From Tubulanus polymorphus (taxonomy: Eukaryota > Animalia > Nemertea), in assembly GCF_964204645.1 (NCBI RefSeq), contig NC_134032.1, forward strand, positions 11,024,275-11,088,274: a stretch of DNA of 64,000 nucleotides. The letters are read 5' to 3'. Of this stretch, positions 1-64,000 are shown piece after piece. Every line of letters starts with the position of its first letter. Positions within the stretch are counted from its first letter, which is position 1. The position numbers and the translations under genes are program-made. Under the pieces are notes generated by a model. The model saw only the letters and a list, made by a program, of their open reading frames with translations. It did not search any database and had not been told where the DNA came from.

Positions 1-93
1 TTTCAAAACATGATAACTTCTCAATCTTATTATAAGAAGTAAAGTTAATGGGTACGCAACGTTGACACGATTCGAATTTGTTGACCTACTTAC

Positions 94-3000
94 CGCCACT
101 TCCTGTGTTATTGTTGCTAGGCGCTGGCGTATTGACACCGATTTCGCAGTAGTACCCGGGCGCGCAATTTCCATTGACGGTCACCGAACCCGGCTGGTCG
201 CAGTATTTACCACCGTCGCATTGAGTGCATTCTGACGCGGCCTGTAACATCTCGACCGGGCCGTATGTGCCCTGCGGACACAACTGTTGATTGTGGCCCG
301 TGTTTCCTGGACAGTAACGCCCCCTGGGGCATGGTTCAGCGCGGTCACCGTTCACGCAGTAGTAACGGGCCGGACAGATATCGCAAACAGCGGCCTCGGT
401 GTGGTTCATGTATGTTCCTAGAAAGAAATTTGTTGAGGAATACTCAATTGCTAGCTTTGCCACAACACCAATAATCAGTTATTAACAAGATGTTTTAGTA
501 ACTGGCCCGTTTTATATCAAATCTGGACACTTCAATGGTTTTCCAGGGTCGCCAACCTCGCTATCAGTGCTTTTTTTCAGTAATATTTCATCGAAATGAT
601 CAAAGTAATCAGTAATCAACAGTAAAGACTGTCAGTTACATCTTCCACAAATTCTGTATGCATCAAACAAGTCAAACCAGTAATCCTCGTTATAAAAGAG
701 TAACAAACACTGAAGAACAGTTGACAGCTCTGGTTAACCTTCTGAATTCTGATAATAATGACTATAAGAATCGATTCGTTTTTGCCACAACTTACCGAGT
801 GCGCAAGGAATAGGTGCAGGTGATCCAGTCGGGCAGTAGAACCCAGCAGGGCAGACGTCGCCGGTGACGCCATCCGTCGGCTGGTTTGACTTCGAACCGT
901 TTTTACAATAAAATCCAGCCGTGCACATATCTAGAACAGAAACCATTTAATGCCATCAAAATCGGTCGATTTTCAGCCAAAGATTGCTTTGTAGATTTCG
1001 CACTATTTTGAAAAGCTTTTTTCAAATAAAACTTCTTCAAGATTGTCTTCAACTCTACTTCAAAGAGATATTCATAAAAAGATTTTTGATTACTCAGAGA
1101 AATCCAAACGTAGTGTCATCCACTTATAATTTTGCTTTTAATCTTTTAAATTTGTACATAGTGGATTCTTCATTATACAGTAAACCTCCACCTAACGCAG
1201 ACAAATTTGATTTTGTCTTTGTTCAGAGTTTGAGTTTGTCAATAGTCCGAGTTGGCGATGTCTGACATAAGGTTTACTTTATTTACTTCCCAGTTTATGA
1301 AATAGTTACGATTACCTGTTACATTCGACAGTCCGGGAATGGCGCAGTAATAGCCGCCCGTACAGTCGAGACATTCCGCTAACGCCGCGCGTTGAGTCTC
1401 CGGTTGGTATGTGCCCGCCGGACACGCCATCGGCGTCGCCGTGCCGACCGGACAATAATGACCGACCGGACAAATATCTCCGTACGACTGACCAGCGGGA
1501 CTGCGAAGAATAGCTCCTAACGTACAGAAATAACCGGCCTCGCATTTACCGGACGGTTCGATGAGCCCTGAGAAAAAAAAAACATTTAATAAATCGGTGA
1601 AAAATATAAGGGATTGAATTTTTAAAATTTTCAATCCAGGGAATATGCTGATTCGAAAGGATATTAAAAGTAAATTTCCTATTTCTAAATCTTACCATCT
1701 GTTGCGCAGTAATGTCCGGGTGTACACTGTTGGCATTCTGTCACGTTATGTAAACCTGTTTCGTTGCTGAACGTTCCTTGCGGACATTTGACGCCCAAAA
1801 ACGACCCTTGAGGGCAATAGTAACCCGGCGGGCAGATATAGCCTGTAACGCCATCGGTCGGTCGGGCACTAGCCGCCCCAGAAACGCAAACGAAACCGGC
1901 ATCGCATTCGGCTTTCGGTTGAGTTTGACCTGCAAAATATTCCGACAATATCAGAGCTGATTAATTATACCATACCTGATTTGATGACGTAATAGGGGGA
2001 TGTATGGAGGCAGTCATCTTTTCAAGACGTGTCAAATTATTAGAAGACTTGATGATGTCATAGGAGGATGTTTTTTGGAAGACTCTATACCACCATCTGT
2101 CATAGGAAGAATAGAGGCAGTCCACTTGTCCAAAAGGGTCGGAATGCTATAGACGATGTCATAGAGAGATTTTATGAAGGGCATCATCTGCTCTGGAAGG
2201 ATATGAAGACAGAAATTTTGTTTGCGTTTAGAAGTATTTTTCAAATCTCACCTGGTGTATCGCAGTAGTATCCCGGCGTACACTGGGTACATTGGCTCGA
2301 GTTATGCAAATTCGTCTGGTTACTGAACGTCTGAACGGGGCACGGGTATTGATGCTTCGACTCGGTGTTCGTCGGACAGTAATAACCGGACAGGCATTTG
2401 CTAGGGGTTATAACCCCCGTACCGACCACTCCCAGGTCTGTGGCCGCTTCTACTGGATCACAATAGCTACAAAGAAATTAGTTTTTCTATAAGTTTGATA
2501 GTTTACTGTATCAGTATGCCTGAATATGATGGCTTTAAGAATATAGCCGAAATTTTGCTTTAATAAATCCTTTTACCAGAACTTTTCCTCTTTTTCTAGA
2601 CTTATGGGATTTCTTACTTATTCATCTTACATGGAAATTCTATTTTTTCAAGAAAGAATGAAAAATGTCGGGACATACATACCTTCCCGAGGGACAGGGT
2701 TTGCAGAGGCTCTGATGAGTGTCGTCTTGGAATTCTCCTGCCACACACGGCTGAGGTTGGGCCGATCCCACCGGGCAGAAATGACCGATGGTACAGTTGT
2801 ATTCGCCCGGAGTAGGCGTGTCCTGACCGCCCGGACAATAGTAACCACTGTTGCACGAAGCGGTGACGTTCGTGTTACCAGTTCCGCTGCAATAAAATCC
2901 TGTCGGAAATAATGCGAAAAAGTAAGAAAACTTTGGTTGAATTCGTGGTAAACGAATCAAAAATCAGAATAAGCTGATCAAGAGCTAGATACTTAGTTTT

Positions 3001-6000
3001 GACTGGTTCTTAGTTGTTAGATTGGATATAATACCAAAATGAGCTTAGGCTGGTCTTAAATTGTAAGGTTGGCGAACTTAATCTTAGTCTTAAGTTGTTA
3101 GATTGGATATATAAAACAAAATGAGCTTAGTCTGGTCTTAAGTTGTTAGATTAGCTATAGAACCAAAATGGGCTTAGACTGGCCTTGAGTTTTCACTTTA
3201 TAATCAAATCTAGCATGAGCCTTAAGTTGTTGGATTTGAGCTGAAACTGTTCTTAAATCTGAGACTGGGCCATTGGATCAGAAACATGTTTACTTCTTTA
3301 CACCAACCCAAATATTTCACTTACCTATCTTCAATTACCGATAAATACTTGTATACACTAACCTGGTAAGCAGTTGAGGCAGTCGCTCTGTTTAGTATTT
3401 CCGGCTGTATCTGATGCCGTTCCCGCCGGACAAGGCGTCGGAGTCATCGATCCCTGCGGGCAGTAATGTCCCGCCGGACACCGACCCGACGGGGGATCGG
3501 CACGGGACGCGTTCCCGTCGCAATAGTATCCCGCGTCGCACGGGCCGTTCGGCTCGGCGCGCGCGTAACCTTGACAATAACGGCCGCCGTCGCAGCCGAT
3601 CGGATAGGCGATACCGCTCGGGCAGTAGTACCCGGGCCAGCATCGACCGCCCGTGTAGTTGGCCGCGGGGCACGTACATTCCGACAGCATCGTGGCATTA
3701 CCCTCCGCGACCGGCTGCTGCATATACGAACCACCGGTACAGTAGTAACCAGCGCTACAATTGCCGCTCGGCGCCGATATACCACCCACTAAAAAATACA
3801 TCAAATAAACAAAACTGATCAATCAGATCGAACTAAACTTGATACATTTTTTTCATTTCCAAACGCTGTAATGATGACTCTACAACATTCCACTTGTGGT
3901 AAGTGAGGATCCATTTGGTGTCGCTACTGTGCGTTCAGACAACGATGCCGGGTTGCTACTCAGATTTAAGATTTGATTAAAACCTATCCACAATTTCTCA
4001 AATTCTATGAACAATGCTTTATGAACCCTAAAATACGGTCCGAGTTTGTCAAAAACATGATTTGCCGCATTTATGAATTGCGAGGTTTAAAATCTATAGG
4101 AAAGTTAATCGAAAATGGACTGATAGTTCGACTGAGTTTTTCTACTGAATAGGATAGCTGGTGTCTTCTCATTAAATTCTTTCAGAGCATATTGCCTACA
4201 TTTTCAAGCTTCCATTCAACCAAAGTTCATACACAATTTCATACGTTTTTCAGTGCGATTAATACAAACAAATTCTTATAAAGATATATAAGATTTTCTC
4301 AGCTAACATGCAATTTCTGTTGTACATGGATGTTTGAATATGATGTTCTACTAATAATCTGAAATAATTATTATGAAGATGTTTGCTGCAGCATTTGTTG
4401 TTCATCGAAGTTCAGATTTTAAAGGCCCTATAAAATTTCAAACTTACATTCGCAGTATTGTCCCGGCGGGCACGGTAAACACGCGTCCGAGTTCTGACTT
4501 CCGTTCGACGGGTTATAGCTACCCTTCGGACATGGGAATCCGTACGGCAACTTCGTACCTTCCGGGCAATAATAGCCCGACGGACAAATCTGACTGGTGA
4601 ACTCCGTGCTATTCTCCATACAGTAGTAACCGGCTGGACAAGCCGTGCAATTCCACTGTCCAAAATTATCGCTGAAATTCAAAGATAGACCTAGATTATT
4701 ATGAGTCATCGATATGTGGACATTATCTGAAATTATTCATTTTTTTAAATGATTGTAGCTCAAGAAAATAAAGTACAAGATAAGGGGCCTAATTCTGAAA
4801 AATGTTGGATATTGTTTAACGTTGAACGTTTTCCAATATACTAATGATCTGATGCATTTACCTAAAGGAACCAGCAGTACAGGGTAGGGGTTCAACGGTA
4901 CCCTCCGGACAGTAATGACCCAACGGACAGATTCCACCATCACCGGTATGTCCACCACTCGGAGTAAACATATTCACTCCTACAAAAGAATAAAAGAAAT
5001 ACAAATTTCAAGCAGGGATGGGTTAGTTGCTGAAAGGTTGGTTAAAGATAACCGGTGAATAGAAACCGTAGTAACAATGAACTTGACGCAACGTCAACTT
5101 TCCACTGGTTAACTCCAAACAATTTTTTTTTACCAACGAGCCCTGCGTTGATAAACATAGCTAGTAAAGAGCAGACAAACATAATCAAACATTTCCTTTA
5201 ACCTAATCAAACATTTCCTTTAGGCTAACGTTCAACTAAAATTTTCATGGGTTCTACATCCAAAGCTCATAGTAATTGACTCTGGCTTACTATTCGAGAA
5301 TCAACTAGCTTTAACTTTTGATGGATTAAATCTTAACTCACACTTGGTTTGGGTCTGACTTTTGGAGAAGGAATAATTGAAAGTTAACTCATCTTCACTT
5401 CAGAATGCAACTTGACAAAGTTGAATGAATGTAATCTGATTTACATGATGATGAGTTCTATAATTATTGCAAACTATCTAATTACCTGTTCTACAGTAGT
5501 ATCCCGGACTGCAGTTTCCTTTCACGTTGCTCCTACCCGGAATATTGCAGTACTTTCCTCCATCACACTGCGAACACTGACTCTGTTCGTACAGCCCTAA
5601 CCGCGGGTTATACGTACCCGCCGGGCAGAGCTGCAAATCGGCTCCCGTTTTCGCCGGACAAAAGTGTCCCGTCGGGCAAATTTCGGCGCGATCTCTGAAC
5701 GTACAATAGTGCCCGGCGGGGCAGTCGTAACAAGCCCCGGCGCCCGTGTGATTTACGTAAGTACCGTTCGGGCAGAAGTAATGCTGACCGGATCCGACAG
5801 GGCAGTAAGATCCGGCCGGGCAGATATCGCCGGTCGTACCGTCCCGCGGCGAAGGACTTACAGTGCCGCCTAGGCAGTAGAACCCGATGTCGCAATCGCC
5901 CGTAACCGCCGCTTCGCCGGATTTATTACAGTACTTGCCAGGGGTGCATTCGATACAGGCGGTTATGTTCGTCATGCGGACGTTCGGTTGGTATGTACCC

Positions 6001-9000
6001 GCGAGACAAGCGGACGGAGTAGCGCTGTGTTTTGGGCAGTAGTGACCGACCGGACATTCGTCGCCGTACGTCTGCTGATACGGATTTGCTTCTCGCGACG
6101 CGTTCGCGCAGTAGAACCCGGCCAGACACGAGCCGTTAGGGGCCGTTAAACCCGACTGGGCGCAGTACTCGCCGGGCGGACATGCCGAGCAATCTCCAAA
6201 TGACGGTAGTTTGGCGCGGTCGCCGTACGTACCCGCCGGGCACGGCGTCGCCGATGACCAACCGGCTCCGCAGTATGTACCCTGCGGGCACGGGCCGCCC
6301 TCTGCGGATAATGACGGCTGCGGGGTCGTCGATCCTAACGCGCAGTAATAACCGGCCGTACACGGACCGGCCGGTTCGGTCAGATTCGCAGAGTCGCAAT
6401 AGTGACCAGGCGGACACTGTCGACATTCGGATAGATCCTCGAGTCCGGTTTGGTTGCTGTAAGTTCCGGCGGGGCAGGCGTTACTCCTCGCTCCAGTCGT
6501 ACCATTCGGGCAGTAAAAACCGGCTGGACAAATCTTCGGTGTGACGACGCCGTGCGAGGGAGCGGACGGACCGCTTTGTAATTCGGAAATCGCTTCGTTA
6601 CGATCGCAATAATACCCGCCCGGGCATTCTAAGCAGACGCCTTTTCCGGGCAGAGGTTGATACGCGCCCGACTCACACGCGGATTGCTGCGGGCACCGGT
6701 GACCTGCGAGGCACCGGTTCCCGGACGGCTGCGGCGCGATCATTCCTTCCGGGCAAAACCAGCCGACGTCGCAATCGTCGTTCGGTAACGCGCGCCCGAC
6801 GCCCGAGCAGTATTTACCGGCGGTGCACAGCAAACAGCTCGTTTCGTTCCAGTTTTCGAAGCGGTCGGAGAATCGACCCTCGGCACACGGCACCGGCGCG
6901 CTGCTCTTACGCGGGCAATAATGACCTTTTGGGCAAATATCGCCGGTGACGTCGTCGACCGGGTTCGGTAGTATCGTGCTTCCGTTGCAGTAATACCCGG
7001 CCGAACAGTCTCCACTAACTGCTGCTAGTTCGTCGACGCGGCAGTACGATCCCGGATCGCACGGGATCGGCGCCGACGCCCCGGGCGGGCAGTAACTTCC
7101 CGCTTTACATATCCCGCCCATCGTTTTCGCCGGGCAGACGCAATTCGACGCGCTTTCGTTTCCGGAAATCGTCGGTTTAGCCGACCACGATCCGAGCGCG
7201 CAGTACCAACCGGGCGCGCATAACCCGGCCGGGAGATCCATGCCTTCGTCCGGGCAATACGAGCCCGGGGTACAAAGCACGCATGACGACGGAGCAGACG
7301 AGCCGGTGGCGTTGTTGAACGTGCCGTTCGGACACGGATACTGCGTCGAAAACTCGGTCTTCAATAAACAATAATGACCTGAAAATTACAATAGCACTTA
7401 ACGTAAAAAGATGTAAAATCTAAAGCAAAGGATGGAAGAGGAACGGGTTATAAATAAAGAATAGCTCCATAACATTTATGGAAACATTGAAAATGGTGGC
7501 GATTACTATATAAACATCATTGTATAATAAGTGGAATTTTTGATAGTATCATAATAAGCGTCTCTGTAAAGGCCATTCAGGTATCATTGGGTTTGACATT
7601 TTTTCCCCTCAACCTGTTAAGCATAGTGGATTCAATCAAAGTTTCTCTATCCCAATTGACTGAGCACTACTCGGAGAGAACCATCGACCAACAAAATTTT
7701 TCTGCTGCCAACTGTATTCGATCTGGTGAATTCCACGGATTTGACGGGACCAGTGAGGAGCTTTAGTATGTGCTGCCCCCATTTCATGGAATGGAATACC
7801 CTTATATTCAAACAGACTATTGATGATATTGATGATCCTGATATATAGAATGTATGTTAATAATAATTTACAGGCAGTACTGTTCCGTAAGACGAGTGCT
7901 CAGGACACATGACCTGATCAATCAAAGTCCTGTGTGCTGTTCATATGGTCAGTACTGATAATAATGATAATATGTCTAGCCTTCTGGCTATTGTTTTAAC
8001 TCTCCTGATGGCATGGTCCTCATGGGTATAAAAACCCAGAGACACACGTCGCTCTCTCTCTTTTCTCTGATTCGTGGTTACTATACTCAGCTCTCGCTTA
8101 GAGTACTACAATAAAATCACATTTTCTAACCATTAATCGTAGTCTTTACTTCTGAGCTAGGACTCTATATCAACTGGTTGAGAACCCGGGCACTAGGACT
8201 CTATATCAAACCTTTGCATTCAATGTTTTAAATAACATCGTGATCTATTATTGTAAACCGCTTCGAAAAATAAAAATGATTATTATTATTCTATTATTGG
8301 AAGAATTACGAAAATAGCTTACCTTTCGGACATTCAGTTGTATTCTCACTTCCCAGCGTACAATAAAATCCAGCCGGACAATCGATACAGCTGTCGCGTT
8401 GCATAGCGGGCTGATACGTGCCCGCCGGGCATTGATTCGCGAGACTCGAACCGGCCGGGCAGTACGACCCTCGGGGGCACGGGCCGCCCGCACTACTCGC
8501 CACGACCGGGCGCGACGTCGTCGCTCCGAAGCTGCAGTAAAAACCGGCGTCGCAAAATCCGACCGGGAACGACAAGCCGGGACGATCGCAGTAATATCCT
8601 TCTAAACACGTCTGACATTCGGAATCGGCGACGAGATTCGTTCCGTTGTTGAATGTTCCCGGCGGACACGATACCGGATCGGTCGTCTGTCGAGGACAGT
8701 AGAATCCGCTCGGGCAGAGGTCGGCGTTGCCGGTCGACGAGCCGGCCGACGGACGCGGTGAATTCGACCCGCTACGACAGAAATATCCGGCGTCGCACGG
8801 AGCGGTCGGCGTCGTTAAGTTCGCCGCGTCGCAATAGAAACCGCCCGTACACTGTGTGCATTGAGTTACGTTCGATAATCCGGGGCTGGCGCTAAACGTG
8901 CCCGCCGGGCACGGCTCCCATACATGCCCGGTACCCTCCGGACAGTAGAATCCGACCGGGCAGGGCTGCGGGTTCGATCCTGTAACGCAGTAATGCCCAG

Positions 9001-12000
9001 CCGTACACGCCGTACACTGATCGTTTAATTCAGTATCGGTAAACGTACCCGGAGGACACAGAATCGGCTGGGCAGTACCCGCCGGGCAGTAGTGACCGAC
9101 CGGACACTTGTTACCGGTGGCGCCGTCTGTCGGCGTCGCAGTTGAAGCCTTCGACGAGCAGTAATAACGAGCTGAGCAATTCGCCGTCGGTTGAACGTTG
9201 CCGAAACCCTGACAGTACATACCACCGGAACACGCACTACACTGAGTAGACAATTCCAAACCTAGAAAACGCAGTGACAAATTTATAATTTCACTTGTAA
9301 GAAACGGTTTTTATTTCTCTGATTCAGGTCATAATTAGTTACTAAACTTGACTTTACTAAATTACTCAAGTCTTAAAGATTGGGGTTGCTATTCGTACAG
9401 AGTCTTTGAGAAAGAAATGGTTTTTACAAGTAATCAATCATAACGAATCGTCAAAATGAATTCTTCAAGAATGAGGTCATCATTAATCACTGATCAGAAT
9501 TTTAATGAATTGCTTAAGTCTTCAAGATTGTGGTTGTTATAAGCACGGATTCATTGATATCTTTGAGAAAGAAAAGTAAGTAATTCATCATAATTTCACT
9601 GAATCATTGAAGTCATCGAAAATGAGGTCGAAAATGAGGTCGTCATTAATTCACTAATCATAATTCTATGGTAACATTGAAGTCTTTGCGAATGAGATAG
9701 TCACTAGCAATCAATCATGATTTTACTGAATTCATCGGCTCACCTTCTACGGAGTTGAATGTACCCGGTGGACAGGGTTCACTGTGACTGGAGCCCGACG
9801 GGCAGAACGCTCCGGCCGGGCAGATATTTCCGGTTACGTTATCGACGGGGTTCGCCACCGACGCGCCGAGCGTACAGTAATATCCGCCATTGCACGATCC
9901 AGATGGCGCCGATAGTCCTTCCTGGCTACAGAACATTCCACCCGGACACTTCGTACAATCGACTGAAGTGTGTAGACCAGTCAGATTACTGTAAACAAAA
10001 ATATTCATTCAGTTCCATCAAAATGATATCCAAAGAAAAAATCTCGAAAAGTTTTTCGATCATTTTGCTAATTGAACGAGCCATAGGCGAAAACAGTTCT
10101 TGGACTCAGGCTCGAACTCCTAAGTTACCATGCATCAGTTCCCATTCCATTTTCGGTATGCTGTTTCTAGAGCCATTAGCTAGATTTTGCCTAGGTCTGC
10201 CACTAGTTGGTGCACTGGGCTGCACAATTAGACCCCATACTAACAGGCTAGATTTTCGTAATATTATTGTACCCAAGATTCTCACAGTCTCGCAGAAGCC
10301 AAGAATAGATATCCATTTCCAAAAAGCTAAGCAACTGTGAGTTATATTTCCATTTGTTTACCCGCGTTGAGCGTCTTACAACGATGGAATTGAGCTCAGG
10401 CCCTCTGATAAATCAACTTTATGAACTTTATGTACGAATTTTGATTTCTCCTGATAGACGCATTATTACCTGTATGTTCCAACAGGACAGCCGAATTCGG
10501 TGTCGTACTTCGTACCCGCAGGACAGTAGTAACCGGTCGGACAGATTTGTGGATTTTGAACGCCATGCGAGCACTGCGTATCATTTTGAATCGTGCCATC
10601 GCAGTAATATCCCTGTGGACACTGTTTGCAGGTGTGCTGAAAAAAATAATTTATTCAAAATTAGAGTATTTTCAAATGAACAATGTTTCCAGTAGTCTTG
10701 TATCTTACTTGAGTAAATTCATCTTGATACGTTCCTGAATTGCAACCGATCTCCGCCGGGCTGCCCTCCGGACAATAATGCCCCGGGGTACACTGGTAGG
10801 CTGCCGGACTGCTAACATTCTGACCTTCCGGGCAGTAGTAACCCTGAGAACAGGGCCCGGTCACAGAGTCCAGACCGGAACTACCGCAGAAATAGCCTAC
10901 AAAACATAGATAACACTGGCATTAAAAATTTATCAAACCCATAACTTACCGGACCCATACTAAAGGTAAATGAAAAGTTGAACTTAAATATTTTTCGAAA
11001 GATTATAGTAAGTACATTTCAAAACTCAAAGTGAACTTAAATCATGAACTTAATTCATTAAAAATCATTTTAGCTTCATTTTAGTAGAAAATTCTTTGAA
11101 GATAATAACTCACCAGCTGTACAAGGTTTACAGTCTGCCACATCAGTATTTCCGGTGCTATTACTGAAGAATCCGGGTGGACATTTAAACGGAACGCCGG
11201 TTCCGAGCGGACAATATAAACCTTTCGGGCAGACGTCACCGGTTCCGTCGATACCTTGTGGGTCAGCTCGCGTCGCTGCGAGCGTACAGTAATAACCCGC
11301 AGCGCAGGGTCCGGTTACAGCTCCCAGACTCCAGGCTGAACAGTACGAGCCTACAAAATAAATACATGTTTGATGAAAAGAATCTAGCTGCAATTGAAAT
11401 TTCTTTGTACATTTCCAATGTACTCGAATTCTAAAACTTGCACACAACCTTGTGCACTTTCCTTTTTAGAGCTTTGAATTCTCTACAGGGGAACACAAGT
11501 TCACACTTTTTACTTATTCTAAAAGCAAGCAGTTCTATTAGACTAAGTCCTCCTTGCCCAACCACTACACTTTTCGAATTCATCATGCTAAGAACAAAAG
11601 GCCCACTATCAAAATTTGTAAAAATTTTTCTCAAGAATTTGGTACAATAGGCTTTGGCAACTAAGTTAATTTTAAAGGTTTATTCTTCATTAACCCTGGG
11701 TCCAGTTTCATCAAAAAAGTTTAAGCTAAAAACAAATTCGTGTTGGAAACATGAACTAACCACTAGTAATTACACCAAACCTATTCAACCGTTTCGTGAA
11801 ACCAGGTCCAGCTGAGGATTCTGATAAGGATTCGTACATACCTGCAGTACAGAGTTGTGGCTCAGCGGATCCTACGGGACAGAACTGACCCGGTTGACAC
11901 CTGCCTCCAGTCGCATTGACCGAACACATACATTTCGCCGGGTAACAATTTCCACCCGTCAAATTCACCGAGCAGACGCACTGAGTAACATTTGCGTCGC

Positions 12001-15000
12001 CGCTTATCGACGAATCGCCGAAATCGACCGGCGAATCGGTCACAGCTCCGCGAACGCAGTACGAGCCAGCCGCACACGGCCCGGTCGGCGCCGATAAACC
12101 AGTCGTCGCGCAGAATTTACCCGCATCGCATCGCACGCAATCGCTTTTACTCGCACGACCCGTGGCTGCGTTGTACGTTCCTTTATCGCACGGGAACTCG
12201 TACGAGAAACGGGTCGCCGGCGGACAGTAATGTCCGGACGGACACGGGTTCGACGAGTAATCCGTGGAATTCTCCGGGCAGAAATAACCGGCCTGACAAG
12301 CCGCGCATTCCGATTGGCCGGTCAACGGATTATACGTGCCCGCCGGGCAGCCTAGTGGATACGACGTTCCGTTAGGGCAATAGTGCCCGATCGGGCAAGG
12401 ACCGCCGGTCGAATCTAGCGTCGGATTATTCGGTGAAATCGCGCCGCGCAAACAGTAAAACCCGGCCCAACAATCCGCGCTCGGACTTTCTAATCCGGTC
12501 GACCCGCAATACTGACCGTACGCGCAAGGCGTACATTCACTCGACGCTGTTAGTTTCGTTTTTTTCGAGTACGACCCAACCGGGCAAGGCTGCGGCGTCG
12601 TAGTTTGTCGCGGGCAATAATGACCGACCGGACACGGCCCGGCCATTCCTTTATTATTGGTATCCGGAGTCGGAGTATCGGAGCCTTCCGTACAGTAATA
12701 TCCGGCGTCGCATTCCGCGGTGACCGACGTCGCGTTCGTCTGGCTACAGTAAAACCCTCCGCTGCATTGAGTACACTGAGACGCGTTCGCGAGACCGACG
12801 TTCACGCTGAACGTGCCCGTCGGGCACGACTGCCAAACGTGCCCCGTACCCGGCGGGCAGTAGTACCCTGGCGGGCAATCGTCCGGTGTTAGTCCTGTAA
12901 TACAGTAATGTCCGGCTATACATTCCCAGCATGCGTCTGCCGCCGTATCGGTCATGTAGGTTCCGTCCGCGCACGGTATCGGTACAGCGGTATTCTCCGG
13001 GCAGTAATGGCCGACCGTGCACGGCGCCCCGGTCGTACCGCCGTCGTTCGGCGTCGCGCTCACCGCTCCTTGTTTGCAATAATACCGCGGTGAGCACGCG
13101 CCGGCTGGCTCCACGAGACCCGTCTGGTTACAGAAGAATCCTCCGGAACACGGCGGACACTGGCCGCTCTTCGACAGACCGGTGTTGTTCGAAGACGTGC
13201 CGATCGGGCATGGGACAGGGTTAGGCGTACCGGCTGGACAGTAGTTGCCTTCCGGACAGGATTGACCGGTTGTTCCATCGTCGGGTGTTTGAGTACTGGA
13301 ACCAGCGATGCACCAATAACCCGCTGAACAGGCGCCTGAAAATTCAACAAATAATTGCATGACTGCGTCAACAAATTTGGATCATTCATCATAATTAGGG
13401 ATGAATGACACAGTTCTACGGTTTATGGTTCACTTGCAGGGGCAGATCCAGGGGGACTTGTGAGACTTGAACAAGTCCATCAAATCTGTTTTGAGTTCCC
13501 TCTTTCATTTTGTTGACAAATATAAAGGCAGCATTTCAGTTCAGGAGCACAACTAATATAGCCTTTGTGGACATCAAAGTGCCATTTTGGGATTGGACAA
13601 GTCCTTCAAAATTGGCCTCTGGATCAGGCCCTGCCTTGAGTCAGTTTTGATTCTCGACTGCAGAACTGGATCCTGCATTTTAAGGATATCAAATAACTTT
13701 CATAAAATCTTTTTTTTCAAACTCACCAGTTACAGTGCTGCTACCAGTTGATCCACAATATTTCCCCGCATCACACGGCTGACATTGACTTTGTTCCTTA
13801 AATCCGGTATTCGGGTTATACGTGCCCAGCGGACACGGGTATTCGTTGCTCACCTTGGTGCCGTTCGGGCAATAGTGTCCGACCGGGCACGGGTACGGCG
13901 TATAATCGGACATAGGCGCATTCGCGACATCGCAGTAAAAACCTTCAAATATGAAAATAACCGATGATTTTGATTGGTTGTTGTATTTTAAAGACTCCAA
14001 TTGGTTAAATTTGAACTAACCTGCAGCGCAATCTTTGCAAATGCCTTGAGCAGTTTCATCTTGATAAGTTCCAGCTGGACACGTGGTCTCCTGGTAACTG
14101 CCCACCGGACAGTAGTAGCCCTTTCTACAAGCGTTTGGTGAACTGGTGGATGAGCCAGTCGGACAGTAATAACCTAAATTGACAATTGAAGACATGTGCC
14201 AACTTGTCAATAACAGCATCAGGGACACAATAAGGTGAAGGGGGACAGTAGAAAATTGTTTCGGGGACAACTATCATTTTTTCATTTGCATCGAAAGAAA
14301 CACCCTCACGGACAGTGAGGCATTTTCAGGTACAGTTCCTGATAATCAGGGACAGTTGGCAGCTCAGAATTGATCGAGCAACTGAAAAACATTTGCCAAT
14401 TATGAAAAAGAAAATCATGATTCAAATTAGACACCACAGTGCTATAGCGGAGTCTGGACATAAGTAAAGACTATAAGGTGAAACTCATTTTGGTCTCATT
14501 ACCAATCTAACAAATCTGAAGTGCTGGAGATAATAAGAATATTTTTGAAAAAATTAAACCCAAGCACGATGTATTATGCTAAAATGCGTGTACATTGAGG
14601 TGTGGCATTACATCAATTACTAATATCTCACAATTTTTGAAGGTGCTGCCATATTCAATGGAGATAGATTCATTGGTTGAAGTATTTGATTTGAATGACT
14701 AGAATGAGTACTACTTACCCTCGTAACATTGAGCTTTCGGTTCAGTGAGCCCGGTCTCATCGCAGTAATATCCTTGAGTACACTGCGTACACTGAGACTG
14801 CAATGAGAGACCGGTCTGATTAGAGAACGTACCGAGGGGGCATCGAGCCTGGTTCGTCGTCGTACCAACACCTAGAAATAAATATCGCAAAAACATAGTG
14901 GCAAAAAAGCTTTTGCAAATCATGTGATATGTACATCATCAATAAACTCGAGTTAGAATAAGTTCATCTTAAGATATTCAGAGTTTTCACCCTAAATTCT

Positions 15001-18000
15001 ACAGCACTGCGTCTTCAAGACTTAAGTTCTAAATTATGACAACCATTTTGTATAAAATTATTCAAAGTTTAGCTACAAGTCTACAAGTAACCGAATCATT
15101 TTTCGTGCCTCCAACGAATGATATTTAATTTTCTGAAGATTTTCTGCTAGTATTTCTTAACTCTAGTATTTGATTGTTTACAGACAACTCCGTTCTATGA
15201 ATTTTTAGGTGAAATACCTACCGCAAAATCGGCCTTTCGGACAAGTATTTCCTGTAACACCATCATTCGGGTCCGATCTGGACGATCCGCTCGCGCAATA
15301 AAACCCGGCATCGCACTTTCCGGTTACGTCGGCTAGTCCCGGCGTCGAGCAGTAACTTCCCTCGCGACAGGCGATCGGTTCACTCGAGCCCAACGGACAG
15401 TAGTAACCCGGTTGACAGATACCGCCGGTTGCTGTGCTCGGACACAGGCAGTCGTTATGCGTGTAATTGTTGTAGTCGGTCGGTTGGTTTGACCAGGCAG
15501 CATGAACGCAGAAATATCCTGAAATAATCAACATGATTCAGTGCGACACTCCCGAGTCGAATCGACTCTAAATAGTTGATATTTGACTCTGTAGTTGAAC
15601 TAATTTCAACTCGAGAGTCATAAGCTGCGATCACAAGAGCACTTTTGGCCAAATTTGAGCACAGGTCAAATTACTGCGTGCGAATTGCACTCTTTAATTT
15701 GGTCCGGGCTAAATCGTCTCCTCCGTGTGATGGCTGTGGCTATATTTAATCAAGAGTGGACTGAGTGGTCCAGTAAAATAGGCTCGATGTGGGTTGGTCA
15801 AGTTTTTGCCGGTAAAGTGTAACAAATCAACTTGAAGGAAGTTGCGTTACCAACAATGTTCGGGCTGGAAATTTGCAAAACCAAGTGGTGGACCTAGAAG
15901 TCGCTTATTTCCTATTCGCGCAACGAGCAATATGCAAGCATGGGAACGCAATTAAAACTCAGTTATCTGAAAGTTCTGAATGTCCTGATTGCATATCACA
16001 AACAGTACAAGAAGTAGATTTTCTCAATACTCGGGAATGAACTTGCCACTAATAAGGCATGCAAGGATTAGGAAATAGAGTAAATAAACGGTTTGTACTT
16101 ACCGGCATCGCATTTCGCGGTTGGTAAAGTTAAACCGGTCGTGCCGCAGTAATATCCGGGCGGACACGGGTAGCAGTCGTCGACCGTCTGTCCGCCGGTG
16201 ACGTTGCGATAGTAACCTTTCGGACACGGGAATTCTGTCGCGTACTTCGTGCCGTTCGGACAGTAGTGCCCAAGCGGGCAGACGGAATTGTAGTCGGTGC
16301 TGTTCGCGAGACAATAACGCCCGCTCGGACACGTGGAACAGACGGCCAGGCCGACCATGTCGCTGTAGGTGCCGGCTTCGCAGTCTAACGGCGTCGCGGT
16401 TCCTTCCGGACAGTATTTGCCCGACGGACACGGTCCACCGATTAGTTTGTCAGTACCTGAAAGAATTAAACCAAGAAAATTGAAAGCAGAGAGTAGATCA
16501 TCAATCATCCCTTGTCCATCGACAACATTTCAAAATCTAATTGTGACTGAAAGCAAAGATTTTTCCACGACACAATCTCAAACAAAAATTCCTAATTCAA
16601 TCTCTGCATTATTTCATAGGAATCGTCTTCACGAACTGATTTCCTTCGATATGGATTGATTGAATTATGATTGTGTATTGCAGGTTGATATAGTGATTTG
16701 AACATTTTTTTGCATCCTCTTAATTGGGTTTTTTTCACATTTTTACCCAACTAAACAACAGGATTTCTCGCATTATTTTGGTATAATTTTTCCCCATATT
16801 TCGTACTTATTCATGATTACATAATATAGAATTTCTTAAACTACCGTATATGGTATAACAAAGGGATAGAAATATTTTGAAACACTTTTTCTGTTTTTCT
16901 CAAAATCCAGGCATTTATTTCGGTTCTAACGAATCTACTTTTTTAAGATTGTGTTTTTTACCTGTAGGATTTGGAACTTTATTTCCGCGTAGACAATAGA
17001 ATCCCGGGTAACATGGCGCCGTCGCGTCGGTCATATTCACGCCGTTACAATACATGCCCAGTTTACACGGGTTACAATCTTCGGCTTTCTTGCCGAGCGG
17101 AATGTCGCGATACGTGCCGTTCGGGCATGATACGGGATCTTCGGTTTGTAGCGGGCAGTAGAATCCGGGCGGACAAGGCCCACCGATTCCGCTAGTCGTT
17201 TCCGGAGTTGGCGTACTGACATTTACACCTAGAAAATTAAGATCATCGATTACAGTCGAGATATTTCTCATCATTTGATTTCGAAGTGGTTGAAACTAAG
17301 CTAAAACCTCCATAGTTGAGACTTAAGACCAAAATCACGGTCGTCAATATCAAGACTGATCTTAGTTTGTTAGATAGGCTATAGAACTGAGTTGGTCTTA
17401 GACCCGACTCAAGTCTCAGCCTGACTATGAAACTGGCCCCTGACGATTCCATACCAGTATATGGAAATAGCTTCAAAAAGTTTTTACATTTTTCAACCAT
17501 TCCTCAATTAAAATTCTCGCCATTATACTCACCAAGTTTACAGTAATAGCCCGCGGCACATTTTCCTGTTCCGGTGTTCGATAAACTGGCGTCGAAACTG
17601 GTCGCTCCGATCTTATAGCAGTAGTATCCACCTTTACATCCGGCACAGTCAGATTCCTGCGTCATACCTGAAAGCCGAATATCGAGTTAACCCTTTCCTA
17701 GCCAGTCCTTTAAATTGCTGGGCTCCGCAATCATTTCGCGGATTAATTCCGATTTATCTTATCCCTATTTTGGTAGATATACTGTCTAGCTCTGAAATTC
17801 ATTGGCTCTTAACCCTTGATGATATTAGTAATTAGCTTTTAATTCCGATTGAAAAATGGCAGCAACTGTCACAGTTAAATATTAGTAACTAACAATACTC
17901 GCAGCATGGTATAGATGCCCTATAGTTGTATGCCTGTTATTCAGAGCACTGGGGACGGAATTTCTTTAAATTTTCTAATTATATCCCCTACTTTTGGGTA

Positions 18001-21000
18001 TCAAGGAGTCAGAACTGAAAGGGCCAAATCAAGTTCAACTGAATTAAAAAGACTTTTAGCTTTTCAGTTTTTTTTTTTCTGGAAAATATCGCACAGCCCT
18101 GCAGCCTACCGAGTTGATCGTTATAAGTTCCACGCGGACACGCCGGCTGACTGGATGTCGTGTTGCCCGGACAATAATGACCTCGCGGGCAGCGTATGTA
18201 ATCGTCGCCGTTGACGCAGTAGTAACCGGGCGGACAGCCGAAACAGCTCGACATGCCGGTCATATTGGTAAACGAGCCCGGTGGACAGCGTATAGAGTTA
18301 CCTGAAAATAATTGCAACACCCGAGTAAAATATCAATGCCTTAAGTAGTGTTATTGCCAACCACAATAGTAGGAGGATCAGGTTGGCGACTGTCAGCTCA
18401 ATTTATAAATCACGTGAGTATTCCCTGATTTTCCATGCGTGTTCCAAAAAGAAAGCATGATAGCATCTATATCAATGTTTAGCAGTACAAATGGATCGTC
18501 AATTACGCAATAGTTTAAACTTTACACTGTCCTCGTCAAAAGCAACGCTAAAAGCTGCATTTGCAGGAAGTTCATTAATCAAGAATCTTACCCGTTCCTT
18601 TCGGACAGTAGTGACCGACGAGACAGGGCCCGCCCGTCTGTCCGCCGTCATTCGGCATCGCCGACTTCGCGCCCGTCCGACAGTAGTACCCGGCGGCGCA
18701 GATACCGTTCGGCGCGAGCAGGGCCGGTTCGCCGCAGAATTCACCGGGATCGCAAGCCGAGCAGTTTTGCTCGGCGACGTTGCCGCTGTAGTTGCTGTAC
18801 GTGCCGTTCGGACACGGATTCAGCGAATAGTCGGCCGTACCCAGCGGACAGTAGTATCCGGGCGGACACAGCGAGTCGGGCGGACGAGACGTCTCACTAC
18901 CGGCTGCAAGAAAATATATTTCAAAAATTTACTTTCACTTTTCCAGAACCCAGCTATAGTACATCTCCATCTTCAGGGTTTATATAACTGTAACTCTTGC
19001 TGAAGTGTTCACTTTTCCTGCAGGCTTATCAGTAACTTATTTGACCATTAATAGCGCCCGTGAATTTTGGTATACAGAGAAATATGTCAGTAACAGATTT
19101 TTATCATTATTACGATTATTATTATTAACTGACTTTCAAATAAACTCTGATTATGGGTGGAAGGAATTCACCCGAAAGTAAGAATAAAATAATAGTTGTT
19201 TAAATCGATATTGTGGGTTTCTCTCAATGATAATCATGTAGACTAGAACTAATCCCAACTATTTTACAAGATTATACTTACTTGGACAGTAATATCCAGC
19301 TGAACAGTCGACGTCCGGTAACGAAAGGCCGACCGATTCACACGCTTTCCCCGCCGTACAGTTATTGCAATGTCCGACTTCCGACGAGCCGGCCTTGTTC
19401 AGATACGTGCCGCGCGGACAGGGCGTTGGCTGGTCGGAACGCGGCGGGCAGTAGTAGCCGTCCGGGCAAATAATCGGTTTAACCGTGCCGGTGATGTTAC
19501 AGTAGTAACCCTGCGGGCAATCGACGCACTTCTCGGCTCGCTTTGTCGACGTGTACGAGCCCGTCGGGCACGGCTCCGGCTTGAAGGCACCAGCCTGCGA
19601 ATAGTGTCCGACCGGCGTTTCGAACTGCGTCGCCACGCTGGCGCCACCTGTGCAGTAATAACCGGCCGAACACTTCTGCGTGGCCTGCGAGCTACTCGAC
19701 CCGGCACAGAAATACCCTGGCTCGCACGGAATACAATCCAACTCCGACTTGGCGCCTTTGCGCGCGCTGTATTTTCCCGGCGAACAAGCTTCCATGTATT
19801 TCGTGCCGACTGGGCAGAAACCGCCTTGCGGGCAGACGCCGCCGGTGGCGCCATCTGGCGGCGCCGACGTGTATGCCTTCTCGCGACAGTAGAAACCGGC
19901 GTCGCACTTTCCGCCGGGTTCGATCAGAGCGATTCCGTCACAATATTCGCCGGCGGGGCACGGCGCGCAGTCCGTGCTGCGGCGGAGGCCGGTCGAGTTG
20001 CTGTATGTACCGAGTGGGCACGGCTGGTAACGCGTGCTGCCGCTGACGCAGAAGTGCCCGCGCGGGCACGGGATCGGGTCGCCAAGACCTTCGCGGTCGC
20101 AATAGAACCCGGATATACACTCCGTACAATCCTGGAACGATTCTCGTGCGCCCGAATTACGGAAAAATCCGACTGAACACGGAAAGCTGTTCTTACCCCC
20201 GGTGCCTTTTGGGCAGTAATATCCATTCGGGCACGGGCCAGCCGGGGCCGTCAAGCCCTCCGGTTCGCAATATTCGCCGGCCGGGCAAACCTGACATTCA
20301 GCGACTTTTTGCAAGCCGTAAAACGCGTTGTACGTACCGTTCGGACACGGCACCGGGTAGGGGTTGACATCGCCGCGCGGGCAGTAGTGACCTTGGCGAC
20401 ACTTGTCGAGGACTAAATCGGGCGCGTGGTCCGTTCCTTCGGGACATTCGACTCCGGCCGGACAAATACGACTGGACCTCATGAACGCGCGAGTCGTCGA
20501 GTTCTGATCGCAGTAATGTCCCGGTTCGCACGGAGAGCAGACGGATGCTCCCGCCGCCGAGAATTTTCCTTTATCGCAAATGATCGGTACGACGTTCGCT
20601 TTACCAGGGCAGTAGTGACCGGCGACGCACGGCAAACACGCAGCGGTGTTTACACCTTTTATATCCGGATTGTACGTTCCGCTGAAAAAAAAGATATCAA
20701 TTTCAATTCACGTGTTTGTTATTTCTACTATATCCTCATAGACAATGTAAAGGGAATAAAAAAATTCCAAAAAAAAGTTTTCACTATTTTTTTTTTCACA
20801 GGTGGCCTCTTTCCACCTATTTCAAAATTCCCTGAGTTCCCCTGATTTCGCATGTGATTACACAAAATTCCCTGAGAAGTGAATCGGCAAGAATTTCTAG
20901 GTTTAATTTTTCATGGAATCACGTACTGATAATGCAACACACGGTAAGTAGAATTATCCGAATTCCCCAAGTTTTCCGGAAAATTGAAGTTTGCCAAATT

Positions 21001-24000
21001 CCCTGATTTTTTCTAGATTATTCTGATTTCGTGAGTTTTCCAGGTTTTCCCAGGTTTTCCAGGTCAGTGGCCACCCTGTAACTGGACCCCCTAATACATC
21101 GCTGCTGACATTTCTTCATACATGTACTTACGCGACACATTTCCTTGGGTTTATCGACGCTTGTGGACAGTAGTTACCGGCGGGACAATCGACGCACTGT
21201 TCCCAGGCGGTGAGACCTTCTTTATTGCTGTAAGACCCCGCGTGACAGGGGCTTTGATTCGCAGACTTCGTTCCTGAAAAATCCGATCGGAAATTCTTTT
21301 TCATCTCAACGAGACAAACTCATTCAGCAAACACAAGTTATCGCTTATCACCAGGAACAAGGTTATCTCTTAACCCTTTCAGTGCTGACTAATCAATCCC
21401 CTATAGTGCTGGAGATAATCTAAAAATTTGGAAGATTCATCCCTAGTGTGTTGAATAACGGGAATACCACTATAGTGCGTCTACACCATGGTGCGGTGTA
21501 TTGTTAGTTACTAATAGTTCACTATGTTTGACACGTGCTGCCATTTTTCAAGAGAGATAATTATTAATTACCAATTACATCAATACACTGCAGTGCAGTG
21601 TACTAAGTGCAGTGTACTAGCAAAATTCCATCACCGATTTATACACCGCACAGCGGTGTAGACACACTAAAAGGGTTAAGATGCAGGAATATATATTAGG
21701 AATATTCCTGAAGATGTCTAATGGGATATACTATTAGGTAGTCAAAACGTTGTATGAACTAATAGCTCAAGGAAACATTTTTAAATTATTTATTTGCTTT
21801 AACTGCGGGATTATATTTCTGAAGATGACTATTACTAGAATAAAGTTGAAACATTGCGTAAAACTACTGCCTCTAGGAAAAATTTTCGGACTTTATATCA
21901 TTTTTTTGTTATCATTGTGGGATTCTATTCCTGAAGATAACTAACAGAATATTGTCGAAAAGTTGCAAAAACCACACAAGCTCGAGGCAACATTCTTTAT
22001 ATCATTTTTGCATTATCATCCTGGGATTTTCTACATAATATGGTCACACAACTGATTATAGTGCTTAATCAATGGTTGGCAGGTTTTCATAAGTAGGTCG
22101 ACTTTATCAAAAATTCATGGCAAAGATTTGAATGTTTCGCTTACCATCGGCGCACCAGTGACCTTTCGGACAAATATCGTCGACTATCGCCGACGCTTGC
22201 GGACAGAAATAACCGCGCGGACAAACGAAACATTCCGACACCTCCATCAAATTCGTTAGATTCGTCCACGAGCCGGCCGGGCACGGGTGCTGCGTCGGGA
22301 AGGCCGTCGACTCCGGGCAATAATGACCGGCGCTACACGCGACCGGCGGTTTCTGCTGTCCGCCCGTGCCCTCTAAACAGGCGACGCGCGGCGGACACTT
22401 CTTGCACTGTTCGACGGCGGTGAGATTGATGAAATTCGTAAACGACCCGGCCGGACAGGCGTACTCGGTCTGATTCGGTCGGTAGTTACCGCCCGGGCAG
22501 TAGTAGCCTTCCATACACGGATAATCCGGTTCGGTCAAGCCGTACTTCGTGCAGGACTTTCCGGCGACGCATGCCACGCAAGCGGCGATGTCTTTCTGGT
22601 TGACCATCGGGTTGTAAGTTCCCGGATGACAAGCGGTCGGCGACGCCGTTCCGCTTTTACAGTAATAACCAGCCGGACACGGTTTACATAACTCCTCCCT
22701 GGTGGCGCCACGTTCCTCGGTGTACGTTCCCGCCTTACACGGAATCGCAGATCCTAGGATAAGAAAAGAAATTTTTAAAAATCGAAATCTTAAATAGCGC
22801 AAAATCATGTACTCAAAATTATTTTTTACCAGTTCCTTGTGGGCAGTAATGACCCAATGGACATATCAGAGCATCGGCAAATGGGTTGCCAGTTCCTTTG
22901 GAGCAAGCAAAACCTGGCGGGCATGGCAAACATGCCGATGACGACGACTGCTTCAACAAGGAATTATACGTGCCCGCCGGGCACGGAGATTTCTGGTACC
23001 AACTTCCAGCCTCGCAGTAGTACCCACGGTGACATACCAGCGACGGGGTTCCGGCCGTGCCTTCCCGGCAATAAAACCCTACCGGAGAAAAATAGTTCAT
23101 AAGTTTATTAAAAATTTGTGTTCGGTGAAAATATGTTTTTCATTCAAAAACGAAGTTAGTCACCTTGTGGACAAGTTTGACACGCGTCGTTCTCAGAAAT
23201 TCCGCCGACCTTCGTGCCGTATTTGCCTTTCGGACATTTCGTAATGTCTTTACCGTTGTCGCAGTACGACCCTAGTGGGCAGACGTCACCGGGTGGCGTA
23301 GCGGTTGTACTCCTCTCCGAACAGGCGTAGCCTTTAGAGCAGTCCGTACAATCCATCGACCCAGCAGCACTGGAAATTAAATGAATGAACTCCATAATCG
23401 ATTAGATTGGATAAGTGTTCTTTCTTTTTTTTCTTGACCCTTGTGTGTTGTAAACATTGCATTGCTTATTTCGAATTGAATTGTTCATCTTTTAAATGGA
23501 ATCCCGCATTATTGGTACAACCTTTAGACTTGGGGACATCCTATCAATTATGCCAAGACGTATTGGCAATTCTATGATTGAATACAGATCTTCAACATAC
23601 ACAGGACTGCCGACCACCGAAAATGCTATCAGTAACAAGCTGAATTCTTTTCAGTAACATTTCATTGAAATACAAAAAGAGCTCATTCCCGTGATAAAGC
23701 TACTATACATTAGTGGCGAAAGCTCGTGCGTCAAACCTATAGTTAAGCTCTCTAGTACTACTCATCTATATTCTAAGCCCGGTTTACATGGCTACTCTAC
23801 GAATATTGAAATATGAAAGAAATCAATCAGTAATCAATGGTAAGACCTTCACAAACATCTTTCATATTTCTATATGCATCAAAAATATCAAAAAGAATAT
23901 CTCTCAAGACAGTTACAAAATACTGAAAATCAGGAACAGTTGGCAGCTCCGTATAAATTGATCAATAAATGACCATAATCATTGTAAATCATAGATTGGT

Positions 24001-27000
24001 AAACGATTGATGGTAAATTATCAAAATTTCATCTACGCAATCAATACCTGTATTTCCCTAATCCGCATGCTACCGGGTCCACGTTCTTCTTGGCGCATTT
24101 ATACCCCGCCGGACAAGTGAAACACTTCGTCTGCCCATCCAGACTATAGGTACCGTCCGGGCAGACGGTACCCGTTACGTTCGTCAACGGGCATTCCGAG
24201 CCAGCCGGACATTTCGTACACTTGCTCGCTGCGCCCACCGAAAACGTGCCCGACGGACACATGATCTGTATGGCCGCGTACGACGTCGGGCAGGAAAACC
24301 CGGCCGCGCAATCCGTACAACTCGCCTGTTTACCGGCGCTGAACGTTCCGAGCGTACAAAAAATCCTAGTAGCGGCCGTCGTGCTCGGGCACGCGTAGCC
24401 CGGCGGGCACGTCGTACATGAACTTTGCCCGCCGATCGAGTACGTGCCCGCGACGCACGTAACCATCGTATCGGAACTCGGACTAGGGCAAGCTTTACCC
24501 GGCGGGCACGGCGTACACGACGAGCTATTCGCCAGCGCATACGTGCCCGGCGCGCATTGCGTGTTTCCGGTGCCGTCAGCGTTCGTACACTGCCAGCCAG
24601 CCTCGCATAGTCTGCACTCGCTGTACCCGGCTAACGAATACGTGCCGGACGGACACGGCGTTACCGTAGCGACGGTCGTCGAAGGACAATAGAATCCGGC
24701 CGGGCAAACGGTACACGTCGACTGACTCCCGGTTGAATACGTTCCTAGAAAATAACCAATAAATAATATAGAATTAACGAATTACAAAATCTACAAGAGC
24801 TGCCAAATGAAGATTACTGAGATTTCTTTTTCAAACAACACAAAAATTCGATGAGATTTATAGCGATTTCAGAAAATCGATGAAATTACGCTGAATGAAA
24901 CATTAGGAAGACTAGAAACAGGGGCCAGCTGACAGTTCAAGAGTGGTCTTAAATCTAAAGACTGGTCTTAAATTGTTAGATTGGCTATAGAACAAAGTTG
25001 GTCTTAGACTGGTCGTAAGTCTAAACATAGACTATGCAACCGGCCCCAGGGCTCAAAAGATCCGTACGGTTGGCTCCCGATGGAAAACTGCAAAAGATTT
25101 TACCTAAAATATCAATTAATTGCTGTTTGGCACAATAAAATGGTAGATTTGCAGCCAGTCCCAGGGTTCTCAAGTTGAAATTGGATATTCCAGGGTTAAG
25201 TCAATATAATTTTAGCCCCTAGAATAAGGTGTTCTGAGATTGTTAGACTGGGTCTTGCAATAGTTGAAACATCTCAGGGAATTTAACTCCTTACCTGATA
25301 AACAGGATTTCATGTCGGTATTAGTGTTCGTAGATGGACAGGCGAAACCGGCCGAACAGGCTGTACACGCCACCTGACCGCCGACCGAGAACGTACCGGG
25401 AACGCACGCGCTCGGAGCGCTGGACGGAGTAGAACAGGCGTAACTCGGAGGACAACGCGTGCACGACGTCGCTCGAGCCGGACTGTAGTCGCCAGTCGTA
25501 CAAGCAGACGGAGCATTGCTATCAACGAAAATAACGTATCGATGAAAATAACAAACAGGCGGAATATTGATGTATTAAACGAAAATAACAGTCAAATGGT
25601 TAAAACTGTACCAAATAACTCCATAACATGCGTAGCTTAGAATATCTTACCTTGGATTCGGACAGGCCGAGCCGGCTGGACAATCTTGACAAGACGTTTG
25701 CTTTTGAAGGCCGTTCGTATGTTGCCCGATCTGACAGGCGATCGGGCCCATATTCGGAAACGGGCACATCGCCCCTGATGGGCACGCGGTACAACTCAAT
25801 TCGCCGGCTAGGCTGTATTCGCCAGATGGGCACGGTATCTTTGGGTTCGTCGGATTGCCGGCAACGTCGCATTTATACCCAGCCGGGCAAATCAAACAAC
25901 TACCTCCACCCTGAAATTTTGCGAAACAAATTTTGAGAATATTTCTGAGAATTATAAGCGAGAATTACAAAATTCTTCGAAATTTGTCTCAAATGGCTTA
26001 CCCGAGCCGAGTAATATCCGTTCGCGCATGTGACGGCCGCTTTCGAGGGGTCTAAACACGAACTACCGGCCGGACAGGGTGAGCAGGACGTCTGACCGGC
26101 GGTTGAATAAGTCCCAGACGTGCAGACGACAGGCGCTACGCTCGGATCGTTACACGAGAATCCAGCCGGGCACAGCGTACAACTTACTACCTGTTACCGT
26201 TCCAAAATATAAAATTCTGATATAGATCCTGTTATAAAATCCTGGATGGTTGAATTCATGATCCTACATTAGCGGCCACAGTGCCTTGATTATAATTTAA
26301 GCCCTAGGACGCACTGTCCCTCGTTTTATGTACGTATAAGCTCTATGAATCCTTATAATATAAATTATTAATCTTTGTAACGACATAATGATGAAAATAA
26401 AATCATCATTCTTATCCTTACAACACGGACAAAGGATTTCGTCGATAATCTGTGAACTGGGCTGGACGAAATTTTTCGAAATCGAAAATCAGTTCTTAAT
26501 ATTTTACCTTTCCGCCTAAACTGTATTGTCCGGTGGGACAGGTGGTCAGCGATGCCGGGTCGTTGCAGTGTTTTCCAGCCGGACACAAACTACAACTCGC
26601 CGCGGTGCTCGAACTGTACGTTCCTACACAGAAACAAAGAAGATAACATCGTAAAAAGGCTGCCATAAACATCATCCGGTCCGAGTTCTTAGTTTTTAAA
26701 TGTACCTTTAGGGTTGAATAAGCGAGTATTTGACCGATAACTGAGAAGCAATTTGATCATTCAAAACAAGACCCTGGACCCAATTCCAGAGTAATCATTT
26801 AAAAATTTGACACGAAAAAGAAATAATTTGAGTTGAACAAAGGACTACCAGGTCTATGTGGCTCAAGTTGAAACCAGTCTAAAAACACGTGGCTTTTATA
26901 GACATGAAACCATTCTTCATTTTGAAAAAACATAGAACTCATACCTGAATCGCAAGCAGTACAGGTCGACTGTCCCTGTTGGCTGTACGTCCCAGCCGAA

Positions 27001-30000
27001 CAATCAGCAGGACTCGAGCCTTGAATACATTCTTGTCCGGCCGGACAAATCGAGCAAGTCGTCGCCGAACCGGTGCTGTAAAATCCATCCTGACACGACT
27101 GAAATTCGTCAAAAATAATAATATGAAAAATTTTCATCCGTATTTTGAAGACCGCTTTGAAGTAGGGTCCCAATATTCAACCCCAGTGGCCAGTTCATGG
27201 GTTAGATTTAAAACGAAGTTAAGACAATCTAACAACCTAAGATCTTAAGATTTAAGACCACTTTTAGACTAAAGTCTCGACTACGGAACCGGGCCGAGGG
27301 TTCTAGGCTCAGTTTGAATGTCTAAAGTTTCAAACGGGGAACAGATCGAGAATGATCATTGGAAACGAAACTTACCGAGCAATCCGTCTGCCCCAACAGA
27401 CTATACGTGCCAGGCGAGCAGGCGGCCGGCGTCGTCGATACGTCCGAGCACGATTTACCCGTCGGGCAACTCGCGCAAGACGTCTGCCCGGGTTGATCTT
27501 GATACGTGCCCGTGGCGCAGGTGACCGGCTGAAGAAGCGGGTTCGGGCAGGCGGAGCCCGTCGGACAATCTACGCAACTCGAACCGTTCGAGTACTGACC
27601 AGCCTGAAATAATTCATGTTGAATTCACGATTCTATATTTACTGCATATTCATTTGACATATCATTTGATTTTAGACTGAAGAAGGCGGTTTAGGAATCA
27701 ACCAAAATATTTCTAGTATTTTAGAAAGACCTTTTAGTCTTTGAACAATTGTAGGATTTTACATTTATCAATTCACGTCAAAGTATTTACTTCGATTCTA
27801 TCAAATAAAGGTCCAAGTTTTACACAAAGATATTCGAATCAAAACGTTTGAGAAAGCCAATCCAATGGATTCCTTAGATTCTGGATTTAACCGATGGTTT
27901 AAAACCGACAGTTCTACAACTACAGTGGGTTGAAATGAACACGATATTGGTGTCGAAGTTACTCTAGGTCTACTACAATGATACACCACCAAATTCAAAA
28001 TCCATATTCCAAATCGTTGGGTTAGATCTGAAAGTTGTTCTTTTGTTTTAGTAAAAGGTTGAATACTTACAGTACAAAGGGCAGGTTGATTGGCTCCTCC
28101 GCAGCTAGTTCCAGGAGGGCAGGCCGTGCAGATGGTTGCTCCGGTTTCTGAATACTGTAACCAATGAGAACATTTTTTTCAAGCAATGAAAAAACTGGGA
28201 TAAATTCTTCTTTTTGATACACATCAAATTTGGCCCTTCATGCCGTATACACTTTTATTAAGTAGGAACTGGTTGATAAAACCGGCCTCCCCCAAAGTTA
28301 TCGATATATACCTCTCCAGTTGCGCAAGCGACAGGCTCCGCGGTGCTATCCGGACATTTCGATCCAGCTGGGCACTGCGTACAGGTCACTGCGCCCGTGC
28401 CCGTAAAGTAATATCCCGGAGCGCACTGAAATACAAAACATTTTTAAATTAACAATACAATTCTTTGAGAAATAAATCCCATCTCGTAATACAACAGACC
28501 TCAGCAATACAACAAGTTTGGATGATTTAGGTGCATCTTAAAGTTAAGGTTAAGTGATTATATTTCGTCAAGTTGCAATGCATTTTCATTCATTAGTTCG
28601 TTAAAGCATAAGTGGCAATAGTTACGTTTATGCAAGCAGATTTGCCCAGCTCGGGCTGGTATTGGCCCGCACCGCACAGCTGGGGCGTCGATTTCGAATC
28701 GGAGCAGCTAGAACCCCGTGGACACTCGGTACACTTATCAGAAGCTGGGTCCGTATTATAAAACCCAGCTGGGCACTGAAAATAAGACATTTTACGGCAC
28801 ATGAGTTAGTTATATTACCCTGAGATGTTAAGTTGTGAGTTTTTGATTCACTCATGTTAGTCGAATTTAAATCACTCAAAAGTGACGGAAAATATTTACG
28901 TTACGTTAACTAATTTTCCTTTTAGACGTATCAGGGTCATTTCATGATATAATAAGGAATTTTCAAGGAGAAATTTCAAATTTCAAACATCACATTCATC
29001 CCAACTACTGTGGACTCCTCCTAAATTGGTGCTGTTTATCTCAGTAAACTAGTAATTCAGTGGTTTTGTAAGCAAATTTTTACCCTTTATACTGGTTCAG
29101 TTTCTAATTCAGTAACCACCTAATTGCGTAGAGAATTGATTTAGGGGTAGTCTTCTGTACAACTACATACATTTCTAATAGCCTATTTCTCAAAATTGAA
29201 GGAGTTCTGGGTATTTCGCTGCATTTTTCAGTTTAAAAGCAGTTTTTAAGGAATCAAGGAGTCGTGGGGACCCTGTGTATTTCTGGACAGGCAGATTTAT
29301 TTTGATATAGTACGCATATTTTCAAGCATTCCAAAGACAGAAATATTTTGCAGGAAAATGAAGACACAGATTACAGTTACCATAATAGATAAAATAGTTA
29401 GTTACATTTAAGCAGTTAGTTTTTCCGGTGCTGGGTTGGTATTCGCCGCGCGCGCACGGCACGGACGCGGCTTTAGGATCTGCGCAACGATACCCGACTG
29501 GGCACACCGTACACGAACCGGTGCCCGTACTGGTTTTGAAATACCCGGCAGGGCACTAGAATAAAATGAAAACTAAAATCATATTTTGCAAACACATTTT
29601 AAAGATAATTTCAGAGATCATGGAATCAATGATTAGATAGTTACGCTGATGCAAGCAGGCTGCCCAGTACTGGGTTGGTATTCACCAGGGCCGCACGGTT
29701 GGGGCGCTAACGTTGGATCCGCGCAACTCGAGCCCACCAGACACTCCGTACAGTTATCAGCTGCAGGATTAGTATTGTAAAACCCGGCTGCACACTGAAA
29801 TTAAGCCACACGATTAATCGTTAGATTGTTCAGCCTTGCGGTAGAAAATAATTTTGCCGAAGTTAGGAAGCAGTCATTGCAAGTTTAAATTCTAGCATTA
29901 AAGTTAGTTAATATTTAGACGTGACGTCATTTTAGACAGCTATATCGATGACAAATATAGCACGCATATTTACATGTTTTTTTATTAGTGAAAAGATGAA

Positions 30001-33000
30001 TAACAGATGAAATAGTTAGTTACGTTTAAGCAGTTAGTTTTTCCGGTGCTGGGCTGGTATTCGCCACGCGCGCACGGCACGGACGCGGCTTTAGGATCGG
30101 CGCAACGATGCCCGACCGGGCACGCCTTACACGAATCGGCGCCCGGACTAGTTTTGAAAAATCCGGCGGGACACTGGAAAAAAATGTTAACCATCACACA
30201 AGATACACAACATAGAAATTTTTATACAAAATCTGGATGCGAGACATCTCGAAGGCTATTATTCGTATGATTATCGTTGGAATGGATTATCGCGCTTATT
30301 CAGCGTTTCACTATTCACAAAACAACGATGGTAATAGGTATTAGGTCAAGGAAACATTCCAGACTCTTTTCATTGTAAGTGTAAGATTTCATATCATCTT
30401 TACAACACTGAGAGTGTTTAATCAATGGTTATTAGAAAGCAGTTGTTCACTGATTGTTGAGTAAAAGTTAGTTTAATTCAAGACATAATTTTAAGGCAGA
30501 CTTATTTTTCTGTCCACATTTCGCGGCAGAATCAAAATACAGACAGTTAGTTCAAATAGTTACGTTGAGACAGTTAGTTTTTCCGGTGCTGGGCTGGTGT
30601 TCACCGCGCGCGCACGGCACGGGCGAGGCTTTAGGATCGGAGCAACGATGCCCGACTGGGCACACCGTACACGAATCGGTGCCTGTACTGTTTTTGAAAT
30701 ACCCAACAGGACACTGGAAAAAAACATTAACCGTCACACAAAATACGCAACAAACATCTTTTTTGAGATCAAAGCAGTCTGCCCTGTATTGGGCTGGTAT
30801 TCACCAGGGCCACATATTTGGGGCATTGAAGTTGGATCAGCACAACTGGAACCCAGCGAACATTCATTACATTTAACGGCTTCAGGTTTATCGTTGTAAA
30901 AACCAGTCGCGCACTGAAATTAAGCCGAAAGTTTCACGGTTTCTTGGTTAGATACCGTTACATCGGAAAAAGTGAGACAGCTTTTTAATTCTTGGAAATA
31001 CACCGAGCAAAAATGCAGGGTTTGATAAGATATGACTTCAATAGGCAATTTAAACATTGTTTCTCAAAAACTGTTCCCTGCATTTATTACTCAGAAAATT
31101 GGTTAGATAGTTACATCAATGCAAGCGCTCTGACCAGTTTTGGACTGGTATTTGCCCGCCTCACAAGCTTGAGGACTCAACAGCGGGTTCGAACACTGGT
31201 AACCTTTCAGACATGGTGTACACGCACCAGTCCCGGAAATTGTCTTGTAATATCCATCGGGGCACTGTAAAATATCAATGGTGTTAAGAACTTTCCTAGG
31301 ATTGCCGAAAGAGCGGACAGACAAGTTAAAGGAGCGGAAGCCTAAAGCCTCAGATGACTTAAAGAATGTTAATCACGAATTATTGATTCAGTATCAATTC
31401 AATTTTCATAACCGATTAGGAAGGTTGGCATCCTAAAACGCTGAATCGAATACCGGATAAGAATTTATTGAATAATGCAGAATAGTTTATTCATCCCACA
31501 TAAATGTACTTCTCTCTTTGTATGGTTTTATCACGAACATATCTGAATATCAGATATGCACTAAAGGTACACACGATAGCGACGATTAAATTCGCTGACG
31601 AATTTATACGCCCGATACGAGAGGGCACACGTAGCGATCAAACCAAATTCGGTCAGCGACTGGCACTTAGTGCGAGAGAGTTAACAAATCACATGATATC
31701 AACAATACATCCTATTGGTTGATAAAAATGGATCACTCGGCGGAATTCAGCGCTTAAATGAACAGACAATCTAATAGGGGTTAGTCTCGGAAAACCAAGA
31801 TCCAAGCGACGAAAAGCCAAACAAACAAACAAAATTTATCCTTGCGTACTGCAAAGGCTTCTAGTCAACCACCTTGCTGGAGAAAACGGGTATGATTGTC
31901 TTTTATGTGAATACTGCGTACCCTAACAAGAGTACCCAGCCTCCAATAATACTAGCATGATTGTCTAACTACCTGCAACATCGGATTAACGACGAACGAT
32001 ATTTTTGACTAGTATATATGAACAAGCACGTATTCACGAAAGAGGTGATATCCCTCAACATATTAACAACATTTGTAACATCGCCTTCGTATTCGTACTT
32101 TAACAATTTCATCCGTTTTAATGCGATAAGATATCTATTGACCGCATCAGGTGCTGACGTCATGATGACAACAGCCACGACCGAGGATATCATCCGCAAC
32201 GCTTGATCGCTGGAATATTCTTTCGCGCTCGTGAGCTTCGTTTCGTGTTTGCGAGCAACGACTTTGTACAATATCGACAGAGATAGGGTTATCATGGCGA
32301 AAAGTGGAATAAGACTGCCGAATATGAAGGCATGATAGCGTCGTATATGACCGGTATTTGGAATATGATCGAAAATATACCCCGGCTCGCCGTATGGGCA
32401 TGTGCGCTCACTTTTCACGTAAACGATCTGGAAAAAACGAAACAAGTTCATGAGAAAAACTGACAAACTTAACAGACACGCCATCATCCATGTTCTACGG
32501 ATCGTAAACCACGTTAACGCGCTTAGCGGAAAAAATACATTGATCATCCTTACGAATAAAATATAAACCACAGACCATCTTCTATTCATCTGCAGGGTCG
32601 CGTTTGGGACCATTATGAATAAAAGCATGAACGGCATCGTTTCTCGCGATTCGACGTAAAAAGCACCATTTCCCGAGATAACGTAGGACGCTAAATATCG
32701 AATTCCCCCTTTCAACAGCTTCGCTATATCTGCGACGCAATCGATTCCTGTATAGTACCGTAGAGTGACGAGAGAAACGGAATTCGATTTCTTCGCCATT
32801 CGCGTGAAGACGATCGTCGATATAACTCCCGAGATCAGCGACACTACTTGTAAGGGCGCGTGTACGAACAGCGTCACCCAAAATCTCGGTCTCAGCTTCG
32901 CGCATGTGACGTTTCGAACCATTTAGTTCGGATGGCAGAGAAGTTTAGGAATAACCAGCGACGATGGCGAAAATAATGCTGATTATAGCTCTACGATCGA

Positions 33001-36000
33001 TACATCCGTGAGTTCATAACATCCACGTACGAGCAATTTTCTCTATTGCTCGAAGAGAACATATGGAAGTCACGTCTGAACATAATAGCAGTAATAATTG
33101 GCCCGGGGACCTAAAATAGTCGCACGTATGTCCCGCGGACACACGCGGTAATACATCTATCCGTTGATTTTTCTGTGAGTACCGGTAGTTCACTCTTCCT
33201 TTACCGTAGTGTGATGATGTCGGAAACTTTTACAGACAATTTGTGAGAAGGATGCATTTAGAGCTGTTGAGAGGATATTCAAATATCGTGGACACTGAAA
33301 TAACAGAAACACGAGACTGGATCCACTGTTAACATGGCTGCAGGCTGAGCAGATGTTTTCTGAATGTTTTCATTATTCCTGAAGATTCCTTACATTTTCT
33401 GACTTTTTCCTTATCATTGTGGGATTCTCTCTACATCGCGTCAACACGGATATAGTGTTCTATCAATCGTGAAGATGTTATATCTTTTTGCCAATGACTA
33501 TTTTAACAATAAATGCTTGAGATCTGCCTGCTGCGTTTGACCGTCTGTGGTTCAAACCAGTTGGCTGCTACCAAATCCAAGTGGGTGAGGATAAACAACA
33601 TGGCCCAGTTTGATAGGCTGGTACATGTATTATCTTAACCTGGGGGGCTAACTCAATTGAAAATGTTAGCCCCAAGGTTAAAGCTAACACTAGCCTATAA
33701 AACCGGGCCCAGGTGTTCCAGCTTCGAACCCTGATGGATAAAAAGAGCTTAGTTTAATCATTCCACATAGAGCGTACCTTCGGATCAAGTATAAAATATG
33801 GTTATATAGTCCCTCATTGCGGAAGCTTAAGATAAAATGAAAGAGTGATCTGGTTCATAATTCTGTATTTGTATTTAACATCGGCAATCCCGACATTCCG
33901 ACACTCCCGACATACCAGCAATCGGACATACCCGACATTTTGACATACCGGCAATCCGACATACCCAACAATTCGACATACAACGATCCCAGCACCTCTC
34001 TACAGCCGAACGCCCCACGATCCCGGCACTGCTGTACAGGGGAATATCAAGAACCGAACGCCCCACGATCCTAGGGGAATATTAGGAACCAAACATTGCA
34101 CGATCCCAGCACCACTGTACAGGAGAATATTAGGAATCAAACGCCTCACGATCCCAGCAACTCTGTACAGGGGAATATTAGGAACCAAACACCCCACGAT
34201 CCCAGCAACTCTATACAGGGGAATACTGGAACCAAACGCCCCACCATCCCGGTATCTCTACAGGGGATTGATAGGAACCGAACGCCCCGTGATCCCAGCA
34301 TCTCTCTACAGGGGATTATTAGAAACCGAACGCCCCAGCCTTACAAATATATATTCTCAAAACAACTGGACAGGAATGTCTGTATATAGGTTTGCAGCAT
34401 TGCCGGAATGCCAGTTTGTCGGGAGTGTCGGTATGTCGGATTGCCGGTATGTCGGGAGTGTCGGTATGTCGGGAGTGCCGGTATGTCGGATTGCCGATAT
34501 GTCGGGAGTGCCGGTATGTCGGGATTGTCGGGAATGTTAAGATTGCCAGATCTTTGGTCTGCATTATGCGTATTGATACGTAAGGCAAAAAGGCCGTTGG
34601 ACCACCATATTTTATACTTGAGCCGTACCTTCTATCTTTATGAGATTGGTACTACTAACTGTCCACTGATTACAATCGGCCATCAGAAAATCCATCTCTT
34701 ATTTGACTTATGTGAATAATGCGTACATTGTAAAGGTGCGGCAATCCTCCGATAAGGGTAAACCCTGATAGTCTAGGAGGTACAGCTATAAACGGGATCT
34801 GTAACAAACAAAGGCCATAAGATCCCGGGTGACATATTTGGGGCTTTGAAGTTGGATCAGTACAACTTAAACCCAGCGGACACTCGTTACATTTATCAGC
34901 TCTGGGTTTATCATACTAAAACAGAAATCATATGTCAGCAAAGGTAAGATGGTTAATTTTCTCAATACACTGAAAAAAATCTGATGTCACTTCAAAAGGC
35001 AATTTAAACATAAGTTCTCAAAGACAGGACTGCATTTACGTCTGAGAAAATTGGTTAGTTAGATCAATGCAAGCGCTCTGACCAGGTTTGGGTAGGTATT
35101 TGCCGGCCTCCCAAGCTAGCTAACTCAAAAGCGGGTTCGGACACGGCATGCGCCTATACCAGCAGTTCTCTCGTAATATCCATCGGGGCGCTGTAAAATA
35201 TTAATAGTACTATGAAATCTCCTAGGATTGCCAAAGGAGCGGACAGACAACTTAAAGGAGCAGAAAGCCTTAAGTCTCCAGCGGATGACTTAAAAAGAAC
35301 GTTAATTGAGAATCATTGCTTCAACATCGATGCAATTTTCATAACCGATCAGACGACTGGCACCCTAAAACCTTGAATACTACTGGAATACTGGATAAGG
35401 ATTTCCTGAATAAAGCGGTAAAGATTATTCATCTCACATGTATTTAGTGTACATTTTCTAAGGTTTGCACGATTATCACAAACATAACCGAATGTTCAGA
35501 TACGCACTAACGATAATGATCTTCAGTGCCAAGAAACCACGCCAGAGTATCTTCTGTCCATCCGTACTGCAACAGACTTCTAGGCAACCACCTCGCCAAC
35601 GGGATACTGAAGAATATGAGTATCCTTACAGATTGCCCAGCCCTAGCTGCGGTAATACTTACGCGGGGTTGTGCAACTAACTGCAGCATCGAATAAACGA
35701 TGAACGAAATTTCGGACTGGAAAATATGAACAAGCACATGTTTACAAAAGACGTTAGATCCCTTAATGTATTAGCGACCATTCCAACCTCCAATTCGTAA
35801 GCGTACTTCAATAATTTCATCCTTTTAAACGCAGTAAGACATCTACTGACTCCTTTGGGCAACGTCACTACGAAGACAACACCCACGACCATGAATATCA
35901 TCTTCACTGCTTGATTGCTGGAATGTTCTTTTGAACTCGCGAGTTTCGATTCATGGTTTCGAGCGACGACCTTGCATAAAATTAGCAGAGATAAGGTGGT

Positions 36001-39000
36001 TATGGTAACCAAAGGAATAATACTATCTAATACGAAGGCGTGAAGGCGTCGTATTTGACCAGTATTCGATATAAAACCAAAAAGATATCCCGGTTTGCCA
36101 TATGGGCATGTATATTTACTTTTCACATCTATCTGGAAAAACCGGAACGTGTTAACGAGAAAAATTGACAAACTCAACAGACACGCCATGATCCATGTTC
36201 TACGGATCGTAAGCCACGATAACGCGCTTAGCGGAAAAAATACATTGATCATCCTTACGAATAAAATATAAACCACAGTCCAATTTGAATTCATCTGGAG
36301 GATGGTATTAGGGGTAATCGTAAATGAAAGCACGTAGGGCATCATTTCTTGAGATATAACGTAAAAAGCTCCATTTCCCATGATAATGTAAGCCACTAAA
36401 TATCGAATTCCTCCCTTTGACAGCTTCGCTATCAGCGCAAGACAGTCGATTCCTGTATAGTACCGTAGAGTAACGAGAGAAACTGAATTCGATTTCTTCG
36501 CCATTCGAGTGAAGACGATCGTCGATAAAACTCCCGAGATCAGCGACACTACTTGTATGGGCGCGTGTACGAACAACGTCACCCAAAATCTGGCTTGTTT
36601 TGGGCAGGTAACGTTTCGAAGCATTTAGTCGTCGGATCTAGCAAAGCTCAATGATGTTGAAGCACACAGGACGCAACAGCGATAATGGCTTCACAATCGA
36701 TACACCTGTGCGTCTCTATAACGTCTAAGATCAATTACCTCAATTGCTCGAAGTTAAATCTGAGCATAATTGCGGTTAAGCATCCTGGGGACGTATAATA
36801 AGCGGTATGTCCTGCAGACATATGTAATAACGCATCTATTTCGGAGATTTTTCTACCACCATTCATATTCTATGGTGTACGATATCGTAGAAACTTTTTG
36901 CAGAGATCACGGTACCGGCAACGCTACTCTGGTAAAAGAGGATACAGCGATGATCCGGCAGGATAACTAGTATAGCACTGGGTTACCGCTATTCAATATC
37001 CTTCTACACTTCAATTAAATTCAAATTGATCTTTCTCATTAACAAATCAGTTTCCAGTTAAAACTATACCATACCCCGACTGAGTGAGAAAGTCGATCTT
37101 ATATCTATTTGATGACTTGTTTGATAACTTACGCATTTGGCAGCCTAAAAATCAAGTTCAAATTTCATTAAAAATGAATGGATTTTCACTACAAATAACC
37201 CAGTGTTTTGTTGTGCCATCTGGAGAGCGCCGGTATCCCATTTGTGAGAGGGATATCGAGGTCATTATAGGTATTCGAATATCATGAGTTTTCATTTTTC
37301 CTTCGACTATTTCTACAATAAATGTTTGAATCCTACTTTGATAGTGCTTATTTCCCTGATTAATCTTATTTGACTTGCGCGCTGCCGCTGGTAAACTATG
37401 AAAGTGCTGCCTACGGATCTTGCACACCAGAATACTAGCAATTTCTACGTGAATAACACATACACTGTTAAGAGGTGCCAACCAAATGGCTCATAGAATT
37501 GAGTTGAAACGTTAAGCTACCAGATAGTTTTTCTTTTTATTGTGGGTTTTTATCTACTATTGATATTGGACAGCCACTTGTGTATGGAAACCACGCCAGA
37601 GTATCTTCTGTCCATGCGTACTGCAACAGACTTCTAGTCAACCACTTCGCCAACCGGATACTGAAGAATATGAGTATCCTTACGGATTGTCCAGCCCGAG
37701 CTGCGGTAATGCTTACGCGGGGTTGTGCAACTAACTGCAGCATCGAATAAACGATGAACGAAATTTCGGACTGGAAAATATGAACAAGCACATGTTTACA
37801 AAAGACGTTAGATCCCTTAATGTATTAGAGACCATTCCAACCTCTACTTCGTAAGCGTACTTCAATAATTTCATCCTTTTAAACGCGATAAGACATCTAC
37901 TGACTCCTTTGGGTAACGTCACTACAAAGACAACACCCACGACCATGAATATCATCTTCACTGCTTGATTGCTGGAATGTTCCTTTGAACTCGATGTGTG
38001 CTTTCGAGTGATAACCTTGCATAAAATTAGCAGAGACAAGGTGGTTATGGTAAACAAAGGGATAATACTATCCAATGTGAAGGCGTGAAGGCGTCGTATT
38101 TGACCAGTATTCGGTATAAAACTTAAAAGATATCCCGGTTTGCCATATGGGCATGTATATTTACTTTTCACATCTATCTGGAAAAACCGAAACATGTTAA
38201 CGAGAAAAATTGACAAACTCAACAGACACGCCATGATCCATGTTCTACGGATCGTAAGCCACGATAACGCGCTTAGCGGAAAAAATACATTGATCATCCT
38301 TACGAATAAAATATAAACCACAGTCCAAATTGAATTCATCTCGAGGATTGTACTAGGGGTAATCGTAAATGAAAGCATGTGGGGCATCATTTCTTGAGAT
38401 ATAACGTAAAAAGCTCCATTTCCCATGATAATGTAAGCCACTAAATATCGAATTCCTCCCTTCGACAGCTTGGCTATCAGCGCAAGACAGTCGATTCCTG
38501 TATAGTACCGTAGAGTAACGATAGAAACGGAATTCGATTTCTTCGCCATTCCCGTGAAGACGATCGTCGATATAACTCCCGAGATCAGCGACACTACTTG
38601 TAAGGGCGCGTGTATGAACAGCGTGACCCAAAATCTGGCTTGTTTCGGGCAGGTAACGTTTCGAAGCATTTAGTCGTCGGATCTAGCAAAGCTCAATGAT
38701 GTTGAAGCGCACGGAACACAACAATGATAACGGCTTCACAATCGATACACCTGTGCGTCTCTATAAAGTCTCAGATCAATTACCTCAATTGCTCGAAGTT
38801 GAACCGGAGCATAATTGCGGTTCAGCATCCTGGGGACAATAATAAGCGGTATGTCCTGCGGACATATGTAATAACGCATCTTTTCCGGAGATTTTTCTAC
38901 CACCATTCATATTCTATGGTCTATGATATCGTAGAAACTTTTTGCAGAGATCACGGTACTGGCAACGCTACTCTGGTAAAAGAGGATACAGCGATGATCC

Positions 39001-42000
39001 GGCAGGATAACTAGTATAGCACTGGGTTACCGCTATTCAATATCCTTCTACACTTCAATTAAATTCAAATTGATCTTTCTCATTAACAAATCAGTTTCCA
39101 GTTAAAACTATACCATACCCCGCCTGAGTGAGAAAGTCGATCTTATATCTATTTGATGACTTGTTTGATAACTTACGCATTTGGCAGCCTAAAAATCAAG
39201 TTCAAATTTCATTAAAAATGAATGGATTTTCACTACAAATAACCCAGTGTTTTGTTGTGCCATCTGGAGAGCGCAGGTATCCCATTTGTGAGAGGGATAT
39301 CGAGGTCATCATAGGTATTCGAATATCATGAGTTTTCATTTTTCCGTCGACTATTTCTACAATAAATGTTAGAATCCTACTTTGATAGTGCTTATTTCCC
39401 TGATTAATCTTATTTCACTTGCGCGCTGCCGCTGATAAACTATGAAAGTGCTGCCTACGGATCTTGCACACCAGAATACTAGCAATTTCTACGTGAATAA
39501 CACGTACACTGTTAAGAGGTGCCAACCCTCCGACAAGAGTAAACCCCAGGTGAAACTTTAGCAGGTACAGCTGCAAAGAGATCCTGAACCTTGTCACTTG
39601 CTATGACAGCATTTTGTTAATCAAATCAAAAAACGGATTTGAATAACTCAGTACACTTATCAATGCTGTGTCCGTATTATAAAACCTGGCTGGGTCCTGA
39701 AAATAAGACATTTTACGGCACATGAGTTAGTTATATTACCCTGAGATATTAAGTTAAGATATTAAGTCACTCAAAAGTGACGGAAGTAATTTATGTTACA
39801 TTAACTGATTTTCCTTTTAGACGTTTCAGGGTCCCTACAGATCAGTCATTTCACGATATAAGGAATTTTCAAAGAGAAATTTCAAATTTCGAGCCAGTGT
39901 CCACATCAAAATCATCCCAACTACTGTGGACTCCACCTAAATTGGTGCTGTTTATCTCAGTAAACCAGTAATTCAGTGGTTTTGTAAGCAAATTTTTATC
40001 CTTTATACAGCCTAAACTCAGTAACCACCTAATTGCGTAGAGAAGAATTGATTTAGACATAGTCTGTACAACTACATACGTTTCTAATAGCCTATTTCTC
40101 AAAATTGAAGAAGTTCTGGGTATTTTGCTGATATTGAAGAAGTTTCAAACACCTTTAAAGGCATTTTTCAGTTTAAAAGCAGTTTTTAAGGAATCAAGGA
40201 GTCTAGGGACTCTCTGTATTTTTAGACAGGCAGATTTCTTTTGGAGCAGTACGCATATATTTTCAAGCCTTCCAAAGAAAGAAATATTTTGCAGGAAAAT
40301 TAAGATACAGTTATCGTAGATAAAATAGTTAGTTACATTTAAGCAGTTAGTTTTTCCGGTACTGGGTTGGTATTCGCCGCGCCCGCACGGCACGGACGCG
40401 GCTTTAGGATCGGCGCAACGATACCCGACTGGGCACACCCTACACAAACTCGTGCCCGTACTGGTTTTGAAATACCCGGCAGGGCACTAGAATAAAATGA
40501 AAACTAAAATCACATTTCGCAAACACATTCAAGATAATTTCAAAGAGATCATGGAGTCAATGATTAGATAGTTATGCTGATGCAAGTAGGTTGCCCAGTA
40601 CTGGGTTGGGGCGCTGACGTTGGATCCGCACAACTCGAGCCCACCGGACACGCCGTACATTTATCAGCTGCAGTATTAGTATTGTGTACGACTAGTATTG
40701 CTGCACACTGAAATTAAGCCACACGATTAATTGTTAATTTTTCGGCCTTTCGGTAGGAAATTATTTTGCAAAAGTTAGGAAGCAGTCGTTGTAAGTTAAA
40801 TTCTAGCATTAAAGTTAGTTGATATTTAGACATGACGTCATTTTAGACAGCTATATCAATGGCAAATGTAGCACGCATATTTTCATGTATTTTTTATAAG
40901 TGAAAAGATGAATACAGTGGAATAACAGATGATATAGTTAGTTACGTTGAGACAATTAATTTTTTCCGGTGCTGGGTTGGTATTCACCACGTGCGCACGG
41001 CACGGGGGCGGCTTTAGGATCGGTGCAACTATACCCGGCTGGGCAAGCCGTACACGAACCGGTGCCCGCACTGTTTTTGAAGGACCCATCAGGACACTGG
41101 AAAAAACATTAACCATAACGCAAAATATACAACAAACATTTTTTGAGACCAAAACTTTTTACGACTTCTTCTTTTGCATTAGACATTTCAAAGGCGAAAG
41201 ATTATTAGTGAAATTATGAGGTTAATAATCGGATATTTACACTGATGCAAGCAGTCTGCCCTGTATTGGGCTGGTATTCACCAGGGCCACATTTTTGGGG
41301 CTTAAAAGTTGGATCAGCACAACTTGAACCCAGCGGACACTCATTACATGTTTCGGCTCCAGGTTTATCGTTGTAAAAACCAGTCGTGCACTGAAATTAA
41401 GCCGAAAGTTTCACGGTTTCTTGGTTAGATATCGTTACATCGGAAAAAGTTAGACAGCTTTTTAATTCATGAAATTACACCGAGCAAAAATGCAGGGTTT
41501 GATAAGATATGACTTCAACAGGCAATTTAAACATCGTTTCTCAAAAACTGTACCCTGCATATATAACTCAGAAAATTGGTTAGATAGTTACATCGATGCA
41601 AGCGCTCTGACCAGGTTTTGGCTGGTATTTGCCGACCTCACAAGCTTGAGGACTCAACAGCAGGTTCGAACACCGGTGACCTTTCAGACACGGTGTACAC
41701 GCACCAGTCCCGGAAATTGTCTTGTAATATCCATCGGGGCACTGTAAAATATCAATGGTGCTAAGACCTTTCCTAGGATTGCCAAAAGAGCGGACAGACA
41801 AGTTAAAGGAACAGAAAGCCTTAAGTCTCAGGTGGATGACTTAAAAAAATGTTAATTGAGAATTATTGATTAAACATTGATTTAATGTTCATAACCGATT
41901 AGAAGGTTGGCACCTTAAAACATTGACTACTACTGGAATACTGGATAAGGATTTCCTGAATAGAGCGGTAAAGATTATTCATCCCACATGTATTAAGTGT

Positions 42001-45000
42001 AAATTTCTCTTTCTAAGGTTTGCGCGATTATCACAAACATAACCGAATGTTCTGATACGCGCTGACGATAATGGTCTTCAGTACCAAGAAACCACGCCAG
42101 AGTATAGTAGATAAAAACCCACAATAAAAAGAAAAACTATCTGGTAGCTTAACGTTTCAACTCAATTCTATGAGCCATTTTCAAAAACAGTTTCTGAAAA
42201 TGGCTCATAGAATTGAGTTGAAACGTTAAGCTACCAGATAGTTTTTCTTTTTATTGTGGGTTTTTATCTACTATTGATATTGGACAGCCACTTGTGTATG
42301 GAAACCACGCCAGAGTATCTTCTGTCCATGCGTACTGCAACAGGCTTCTAGTCAACCACCTCGCCAACCGGATACTGAAGAATATGAGTATCCTTACGGA
42401 TTGTCCAGCCCGAGCTGCGGTAATGCTTACGCGGGGTTGTGCAACTAACTGCAGCATCGAATAAACGATGAACGAAATTTCGGACTGGAAAATATGAACA
42501 AGCACATGTTTACAAAAGACGTTAGATCCCTTAATGTATTAGCGACCATTCCAACCTCTACTTCGTAAGCGTACTTCAATAATTTCATCCTTTTAAACGC
42601 GATAAGACATCTACTGACTCCTTTGGGTAACGTCACTACAAAGACAACACCCACGACCATGAATATCATCTTCACTGCTTGATTGCTGGAATGTTCCTTT
42701 GAACTCGATGTGTGCTTTCGAGTGATAACCTTGCATAAAATTAGCAGAGACAAGGTGGTTATGGTAAACAAAGGGATAATACTATCCAATACGAAGGCAT
42801 GAAGGCGTCGTATTTGACCAGTATTCGATATAAAACCAAAAAGATATCCCGGTTTGCCATATGGGCATGTATATTTACTTTTCACATCTATCTGGAAAAA
42901 CCGAAACGTGTTTACGAGACAAATTGACAAACTCAACAGACATGCCATCATCCACGTTCTACGGATCGTAAGCCACGATAACGCGCTTAGCGGAAAAAAT
43001 ACATTGATCATCCTTACGAATAAAATATAAACCACAGTCCAAATTGAATTCATCTCGAGGATTGTACTAGGGGTAATCGTAAATGAAAGCACATAGGGCA
43101 TCATTCCTAGAGATATAACGTAAAAAGCTCCATTTCCCATGATAATGTAAGCCACTAAATATCGAATTCCTCCCTTCGACAGCTTGGCTATCAGCGCAAG
43201 ACAGTCGATTCCTGTATAGTACTGTAGAGTAACGAGAGAAACTGAATTCGATTTCTTCGCCATTCGAGTGAAGACGATCGTCGATAAAACTCCCGAGATC
43301 AGCGACACTACTTGTATGGGCGCGTGTACGAACAACGTCACCCAAAATCTGGCTTGTTTTGGGCAGGTAACGTTTCGAAGCATTTAGTCGTCGGATCTAG
43401 CAAAGCTCAATGATGTTGAAGCACACAGGACGCAACAGCGATAATGGCTTCACAATCGATACACCTGTGCGTCTCTATAACGTCTAAGATCAATTACCTC
43501 AATTGCTCGAAGTTAAATCTGAGCATAATTGCGGTTAAGCGTCCTGGGGACGTATAATAAGCGGTATGTCCTGCAGACATATGTAATAACGCATCTATTT
43601 CGGAGATTTTTCTACCACCATTCATATTCTATGGTGTACGATATCGTAGAAACTTTTTGCAGAGATCACGGTACTGGCAACGTTACTCTGGCAACTCTGG
43701 CAAAAGAGGATTCGGCGATAATCTGGCAGGATCGCTAGTATAGCACTGGGTAACCGGGATTCAATATCCTTCTACGCTTCAATCAAATTCGAATTGATCT
43801 TTCTCATTAATAAATCAGTTCCAGTGAAAACTATACCATACCTCGACTGAGTGAGAAAATCGATCTCATATCTATTTGATATCTTGTTTGATGATTTTCG
43901 AATTCGGAAGCCTAAAAATCAAGTTCAAATTTCATCGAAAATGAATGGATTTTCACTACAAATCACTCTGTGTTTTGTTGTACTATCTGGCGAGCGCCGG
44001 TATCCCATTTGTGAGAGGGGATATGGAGGTCATTATAGGTATTCGAATATTATGAGTTTTCATTTTTCCTTTGACTATTTCTACAATAAATGTTTGAATC
44101 CTACTTTGATAGTGCTTATTTCCCTGATTAATCTTATTTGACTTGCGCGCCGCCACTGGTAAACTATGAAAGTACTGCCTACGGATCTTGCACACCAGAA
44201 TACTAGCAATTTCTATGTGAATAACACATACACTGTTAAGAGGTGCCAACCCTCCGACAAGAGTAGACCCCGGGTGAAACTTTAGCAGGTACAGCTGCAA
44301 AGAGATCCTGAACCTTGTCACTCGCTATGACAGCATTTTGTTAATCAAATCAAAAACGGATTTGAAATTCGTTATGAGTAACTCAGTACACTCATCAGAA
44401 GCTGTGTCCGTATTATAAAACCTGGCTTGGCACTGAAAATAAGACATTTTACGGCACATGAGTTAGTTATATTACCCTGAGATATTAAGTTAAGATATTA
44501 AGTCACTCAAAAGTGACGGAAGTAATTTATGTTACATTAACTAATTTTCCTTTTAGACGTTTCAGGGTCCCTACAGATCAGTCATTTCACGATATAAGGA
44601 ATTTTCAAGGAGAAATTTCAAATTTCGAGCCAGTGTCCACATCAAAATCATCCCAACTACTGTGGACTCCTCCTAAATTGGTGCTGTTTATCTCAGTAAA
44701 CCAGTAATTCAGTGGTTTTGTAAGCAAATTTTTATCCTTTATACAGCCTAAACTCAGTAACCACCTAATTGCGTAGAGAAGAATTGATTTAGACATAGTC
44801 TGTACAACTACATACGTTTCTAATAGCCTATTTCTCAAAATTGAAGAAGTTCTGGGTATTTTGCTGATATTGAAGAAGTTTCAAACACCTTTAAAGGCAT
44901 TTTCAGTTTAAAAGCAGTTTTTAAGGAATCAAGGAGTCTAGGGACTCTCTGTATTTTTAGACAGGCAGATTTCTTTTGGAGCAGTACGCATATATTTTCA

Positions 45001-48000
45001 AGCCTTCCAAAGAAAGAAATATTTTGCAGGAAAATTAAGATACAGTTATCGTAGATAAAATAGTTAGTTACATTTAAGCAGTTAGTTTTTCCGGTACTGG
45101 GTTGGTATTCGCCGCGCCCGCACGGCACGGACGCGGCTTTAGGATCGGCGCAACGATACCCGACTGGGCACACCGTACACGAACTCGTGCCCGTACTGGT
45201 TTTGAAATACCTGGCAGGGCACTAGAATAAAATGAAAACTAAAATCACATTTCGCAAACACATTCAAGATAATTTCAAAGAGATCATGGAGTCAATGATT
45301 AGATAGTTATGCTGATGCAAGTAGGTTGCCCAGTACTGGGTTGGGGCGCTGACGTTGGATCCGCACAACTCGAGCCCACCGGACACGCCGTACATTTATC
45401 AGCTGCAGTATTAGTATTGTGTACGACTAGTATTGCTGCACACTGAAATTAAGCCACACGATTAATTGTTAATTTTTCGGCCTTTCGGTAGGAAATTATT
45501 TTGCAAAAGTTAGGAAGCAGTCGTTGTAAGTTAAATTCTAGCATTAAAGTTAGTTGATATTTAGACATGACGTCATTTTAGACAGCTATATCAATGGCAA
45601 ATGTAGCACGCATATTTTCATGTATTTTTTATAAGTGAAAAGATGAATACAGTGGAATAACAGATGATATAGTTAGTTACGTTGAGACAATTAATTTTTT
45701 CCGGTGCTGGGTTGGTATTCACCACGTGCGCACGGCACGGGGGCGGCTTTAGGATCGGTGCAACTATACCCGGCTGGGCAAGCCGTACACGAACCGGTGC
45801 CCGCACTGTTTTTGAAGGACCCATCAGGACACTGGAAAAAACATTAACCATAACGCAAAATATACAACAAACATTTTTTTGAGACCAAAACTTTTTACGA
45901 CTTCTTTTGCATTAGACATTTCAAAGGCGAAAGATTATTAGTGAAATTATGAGGTTAATAATCGGATATTTACACTGATGCAAGCAGTCTGCCCTGTATT
46001 GGGCTGGTATTCACCAGGGCCACATTTTTGGGGCTTAAAAGTTGGATCAGCACAACTTGAACCCAGCGGACACTCATTACATGTTTCGGCTCCAGGTTTA
46101 TCGTTGTAAAAACCAGTCGTGCACTGAAATTAAGCCGAAAGTTTCACGGTTTCTTGGTTAGATATCGTTACATCGGAAAAAGTTAGACAGCTTTTTAATT
46201 CATGAAATTACACCGAGCAAAAATGCAGGGTTTGATAAGATATGACTTTAACAGGCAATTTAAACATCGTTTCTCAAAAACTGTACCCTGCATATATAAC
46301 TCAGAAAATTGGTTAGATAGTTACATCGATGCAAGCGCTCTGACCAGGTTTTGGCTGGTATTTGCCGACCTCACAAGCTTGAGGACTCAACAGCGGGTTC
46401 GAACACCGGTGACCTTTCAGACACGGTGTACACGCACCAGTCCCGGAAATTGTCTTGTAATATCCATCGGGGCACTGTAAAATATCAATGGTGCTAAGAA
46501 CTTTCCTAGGATTGACAAAAGAGCGGACAGACAACTTAAAGGAACAGAAAGCCTTAAGTCTCAGGTGGATGACTTAAAAGAATGTTAATTGAGAATTATT
46601 GATTAAACATTGATTCAATTTTCATAACCGATTAGAAGGTTGGCACCTTAAAACATTGACTACTACTGGAATACTGGATACGGATTTCCTGAATAGAGCA
46701 GTAAAGATTATTCATCCCACATGTATTAAGTGTACATTTCTCTTTCTAAGGTTTGCGCGATTATCACAAACATAACCGAATGTTCTGATACGCGCTGACG
46801 ATAATGGTCTTCAGTACCAAGAAACCACGCCAGAGTATAGTAGATAAAAACCCACAATAAAAAGAAAAACTATCTGGTAGCTTAACGTTTCAACTCAATT
46901 CTATGAGCCATTTTCAAAAACAGTTTCTGAAAATGGCTCATAGAATTGAGTTGAAACGTTAAGCTACCAGATAGTTTTTCTTTTTATTGTGGGTTTTTAT
47001 CTACTATTGATATTGGACAGCCACTTGTCTATGGAAACCACGGCAGAGTATCTTCTGTCCATGCGTACTGCAACAGGCTTCTAGTCAACCACCTCGCCAA
47101 CCGGATACTGAAGAATATGAGTATCCTTACGGATTGTCCAGCCCGAGCTGCGGTAATGCTTACGCGGGGTTGTGCAACTAACTGCAGCATCGAATAAACG
47201 ATGAACGAAATTTCGGACTGGAAAATATGAACAAGCACATGTTTACAAAAGACGTTAGATCCCTTAATGTATTAGCGACCATTCCAACCTCTACTTCATA
47301 AGCGTACTTCAATAATTTCATCCTTTTAAATGCGATAAGACATCTACTGACTCCTTTGGGTAACGTCACTACGAAGACAACACCCACGACCATGAATATC
47401 ATCTTCACTGCTTGATTGCTGGAATGTTCCTTTGAACTCGATGTGTGCTTTCGAGTGATAACCTTGCATAAAATTAGCAGAGACAAGGTGGTTATGGTAA
47501 ACAAAGGGATAATACTATCCAATACGAAGGCGTGAAGGCGTCGTATTTGACCAGTATTCGATATAAAACCAAAAAGATATCCCGGTTTGCCATATGGGCA
47601 TGTATATTTACTTTTCACATCTATCTGGAAAAACCGAAACGTGTTTACGAGACAAATTGACAAACTCAACAGACACGCCATCATCCATGTTCTACGGATC
47701 GTAAGCCACGATAACGCGCTTAGCGGAAATAATACATTGATCATCCTTATGAATAAAATATAAACCACAGTCCAAATTGAATTCATCTCGAGGATTGTAC
47801 TAGGGGTAATCGTAAATGAAAGCATGTGAGGCATCATTTCTTGAGATATAACGTAAAAAGCTCCATTTCCCACAATAATGTAAGCCACTAAATATCGAAT
47901 TCCTCCCTTCGACAGCTTGGCTATCAGCGCAAGACAGTCGATTCCTGTATAGTACCGTAGAGTAACGATAGAAACGGAATTCGATTTCTTCGCCATTCCC

Positions 48001-51000
48001 GTGAAAACGATCGTCGATATAACTCCCGAGATCAGCGACACTACTTGTAAGGGTGCGTGTACGAACAGCGTCACCCAAAATCTGGCTTGTTTTGGGCAGG
48101 TAACGTTTCGAAGCATTTAGTCATCGGATCTAGCAGACCTGTATCAATGATGTTGAAGCGCACAGGACGCAACAGTGATAATGGCTTCACAATCAATACA
48201 CCTATGAGTATATAACGTCTACGATCAATTACCTCAATTTGCTCGATGTTGAATCTGAGCAAAATTGCGGTTAAGCATCCTGGGGACAGTAATAAGCGGT
48301 ATGTCCTGCGGACATATGTAATAACGCATCTATTTCGGAGATTCGACCACCATTCATATTCTATGGTCTATGAGGTGCCAACCCTCCGACAAGAGTAGAC
48401 CCCAGGTGAAACTTTAGCAGGTACAGCTGCAAAGAGATCCTGAACCTTGTCACTCGCTGTGACAGCATTTTGTTAATCAAATCAAAAACGGATTTGAAAT
48501 TCGTTACGAGTAACCCCAGCAGCCCCAATTGATTTCATTCATGCTGCTAAAATCTTAAATCAGTGGAATGCTATCTCTTGGTTCAGAATTCAGCCTTCAA
48601 CAAGGAATTTTCAATAAGTAAGGAACAGCATTTGCGGTGAAAACTATTCAAAAAATAGATAGGCGCAATACAGAAAAATACAGTAAGGATATTTACAGAA
48701 ATACAGCTAGTTTGCTGGGTATTTGGTTGGTATTTGCCCTCGCCGCAGGCTTGCGGTGGTATAGTCGAGTTCGCGCAGCTACTACCCACTGGGCACGGCT
48801 TACATGATTGAGCTTTCGTTGCCGTATTGTAAGATCCGGACGGGCACTGTGAAAAATAATTAGTCATCAAGATTAGCAATGTTAGTATCCAAGGAATTTG
48901 CTAATTATAATTCAGCATGGTGTTAATTAGATTAGCTTTGAAACATTTAGATTACGACGTTTAAGAATGTTTCAACACAAGATTTTGTATTAACAGTAGA
49001 TCTTAGGTAGATGTAGTTAGTTACATTTAAGCACGACGTTTTTCCTTTCAATGGTTGGTATTCACGTGCACGCAGTGTGTTAAACGACAACGACAAAAAC
49101 ATTTTAGAGTGTTGGGTCCTCACTTGCGATTTTGTACAAAAATTAAGCACTTTTTATCCAAGTTCAACAGTTAAACTAGACTTATCAAAGTGAATTGATT
49201 TAAAGCAAGAATTTCTCCTATAATTTGAGTGCGATACGTCTACATACAGTTAGAACCCAAGCTTGTTATGCGTGTTGTGAACGTGACCAAAAATTACCAA
49301 TTTCAAACAGATAAGTTAAGCATCAATGCAATGTTTTGAAAGCCAGTTTCAAACAATGTGTTTAACACCAAAAACACCTAAGAAATCTCAGTGAAAGTAA
49401 CTTACAGCCAGGCACGTGGTTTGACCAGCACTTTTTTGATACTCCCCGGCACCGCACGGTGTACCTGCTGCCGTTTTACTGGGACATTTATGGCCTGAAA
49501 ATACAGCATTATGATTGATCTCGCACTTGAATCTCGCACTTTATTATCTATTATTCAACGTTTATTTTCTTTTTTTATTACTAAAATGTACCATACACAA
49601 TTCAAATAATCATCATTAAGACATAGAGTTACATGTAAGTACATGTGCTTCTATATTGTAAAGCGTAGTAAAGAAAAATGACAAAAAGGAGGTGTATTAA
49701 TTCCATAAAAAGCCTAATGCCCTGGCTGAATAGGAATTGGACATCTGAACAGGAAATCCTAACTTATTCAAGAAATTGAATGTCTATTCAGACAAAATTT
49801 TGGCCATTCCTAACTTCCATTGTCAGGCCGAATGTTAGAAAACTGCCTAAAAGTTGTGGTTACAATACACTTTTAATTTCTTAAACTTTTACTTGTCAAG
49901 CGTATGACCTACGATTATCATATTTCTGAAAATTTTGTGCATCAGCATCTGATAGAAGTTAGGACCAGGGGCTGATTTAAGGGATAAAAGCCACTCGCCG
50001 GGGGGCAAAGTGTATCTGAAATCTTGCTTCCCTTGTCATAAATCTGCTTGCCCTACAAGTACCGGTAGTAGGGCAGACCTGCAAGTAGTAGGGCAGTCCC
50101 ATTGGTGGCACAATCATCCGTTGGATCAATTGGGGGAAAAAAGCTTTGAGACGCATTAGTTCACTAGTCCGGCAGACAAGTGACAAACAATTGCCTTAAT
50201 GAATACTCGTCCCGGCCAATCAGACAAGTGCTTAGTTGCAGACCCTGAAGGATCAGGGAGAAAGATCCACACTTCTAAGTTGCTATTCAGTGTTTAAACA
50301 TTCTACAGTTAAATGAACGATCGAACTGCGGGTCCGGCGTAGTGCGTAAAGATTGAATTAAGATTAGAGGCGTTTCGATTACGCTAAATACCCAGCGATT
50401 ATAATATTCTGTATTTCTAACATTTTTCTTACCTGCGCTGCATAGCGTACAAAATGCACCACCTGGAGTCGCGCGGTACGAACCTACAATGACATACAAT
50501 GAATTATTGAGAACATTCTTAAAAATTCTTAATCAAAGAATATTCTAGTACGTAATTCATAGATATTACTCTGACAGATATAGTATCTGCAGAAAATTAA
50601 AAAATGACAATTTTGTGATAATTGCAATCGCTGACGGGTTACTGGTGAAGGGCCATTTGTATATAATTCTTATTGTCAACTGTTAAAAGAAACATGTGTT
50701 TTCGATAAGTAATTTATGGACATTTTCGTTTTCTGCCCTCTGCAAATGTGTTTCATTGTTGTTTCTTACATTAATTTTTAAAATATTGTTAGAAAAAAAA
50801 AATTATTTCGTTTTTTATTTCAGTATTCATTTTCATTTTCGTTTCAGCGAGTTCGCCAGGGAGCTGTTGTTTGAATAATTGAAACGTTCTTTTACGCGAA
50901 AAGGAAACATTAGGCGAATATCGATGAGCATTATTGAAAATAATTCTAGAACGCGATTTCGCAATAATTCCTCACGCGTAATCAATAAGCTTATTCAAAA

Positions 51001-52537
51001 TTTAAAACCTCGCATTAAGGTTAACAGCGCCGCGCTATAATACAAATTGCGGGATTAAGAAAATTCCGGCCGTTTTAAGAATATTTCTCGTCTAAAACTA
51101 TAAAGCGTGGAGTAAATATTACACGCACTTAAGATCACAGTAGAGACAGGTTTTTAAGTGGTGTGCGCTTATCAAATCAACAGTTTATGGTCAAAATCTA
51201 TGTACATGCATTTATATGGGCACATTGCTAAAATCTTAAGTGGACAAATCCCCGAGTACCGATAGTAATGTTTACAGTAAGTTAACAGCCGATATAATGT
51301 TGACGGTATACAGTACTGTGACCTCTGTTGGTTCACAGTGGGACAGTTTAATAATTCATAAACATTACTAAGTCGCATATGGCAACGTGTATATGACAGT
51401 ACACAGCGTTACCGGTCATATATGCGAGTGTCCACTATAGAGCCTATGTATTTCACAGCCTAGTTTTAATATGTAAGAATTTAATTTGAGAAAGTCCTAA
51501 CATTAATTCGAAATCAAAATTCGAGCTTTCGTTTTAACATGAGAACTGTTGATTCTTATGTCACACAAGGACCAAGCAGGACACGATAGATCAGTCCTCC
51601 TAAATAGACCAGCTATCAGCCTAGAAACCCTTGATTTAGAATAAGATCATCCTCTGAAACTTAATCTAACATTTCAAAAGGGCTTCATACTACTCTATTC
51701 AAAAAGGGTTTCGTAATATCTTTCGAACTGGTTTACCCTGAGTTTATTCACAATTTCAAGATCGCACTTCTTTTCAAAAAAGTAAACCTTTTGACTTCGA
51801 TTTTACCTTTTAAATCACCTATTTCTAATCAACTACACACAATACTCATCGGAGCCGATCTTTTCAACTGAATCATTATAAACATAATTTTTTCCAAAGG
51901 TTTTAACAAAATTTTGCGGGATATATTACGAGTTTTGTAACAGTAATACTTATGAAACTTATGACCTTGAAATACGTCGTTAATATATTCCGGCATAAAA
52001 TCTGTTGTATACAGATTAAATATACTTTTACGACAGGAACTAAACAGCGCTTATTTTCTTATCTCTCGGTCGTCGGTCGTTTGTTTGCCAAACTTCTAAT
52101 TTATAATCTCTACATTAGCTCAGCCACGTCTTTGCTGGAGGCGCCATTAAATTAAAATATACACGTTTCGCTCGTTGCAGAAAAACCGACGTAGGCCTAA
52201 CTGGTTTTCCACTGTCTCGACAAATTTGCGTCCCCGAAAGACGATTTAGTTTTAGAGCGATAAAGGCCCGGTTTTATAGACTAGTGGCATTATGTTTAAG
52301 ACCCAGGGGCTAAATCTATCGAAAATGAATTGAGTAAACCCTCGGGTTAAACAAAATACCAGTCTATGAAATTGAGTCCAGGACTCAGTTTCACAAAAAA
52401 GTTAAACTCAAATTTTTGGTGTAATTGCCATTGGTTACTTCATGTTTTCAATGAGGACAACAATTCAAACTTAACTGATATGAGCTTAAACTTTTTCGTG
52501 AAACTAGGTCCAGGGTTTTACAGGATTACCTACTGTT

Positions 52538-52605
<68 letters not shown>

Positions 52606-55600
52606 CCTAGTTTTTTTTAATGTATTCATCCGCGCCTGAAAATGCTTTCTTGAGAACATCGGAAACTGTGTTTCTTTAGTTTTAGATTTAATAGATAAAT
52701 CTTATTTCTTAAGCTTTCATATTTGTATATTGGATTCTGATTATATCATCTATTCTCCACATCTGAGCCTGACTATTCTTCTACAGGATGATGATACTGT
52801 TGGTTATATTGTTATATAGGCCTAAGATATTTGAAAATTTGAAAGTGCTTGACTTCGCTTTGCTTGCGAGATAGGATCTTTCATTTTTTCATTACCTGAA
52901 GCGCAGGCTGTACACTGAATACTGTTAGCGGACGAGTACGAGCCCGCTGGGCACGCGGTTAACTTCGTTTTATCCGAGCACTCGTTTCCCGCCGTGCACG
53001 CCAAGCAATCCGTCTGCCCGAGATCCGGTTGATACGTTCCGTCCGGGCAAACGACGGCAGCCGTGAGGCCCGCGGTCGGACACTTACTACCTGCAACGAA
53101 ATAAACCTTCGGTCAACCAGGAACAAAATGTGAAAAACAAATTATTGATTAACGATTGATTCAAACGAATAGGATTAATCTTGTCCTCGAGCAAGCCGCG
53201 AAAAACATTGTCTACGTTTAGTAATCAGCAATCAAGGCCGCCATCACACGGAGACGATTTGGCACTGGTCAAACCAGACCCCGAGCCAAATTACCATATC
53301 GTATCATTCTTGCAATCCAAAGGGAGGCTTTTTACAGCCTATTACTTTTATAGCCTATTATTAGATGGCCATGCTTAAGCAAGAGGCTCGTTCACACATG
53401 AAACAGTCAATAAAATGCTTTCAAAACGAAACCGCAATACAGGAGGCTAGTCGATTTTGGTGCAGAGTTTTTGTTTATATCCTAATGTTCCATCATCGGT
53501 TTTCTTTATCCCCAGCATTTATAATAATAATAATGATGATAATAACTGTCATTTATATAGCGCAGGTATCCAAACCTAGAATTTGTTCAAATGCGCTCAA
53601 TTTGGTATCATTACCCCCAGCCTTTAAATCTATTCATGTCTCAGTCATCTCTCCCTGGGGAGAAGTAACATCTGAGCAGCTACTTGGCACTCAGGAGTCA
53701 TCTATCAGACGAGGTACCCATTTTACCCCTGGGTGGAGAGAGGCAATGAGGATAAGTGTCTTGCCCGAGGACACTACGGTAATGTACAGGGTTCGAACCC
53801 ACGACCTGGCTTCCCAGAGTCGAACGCTTTAACCACTCAAATATTTATAACAAGAGGGTTTATTTTATGTACCTTTAGGACACTGTACGCACGTAGAGTC
53901 AGACGCCGCTCTGAAAGAACCGGCCAAACATTTATCGCAGACCGTTTGAGCAGAGTTTGCGCTGTAACCCGGCGAGCATGCCTTTAAGAAGGAAAAAAAA
54001 ACATTTTTAAAACAGTCAATCTTAAATTTTGACAAATTACAGCCAAAAACTCACTAAAGGCGTCTTTGTTGGGACTATCATTGCATTGATGACTTATCCA
54101 AAAGATGATTTTTACTCTTAGTAAATTGATGAATTGGAAATACAAATTACGACTCAAAAATAGGGACGATCTAAGTGATAAGACGACTTATACGCTGATG
54201 ACTTAAGCAAGTTCGATTGAATTGTTCTTTTTAAACCAGTAGAAATAGAATTCCTCATTGAAATAGTTATCGAAAACAATACCTCAAACTTTCAGGCTTT
54301 TGATTTTCCCCTCAAAATATTGAAAGCATTTGTGAAGTAAATTTGTGAATAAAAATCTTTTTTGCTCGAAATTTCAAAATCAAGAAACACAGAAATATAT
54401 GTTACGCAATTATTGGCAATTTCTGAAAATAAATTTTTTTTCTCGTTTTCTTCACTATTTCAAGGAAAGTGAAGCGGATTTTAAGGATAACAAAATTTTC
54501 AAGACATTAAAAAGCGCAACTTCTTCTTAAAACTCTGTTAATCTCATTAAGATTGGAGAGATTTAGAATTGTTAAAATTTGAAAAATATTCTTCTTACCT
54601 GCGGGGCGTTGGTCGTAGTTGGACAAATATGACCGGACGGACAATTCGTACAAGTCGCCGCTCCCGATACTGAATACTGCTTCGCCGAGCACGGAGTTTG
54701 GGTACTACTCGTACAGCCGTAGCCGGCTGGGCACGGACTACACACAGAACCAGCTGCGATCGCCACCTGCCCGCTGGCGCAAGCGACGCACGCCGCGCTG
54801 GACGTCGCGCCCGAACTCGGATTACCGGTGCCCGCGTTACAAGCCTGCCTCGCCGAAGTACCTCCGACACAACTGCAATGAAAATCGAATGTTTTCATAA
54901 ATAGGAGACTAAAGTCTCTTTTTTGTGCTATAATTTTCACCAAAATTTAACATTAAAATAGTATTGTAATTGAAAATGAACTAGAAGCCATTATCATTTT
55001 AAGAATTTTTTGGATTTTTAAGAGAAAAAGTAGCTTTTAAAGGAGTAGTATCTACTCTCTCCTCGCAGTCAGGTCCAGTTGGTTTAAACACAATTAATAT
55101 TTACATAGGAATTTGGTTATTACGTAAGATGGGGAACACAAAGCACCTTAAAGGCTGTAATACAATTACAGAACTTTCACGTTAAAGTAATCAAATAATT
55201 ACCGAATTCACTGAATTATTCGAAAAGATCATCGCAAATTATTTGTAGAATTCAAAAATATCGAAAAAAAACCCTCACGATTCGTCGATAATCTAATCCA
55301 ATTTTGGTTAACTTGTGAAGCAAGTTATATTGAAGAAATGGCTCAGTAAAATGGTTGCGCAAATGAAATATTCAATGCTTGTCTTGTTTGTAATGAGTTT
55401 AATTTTTTGAAACCGACTAGTTTGTGGTAGCCTACTCACTAATATCCAGGGCCGCATTGAACACATGAACTACTCGCGGAATCCCAAAACTGACCCGCCG
55501 CACAGCTAGTAGCATTTACCTCATCTGTAAAGAAAAAAACATTGTTTTCAAATGAATAAAACATATAAATAAATGATTAATACGTTGATTTGTGATTCGT

Positions 55601-58258
55601 TATAACGAGGTGGCCAATTTCGCCCCATTCGCTAATTCCTGATTTTTCTACGTTATTACGCAATGAATAAATCCGTCGAATTTCTTGGTTTAAATCGTTA
55701 GCATTTATCAATTTTTCACCAATCACGTATCAAAAAAGAAATGGGGTTGTCAACCAGCATACCCTGATTCCCCGAGTTTTCTAGATTTTTTTGCAAAATT
55801 TGTCGAAGTTTTCCCTGAATTTTCCGATTCCCGAGTTTTCCCGCTTTTCCAGCCCACTGGCCACGCTGTTGTAATCCAGGTGAATTTTGGGGCAATGCAA
55901 ATTTTCACCAGGGGTCAGTTGCACAGCCATGACCAAAATTCAGGACCAGACTATGACCATCTTAATAGTTCTTGGTCAATCTGACAACTCAAGACAACAT
56001 ATTTAAGATCAATTTTTATTCAAGACCGCACAACTGGTCCCAGATGATTATTCATACGGCCCACGAACTTGACCAAAAAACCGAGGTCGCAGACATACAC
56101 AAGCAACTGAAGAAAGGTTCACCAGAACTTAGCTAAAAAAGTCATATAACCAATAACCTCACCTTCATGGGAAATGAGAGAAAATAATTTTTGGTTTGAT
56201 TCAATGATCTAAACTTAAATCTATAGCCTAGCGCACATCGACACTGCGATTGGAGACAACTAGTTGCTACCGAACGATTACCCCCCGCACATCGAAATCT
56301 ATACAACCGGTCAGTTGCAGCAACTGCATGGCGCGTGTCGATCGTCGAGATCCAGCGCGCACATCGACGGATATGACTGCGATTGAGTACAACCAGTTGC
56401 TCAAAAGTAGAACATGGGCAACTGGCTGGAACTGGAGATAGATCGACGCTTACCAATCGTAAGCTCGCTCACATCGACACATTCAAGCAACTGATCGTAT
56501 CCAGCCAGTTCCTCTCATGCGCCGAAAACTGCCTTGCAACTAGTTGTCTCCAATCGCAGTGTCGATGTGCGCTAGGCTTATGATTACGCTGTTGAGGTTG
56601 AAGGGAATTTTTTTGGAAACAGAGGATGAGGGGAAAGGAACTTCGGAAGGGAGAGATATTTGAGTTGGGATTGGGTTGTTTTTCCGTACTCACTAGCTGA
56701 TTCAGTACTCAGAGGAGAAGAGGTACTGTTCTCAGATTCCACTCCTACAGTTTTAAGAACAATGTTTTTCAAACGTGTTTCAATTCAATTTTCATCTACA
56801 AACTATGAAATTTAATTTTCTTCCAAGTCCTACTCGTAGCATTGATATAAAATATTAAATTAGTTTATTGCTTAAGAGCATCCCTATGTAGGTAGGGGCC
56901 TAAGCGTATCATAGTCAAATTTCAGATTCCAAGTTTTTACATAGGGGCCTACAAATATGCCATTGACTCTTAGTGATCTTAACAGTGAAAATCTTTTGTA
57001 GGCTATGTAAGAAATATCCTAAAAGAATCCGACAAAAGACGAAAGGTTCTTGTAGTAAATGGGCAGTTGGAGCTCCAAGTTTACTCTTTTTTGGAGGAGG
57101 GGGTATTACCATAGGGGCCTACCAGTTTGAACTGTTCTAAATCCAAAGGACATAACTTATGAAATTCTATACTTCAGAAGGCTTAAGGAAATATCCTTCT
57201 TGGATAGGCCTAATGGATATTTTGCCAAACAAAAATATTTGCCCGGCGCGAGACATTCATATACAGTATTCCCTGTGGGACATTGTAATTCTATAGGCCT
57301 AGGCTTAGATTAAAGAAATGACGACCTGTTATCGTTAAACGGGATATTAAGATTGATAAGAAATTCCTAAATACACAGTCATCCAAGGTAAAACTGATAA
57401 GCCAATAGGCTTTTACAGCTACAATTTAATTTCTTTTCAATGAAATAGATCTTTAGGTAAAAATAATCAAATTTTTTTCTATTCAATATTCAGCCTGATA
57501 CATGTGAAATTAGTATCATTACTAGCATTATTTTTATCACTATTTCAAAATCATGAGGTCTACAGCCTCTTCTCCAAAACACACAAAATCAAACATTTAT
57601 TACATTTCCACCATAAAAGTTTGTGTGACTGGTGATGAATGAATGAAAAAAATAATATATGACCAAAAAAAGGAAAAAATAACATTATTCAATTCAATTC
57701 TACTTTTTTCAAATACATTTCAATTAAGTCCTATTTACGAGCTAACCCATAACAATTTTCTAACAGTCGAATAAATAAGGTTAATGTAGCCAAGTGCAAC
57801 ATAAATCAAATGCATCCAAGCAAATCTATGCACTATTCCAGGAGACAATTTAAGTAGGCATACTTTACATTTTTAGTTGGACCCTTTTCATTAGTTTGAA
57901 ATAAATTTCAAACACGAAAACAATAAGGTACAATTTTGAAAATTATTCAACAAAAAACATATCAACGTGTGTTTAGTATGAATGGAACTTAGTAAAACGA
58001 CCGTTCATGTTATTTTGCATGATAAACTGGCATGGCAAAGCCTAATACACTACTTTAAGACCCCACAACACTTTGTCTTCATCCATGTTCAAGAGGACAA
58101 ATTTATTAATATGGTTATGGCAGTTGCCAAATGTGTAGACTTAAATTCGAATACTCACCATGGACCAGCCATACGATAAGGATAAATACTATAATCCATT
58201 GTTTTAAGCGGTTCTTCCACAATTTCTGTCGAGGGTCGAAGATGCCATGGATACCCAT
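94..58258 (-). CDS. Giant multi-exon secreted/cell-surface cysteine-rich repeat protein (Ephrin_rec_like/GCC2_GCC3-type repeats), 3' end beyond the window
   Basis: Hand-built GT-AG model with compatible phases at every junction. 5' exons: 58159-58258, 55440-55524, 54599-54872, 53873-53981, 52896-53090, 50433-50483, 49406-49494. Then 13 intact 150-nt cassettes between 48846 and 28626. Then 28312-28425, 28071-28154, 27376-27603, 26945-27098, 26508-26623, 26002-26190, 25651-25910, 25295-25518, 24048-24744, 23164-23369, 22830-23078, 22145-22753, 21132-21273, 19282-20681, 18592-18903, 18110-18301, 17533-17667, 16962-17228, 16103-16456, 15222-15518, 14719-14871, 14021-14173, 13727-13942, 11842-13335, 11114-11350, 10709-10896, 10470-10636, 9744-9988, 8323-9261, 5486-7378, 4862-4979, 4448-4671, 3363-3788, 2683-2899, 2252-2466, 1696-1929, 1316-1567, 796-930, 94-417. 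About 5,640 aa if all intact cassettes are included. The family call comes from recognising the CPxGxYCPxGxxxPxxCPxGTY motif, not from a search. Confidence 0.9.
5486..7378 (-). CDS. Largest exon (1893 nt) of the Cys-rich gene
   Basis: ORF 5478..7364 with continuous CPxG(Y/F)C repeats; AG/GT boundaries, phase 1-1. Confidence 0.92.
8323..9261 (-). CDS. Exon (939 nt) of the Cys-rich gene
   Basis: ORF 8306..9280; TAG acceptor, GTAAGC donor. Confidence 0.92.
11842..13335 (-). CDS. Exon (1494 nt) of the Cys-rich gene
   Basis: ORF 11756..13360; CAG acceptor, GTATGT donor. Confidence 0.92.
13437..13633. mobile_element. MITE with CAGGGGCAGATCCAG-type ends (hAT-like)
   Basis: caggggcagatccag ... ctggatcaggccctg, an imperfect TIR; no TSD seen. 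Confidence 0.5.
19282..20681 (-). CDS. Exon (1400 nt) of the Cys-rich gene
   Basis: ORF 19259..20635 extended to a CAG acceptor; GTAAGT donor; phase 2 to 1. Confidence 0.92.
20799..21078. mobile_element. MITE with CAGG(G)TGGCC ends and TTCCCTGA subrepeats
   Basis: caggtggcc ... gtggccaccctg with repeated ttccctga/ttttccagg; a related decayed copy lies at ~55743-55868. Confidence 0.5.
21374..21675. mobile_element. piggyBac-like MITE
   Basis: TTAA|ccctttcagtg ... cactaaaaggg|TTAA. Confidence 0.7.
22145..22753 (-). CDS. Exon (609 nt) of the Cys-rich gene
   Basis: ORF 22107..22808; TAG acceptor, GTAAGC donor. Confidence 0.9.
24048..24744 (-). CDS. Exon (697 nt) of the Cys-rich gene
   Basis: ORF 24041..24466 extended upstream to a TAG acceptor; repeats of the C-x-x-G-T-Y-S type. 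Confidence 0.9.
24919..25049. mobile_element. Short MITE of a dispersed GGGGCCAG...GGCCCC family
   Basis: caggggccagctg...gcaaccggccccag with internal ggtcttaa/ttagattgg repeats. Related sequence occurs at ~2990-3270, 17300-17441, 27185-27298 and 55909-56042. Confidence 0.55.
28626..31264 (-). CDS. Cassette-exon cluster A: six intact 150-nt phase-0 exons
   Basis: 28626-28775, 29406-29555, 29645-29794, 30024-30173, 30564-30713, 31115-31264. Each encodes one 50-aa, 6-Cys unit (e.g. CPAGFYNTDPASDKCTECPRGSSCSDSKSTPQLCGAGQYQPELGKSACIN), bounded by YAG and GTAACT. Confidence 0.85.
30772..30913 (-). pseudogene. Cassette pseudo-exon, donor deleted
   Basis: Paralog of 41241-41390 with an intact acceptor. 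The last ~8 nt, the donor and part of the intron are deleted; read-through reaches TGA. Confidence 0.75.
31969..32922 (-). CDS. Intronless rhodopsin-like (class A) 7TM receptor, divergent peptide-receptor/chemoreceptor-like, copy 1 (317 aa)
   Basis: Seven hydrophobic segments, N-terminal NVT sequon, TM2 Asp (YTGID), TM3 end FVRMINVFFP (degenerate E/DRY..P), TM5 Pro (LIPL), TM6 Pro (SAP), TM7 VNTCLFIY then helix 8 KYR and a terminal CC. Confidence 0.85.
   Translation of the reverse strand: MVRNVTCAKLRPRFWVTLFVHAPLQVVSLISGVISTIVFTRMAKKSNSVSLVTLRYYTGIDCVADIAKLLKGGIRYLASYVISGNGAFYVESRETMPFMLLFIMVPNATLQMNRRWSVVYILFVRMINVFFPLSALTWFTIRRTWMMACLLSLSVFLMNLFRFFQIVYVKSERTCPYGEPGYIFDHIPNTGHIRRYHAFIFGSLIPLFAMITLSLSILYKVVARKHETKLTSAKEYSSDQALRMISSVVAVVIMTSAPDAVNRYLIALKRMKLLKYEYEGDVTNVVNMLRDITSFVNTCLFIYTSQKYRSSLIRCCR
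33879..34536. mobile_element. Foldback-like non-autonomous element, TTAA-flanked, with an internal ~42-bp minisatellite
   Basis: TTAA at 33875-33878 and 34537-34540. The left end has (ccgacata/c) subrepeats and the right end the inverted (gtatgtcgg) subrepeats. About 8 internal units resemble gaaccaaacgccccacgatcccagcaactctgtacaggggaatatta. Confidence 0.7.
34832..35190 (-). pseudogene. Two decayed cassette exons
   Basis: 34832-~34914 is a truncated copy of the 41241 type. ~35062-35190 is a copy of the 31115 type with internal deletions and no GT donor. Confidence 0.7.
35677..36624 (-). CDS. Intronless class A 7TM receptor, copy 2 (315 aa)
   Basis: Paralog of copy 1; intact ORF; TM7/helix 8 VNMCLFIFSSPKFRSSF. 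Confidence 0.85.
   Translation of the reverse strand: MLRNVTCPKQARFWVTLFVHAPIQVVSLISGVLSTIVFTRMAKKSNSVSLVTLRYYTGIDCLALIAKLSKGGIRYLVAYIIMGNGAFYVISQEMMPYVLSFTITPNTILQMNSNWTVVYILFVRMINVFFPLSALSWLTIRRTWIMACLLSLSIFLVNTFRFFQIDVKSKYTCPYGKPGYLFGFISNTGQIRRLHAFVLDSIIPLVTITTLSLLILCKVVARNHESKLASSKEHSSNQAVKMIFMVVGVVFVVTLPKGVSRCLTAFKRMKLLKYAYELEVGMVANTLRDLTSFVNMCLFIFSSPKFRSSFIRCCS
37731..38669 (-). CDS. Intronless class A 7TM receptor, copy 3 (312 aa)
   Basis: Intact ORF with a 3-aa deletion in ICL3 relative to copy 2. Confidence 0.85.
   Translation of the reverse strand: MLRNVTCPKQARFWVTLFIHAPLQVVSLISGVISTIVFTGMAKKSNSVSIVTLRYYTGIDCLALIAKLSKGGIRYLVAYIIMGNGAFYVISQEMMPHMLSFTITPSTILEMNSIWTVVYILFVRMINVFFPLSALSWLTIRRTWIMACLLSLSIFLVNMFRFFQIDVKSKYTCPYGKPGYLLSFIPNTGQIRRLHAFTLDSIIPLFTITTLSLLILCKVITRKHTSSSKEHSSNQAVKMIFMVVGVVFVVTLPKGVSRCLIAFKRMKLLKYAYEVEVGMVSNTLRDLTSFVNMCLFIFSSPKFRSSFIRCCS
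40337..41741 (-). CDS. Cassette-exon cluster B: three intact 150-nt exons plus two dead ones
   Basis: Intact: 40337-40486, 41241-41390, 41592-41741. Dead: 40576-40707 and 40946-41096. Confidence 0.75.
40576..40707 (-). pseudogene. Cassette pseudo-exon, donor GT mutated to AT, internal deletion
   Basis: Paralog of 29645-29794; plus strand reads gatagttat instead of gatagttac; 132 nt. Duplicate at 45311-45442. Confidence 0.75.
40946..41096 (-). pseudogene. 151-nt frameshifted cassette exon with intact splice sites
   Basis: One extra A in the A-run near the 3' end (plus strand caattaattttttccggt versus cagttagtttttccggt). CAG and GTAACT are retained. The same lesion is present at 45681-45831. 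Confidence 0.8.
42104..42274. repeat. 171-bp palindrome (~80-bp arms), Penelope-like inverted fragment; insert flanked by an 18-bp direct repeat
   Basis: atagtagataaaaaccc...gggtttttatctactat. The direct repeat gaaaccacgccagagtat is at 42088-42105 and 42301-42318. The single-copy empty site is at ~35533. Confidence 0.85.
42445..43383 (-). CDS. Intronless class A 7TM receptor, copy 4 (312 aa)
   Basis: Intact ORF, 4714 bp from copy 3. Confidence 0.85.
   Translation of the reverse strand: MLRNVTCPKQARFWVTLFVHAPIQVVSLISGVLSTIVFTRMAKKSNSVSLVTLQYYTGIDCLALIAKLSKGGIRYLVAYIIMGNGAFYVISLGMMPYVLSFTITPSTILEMNSIWTVVYILFVRMINVFFPLSALSWLTIRRTWMMACLLSLSICLVNTFRFFQIDVKSKYTCPYGKPGYLFGFISNTGQIRRLHAFVLDSIIPLFTITTLSLLILCKVITRKHTSSSKEHSSNQAVKMIFMVVGVVFVVTLPKGVSRCLIAFKRMKLLKYAYEVEVGMVANTLRDLTSFVNMCLFIFSSPKFRSSFIRCCS
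45072..46474 (-). CDS. Cassette-exon cluster C: three intact 150-nt exons plus two dead ones
   Basis: Intact: 45072-45221, 45974-46123, 46325-46474. Dead: 45311-45442 and 45681-45831. Near-identical to cluster B at about +4733. Confidence 0.75.
45681..45831 (-). pseudogene. 151-nt frameshifted cassette exon (duplicate)
   Basis: Same +1 insertion as 40946-41096. Confidence 0.8.
46837..47007. repeat. Duplicate of the 171-bp palindrome
   Basis: Same sequence as 42104-42274; one arm only is retained at ~37484-37560. Confidence 0.85.
47178..48116 (-). CDS. Intronless class A 7TM receptor, copy 5 (312 aa)
   Basis: Intact ORF, 4733 bp from copy 4. Confidence 0.85.
   Translation of the reverse strand: MLRNVTCPKQARFWVTLFVHAPLQVVSLISGVISTIVFTGMAKKSNSVSIVTLRYYTGIDCLALIAKLSKGGIRYLVAYIIVGNGAFYVISQEMMPHMLSFTITPSTILEMNSIWTVVYILFIRMINVLFPLSALSWLTIRRTWMMACLLSLSICLVNTFRFFQIDVKSKYTCPYGKPGYLFGFISNTGQIRRLHAFVLDSIIPLFTITTLSLLILCKVITRKHTSSSKEHSSNQAVKMIFMVVGVVFVVTLPKGVSRCLIAFKRMKLLKYAYEVEVGMVANTLRDLTSFVNMCLFIFSSPKFRSSFIRCCS
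48697..48846 (-). CDS. 5'-most intact 150-nt cassette exon
   Basis: CPSGSYNTATKAQSCKPCPVGSSCANSTIPPQACGEGKYQPNTQQTSCIS; CAG acceptor, GTAAAT donor. Confidence 0.82.
52542..52603. repeat. (TA)n microsatellite
   Basis: About 31 perfect TA units. Confidence 0.97.
53521..53838 (-). mobile_element. tRNA-derived SINE with CORE-like domain, slightly 5'-truncated
   Basis: Minus strand: partial A box AGTGGTTAAAGCG, B box GGTTCGAACCC, CORE-like GTGTCCTCGGGCAAGACACTT, then CTCTCTCCACCCAGGGGTAAAATGGGTACC, GCGCTATATAAAT and a (TTA)n tail. Confidence 0.8.
56225..56578. mobile_element. MITE with perfect 43-bp TIRs and a 3-bp TSD (TAT), Tourist/Harbinger-like
   Basis: agcctagcgcacatcgacactgcgattggagacaactagttgc and its exact reverse complement, with tat on both flanks; lies in intron 1 of the host gene. 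Confidence 0.88.
58159..58258 (-). CDS. First coding exon (signal peptide) of the giant Cys-rich gene
   Basis: Encodes MGIHGIFDPRQKLWKNRLKQWIIVFILIVWLVH+G followed by GTGAGT. The phase-1 join to 55440-55524 gives ...LVHDEVNA|TSCAAGQFW: basic n-region, hydrophobic h-region and a VNA cleavage-like site. Not present in the ORF track. Confidence 0.8.
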
Positions 58259-58748
58259 CTTCCTTCTTGAATAAGTTGCAACTCACTTTTCAGTCTTAAA
58301 TATTCCTTTGAATCAATTAACCTCTCATCGCTTTATTCCCGTAAATATCGAATATCATAATTAACGTTATGTAAATCCACTCGTTTTAACGTGTCGCTCT
58401 AGTTTAAATATTTGTAAGACTGTAAATATGAACCGTCTCGTGGTGAGCGCTCCAATGGTTTGAAACGGCAGACATGACTCATCCGGCTGAAATTCAAGTC
58501 AATTCGGTTTTTATTCCACATAACTATCTGACCCATACCCCTGGCAAGCGAGGATGTGTCTGACCTAAGGCGAATTTATCGAAACGTACTCAGTTCTGAG
58601 TACCCCAACTGCGCATTTATCGACAAATGTACTCGTTTTCGAGTATGGTACTCGGCACATTTATCCAAGGTGTACTCAAATTTAAGTACTATACTTGCCT
58701 TACCATGCTCAAGAGCATGGTAACCCTGAGTATACCCGGAAGAACAAA

Positions 58749-60364
58749 ATGGCGGCTAACAACGCAGACCATGTGAATTCGTATGAGTAAGTTCTAAAAT
58801 TCAGTGGTTTTCTGCGTGAAAAAAAAATTATTAAGGCAACAGAAGAAAGTATTATCTTGTAGAAACGTTGATAGATAGCAAAGTACCTGTCTTAATCATC
58901 CAGGAGCTAGGTACAATGACTTTGAACATGGAAACTGTAATAATGAATTAGTCTGGGTTAATTCGCTCGTGCTGTTGGGGAGGCATAACTGAATATGAAC
59001 AGTGAGTTTGGCAATATTTGGACCGTGAGAAGTCAAATCATATTGCCGCCACTGCTCAAAATCATTCCATTGATGCCTGATTCCCTACATTTTTTGTACT
59101 TTTGCAGATTAAAATTGAATATAGATGGCGATATGGCTACATTTAGTTTGGACCACGAAACGTACATGAAGGCTATTGCCAGTGGTAGGTATCAACAAAT
59201 TAAATACTTTTGGTTTAAATGAATCTAAGAAAAAACGTATTCTACATACTATTCATCAGTAAGCATTGTCAGTATTGGCATGATTTGTCAGAGAAGTGTT
59301 TACTTACTTTGTTTTGAAAATTGTATTTTGGAGAAAAAGTTGTAGGCCCTATTCATTTTTAGGTATCATCATGTACTTGGCTTCACTTTTTGTTAATGGT
59401 CTTTTTCTAGATGTGAACGTGTTGCAGTCTTTACTGACAAGTTATAGAGAGCAATTGCCGACAGCTTCACGACGCCCTGCAGCCACAACCTCCGTGCAGC
59501 AGTCCTCGACTTCCGTGCAGCAGTCCTCGACCTCCCTACAGCAGTCCTCGACCACCTTGCAGCAGTCCTCGACCTCCCTACAGCGGTCCTCGACCTCCTT
59601 GCAGCAGTCCTATCTCCCTACAGCAGTCCTCGCAGTCTGGTAAGTTGTAGCCTGAATTTAATGGTGTTATGTTAAACACCCAACCTTTTTCAGAAAATTC
59701 CTTGATTATAATATTACTGCTTTTTGATATTCCAGGCGATGATAGCTTCATGCCGCGGGCTGCAGTTCTAAAACTCATCGATTTACATAAGGACTATGCT
59801 GAAAAATTCTCTGATCCAAAAATAAAAAAAGCCACTATATGGAAACAAATAGCTCATGATATGTTAGATGCAGGATTTGATTTCACGGCTGATCAGATAA
59901 AGAATAAATGGAATAACCTCATGAAGAAGTACCGAAAAACTGTCGACCATAACAACAAGACAGGTGTAGAACCAAAAACATGTATATTCTATGATGAGTT
60001 GGATGCGTATCTCGGTTGTAAACCCAATGTCCGTCCAAACTTTGTTATCGCAAGCACCAATATGGAGTCATCTAGTACCACCACGGATTCTGCCAGCAAT
60101 GCCGAGATGGATGTTGACCCATTTGAACCAATTTCTTTTCCACCTGCTAAGAAACTACGAAAGTCCCGTGGTTCCACTAGTGCAAAATCTGATACATTTA
60201 TGGAGTTGATGGAAAAGCAAGAAGAGTCTCGTAAAGAGGACTCAGTAAAATTAATGGAAACTATTCAGGCCAATCATAAAGAGATTATGACTTTGGAGAA
60301 CGAGAAGTTAGAGGTGGAAAGGAAGAAGATATCTGTTTTTGAGAAACTACTCGAAAAAATTTGA
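58749..60364 (+). CDS. Harbinger Myb/SANT-like (trihelix) DNA-binding protein; exon 3 frameshifted
   Basis: Exons 58749-58786, 59108-59184, 59411-59639 and 59736-60364. The domain reads LIDLHK...KATIWKQIA...FTADQIKNKWNNLMKKYR...TCIFYDELD, followed by a coiled coil. A 2-nt deletion at ~59611 breaks phase. Confidence 0.8.
59491..59635 (+). repeat. 21-bp coding minisatellite (S-V/L-Q-Q-S-S-T) x7
   Basis: Units of TCC(G/C)TRCAGCAGTCCTCGACC; the sixth unit lacks CG. Confidence 0.9.
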
Positions 60365-60939
60365 TTTCTATAATTAAGGCAGAGTTTTTAAAGCCACGCG
60401 ATCGATTTCAGGGTCCAAAGCTCTTCATCAGATGACAAACATAAAGGCGACATGTAGTAAGTTTGTCACTTGGACCAGTCCTGGTATTTCAAAATTGAAT
60501 TTGACCCTCAATTACACGATTTTCTCGTTGAAAATGAATTAACTTTGACTCGGAATCAACTGTGGATCTGGATCCAATTCGGAGCCTGAAATCAATCGAG
60601 TTTGAAGATCTATACATCTATTGTGGCTTTATATTATGTGGCTATAAAAATTCGTTATTTTTTGTTTCATTTTGCCAAGTTGGTCATGTCAATGTCTTTA
60701 CTTCAGTGTAACATCGAGTTTTTCGGATATATCCTAGAAAATTATCCCAAGACAAAAAGAGACTTTAGTTACATAGTCATTGTGTGCTAGACTGCTGTAA
60801 TTCTTAATTAGGCGAAGAAAAATTTGAGATCAGTCGATTTCGGAACTTAGCTTGGTTTACTGTGATAGATGGCGGATATCTATGGAACTGCGAGTGCTTT
60901 ATTTTAAGCAAAGGGTAATCTGTCTCAATACATGTAGTA

Positions 60940-61714
60940 TTTTTAGCCCACTTGGGACTTTAGTCCCAGCGGGCTATTGCGTTCACTTTTCGTCCGTTTG
61001 TAGACGGAATCCAGTTATTTTGGGAAGTTTTGAAGACGCTTCAAGGTTATGTCTTGATATTTGGGTTACACATGTCATCTACCCTTGACACATCTTCAGC
61101 CCAAAAACTGGCCCTTTCAGAATCACGATGGTCGACTGATAGCCATTGTTGTTCGCCAAAATTGGCCCTTTTTACACATTTTTAAGTTTTTGAGGAAAAA
61201 TTTGAAGACGCCTTGATCTTTCGGATATATTTGAATCCCCCCCCCCATCAGCATAAGAAAAATTTGGTCGATCGGACTCAAGATGGCCGTCCTATGACCT
61301 TTTTAGTGCCCAAAAATGTCAATTTTGGCCGGAATTCTGGGTCATGTAGCTTTCTACTGGTTTGCCATTTCTCATTGCAATTTGTGATGGGTATTCTTTG
61401 GAAAGGGATGTTTTATACCTGAGACAGTTATTTTTGATCAACCAATTATGACGCAATTGGCGGCCATCTTGGTTTCATCAGTACTTATTCGTAGGTGGAA
61501 AAAAGTTTTTCCACATTATATTTATACCGAAACATATTGTGTTACTACAATCAATTGGAAAGTTGTAGCCCATAACGTGTTCTATGATTTTGGTGAGTTT
61601 CAAGGTCATTGGTTTTTGTATATGGTCACCAGGGGGCGTTGAATATTGAAATTAGATTGTTGAGCATTTGAAACCACTTCCCAAGTGGGCATGGTGTCCC
61701 TGGACCCCTAGTTT
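60940..61714 (+). mobile_element. Helentron-associated (HINE/DINE-like) non-autonomous element nested in the Harbinger
   Basis: Starts TTTTTA. SubTIRs are gcccacttggg (60946-60956) and cccaagtgggc (61680-61690). A 5' hairpin (..cccagcgggcta), a cgtccgt tract and a 3' stem-loop ending ctagTTT are present. Confidence 0.7.
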
Positions 61715-61945
61715 ATGCATAGTATTACTGAATATTTGAAAAGCCGTACATAGTTGTACTGTAAAGTCACGTTTTTAAGTTTTAAATTTTTGTTTGACAA
61801 TTCTATGGATCAGTTCAAATTGTACTGATCTGAATAAATTTTAATTCTTCAAGTATCTAAAACGTTATGTTTACATTTTTATGCATTATATACGGTTACA
61901 TAATTTGATGACAGGCCCTTGTCAAAAAGTGTATTTTCCCTACTA

Positions 61946-62121
61946 CAGTCAACCCCCGATATACTGCCCTCCCATATACCGCCACCCCCGCCTACCGCCA
62001 GGTTTTCTCAATGCACATCTCTATACAAATACATAGTAAAACACCTCCAATATACTGCCATACTCTCTATACCGCCAAAATCGTTCTGCACTGACGTGGG
62101 CGGTATATTGGGGGTTGACAG
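61946..62121. mobile_element. Tc1/mariner (pogo/Tigger-like) MITE nested in the Harbinger
   Basis: TA|cagtcaacccccgatatactgcc ... ggcggtatattgggggttgacag|TA, with internal tataccgcc repeats. Confidence 0.8.
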
Positions 62122-62462
62122 TACATGAATTTACAGAAAATGCCTATCCATGCATGATAAAATGCTGAGAATCATCTGAAAATCTTATGTTAGTGGATTT
62201 CAGATCTCCATATCCTTGGTATAAGTACTGTCACCTCAGATAAGTCTATGCCATTACCCGTCAAGAAAGTACCGGAAGAGGACATTGAAACATTCCGAGG
62301 ACATTGAAACATTCCTGAAGCATAAGTGAATCATCTCTCTTCATTCCCAAAGCAGCAGGCATTGTAGTCATAAGGGCTGGACAAGTCTGGGACGAACAGC
62401 AATTAAAATGACAAGAAATGATAATACTGATATGTGACACTTTATTTTAAGTCGGTATATAT

Positions 62463-63920
62463 TTACAATGACAACATTGTTGCTATCGCATAACGCTTCT
62501 GTACGGCAGTGGGATTTAGGAAACCACCGACTTGATCAGGATTTTCCTCTTGTGCTAATAACTGAACCTCATGCAAATAATCATTAGCATCGTCAGATAG
62601 CAATATGCATACATTATGAAGCACAAAGCAGCTTGTAATGAACATGAGTAATCGACGTTCATCATGCATGTCTATATACTTCAATCGCCGGAAACGGCCT
62701 TTCAAAATGCCAAATGTGTTCTCAATCATCATTCTAGTTGAACTTAACTTATAATTAAAGTCTTTTTGCATTCTGGTGAGATGGCCATTGTCTTTGAATG
62801 GAACCATTAAAAAAGTGTCCAGCTCATAGGCAGAGTCTCCCAACAAATGCGAATTATCAGGGAAAGTGGCATGTTTGATTGCAGCATCACTTTGAATATC
62901 CCTATAAAGGTTACTGTTTTTGAACACACGCGAATCGTGACAAGATCCCGGCCATCCGACAGTAATATCCGTGAACATATATTGATGATCACATATTGCG
63001 CAAACGTTAATACTGTGACATTTTTTCCGGTTTATGTAAATTTCCTGATCTTTGATAGGCGTCTTTATAGGGATATGTGTCCCGTCTACCGCCCCAATCA
63101 CTTTAGGGAATTCTTGAGCAGCTGCGAAACCATCCCAAACTTCTTGGATCCGGTGTCCTGTCGGCCATTTGATGTAGTTTTGCATCATCTCTCTGACAAG
63201 TATTCGTGAAAGGAGCCCTGGAAATAAAATGCATATTTTTGGTCAAATTTTGGAATAAAGCAAACTGGACGAGCTAACCTCCAACCTCATTTGGACTAAT
63301 TGGGATCGGTGTTAGATATGATTTTGTTATAGGCATGGTTGAACTCAAGATGAACAGAGGACTATATATAACTATTACCTACCAACTATGTTGAAAACGG
63401 TGGCTTCACATACTGCAAATGCATCTGCAACTCTGATGAGTGGAACTTGAGTTGCTGCGAAGTATAAGAATATTAGCGCTTGTTTATCCACACGAATAAT
63501 CTGATCTGGTTTTTCATATTTATTCTTTATCCGTGGACCAAGATCTTCCATCAGTTTTTCGAAAGCAGTCGGCATCATCCTGAAAAATAAAAATACCACT
63601 ATCATTTTATCAAAATCACATATCACTTTTGGAAACCTATTTTTGTGAAGAACGAAATCCTACCTGAATCGCATCTTGAACTCAAGCGTGTTAAACCGTG
63701 GCACGGTCTCCTCCACAAAACCGGATGTGCGAGGAATTTTCCTCAGTTTTGTGTGCTTAGGTAGGTGGTTTAGTATTCCACTAGTCCTAGACTGTCCGTT
63801 AATGGATCTATCCAAAAGCATATCATAATTGCTCAATGACGACATACACGAGTCGACCGGTTTCAGTAAATCTGAAAACAAAACCACGAGGGCTGGCTTT
63901 TTCTCCAACGCTTCGGCCAT
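62463..63920 (-). CDS. Harbinger transposase (HARBI1-like, DDE_Tnp_4), 402 aa, apparently intact
   Basis: Exons 63664-63920, 63383-63579 and 62463-63217 join in frame (1209 nt). Motifs: F..RFRM, GAVDGTHIPI, WPGSCHDSRVF, LLGDSAY, FNYKLSSTRMMIENTFGILKGRFRRL. Confidence 0.92.
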
Positions 63921-64000
63921 ATTTGACACGGCTTGTGTGCTGGTAACTCATTTATCCACGAAGGATACTCGAAATTGAGTACCCTATACTCGGCAGGTAC

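What the first reader, a model, noticed from the sequence alone, without database searches (positions are those of the whole stretch)
28626..49080. Array of interchangeable 150-nt, phase-0 exons inside a giant Cys-rich gene: candidate combinatorial or variable-length ectodomain system
Seen: between ordinary exons 49406-49494 (ends phase 0) and 28312-28425 (starts phase 0) lie 13 intact exons of exactly 150 nt. Each encodes one 50-aa unit with six invariant Cys and variable residues between them. About 10 dead copies are mixed in. No other part of the gene has this one-repeat-per-exon design; its other exons are 51-1893 nt and mostly phase 1. Any subset of cassettes keeps the frame. Established: Dscam-type clusters produce isoform diversity from duplicated same-phase exons. 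Inference: this N-terminal region varies by splicing (mutually exclusive or combinatorial) and/or by copy number, as expected of a recognition, adhesion or immune protein.
Basis: partly seen in the sequence, partly recalled or inferred. Interest (0 to 1): 0.85.

Follow-up and report, generated by a model that had tools for sequence, protein, structure and literature searches.

The report
Optional repeat exons in giant protein
A ribbon-worm gene for an ancient, roughly 8,000-residue cell-surface rod protein carries 13 intact and 10 broken copies of one small exon, all with an unusually weak splice signal, so they are probably optional plug-in segments; no RNA data were available to show how they are spliced.

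Summary
Observation confirmed: 13 intact 150-nt phase-0 AG/GT exons (six Cys; 12 distinct peptides) and 10 dead copies lie in the animal orthologue of fish si:ch211-286b4.4, a giant Ephrin_rec_like-repeat membrane protein. New here: every cassette donor lacks both -1G and +5G (0 of 44 other donors do), and this motif is kept across six lineages with saturated synonymous sites. Two 151-nt frameshifted copies keep both splice sites although the rest of the gene is intact. Both facts favour skipping. The cassette is a hybrid of the two flanking exons, and skipping all cassettes gives the layout seen in orthologues. Dscam features were not found: no docking site, no steric block, no positive selection. 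The Ciona orthologue model holds about 17 such units in one chain, so constitutive inclusion remains a live rival. Clusters B and C are young segmental duplicates co-amplified with nested GPCR genes. All reads that mapped were DNA, so splicing is untested. Best reading: a tenascin-C-like optional-repeat array (about 0.5); one-of-n choice about 0.15. The scan noted other symmetric-exon arrays on other DNA of this genome.

The parts
58159..58258 (-). Probable first coding exon of the host gene (hydrophobic signal/anchor-like stretch, ends phase 1)
   Evidence: Read from the sequence; inference, no prediction tool run
50433..55524 (-). Five ordinary N-terminal exons (55524-55440, 54872-54599, 53981-53873, 53090-52896, 50483-50433)
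   Evidence: Phase-consistent, stop-free chain; colinear with the ray orthologue
49406..49494 (-). Upstream ordinary exon; ends phase 0 with a +5G donor; its last 17 codons resemble the cassette 3' third
49023..49076 (-). Dead 3' fragment of a c/e-type cassette
48697..48846 (-). Intact cassette z (single copy, most divergent)
47181..48116 (-). Nested intronless 7TM GPCR copy 1 (Pfam 7TM_GPCR_Srw, E 2.8e-06)
46837..47007 (.). Palindromic core of a dispersed ~200-bp MITE-like element; second copy 42104-42274; half copy at the duplication breakpoint 37484-37573
44381..46474 (-). Cluster B: intact a 46474-46325, b 46123-45974, e 45221-45072; 151-nt frameshifted c 45831-45681 with both splice sites intact; dead b2 45442-45311; truncated d 44432-44381
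42448..43383 (-). Nested GPCR copy 2 (96% aa identity to copy 1)
39646..41741 (-). Cluster C, about 99% identical to B over the cassettes: intact 41741-41592, 41390-41241, 40486-40337; 151-nt frameshifted 41096-40946; dead 40707-40576 and 39696-39646
35680..38669 (-). Nested GPCR copies 3 (38669-37734) and 4 (36624-35680)
34824..35190 (-). Two decayed cassettes (a-type 35190-35064; b-type about 34914-34824), remains of a fourth cluster
31972..32922 (-). Nested GPCR copy 5 (71% aa identity to copy 1)
28626..31264 (-). Cluster A (oldest layout): intact a 31264-31115, c 30713-30564, c2 30173-30024, b2 29794-29645, e 29555-29406, d 28775-28626; b 30913-30772 lost its donor by a deletion
28312..28425 (-). 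Downstream ordinary exon; starts phase 0; its first 33 codons resemble the cassette 5' two thirds
94..28154 (-). 38 further exons of the Cys-rich rod; the gene continues about 40 kb past the window start to a Cys-poor C-terminal region

Best explanation
The host is the animal orthologue of fish si:ch211-286b4.4, an ancient ~8,000-residue membrane-type protein whose outer part is a long disulfide-bonded rod. An unequal crossover between the repeated coding sequence of exons 49494 and 28425 duplicated the phase-0 intron between them and created a hybrid 150-nt exon for one 50-aa rod module (inferred from sequence similarity). That exon multiplied into at least six old lineages under purifying selection (shown). 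Blocks of cassettes were later re-duplicated together with a nested GPCR gene, and many young copies decayed (shown). All cassettes have normal acceptors but a very weak donor (shown). They are therefore probably skipped by default and included optionally, none, one or several per transcript (inferred). The result would be rods that differ near the N-terminus by about 2 nm and one surface patch per cassette, as with the optional repeats of tenascin-C. Haplotypes probably add differences in cassette content (partly shown).
For: All 15 cassettes with both sites have a donor lacking both -1G and +5G, against 0 of 44 other donors of the gene; U1 pairing -1.3 to -2.6 versus -4.5 to -11.6 kcal/mol. 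Donor positions +3..+10 are 76% identical between six deep lineages, against 31% for +11..+40 and 41% for third codon positions. All intact U1 genes read have canonical 5' ends, so no compensating U1 was found. Two 151-nt copies keep the same splice signals as intact c-type cassettes and end in a stop, yet the gene is stop-free through the window and colinear with orthologues over about 7,000 aa; obligatory inclusion would destroy it. Hybrid origin: columns 5-20 score higher against exon 28425 in 6 of 6 lineages, columns 39-50 higher against exon 49494 in 6 of 6. Orthologues of Hydra, Trichoplax, hemichordates and a ray have one 50-aa unit directly before the 28425 equivalent, as in the zero-cassette form. 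dN/dS 0.07-0.34 among older pairs; c family p = 2e-5. Two tandem units fold at pLDDT 94.6 and match the Mst1 mastigoneme rod, TM 0.83.
Against: No RNA evidence: runs X1-X3 cover introns and are DNA; the one possible RNA run gave nothing. The cassettes share one ancestor, so the weak donor is one event plus persistence, not 15 independent events. The Ciona RefSeq model carries about 17 tandem units in one chain, and annotated isoforms of ray, Hydra and Ciona do not differ by such units. The assembled haplotype could be a young null allele. Very weak donors could also mean that the cassettes are hardly ever included.
Confidence: 0.5

Rival explanations
1. Constitutive tandem repeat: all functional cassettes are spliced in series, and length varies only between haplotypes and species, as in the Ciona and Fabomonas proteins.
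For: Ciona model with about 17 tandem units and a Fabomonas transcript-derived protein with 5. The N-terminal rod length varies widely between animals and this part is missing in bony vertebrates. With the eight older cassettes the N-terminus (about 665 aa) is near hemichordate length. Most dead copies have lost their donor, as expected if an included broken exon is harmful.
Against: Donors far weaker than any ordinary donor of the gene. Two frameshifted copies with both sites intact in an otherwise intact gene.
Confidence: 0.2
2. Mutually exclusive choice of one cassette per transcript, Dscam-style, giving up to 12 variants at one position.
For: Equal length, same phase, homologous exons, dead copies tolerated. 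Weak splice sites are a conserved feature of the Dscam exon 6 cluster (PMC3535345).
Against: No common docking site in the flanking introns or exons. Introns between intact neighbours are 89 nt or longer, above the gene's shortest ordinary introns of 72-85 nt. Any combination is in frame, so NMD cannot enforce exclusivity. The zero-cassette form is complete.
Confidence: 0.15
3. Mostly silent relics: the cassettes are seldom included now, and clusters B and C exist only as passengers of GPCR amplification.
For: 10 of 23 copies are dead. The GPCR copies are intact with dN/dS about 0.3-0.6. A-versus-B purifying selection on intact cassettes is only borderline (omega 0.37, p = 0.07), and B versus C shows 4 nonsynonymous and 0 synonymous changes.
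Against: Clear purifying selection within cluster A, invariant Cys, and a conserved donor motif. The passenger origin of B and C is accepted in the best explanation and does not make cluster A silent.
Confidence: 0.1
4. Alternative last exons: the weak donor is ignored, translation runs into a nearby intronic stop and the RNA is polyadenylated there or at a nested GPCR site, giving short secreted proteins with variable C-termini.
For: An in-frame stop follows three codons after the donor in the a, b2 and c lineages. GPCR copies 1-3 have an AATAAA 193 nt past their stop on the same strand.
Against: PolyA hexamers are not clearly enriched after cassettes (5 of 11 versus 11 of 35 ordinary introns). 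The conserved bases include third codon positions, which fits a donor better than coding sequence.
Confidence: 0.05

Closest known systems
Tenascin-C alternatively spliced FNIII repeats (PMC4422809)
   Same: A block of homologous one-exon-one-module repeats inside a repeat rod whose other modules are mostly split across exons; number differs between species; all-skipped form is complete.
   Different: Different module (50-aa Cys-rich, phase 0). Here 10 dead copies, block duplication with a nested GPCR, and one conserved atypical donor. Splicing is not shown here.
Drosophila Dscam1 variable exon clusters (PMC3535345, PMC4691838)
   Same: Many duplicated, equal-length, same-phase exons near the N-terminus of a surface protein; weak splice sites.
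   Different: No docking/selector pairing found; cassettes are whole extra modules and not alternatives for a required part; one-of-n choice untested.
si:ch211-286b4.4 family (giant PF07699 Ephrin_rec_like repeat proteins)
   Same: Orthologous: the window's exon falls in the animal clade with the fish protein (support 95/92) and is colinear over about 7,000 aa. The zebrafish gene is testis-enriched (10.1101/650218).
   Different: Most orthologues have one such unit here; Ciona has an independent run of about 17; bony vertebrates lack the region. No cassette array was found described (one paper names the gene).
Chlamydomonas Mst1 cysteine-rich rod (PDB 9b4h, 8wa2; PMC11015965)
   Same: Best structural match of two tandem units (TM 0.83, E 1.5e-4); 678 aa span 26 nm there, so about 2 nm per cassette.
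   Different: Structural likeness only. Mst1 has Ig-like and polyproline parts that were not seen here; orthology not tested.

Membership tests
Dscam-type mutually exclusive exon cluster | Tandem homologous exons of equal length and phase | tested here: met
Dscam-type mutually exclusive exon cluster | Exactly one exon per transcript, no exon-joining reads | not testable with these tools
   Only DNA contigs mapped; no RNA holder listed
Dscam-type mutually exclusive exon cluster | Common docking site pairing with a selector beside each exon | tested here: not met
   No shared partner above shuffles or control introns; single genome only, so short sites could be missed
Dscam-type mutually exclusive exon cluster | Other enforcement of exclusivity (steric block or frameshift on joint inclusion) | tested here: not met
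   Introns between intact neighbours 89 nt or longer; all combinations in frame
Dscam-type mutually exclusive exon cluster | Weak splice sites on variable exons | tested here: met
   Dscam comparison in PMC3535345
Tenascin-C-type optional repeat array | One exon per complete module, frame-neutral, inside a repeat rod | tested here: met
Tenascin-C-type optional repeat array | All-skipped form is a complete protein | tested here: met
   Phases match, and orthologues have this layout
Tenascin-C-type optional repeat array | Transcripts with differing numbers and combinations of repeats | not testable with these tools
   No RNA reads
Diversifying immune/recognition locus | Positive selection on variable residues | tested here: not met
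   omega 0.07-0.48 for intact pairs other than B versus C, which has only 4 changes; site models not run
si:ch211-286b4.4 orthologue group | Colinear giant PF07699 rod with conserved Cys-poor C-terminal region, and placement in the animal clade | tested here: met

The most novel reading that the evidence does not exclude
A stochastic or cell-specific splicing system that evolved independently in a nemertean: a conserved non-canonical donor keeps each cassette off by default, a so far unknown factor switches copies on, and cells display different combinations of 12 modules at the tip of a ciliary or sperm surface rod, with haplotypes adding further variation.
Probability: 0.15. Interest if true: 0.8.

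Novelty: new variant of a known kind. Interest (0 to 1): 0.5.

Why it matters
If the cassettes are optional, this is a young, still turning-over exon array in which birth (intron duplication between two repeat exons), expansion, decay and a shared weak donor can all be read from one locus. It would allow a direct test of what decides whether duplicated symmetric exons become constitutive, optional or mutually exclusive, with Ciona as an independent contrast in the same gene. It also offers a handle on an ancient, unstudied giant surface protein. If inclusion is constitutive, it is an ordinary lineage-specific repeat expansion.

Tried and rejected
RNA evidence: the look-up of sequencing runs listed no RNA holder; read laying on 27200-33150 showed X1-X3 are DNA and X5 gave nothing. 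Contig depth was not used as copy number, because the tool warns against it and the figures were inconsistent. Docking sites: one z = -6.9 hit from 8 shuffles vanished with 100 shuffles over whole introns. Compensating U1 or U6 variants: none found. A second cassette array elsewhere in the genome: none; only the host gene and its paralogue on contig 1 matched. An unplaced haplotig of B/C: none. Exon structure of orthologues: full-length proteins exceed the 5000-aa limit and the one fitting fragment had no DNA. Close relatives: cassette-profile and metagenome searches gave only distant hits, and the loci inspected were intron-poor non-animal genes. A U12-type donor-like octamer at +5 in cassette z was rejected: out of frame and not shared. 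Base-calling artefact for B/C rejected: B- and C-specific bases occur in X1 contigs; tandem versus allelic arrangement was not tested.
Full report
Observation. A scan for AG-[150 nt, open, six Cys]-GT on the minus strand gives exactly 13 exons between 48846 and 28626; shuffles give none. A profile search adds ten dead copies. The flanking exons have the stated phases, and the other exons of the window form a stop-free, phase-consistent chain of 51-1893 nt, mostly phase 1. Only 12 peptides are distinct, and four neighbouring ordinary exons are also phase 0-0.

Host gene. The window lies on contig 8 of a 267.8-Mb genome. Earlier scan notes name the species as the ribbon worm Tubulanus polymorphus; I did not verify this. 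The exons match Pfam Ephrin_rec_like. The gene runs about 40 kb beyond the window start to a Cys-poor C-terminal region and is colinear with 7,700-8,000-aa proteins of a ray, Trichoplax, Hydra and Ciona over about 7,000 residues. A tree of one large exon places it in the animal clade that holds fish si:ch211-286b4.4 (95/92), apart from a second animal paralogue. The only paper found that names the gene reports testis enrichment in zebrafish (10.1101/650218). A single cassette folds at pLDDT 82; two tandem Ciona units fold at 94.6 and best match the cysteine-rich rod of the Chlamydomonas mastigoneme protein Mst1, TM 0.83. From the Mst1 dimensions (PMC11015965) one cassette adds about 2 nm. This points to a structural rod; ligand binding was not tested.

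How the array arose. Cassette columns 5-20 resemble exon 28425 more than exon 50483 in all six deep lineages, and columns 39-50 resemble the end of exon 49494 in all six. The simplest origin is an unequal crossover that duplicated the intron between those two exons. In line with this, Hydra, Trichoplax, two hemichordates and a ray have a single 50-aa unit right before the 28425 equivalent, which is the zero-cassette layout here. Old lineages (z, a, b, b2, c/e, d) are 51-76% identical with dN/dS 0.07-0.34. Clusters B and C are block duplicates of cluster A (82-87% identity with gaps) and of each other (4,714-bp period, about 99% over the cassettes), each preceded by an intronless GPCR gene on the same strand. 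One breakpoint (37484) lies at the centre of a dispersed palindromic element. So six of the 13 intact exons are young passengers of segmental duplication.

Evidence on splicing. No RNA mapped: X1-X3 cover introns, X5 gave nothing. Two indirect lines favour skipping. First, all 15 cassettes with both sites have donors lacking both -1G and +5G, against 0 of 44 other donors. U1 pairing energies do not overlap (-1.3 to -2.6 versus -4.5 to -11.6 kcal/mol). The motif GTAA(C/A)TA is kept across six lineages while intron positions +11..+40 are at background. The copies share an ancestor, so this is persistence and not independent gain. The 44 donors were picked by score and then checked by phase and open frame; a further 52 picked by best pairing alone also showed none, but that set is biased. 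No variant U1 was found. Second, the 151-nt copies at 45831 and 41096 keep the same splice signals as intact c-type cassettes and end in a stop, while the gene is otherwise intact; obligatory inclusion would make this haplotype null.

Mutual exclusivity. No common docking site was found in either flanking intron or exon. Introns between intact neighbours are 89 nt or longer, against 72-85 nt for the shortest ordinary introns. All combinations are in frame. Weak sites are a Dscam exon 6 feature (PMC3535345), so exclusivity is not excluded, but nothing specific supports it.

The constitutive rival. The Ciona RefSeq model has about 17 such units in one chain, and the Fabomonas protein has five. 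Annotated isoforms of ray, Hydra and Ciona do not differ by these units. The N-terminal rod varies greatly in length between animals and this part is absent in bony vertebrates. Tandem units are therefore tolerated, and constitutive use keeps about 0.2.

Polymorphism. B-specific and C-specific bases both occur in X1 contigs, so both sequences exist, but their tandem arrangement was not tested and contig depth is not a copy number. An X1 contig follows cluster A from 30080 and leaves the reference at 30773, the edge of the deletion that removed the b donor; X2 and X3 contigs cross that deletion but leave the reference at 30484. The unlaid letters were not shown, so structural alleles are inferred, not demonstrated.

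Comparison. The anatomy is closest to tenascin-C, whose optional FNIII repeats are each one exon while most constitutive ones are split, and whose number varies by species (PMC4422809). It works like that kind by inference; membership needs RNA. It fails the Dscam features that could be tested. No positive selection was seen, so the immune or recognition reading is unsupported.

Verdict. Real feature, new variant of a known kind. Optional inclusion 0.5, constitutive 0.2, mutually exclusive 0.15, mostly silent 0.1, alternative last exons 0.05. Interest 0.5.

Noticed in passing
window 31972-48116 (-): Five intact intronless Srw-like 7TM genes nested on the host strand; a sixth close relative lies about 600 kb away on the same contig. 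Their 3' parts are almost identical while 5' parts differ by 4-6%, suggesting conversion or unequal crossover.
   Followed up: partly
window 46837-47007, 42104-42274, 37484-37573: Near-perfect 171-nt palindrome, core of a ~200-bp element with about 40 or more genomic copies; one duplication breakpoint sits at its centre.
   Followed up: partly
window 59654-63242: Myb/SANT gene plus DDE_Tnp_4 transposase: a PIF/Harbinger-type transposon just upstream of the host gene.
   Followed up: partly
L001:1-3876 and L002:8600-10000: Large insertion with long ORFs in an intron of the host gene; looks like a DIRS-type retrotransposon from ORF motifs (from memory, not tested).
   Followed up: no
L009 (G000 contig 1, 5840000-5849999): A second giant Cys-rich repeat gene, probably the other animal paralogue; no cassette array seen in this part.
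   Followed up: partly
L013-L037 (G000 contig 10, 0.7-3.4 Mb): A cluster of more than a dozen U1 snRNA genes with variant stem sequences but canonical 5' ends, plus several broken copies.
   Followed up: partly
L007:3280-9256 (-); L005 and L006 (-): Two tandem MATE-transporter-like ORFs upstream of the window (judged by eye) and another tandem group of intronless 7TM-like genes just past the 3' end of the host gene.
   Followed up: no
window 33875-34540: Short tandem repeats (17, 33, 48 bp) with partly inverted arrangement between the decayed cluster and GPCR copy 5.
   Followed up: no

Follow-up and report, generated by a model that had tools for sequence, protein, structure and literature searches.

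Tandem duplication of intronless class A-like receptor genes together with cassette exons of a probable host gene in the nemertean Tubulanus polymorphus

The window analysed here is a stretch of 64,000 nucleotides from the genome of Tubulanus polymorphus. At positions 31969-48116 it holds five receptor genes that appear to lie in the introns of a larger gene and that have been copied together with exons of that gene. The locus raises the question of why receptor and host exons multiply together. According to a preliminary description of this DNA, the duplications may be driven by selection for receptor copies, with a longer host protein as a side effect, or host and receptors may work as one co-expressed sensory module.

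The receptor genes

The window contains five receptor ORFs, all on the minus strand, intronless and uninterrupted as the preliminary description stated, and encoding 312-317 amino acids. R1 (31969..32922, 317 aa) is the old copy of the array. It is followed by R2 (35677..36624, 315 aa), R3 (37731..38669), R4 (42445..43383) and R5 (47178..48116), the last three having 312 aa each. The start-to-start spacings are 3705, 2045/2054, 4714 and 4733 nt. A sixth close paralogue, R6, is intact and lies 600 kb away from the array.

R1-R5 match the Pfam family 7TM_GPCR_Srw (PF10324) with scores that are borderline around its gathering threshold of 22.2 bits. Four of the five copies score 22.6-27.7 bits (27.4 for R5), and R1, with 20.7 bits, is just below the cut-off. 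The ORFs have no direct match to 7tm_1 (PF00001) in the Pfam search. Both families had been named in the preliminary description; Srw is matched directly and 7tm_1 only through the relatives found by profile search, 77 of 82 of which match 7tm_1. Srw is matched by 64 of the 82, and the relatives score higher on 7tm_1 than on Srw. The Atlas neighbours of the receptors are class A/Srw clusters from Mollusca, Rotifera and Nemertea.

An AF2 model of R5 (pLDDT 90.4, pTM 0.88), made from an alignment of the 82 sequences, predicts seven transmembrane helices and helix 8 (residues 11-44, 48-88, 96-129, 140-163, 188-225, 231-265, 274-299 and 301-311). With eight paralogues alone the pLDDT is 37.5 and the model is unusable. 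Foldseek places the R5 model with the MCHR1, opioid and SSTR receptors (probability 1.0, TM-score 0.66-0.73). The canonical D/E-R-Y motif of TM3 is absent from R1-R6, which have V-R-M instead, and the NPxxY motif of TM7 is replaced by N-M-C-L-F (N-T-C-L-F in R1). D2.50, R3.50, P5.50 and N7.49 are retained despite these degenerate motifs, and the 82 relatives show no variation at the core residues D60, R124, P204 and N292. Degenerate DRY/NPxxY motifs are common among chemoreceptor-type class A families, so their loss is no bar to class A membership. By profile match and predicted fold, R1-R5 are divergent class A (Srw-like) 7TM receptors, and orphans. This agrees with the earlier view of them as divergent class A receptors lacking canonical DRY/NPxxY in a lophotrochozoan, the animal being a nemertean.

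A word-based protein search with R5 gave no match; the relatives came from a full HMMER profile search. Public protein sets contain no close relatives of R1-R6, and R1-R6 themselves are missing from them though RefSeq proteins of T. polymorphus are included. Low or no expression could account for this absence. The best non-self relatives have an E-value of 2e-23 and about 20% identity; the only nearer sequences in these sets are paralogues on C4 of the same genome, at 33% identity. R1-R6 make up a GPCR clade of six members that is new to public protein sets.

The receptors are under purifying selection. In old pairs dN/dS is 0.25-0.34; for R1 against R2-R5 it is 0.31-0.34 at a dS of about 0.53-0.58. 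R2-R5 differ from each other by only 3-5%, and this, together with their absence from protein sets that hold T. polymorphus RefSeq proteins, would suit unexpressed relics that are intact by chance as young copies. However, the changes among R2-R5 comprise 30 synonymous and 33 nonsynonymous ones (pN/pS 0.33, binomial p=1.8e-5), and R1 and R6 are intact at a dS of 0.5-0.6 with a dN/dS of about 0.3. A single 9-nt in-frame indel separates the receptor copies, against 14 indel events in the noncoding flanks. We regard it as extremely improbable that the receptors are relics. The preliminary description would have been undermined by a dN/dS near 1 or the lack of a class A match; the values found are about 0.3 and a match to Srw.

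A conserved element of about 250 nt, a candidate 5'UTR or promoter, precedes each receptor on the minus strand. It lies at 48117..48370 before R5 and at 32923-33175, 36625-36880, 38670-38925 and 43384-43640 before R1-R4. Local alignment gives a z of 27.6 for R1-R4 and of 11.3 and 6.7 against R6, which has kept the element 600 kb from the array. TATAWA is found within 300 nt upstream in R5 only. The shared element, the in-frame stop described below and AATAAA or ATTAAA 190 nt past the stop codon in R3-R5 suggest that the receptors are independent transcription units. A scan of the window for bacterial-type promoters and terminators stayed at chance level and is meaningless for a eukaryote. We also considered a fusion of host Cys-rich ectodomain exons with the 7TM ORF. 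In R1-R5 an in-frame TAA closes the upstream element and immediately precedes the ATG (5/5), and the fusion is therefore rejected.

The host gene and its cassette exons

The host is a giant gene of Cys-rich repeats of the Ephrin_rec_like type (PF07699), on the minus strand like the receptors. Its 3' part (89..28425) has about 45 exons with such repeats, the large ones being 5478-7364, 8306-9280, 11756-13360 and 19259-20635. In an exon-by-exon search, exon 19259-20635 matches PF07699 with 25.6 bits and 8306-9280 with 23.0 bits, the cut-off being 23.1. Homologues of the host carry PF07699, and a repeated CxxCxxGxxC...CxxGxY pattern is present in all host exons.

Upstream (5') of the array, the host exons at 49406..53090 form a phase chain into the cassette exons: 52896-53090 (1-1), 50433-50483 (1-1), 49406-49494 (1-0) and then the 0-0 cassettes. 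Further host-type exons are found at 53868-54050, 54575-54946 and 55442-55576. Host exons thus flank the array on both sides, on the same strand and with a consistent reading-frame chain, which suggests that the receptors are nested in host introns. The orthologous exons from both sides of the array are contiguous in one collinear gene of another species. From the same exon and phase structure, host transcripts are predicted to be spliced across the array.

The cassettes are exactly 150 nt long and in phase 0-0; their acceptors are of the polypyrimidine-AG type and their donors read GTAA. A search with a DNA profile detects 22 copies at 28.3-48.9 kb, 14 intact and eight broken, with an additional fragment at about 48950-49010. 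The earlier count of about ten broken among 23 was close. A block downstream of R1 (28626..31264, minus strand) has six intact copies (28626-28775, 29406-29555, 29645-29794, 30024-30173, 30564-30713 and 31115-31264) and a broken one (30772-30913), and no receptor lies between them; cassettes have here been duplicated without receptors. The R1-R2 interval holds two broken remnants (34824..35189; 34824-34916 and 35064-35189). In the R4 unit (40337..41741) the copies 40337-40486, 41241-41390 and 41592-41741 are intact, 40578-40685 has a 24-nt deletion with loss of the donor, and 40947-41096 has a frameshift near its 3' end. The R5 unit (45072..46474) has intact copies at 45072-45221, 45974-46123 and 46325-46474, and its broken copies (45313-45420 and 45682-45831) carry the same lesions as those in the R4 unit. 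These breaks are the same two lesions copied, which leaves about five independent breaks. An old unique intact cassette (48697..48846) flanks the array at its 5' end and is not part of the recent duplication. The description of each unit as a receptor plus cassettes applies to the R1, R4 and R5 units, the only ones with intact cassettes; in the R2 unit there are just two broken copies and in the 2-kb R3 unit none.

The cassettes of the young units may be dead pseudo-exons, with the array lying inside one large intron and the host protein not lengthened. Two of the five cassettes in each young unit are broken, and the young type A cassettes differ from each other by three changes, every one of them nonsynonymous and one a replacement of the conserved Gly. 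All cassettes are in phase 0-0, so the frame survives the skipping of any of them. Against this, three cassettes per young unit have open frames, perfect acceptors and donors and all six cysteines. With a divergence between units of only about 3%, however, there has been too little change for decay to show, and we hold this reading to be possible but the less likely one. Under it the host mRNA would splice from the exons at 48.7-49.4 kb to the cassettes at 31.2-28.6 kb. It is compatible with the explanation that we prefer below and differs from it only on host splicing. Inclusion of the young cassettes in the mRNA would mean that the host protein of T. polymorphus has very recently become longer by up to 300 residues.

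Growth of the array

The array is built of tandem units of 4.7, 2.05 and 3.7 kb, the recent ones being 93-96.5% identical. The most recent duplication (37484..48373, minus strand) has 2.3 copies of the 4.7-kb unit (37484-42197, 42198-46930 and 46931-48373) that are 96.5% identical overall. A partial unit of 2.05 kb with R2 (35533..37586, minus strand) is 95% identical to 37587-39527. Two dispersed repeats occupy the spacer between receptors at 38957..40226 (38957-39286 and 39824-40226); they have dozens of copies genome-wide at 75-81% identity.

Divergence within the units is uneven. Among recent units the divergence is 0-1% in the cassette part but 4-12% in the N-terminal half of the receptor and its upstream region. 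In the old unit K is about 0.12 for cassette blocks against about 0.6 for the receptor flank, and the dS of the coding sequence is 0.53. R4 and R5 are mosaic proteins that combine R2-like with R3-like segments; the N-terminal half of R4 is R2-like and its C-terminal half R3/R5-like. Such mosaic divergence points to unequal crossover and gene conversion, which we infer as the mechanism of array growth.

A tandem layout of two haplotypes in the assembly might in principle have produced the two youngest 4.7-kb units, as their divergence of about 3.5% fits the heterozygosity range of marine invertebrates. The window has no assembly gaps, however, the 2.3 unit copies and the separate 2-kb unit have distinct mosaic patterns, and the R3, R4 and R5 proteins all differ. 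An artefact is hardly credible.

The host has an orthologue in another species (ENA ERZ26696836:ctg89595) that is its reciprocal best match and collinear exon by exon. This orthologue contains no receptor ORF over the 62-kb collinear region. Host and orthologue are 60-67% identical in this one species, which is therefore not a close relative, and the time of the insertion is poorly bounded. The junction of the array corresponds to a position about 35 kb upstream of the anchor exon in this orthologue. A second orthologous contig (ERZ25071447:ctg87040) has only about 23 kb of sequence ahead of this exon and so ends short of that position.

The 20 kb to each side of R6 contain no cassettes, and in the tree R1 clusters with R6, apart from R2-R5 (88/99). 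Receptors have thus moved independently of the cassettes.

These results bear on both proposals of the preliminary description. Selection for receptor copies, or a co-expressed sensory module, would account for five of five receptors being intact and constrained against eight of 22 cassette copies broken. Units with intact cassettes also add up to three in-frame modules of 50 aa each, and the shared orientation permits shared transcription. On the other side, cassettes amplify alone, the host orthologue has no receptors, and R6, with the same upstream element, lies outside the host without cassettes, while R1 groups with it and not with R2-R5. In dN/dS the two do not contrast: intact cassettes have 0.1-0.4, the same range as the receptors, and are equally constrained. 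The four cassette breaks of the R4 and R5 units go back to two lesions, each duplicated a single time. We therefore consider it unlikely that receptor copy number or a sensory module drives the duplications, although the excess of broken cassettes would also be expected under selection for receptor copies.

Rather, the probable history, taken as a whole, is one receptor insertion followed by copying through recombination, with autonomous receptors and an incidental link to the host. An intronless class A GPCR gene with its own short upstream control region would have landed in the cassette region of the host, a deeply conserved gene, in the Tubulanus lineage. This region misaligns easily because its 150-nt symmetric exons and their introns are near-identical, and unequal crossover and gene conversion would repeatedly have duplicated parts of it. 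The five-copy array would stem from those parts that by chance included the receptor, and its copies would share one orientation through their common origin in a single insertion. The receptors, which purifying selection maintains, would be functional and autonomous genes, the duplicated cassettes are possibly but not necessarily spliced into the host mRNA, and the link between receptor and host would be structural and incidental, with no functional module.

On this account the apparent coupling needs no functional explanation. The locus would be a clean, datable case of a nested gene and its host duplicated in one step, in which every added receptor copy brings with it one more host intron and as many as three new in-frame host exons. 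It is very unlikely, but conceivable, that host transcription or alternative splicing across the array sets receptor promoter choice or cassette number. If so, host and receptors would be linked mechanistically as a same-strand 'choice' array, and receptor number and host protein length would co-evolve.

Comparison with known systems

The nearest paralogous clade is a tandem GPCR array in the same genome (C4:21.36-21.46 Mb) with 33-34% identity to the receptors. This array (XP_074649113.1, 'somatostatin receptor type 2-like') has at least 11 copies, is intronless and tandem like R1-R6, and shares with them the ECL2 motif TCPY.KPGY. It differs in having a DRL motif in place of VRM, and it is annotated in RefSeq.

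The Aplysia candidate chemoreceptors AcCRa and AcCRb (Cummins et al. 2009, PMC2700072) are likewise lophotrochozoan rhodopsin-type GPCRs that are mostly intronless, with about 320-360 aa. One of the nearest Atlas neighbours of the receptors is a molluscan cluster with the name 'Chemosensory receptor A'. However, no close sequence relationship to AcCRa/AcCRb is detectable, and the R1-R6 clade has only six members. The nematode Srw chemoreceptors (PF10324, GPCR_A clan) are the sole Pfam family that the receptors match directly, but the fold predicted here matches peptide-type class A receptors, and the match is a family resemblance and not orthology. The resemblance to these families and the tandem expansion would fit a chemosensory role.

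A non-exhaustive literature search found no publication on a nested gene tandemly multiplied together with host exons, nor a T. polymorphus genome paper that discusses this receptor locus. In humans about 41% of nested genes are single-exon and about 37% lie on the host strand (PMC3192792). Same-strand nesting is thus the minority there, in line with the earlier remark that nested genes are more often antisense; the five copies here derive from one insertion, so their orientation counts as n=1. Like known animal nested genes, the locus appears to have a single-exon gene inside an intron of a larger gene. Unlike them, the receptor has been multiplied together with host exons, each copy probably lying in a new host intron.

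Host gene and cassette exons

The minus strand of the window is packed from 89 to at least 55576 with cysteine-rich repeat exons that match the Ephrin_rec_like domain (PF07699). Between 28.3 and 48.9 kb these host exons are 150-nt cassettes, each coding for one 50-residue module with six cysteines, and they share phase 0-0, polypyrimidine-AG acceptors and GTAA donors. About 10 of 23 cassettes had been described as broken; a DNA profile puts the total at 22, of which 14 are intact and eight broken, and picks up an extra fragment near 48950. The minus-strand host exons 5' of the array, at 52896-53090 (phase 1-1), 50433-50483 (phase 1-1) and 49406-49494 (phase 1-0), form a chain that joins the cassettes in frame, so that on either side of the array lie exons of compatible phase from what would be a single gene. 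The receptor ORFs R1 (31969-32922), R2 (35677-36624), R3 (37731-38669), R4 (42445-43383) and R5 (47178-48116) are uninterrupted and lie on the same strand. Judging from the sequence, with host exons read individually, and from an orthologue, they would be nested in this gene.

The host gene is deeply conserved, with a strikingly stable exon structure, and is 58% identical to a Lottia protein and 39% to one from Nematostella. The exon at 5478-7364 has counterparts with 60-67% identity in assemblies from ENA and Logan, and with 58% identity in Lottia. The family seems to be without a proper name, since its relatives are variously labelled 'MEGF6/11-like', 'notch-like' and 'K04H4.2-like'. Long plus-strand ORFs at 19370-20176, 9759-10340 and 18491-19003 run antisense to host exons of high GC content and match nothing in Pfam; they are most likely by-products of codon composition in Cys/Gly/Pro-rich exons. 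Directly 5' of the outermost host exons that can be recognised, a Myb/SANT-like ORF (59669-60364, plus strand, PF13837, E 1e-18) adjoins a DDE_Tnp_4 transposase ORF (62463-63188, minus strand, PF13359, E 4e-40), the arrangement of two genes found in PIF/Harbinger DNA transposons.

Duplication units

Self-alignment gives a 4.7-kb unit in 2.3 copies at 37484-48373 (96.5% identical), a 2.05-kb unit carrying R2, and an old unit at 28724-33174 that pairs with 39646-43613. The preliminary description gave every unit one receptor and a set of cassettes. This applies to the R1, R4 and R5 units, which contain intact cassettes, but the R2 unit has only two, both broken, and cassettes are missing from the R3 unit. 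The R4 and R5 units have identical lesions in their broken cassettes.

In the old unit K is about 0.12 in the cassette blocks and about 0.6 in the receptor flank, with a dS of 0.53 in the receptor coding sequence. The young units differ by 0-1% in their cassette part and by 4-12% in the N-terminal half of the receptor and its upstream spacer. The proteins of R4 and R5 combine stretches that resemble R2 with others that resemble R3. This mosaic is taken as the mark of unequal crossover and gene conversion acting where repeats are dense.

Upstream of R3, the spacer contains dispersed repeats at 38957-39286 (about 330 nt), coinciding with the segment where the young units diverge most, and at 39824-40226 (about 400 nt). 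Both have dozens of copies across all large contigs (75-81% identity), which suggests a SINE or MITE. Minisatellites at 33908-34531, between R1 and broken cassettes, have periods of 17/33/50 and 48/93 nt and give 'CRECRYVG'-type pseudo-ORFs on both strands.

Receptors and host considered separately

Five receptors on the host strand, co-amplified with cassettes, are confirmed as an observation, and their nesting in the host is predicted. It had been proposed that host and receptors might form a functional module. Such a module has no support here and is an unlikely reading. A sixth close paralogue, R6 (G000:C8:11672527), lies 600 kb away with no cassettes within 20 kb, and in the tree it groups with R1 (88/99), separate from R2-R5. 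R1 shares with R2-R5 a conserved stretch, the 250 nt leading up to the ATG (R1-R4: z=27.6); R6 has it too (z=11.3 and 6.7), unlike the downstream flanks of R6, where no conservation was seen. An in-frame TAA directly precedes every receptor ATG. The receptor seems to have a control region of its own, and it is not fused to the host. Some 1 kb upstream of R6 lies a 64-nt fragment (G000:C8:11674473-11674536) with 84-86% identity to the sequence that codes for the N-terminus of R1-R5; it is probably the remnant of an additional receptor copy.

A single, fairly distant host orthologue, a reciprocal best hit, was followed over 62 kb in ENA ERZ26696836:ctg89595. Its exons run collinear with those of 89-28443 one by one, and it also has exons corresponding to those at 52.8 kb and 53.9 kb; the interval of 24 kb in the window corresponds to about 13 kb there. 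The search for nested receptors proposed earlier found no receptor-like ORF in these 62 kb (best tblastn E 0.12, over a host exon). Cassettes at 28.6-31.3 kb have also multiplied without receptors. The receptors are real and constrained, and their same-strand nesting and co-amplification are best explained by one receptor insertion into the host gene, followed by recombination-driven block duplication that would have multiplied receptor and cassettes.

Receptor constraint and identity

Old receptor pairs have dN/dS of 0.25-0.34 (dS 0.53-0.63), and intact cassettes, the proposed comparison, have 0.1-0.4 with six of six cysteines retained. Among R2-R5 there are 33 nonsynonymous and 30 synonymous changes (pN/pS 0.33, binomial p=1.8e-5), and the sole coding indel among the receptors is 9 nt and in frame. 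On these grounds both receptors and cassettes are constrained coding sequence, or were so until recently, and the neutral values near 1 considered beforehand were not found.

The sole Pfam match of each of R1-R5 is 7TM_GPCR_Srw, at or slightly below the gathering cut-off; the ESM Atlas neighbours of R5 are mollusc, rotifer and nemertean clusters of class A/Srw type (scores 0.95-0.97). Among 5.8 billion proteins, a word-based search gave no match. A full HMMER profile search (1.84 billion representatives) gave a single strong match, P0121, a paralogue 33% identical to R5 from a tandem array on C4 of the same 268-Mb genome, and below it 922 weaker matches (best E 2e-23). Of the 82 relatives in the alignment, 77 have a 7tm_1 hit and 64 an Srw hit. 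AlphaFold on this alignment predicts seven transmembrane helices and helix 8 (pLDDT 90.4), and Foldseek matches the model to MCHR1, opioid and somatostatin receptors (probability 1.0), bearing out the description of the five intact, intronless ORFs as 7TM genes. The canonical motifs are absent, with VRM in place of DRY and NMCLF in place of NPxxY; D2.50, R3.50, P5.50 and N7.49 are retained. From these results R1-R6 is a small divergent class A clade to which nothing in public protein sets is closely related.

The nearest clade is the tandem array at G000:C4:21366151-21463798, with 11 or more intronless genes for paralogous GPCRs that are 85-100% identical to XP_074649113.1, several with single in-frame stops. 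XP_074649113.1 is a RefSeq protein of Tubulanus polymorphus with a 100% identical match in this genome, which makes the animal this palaeonemertean or one almost indistinguishable from it. The closest described analogues of R1-R6 are the candidate chemoreceptors of Aplysia, which are intronless and rhodopsin-type (PMC2700072).
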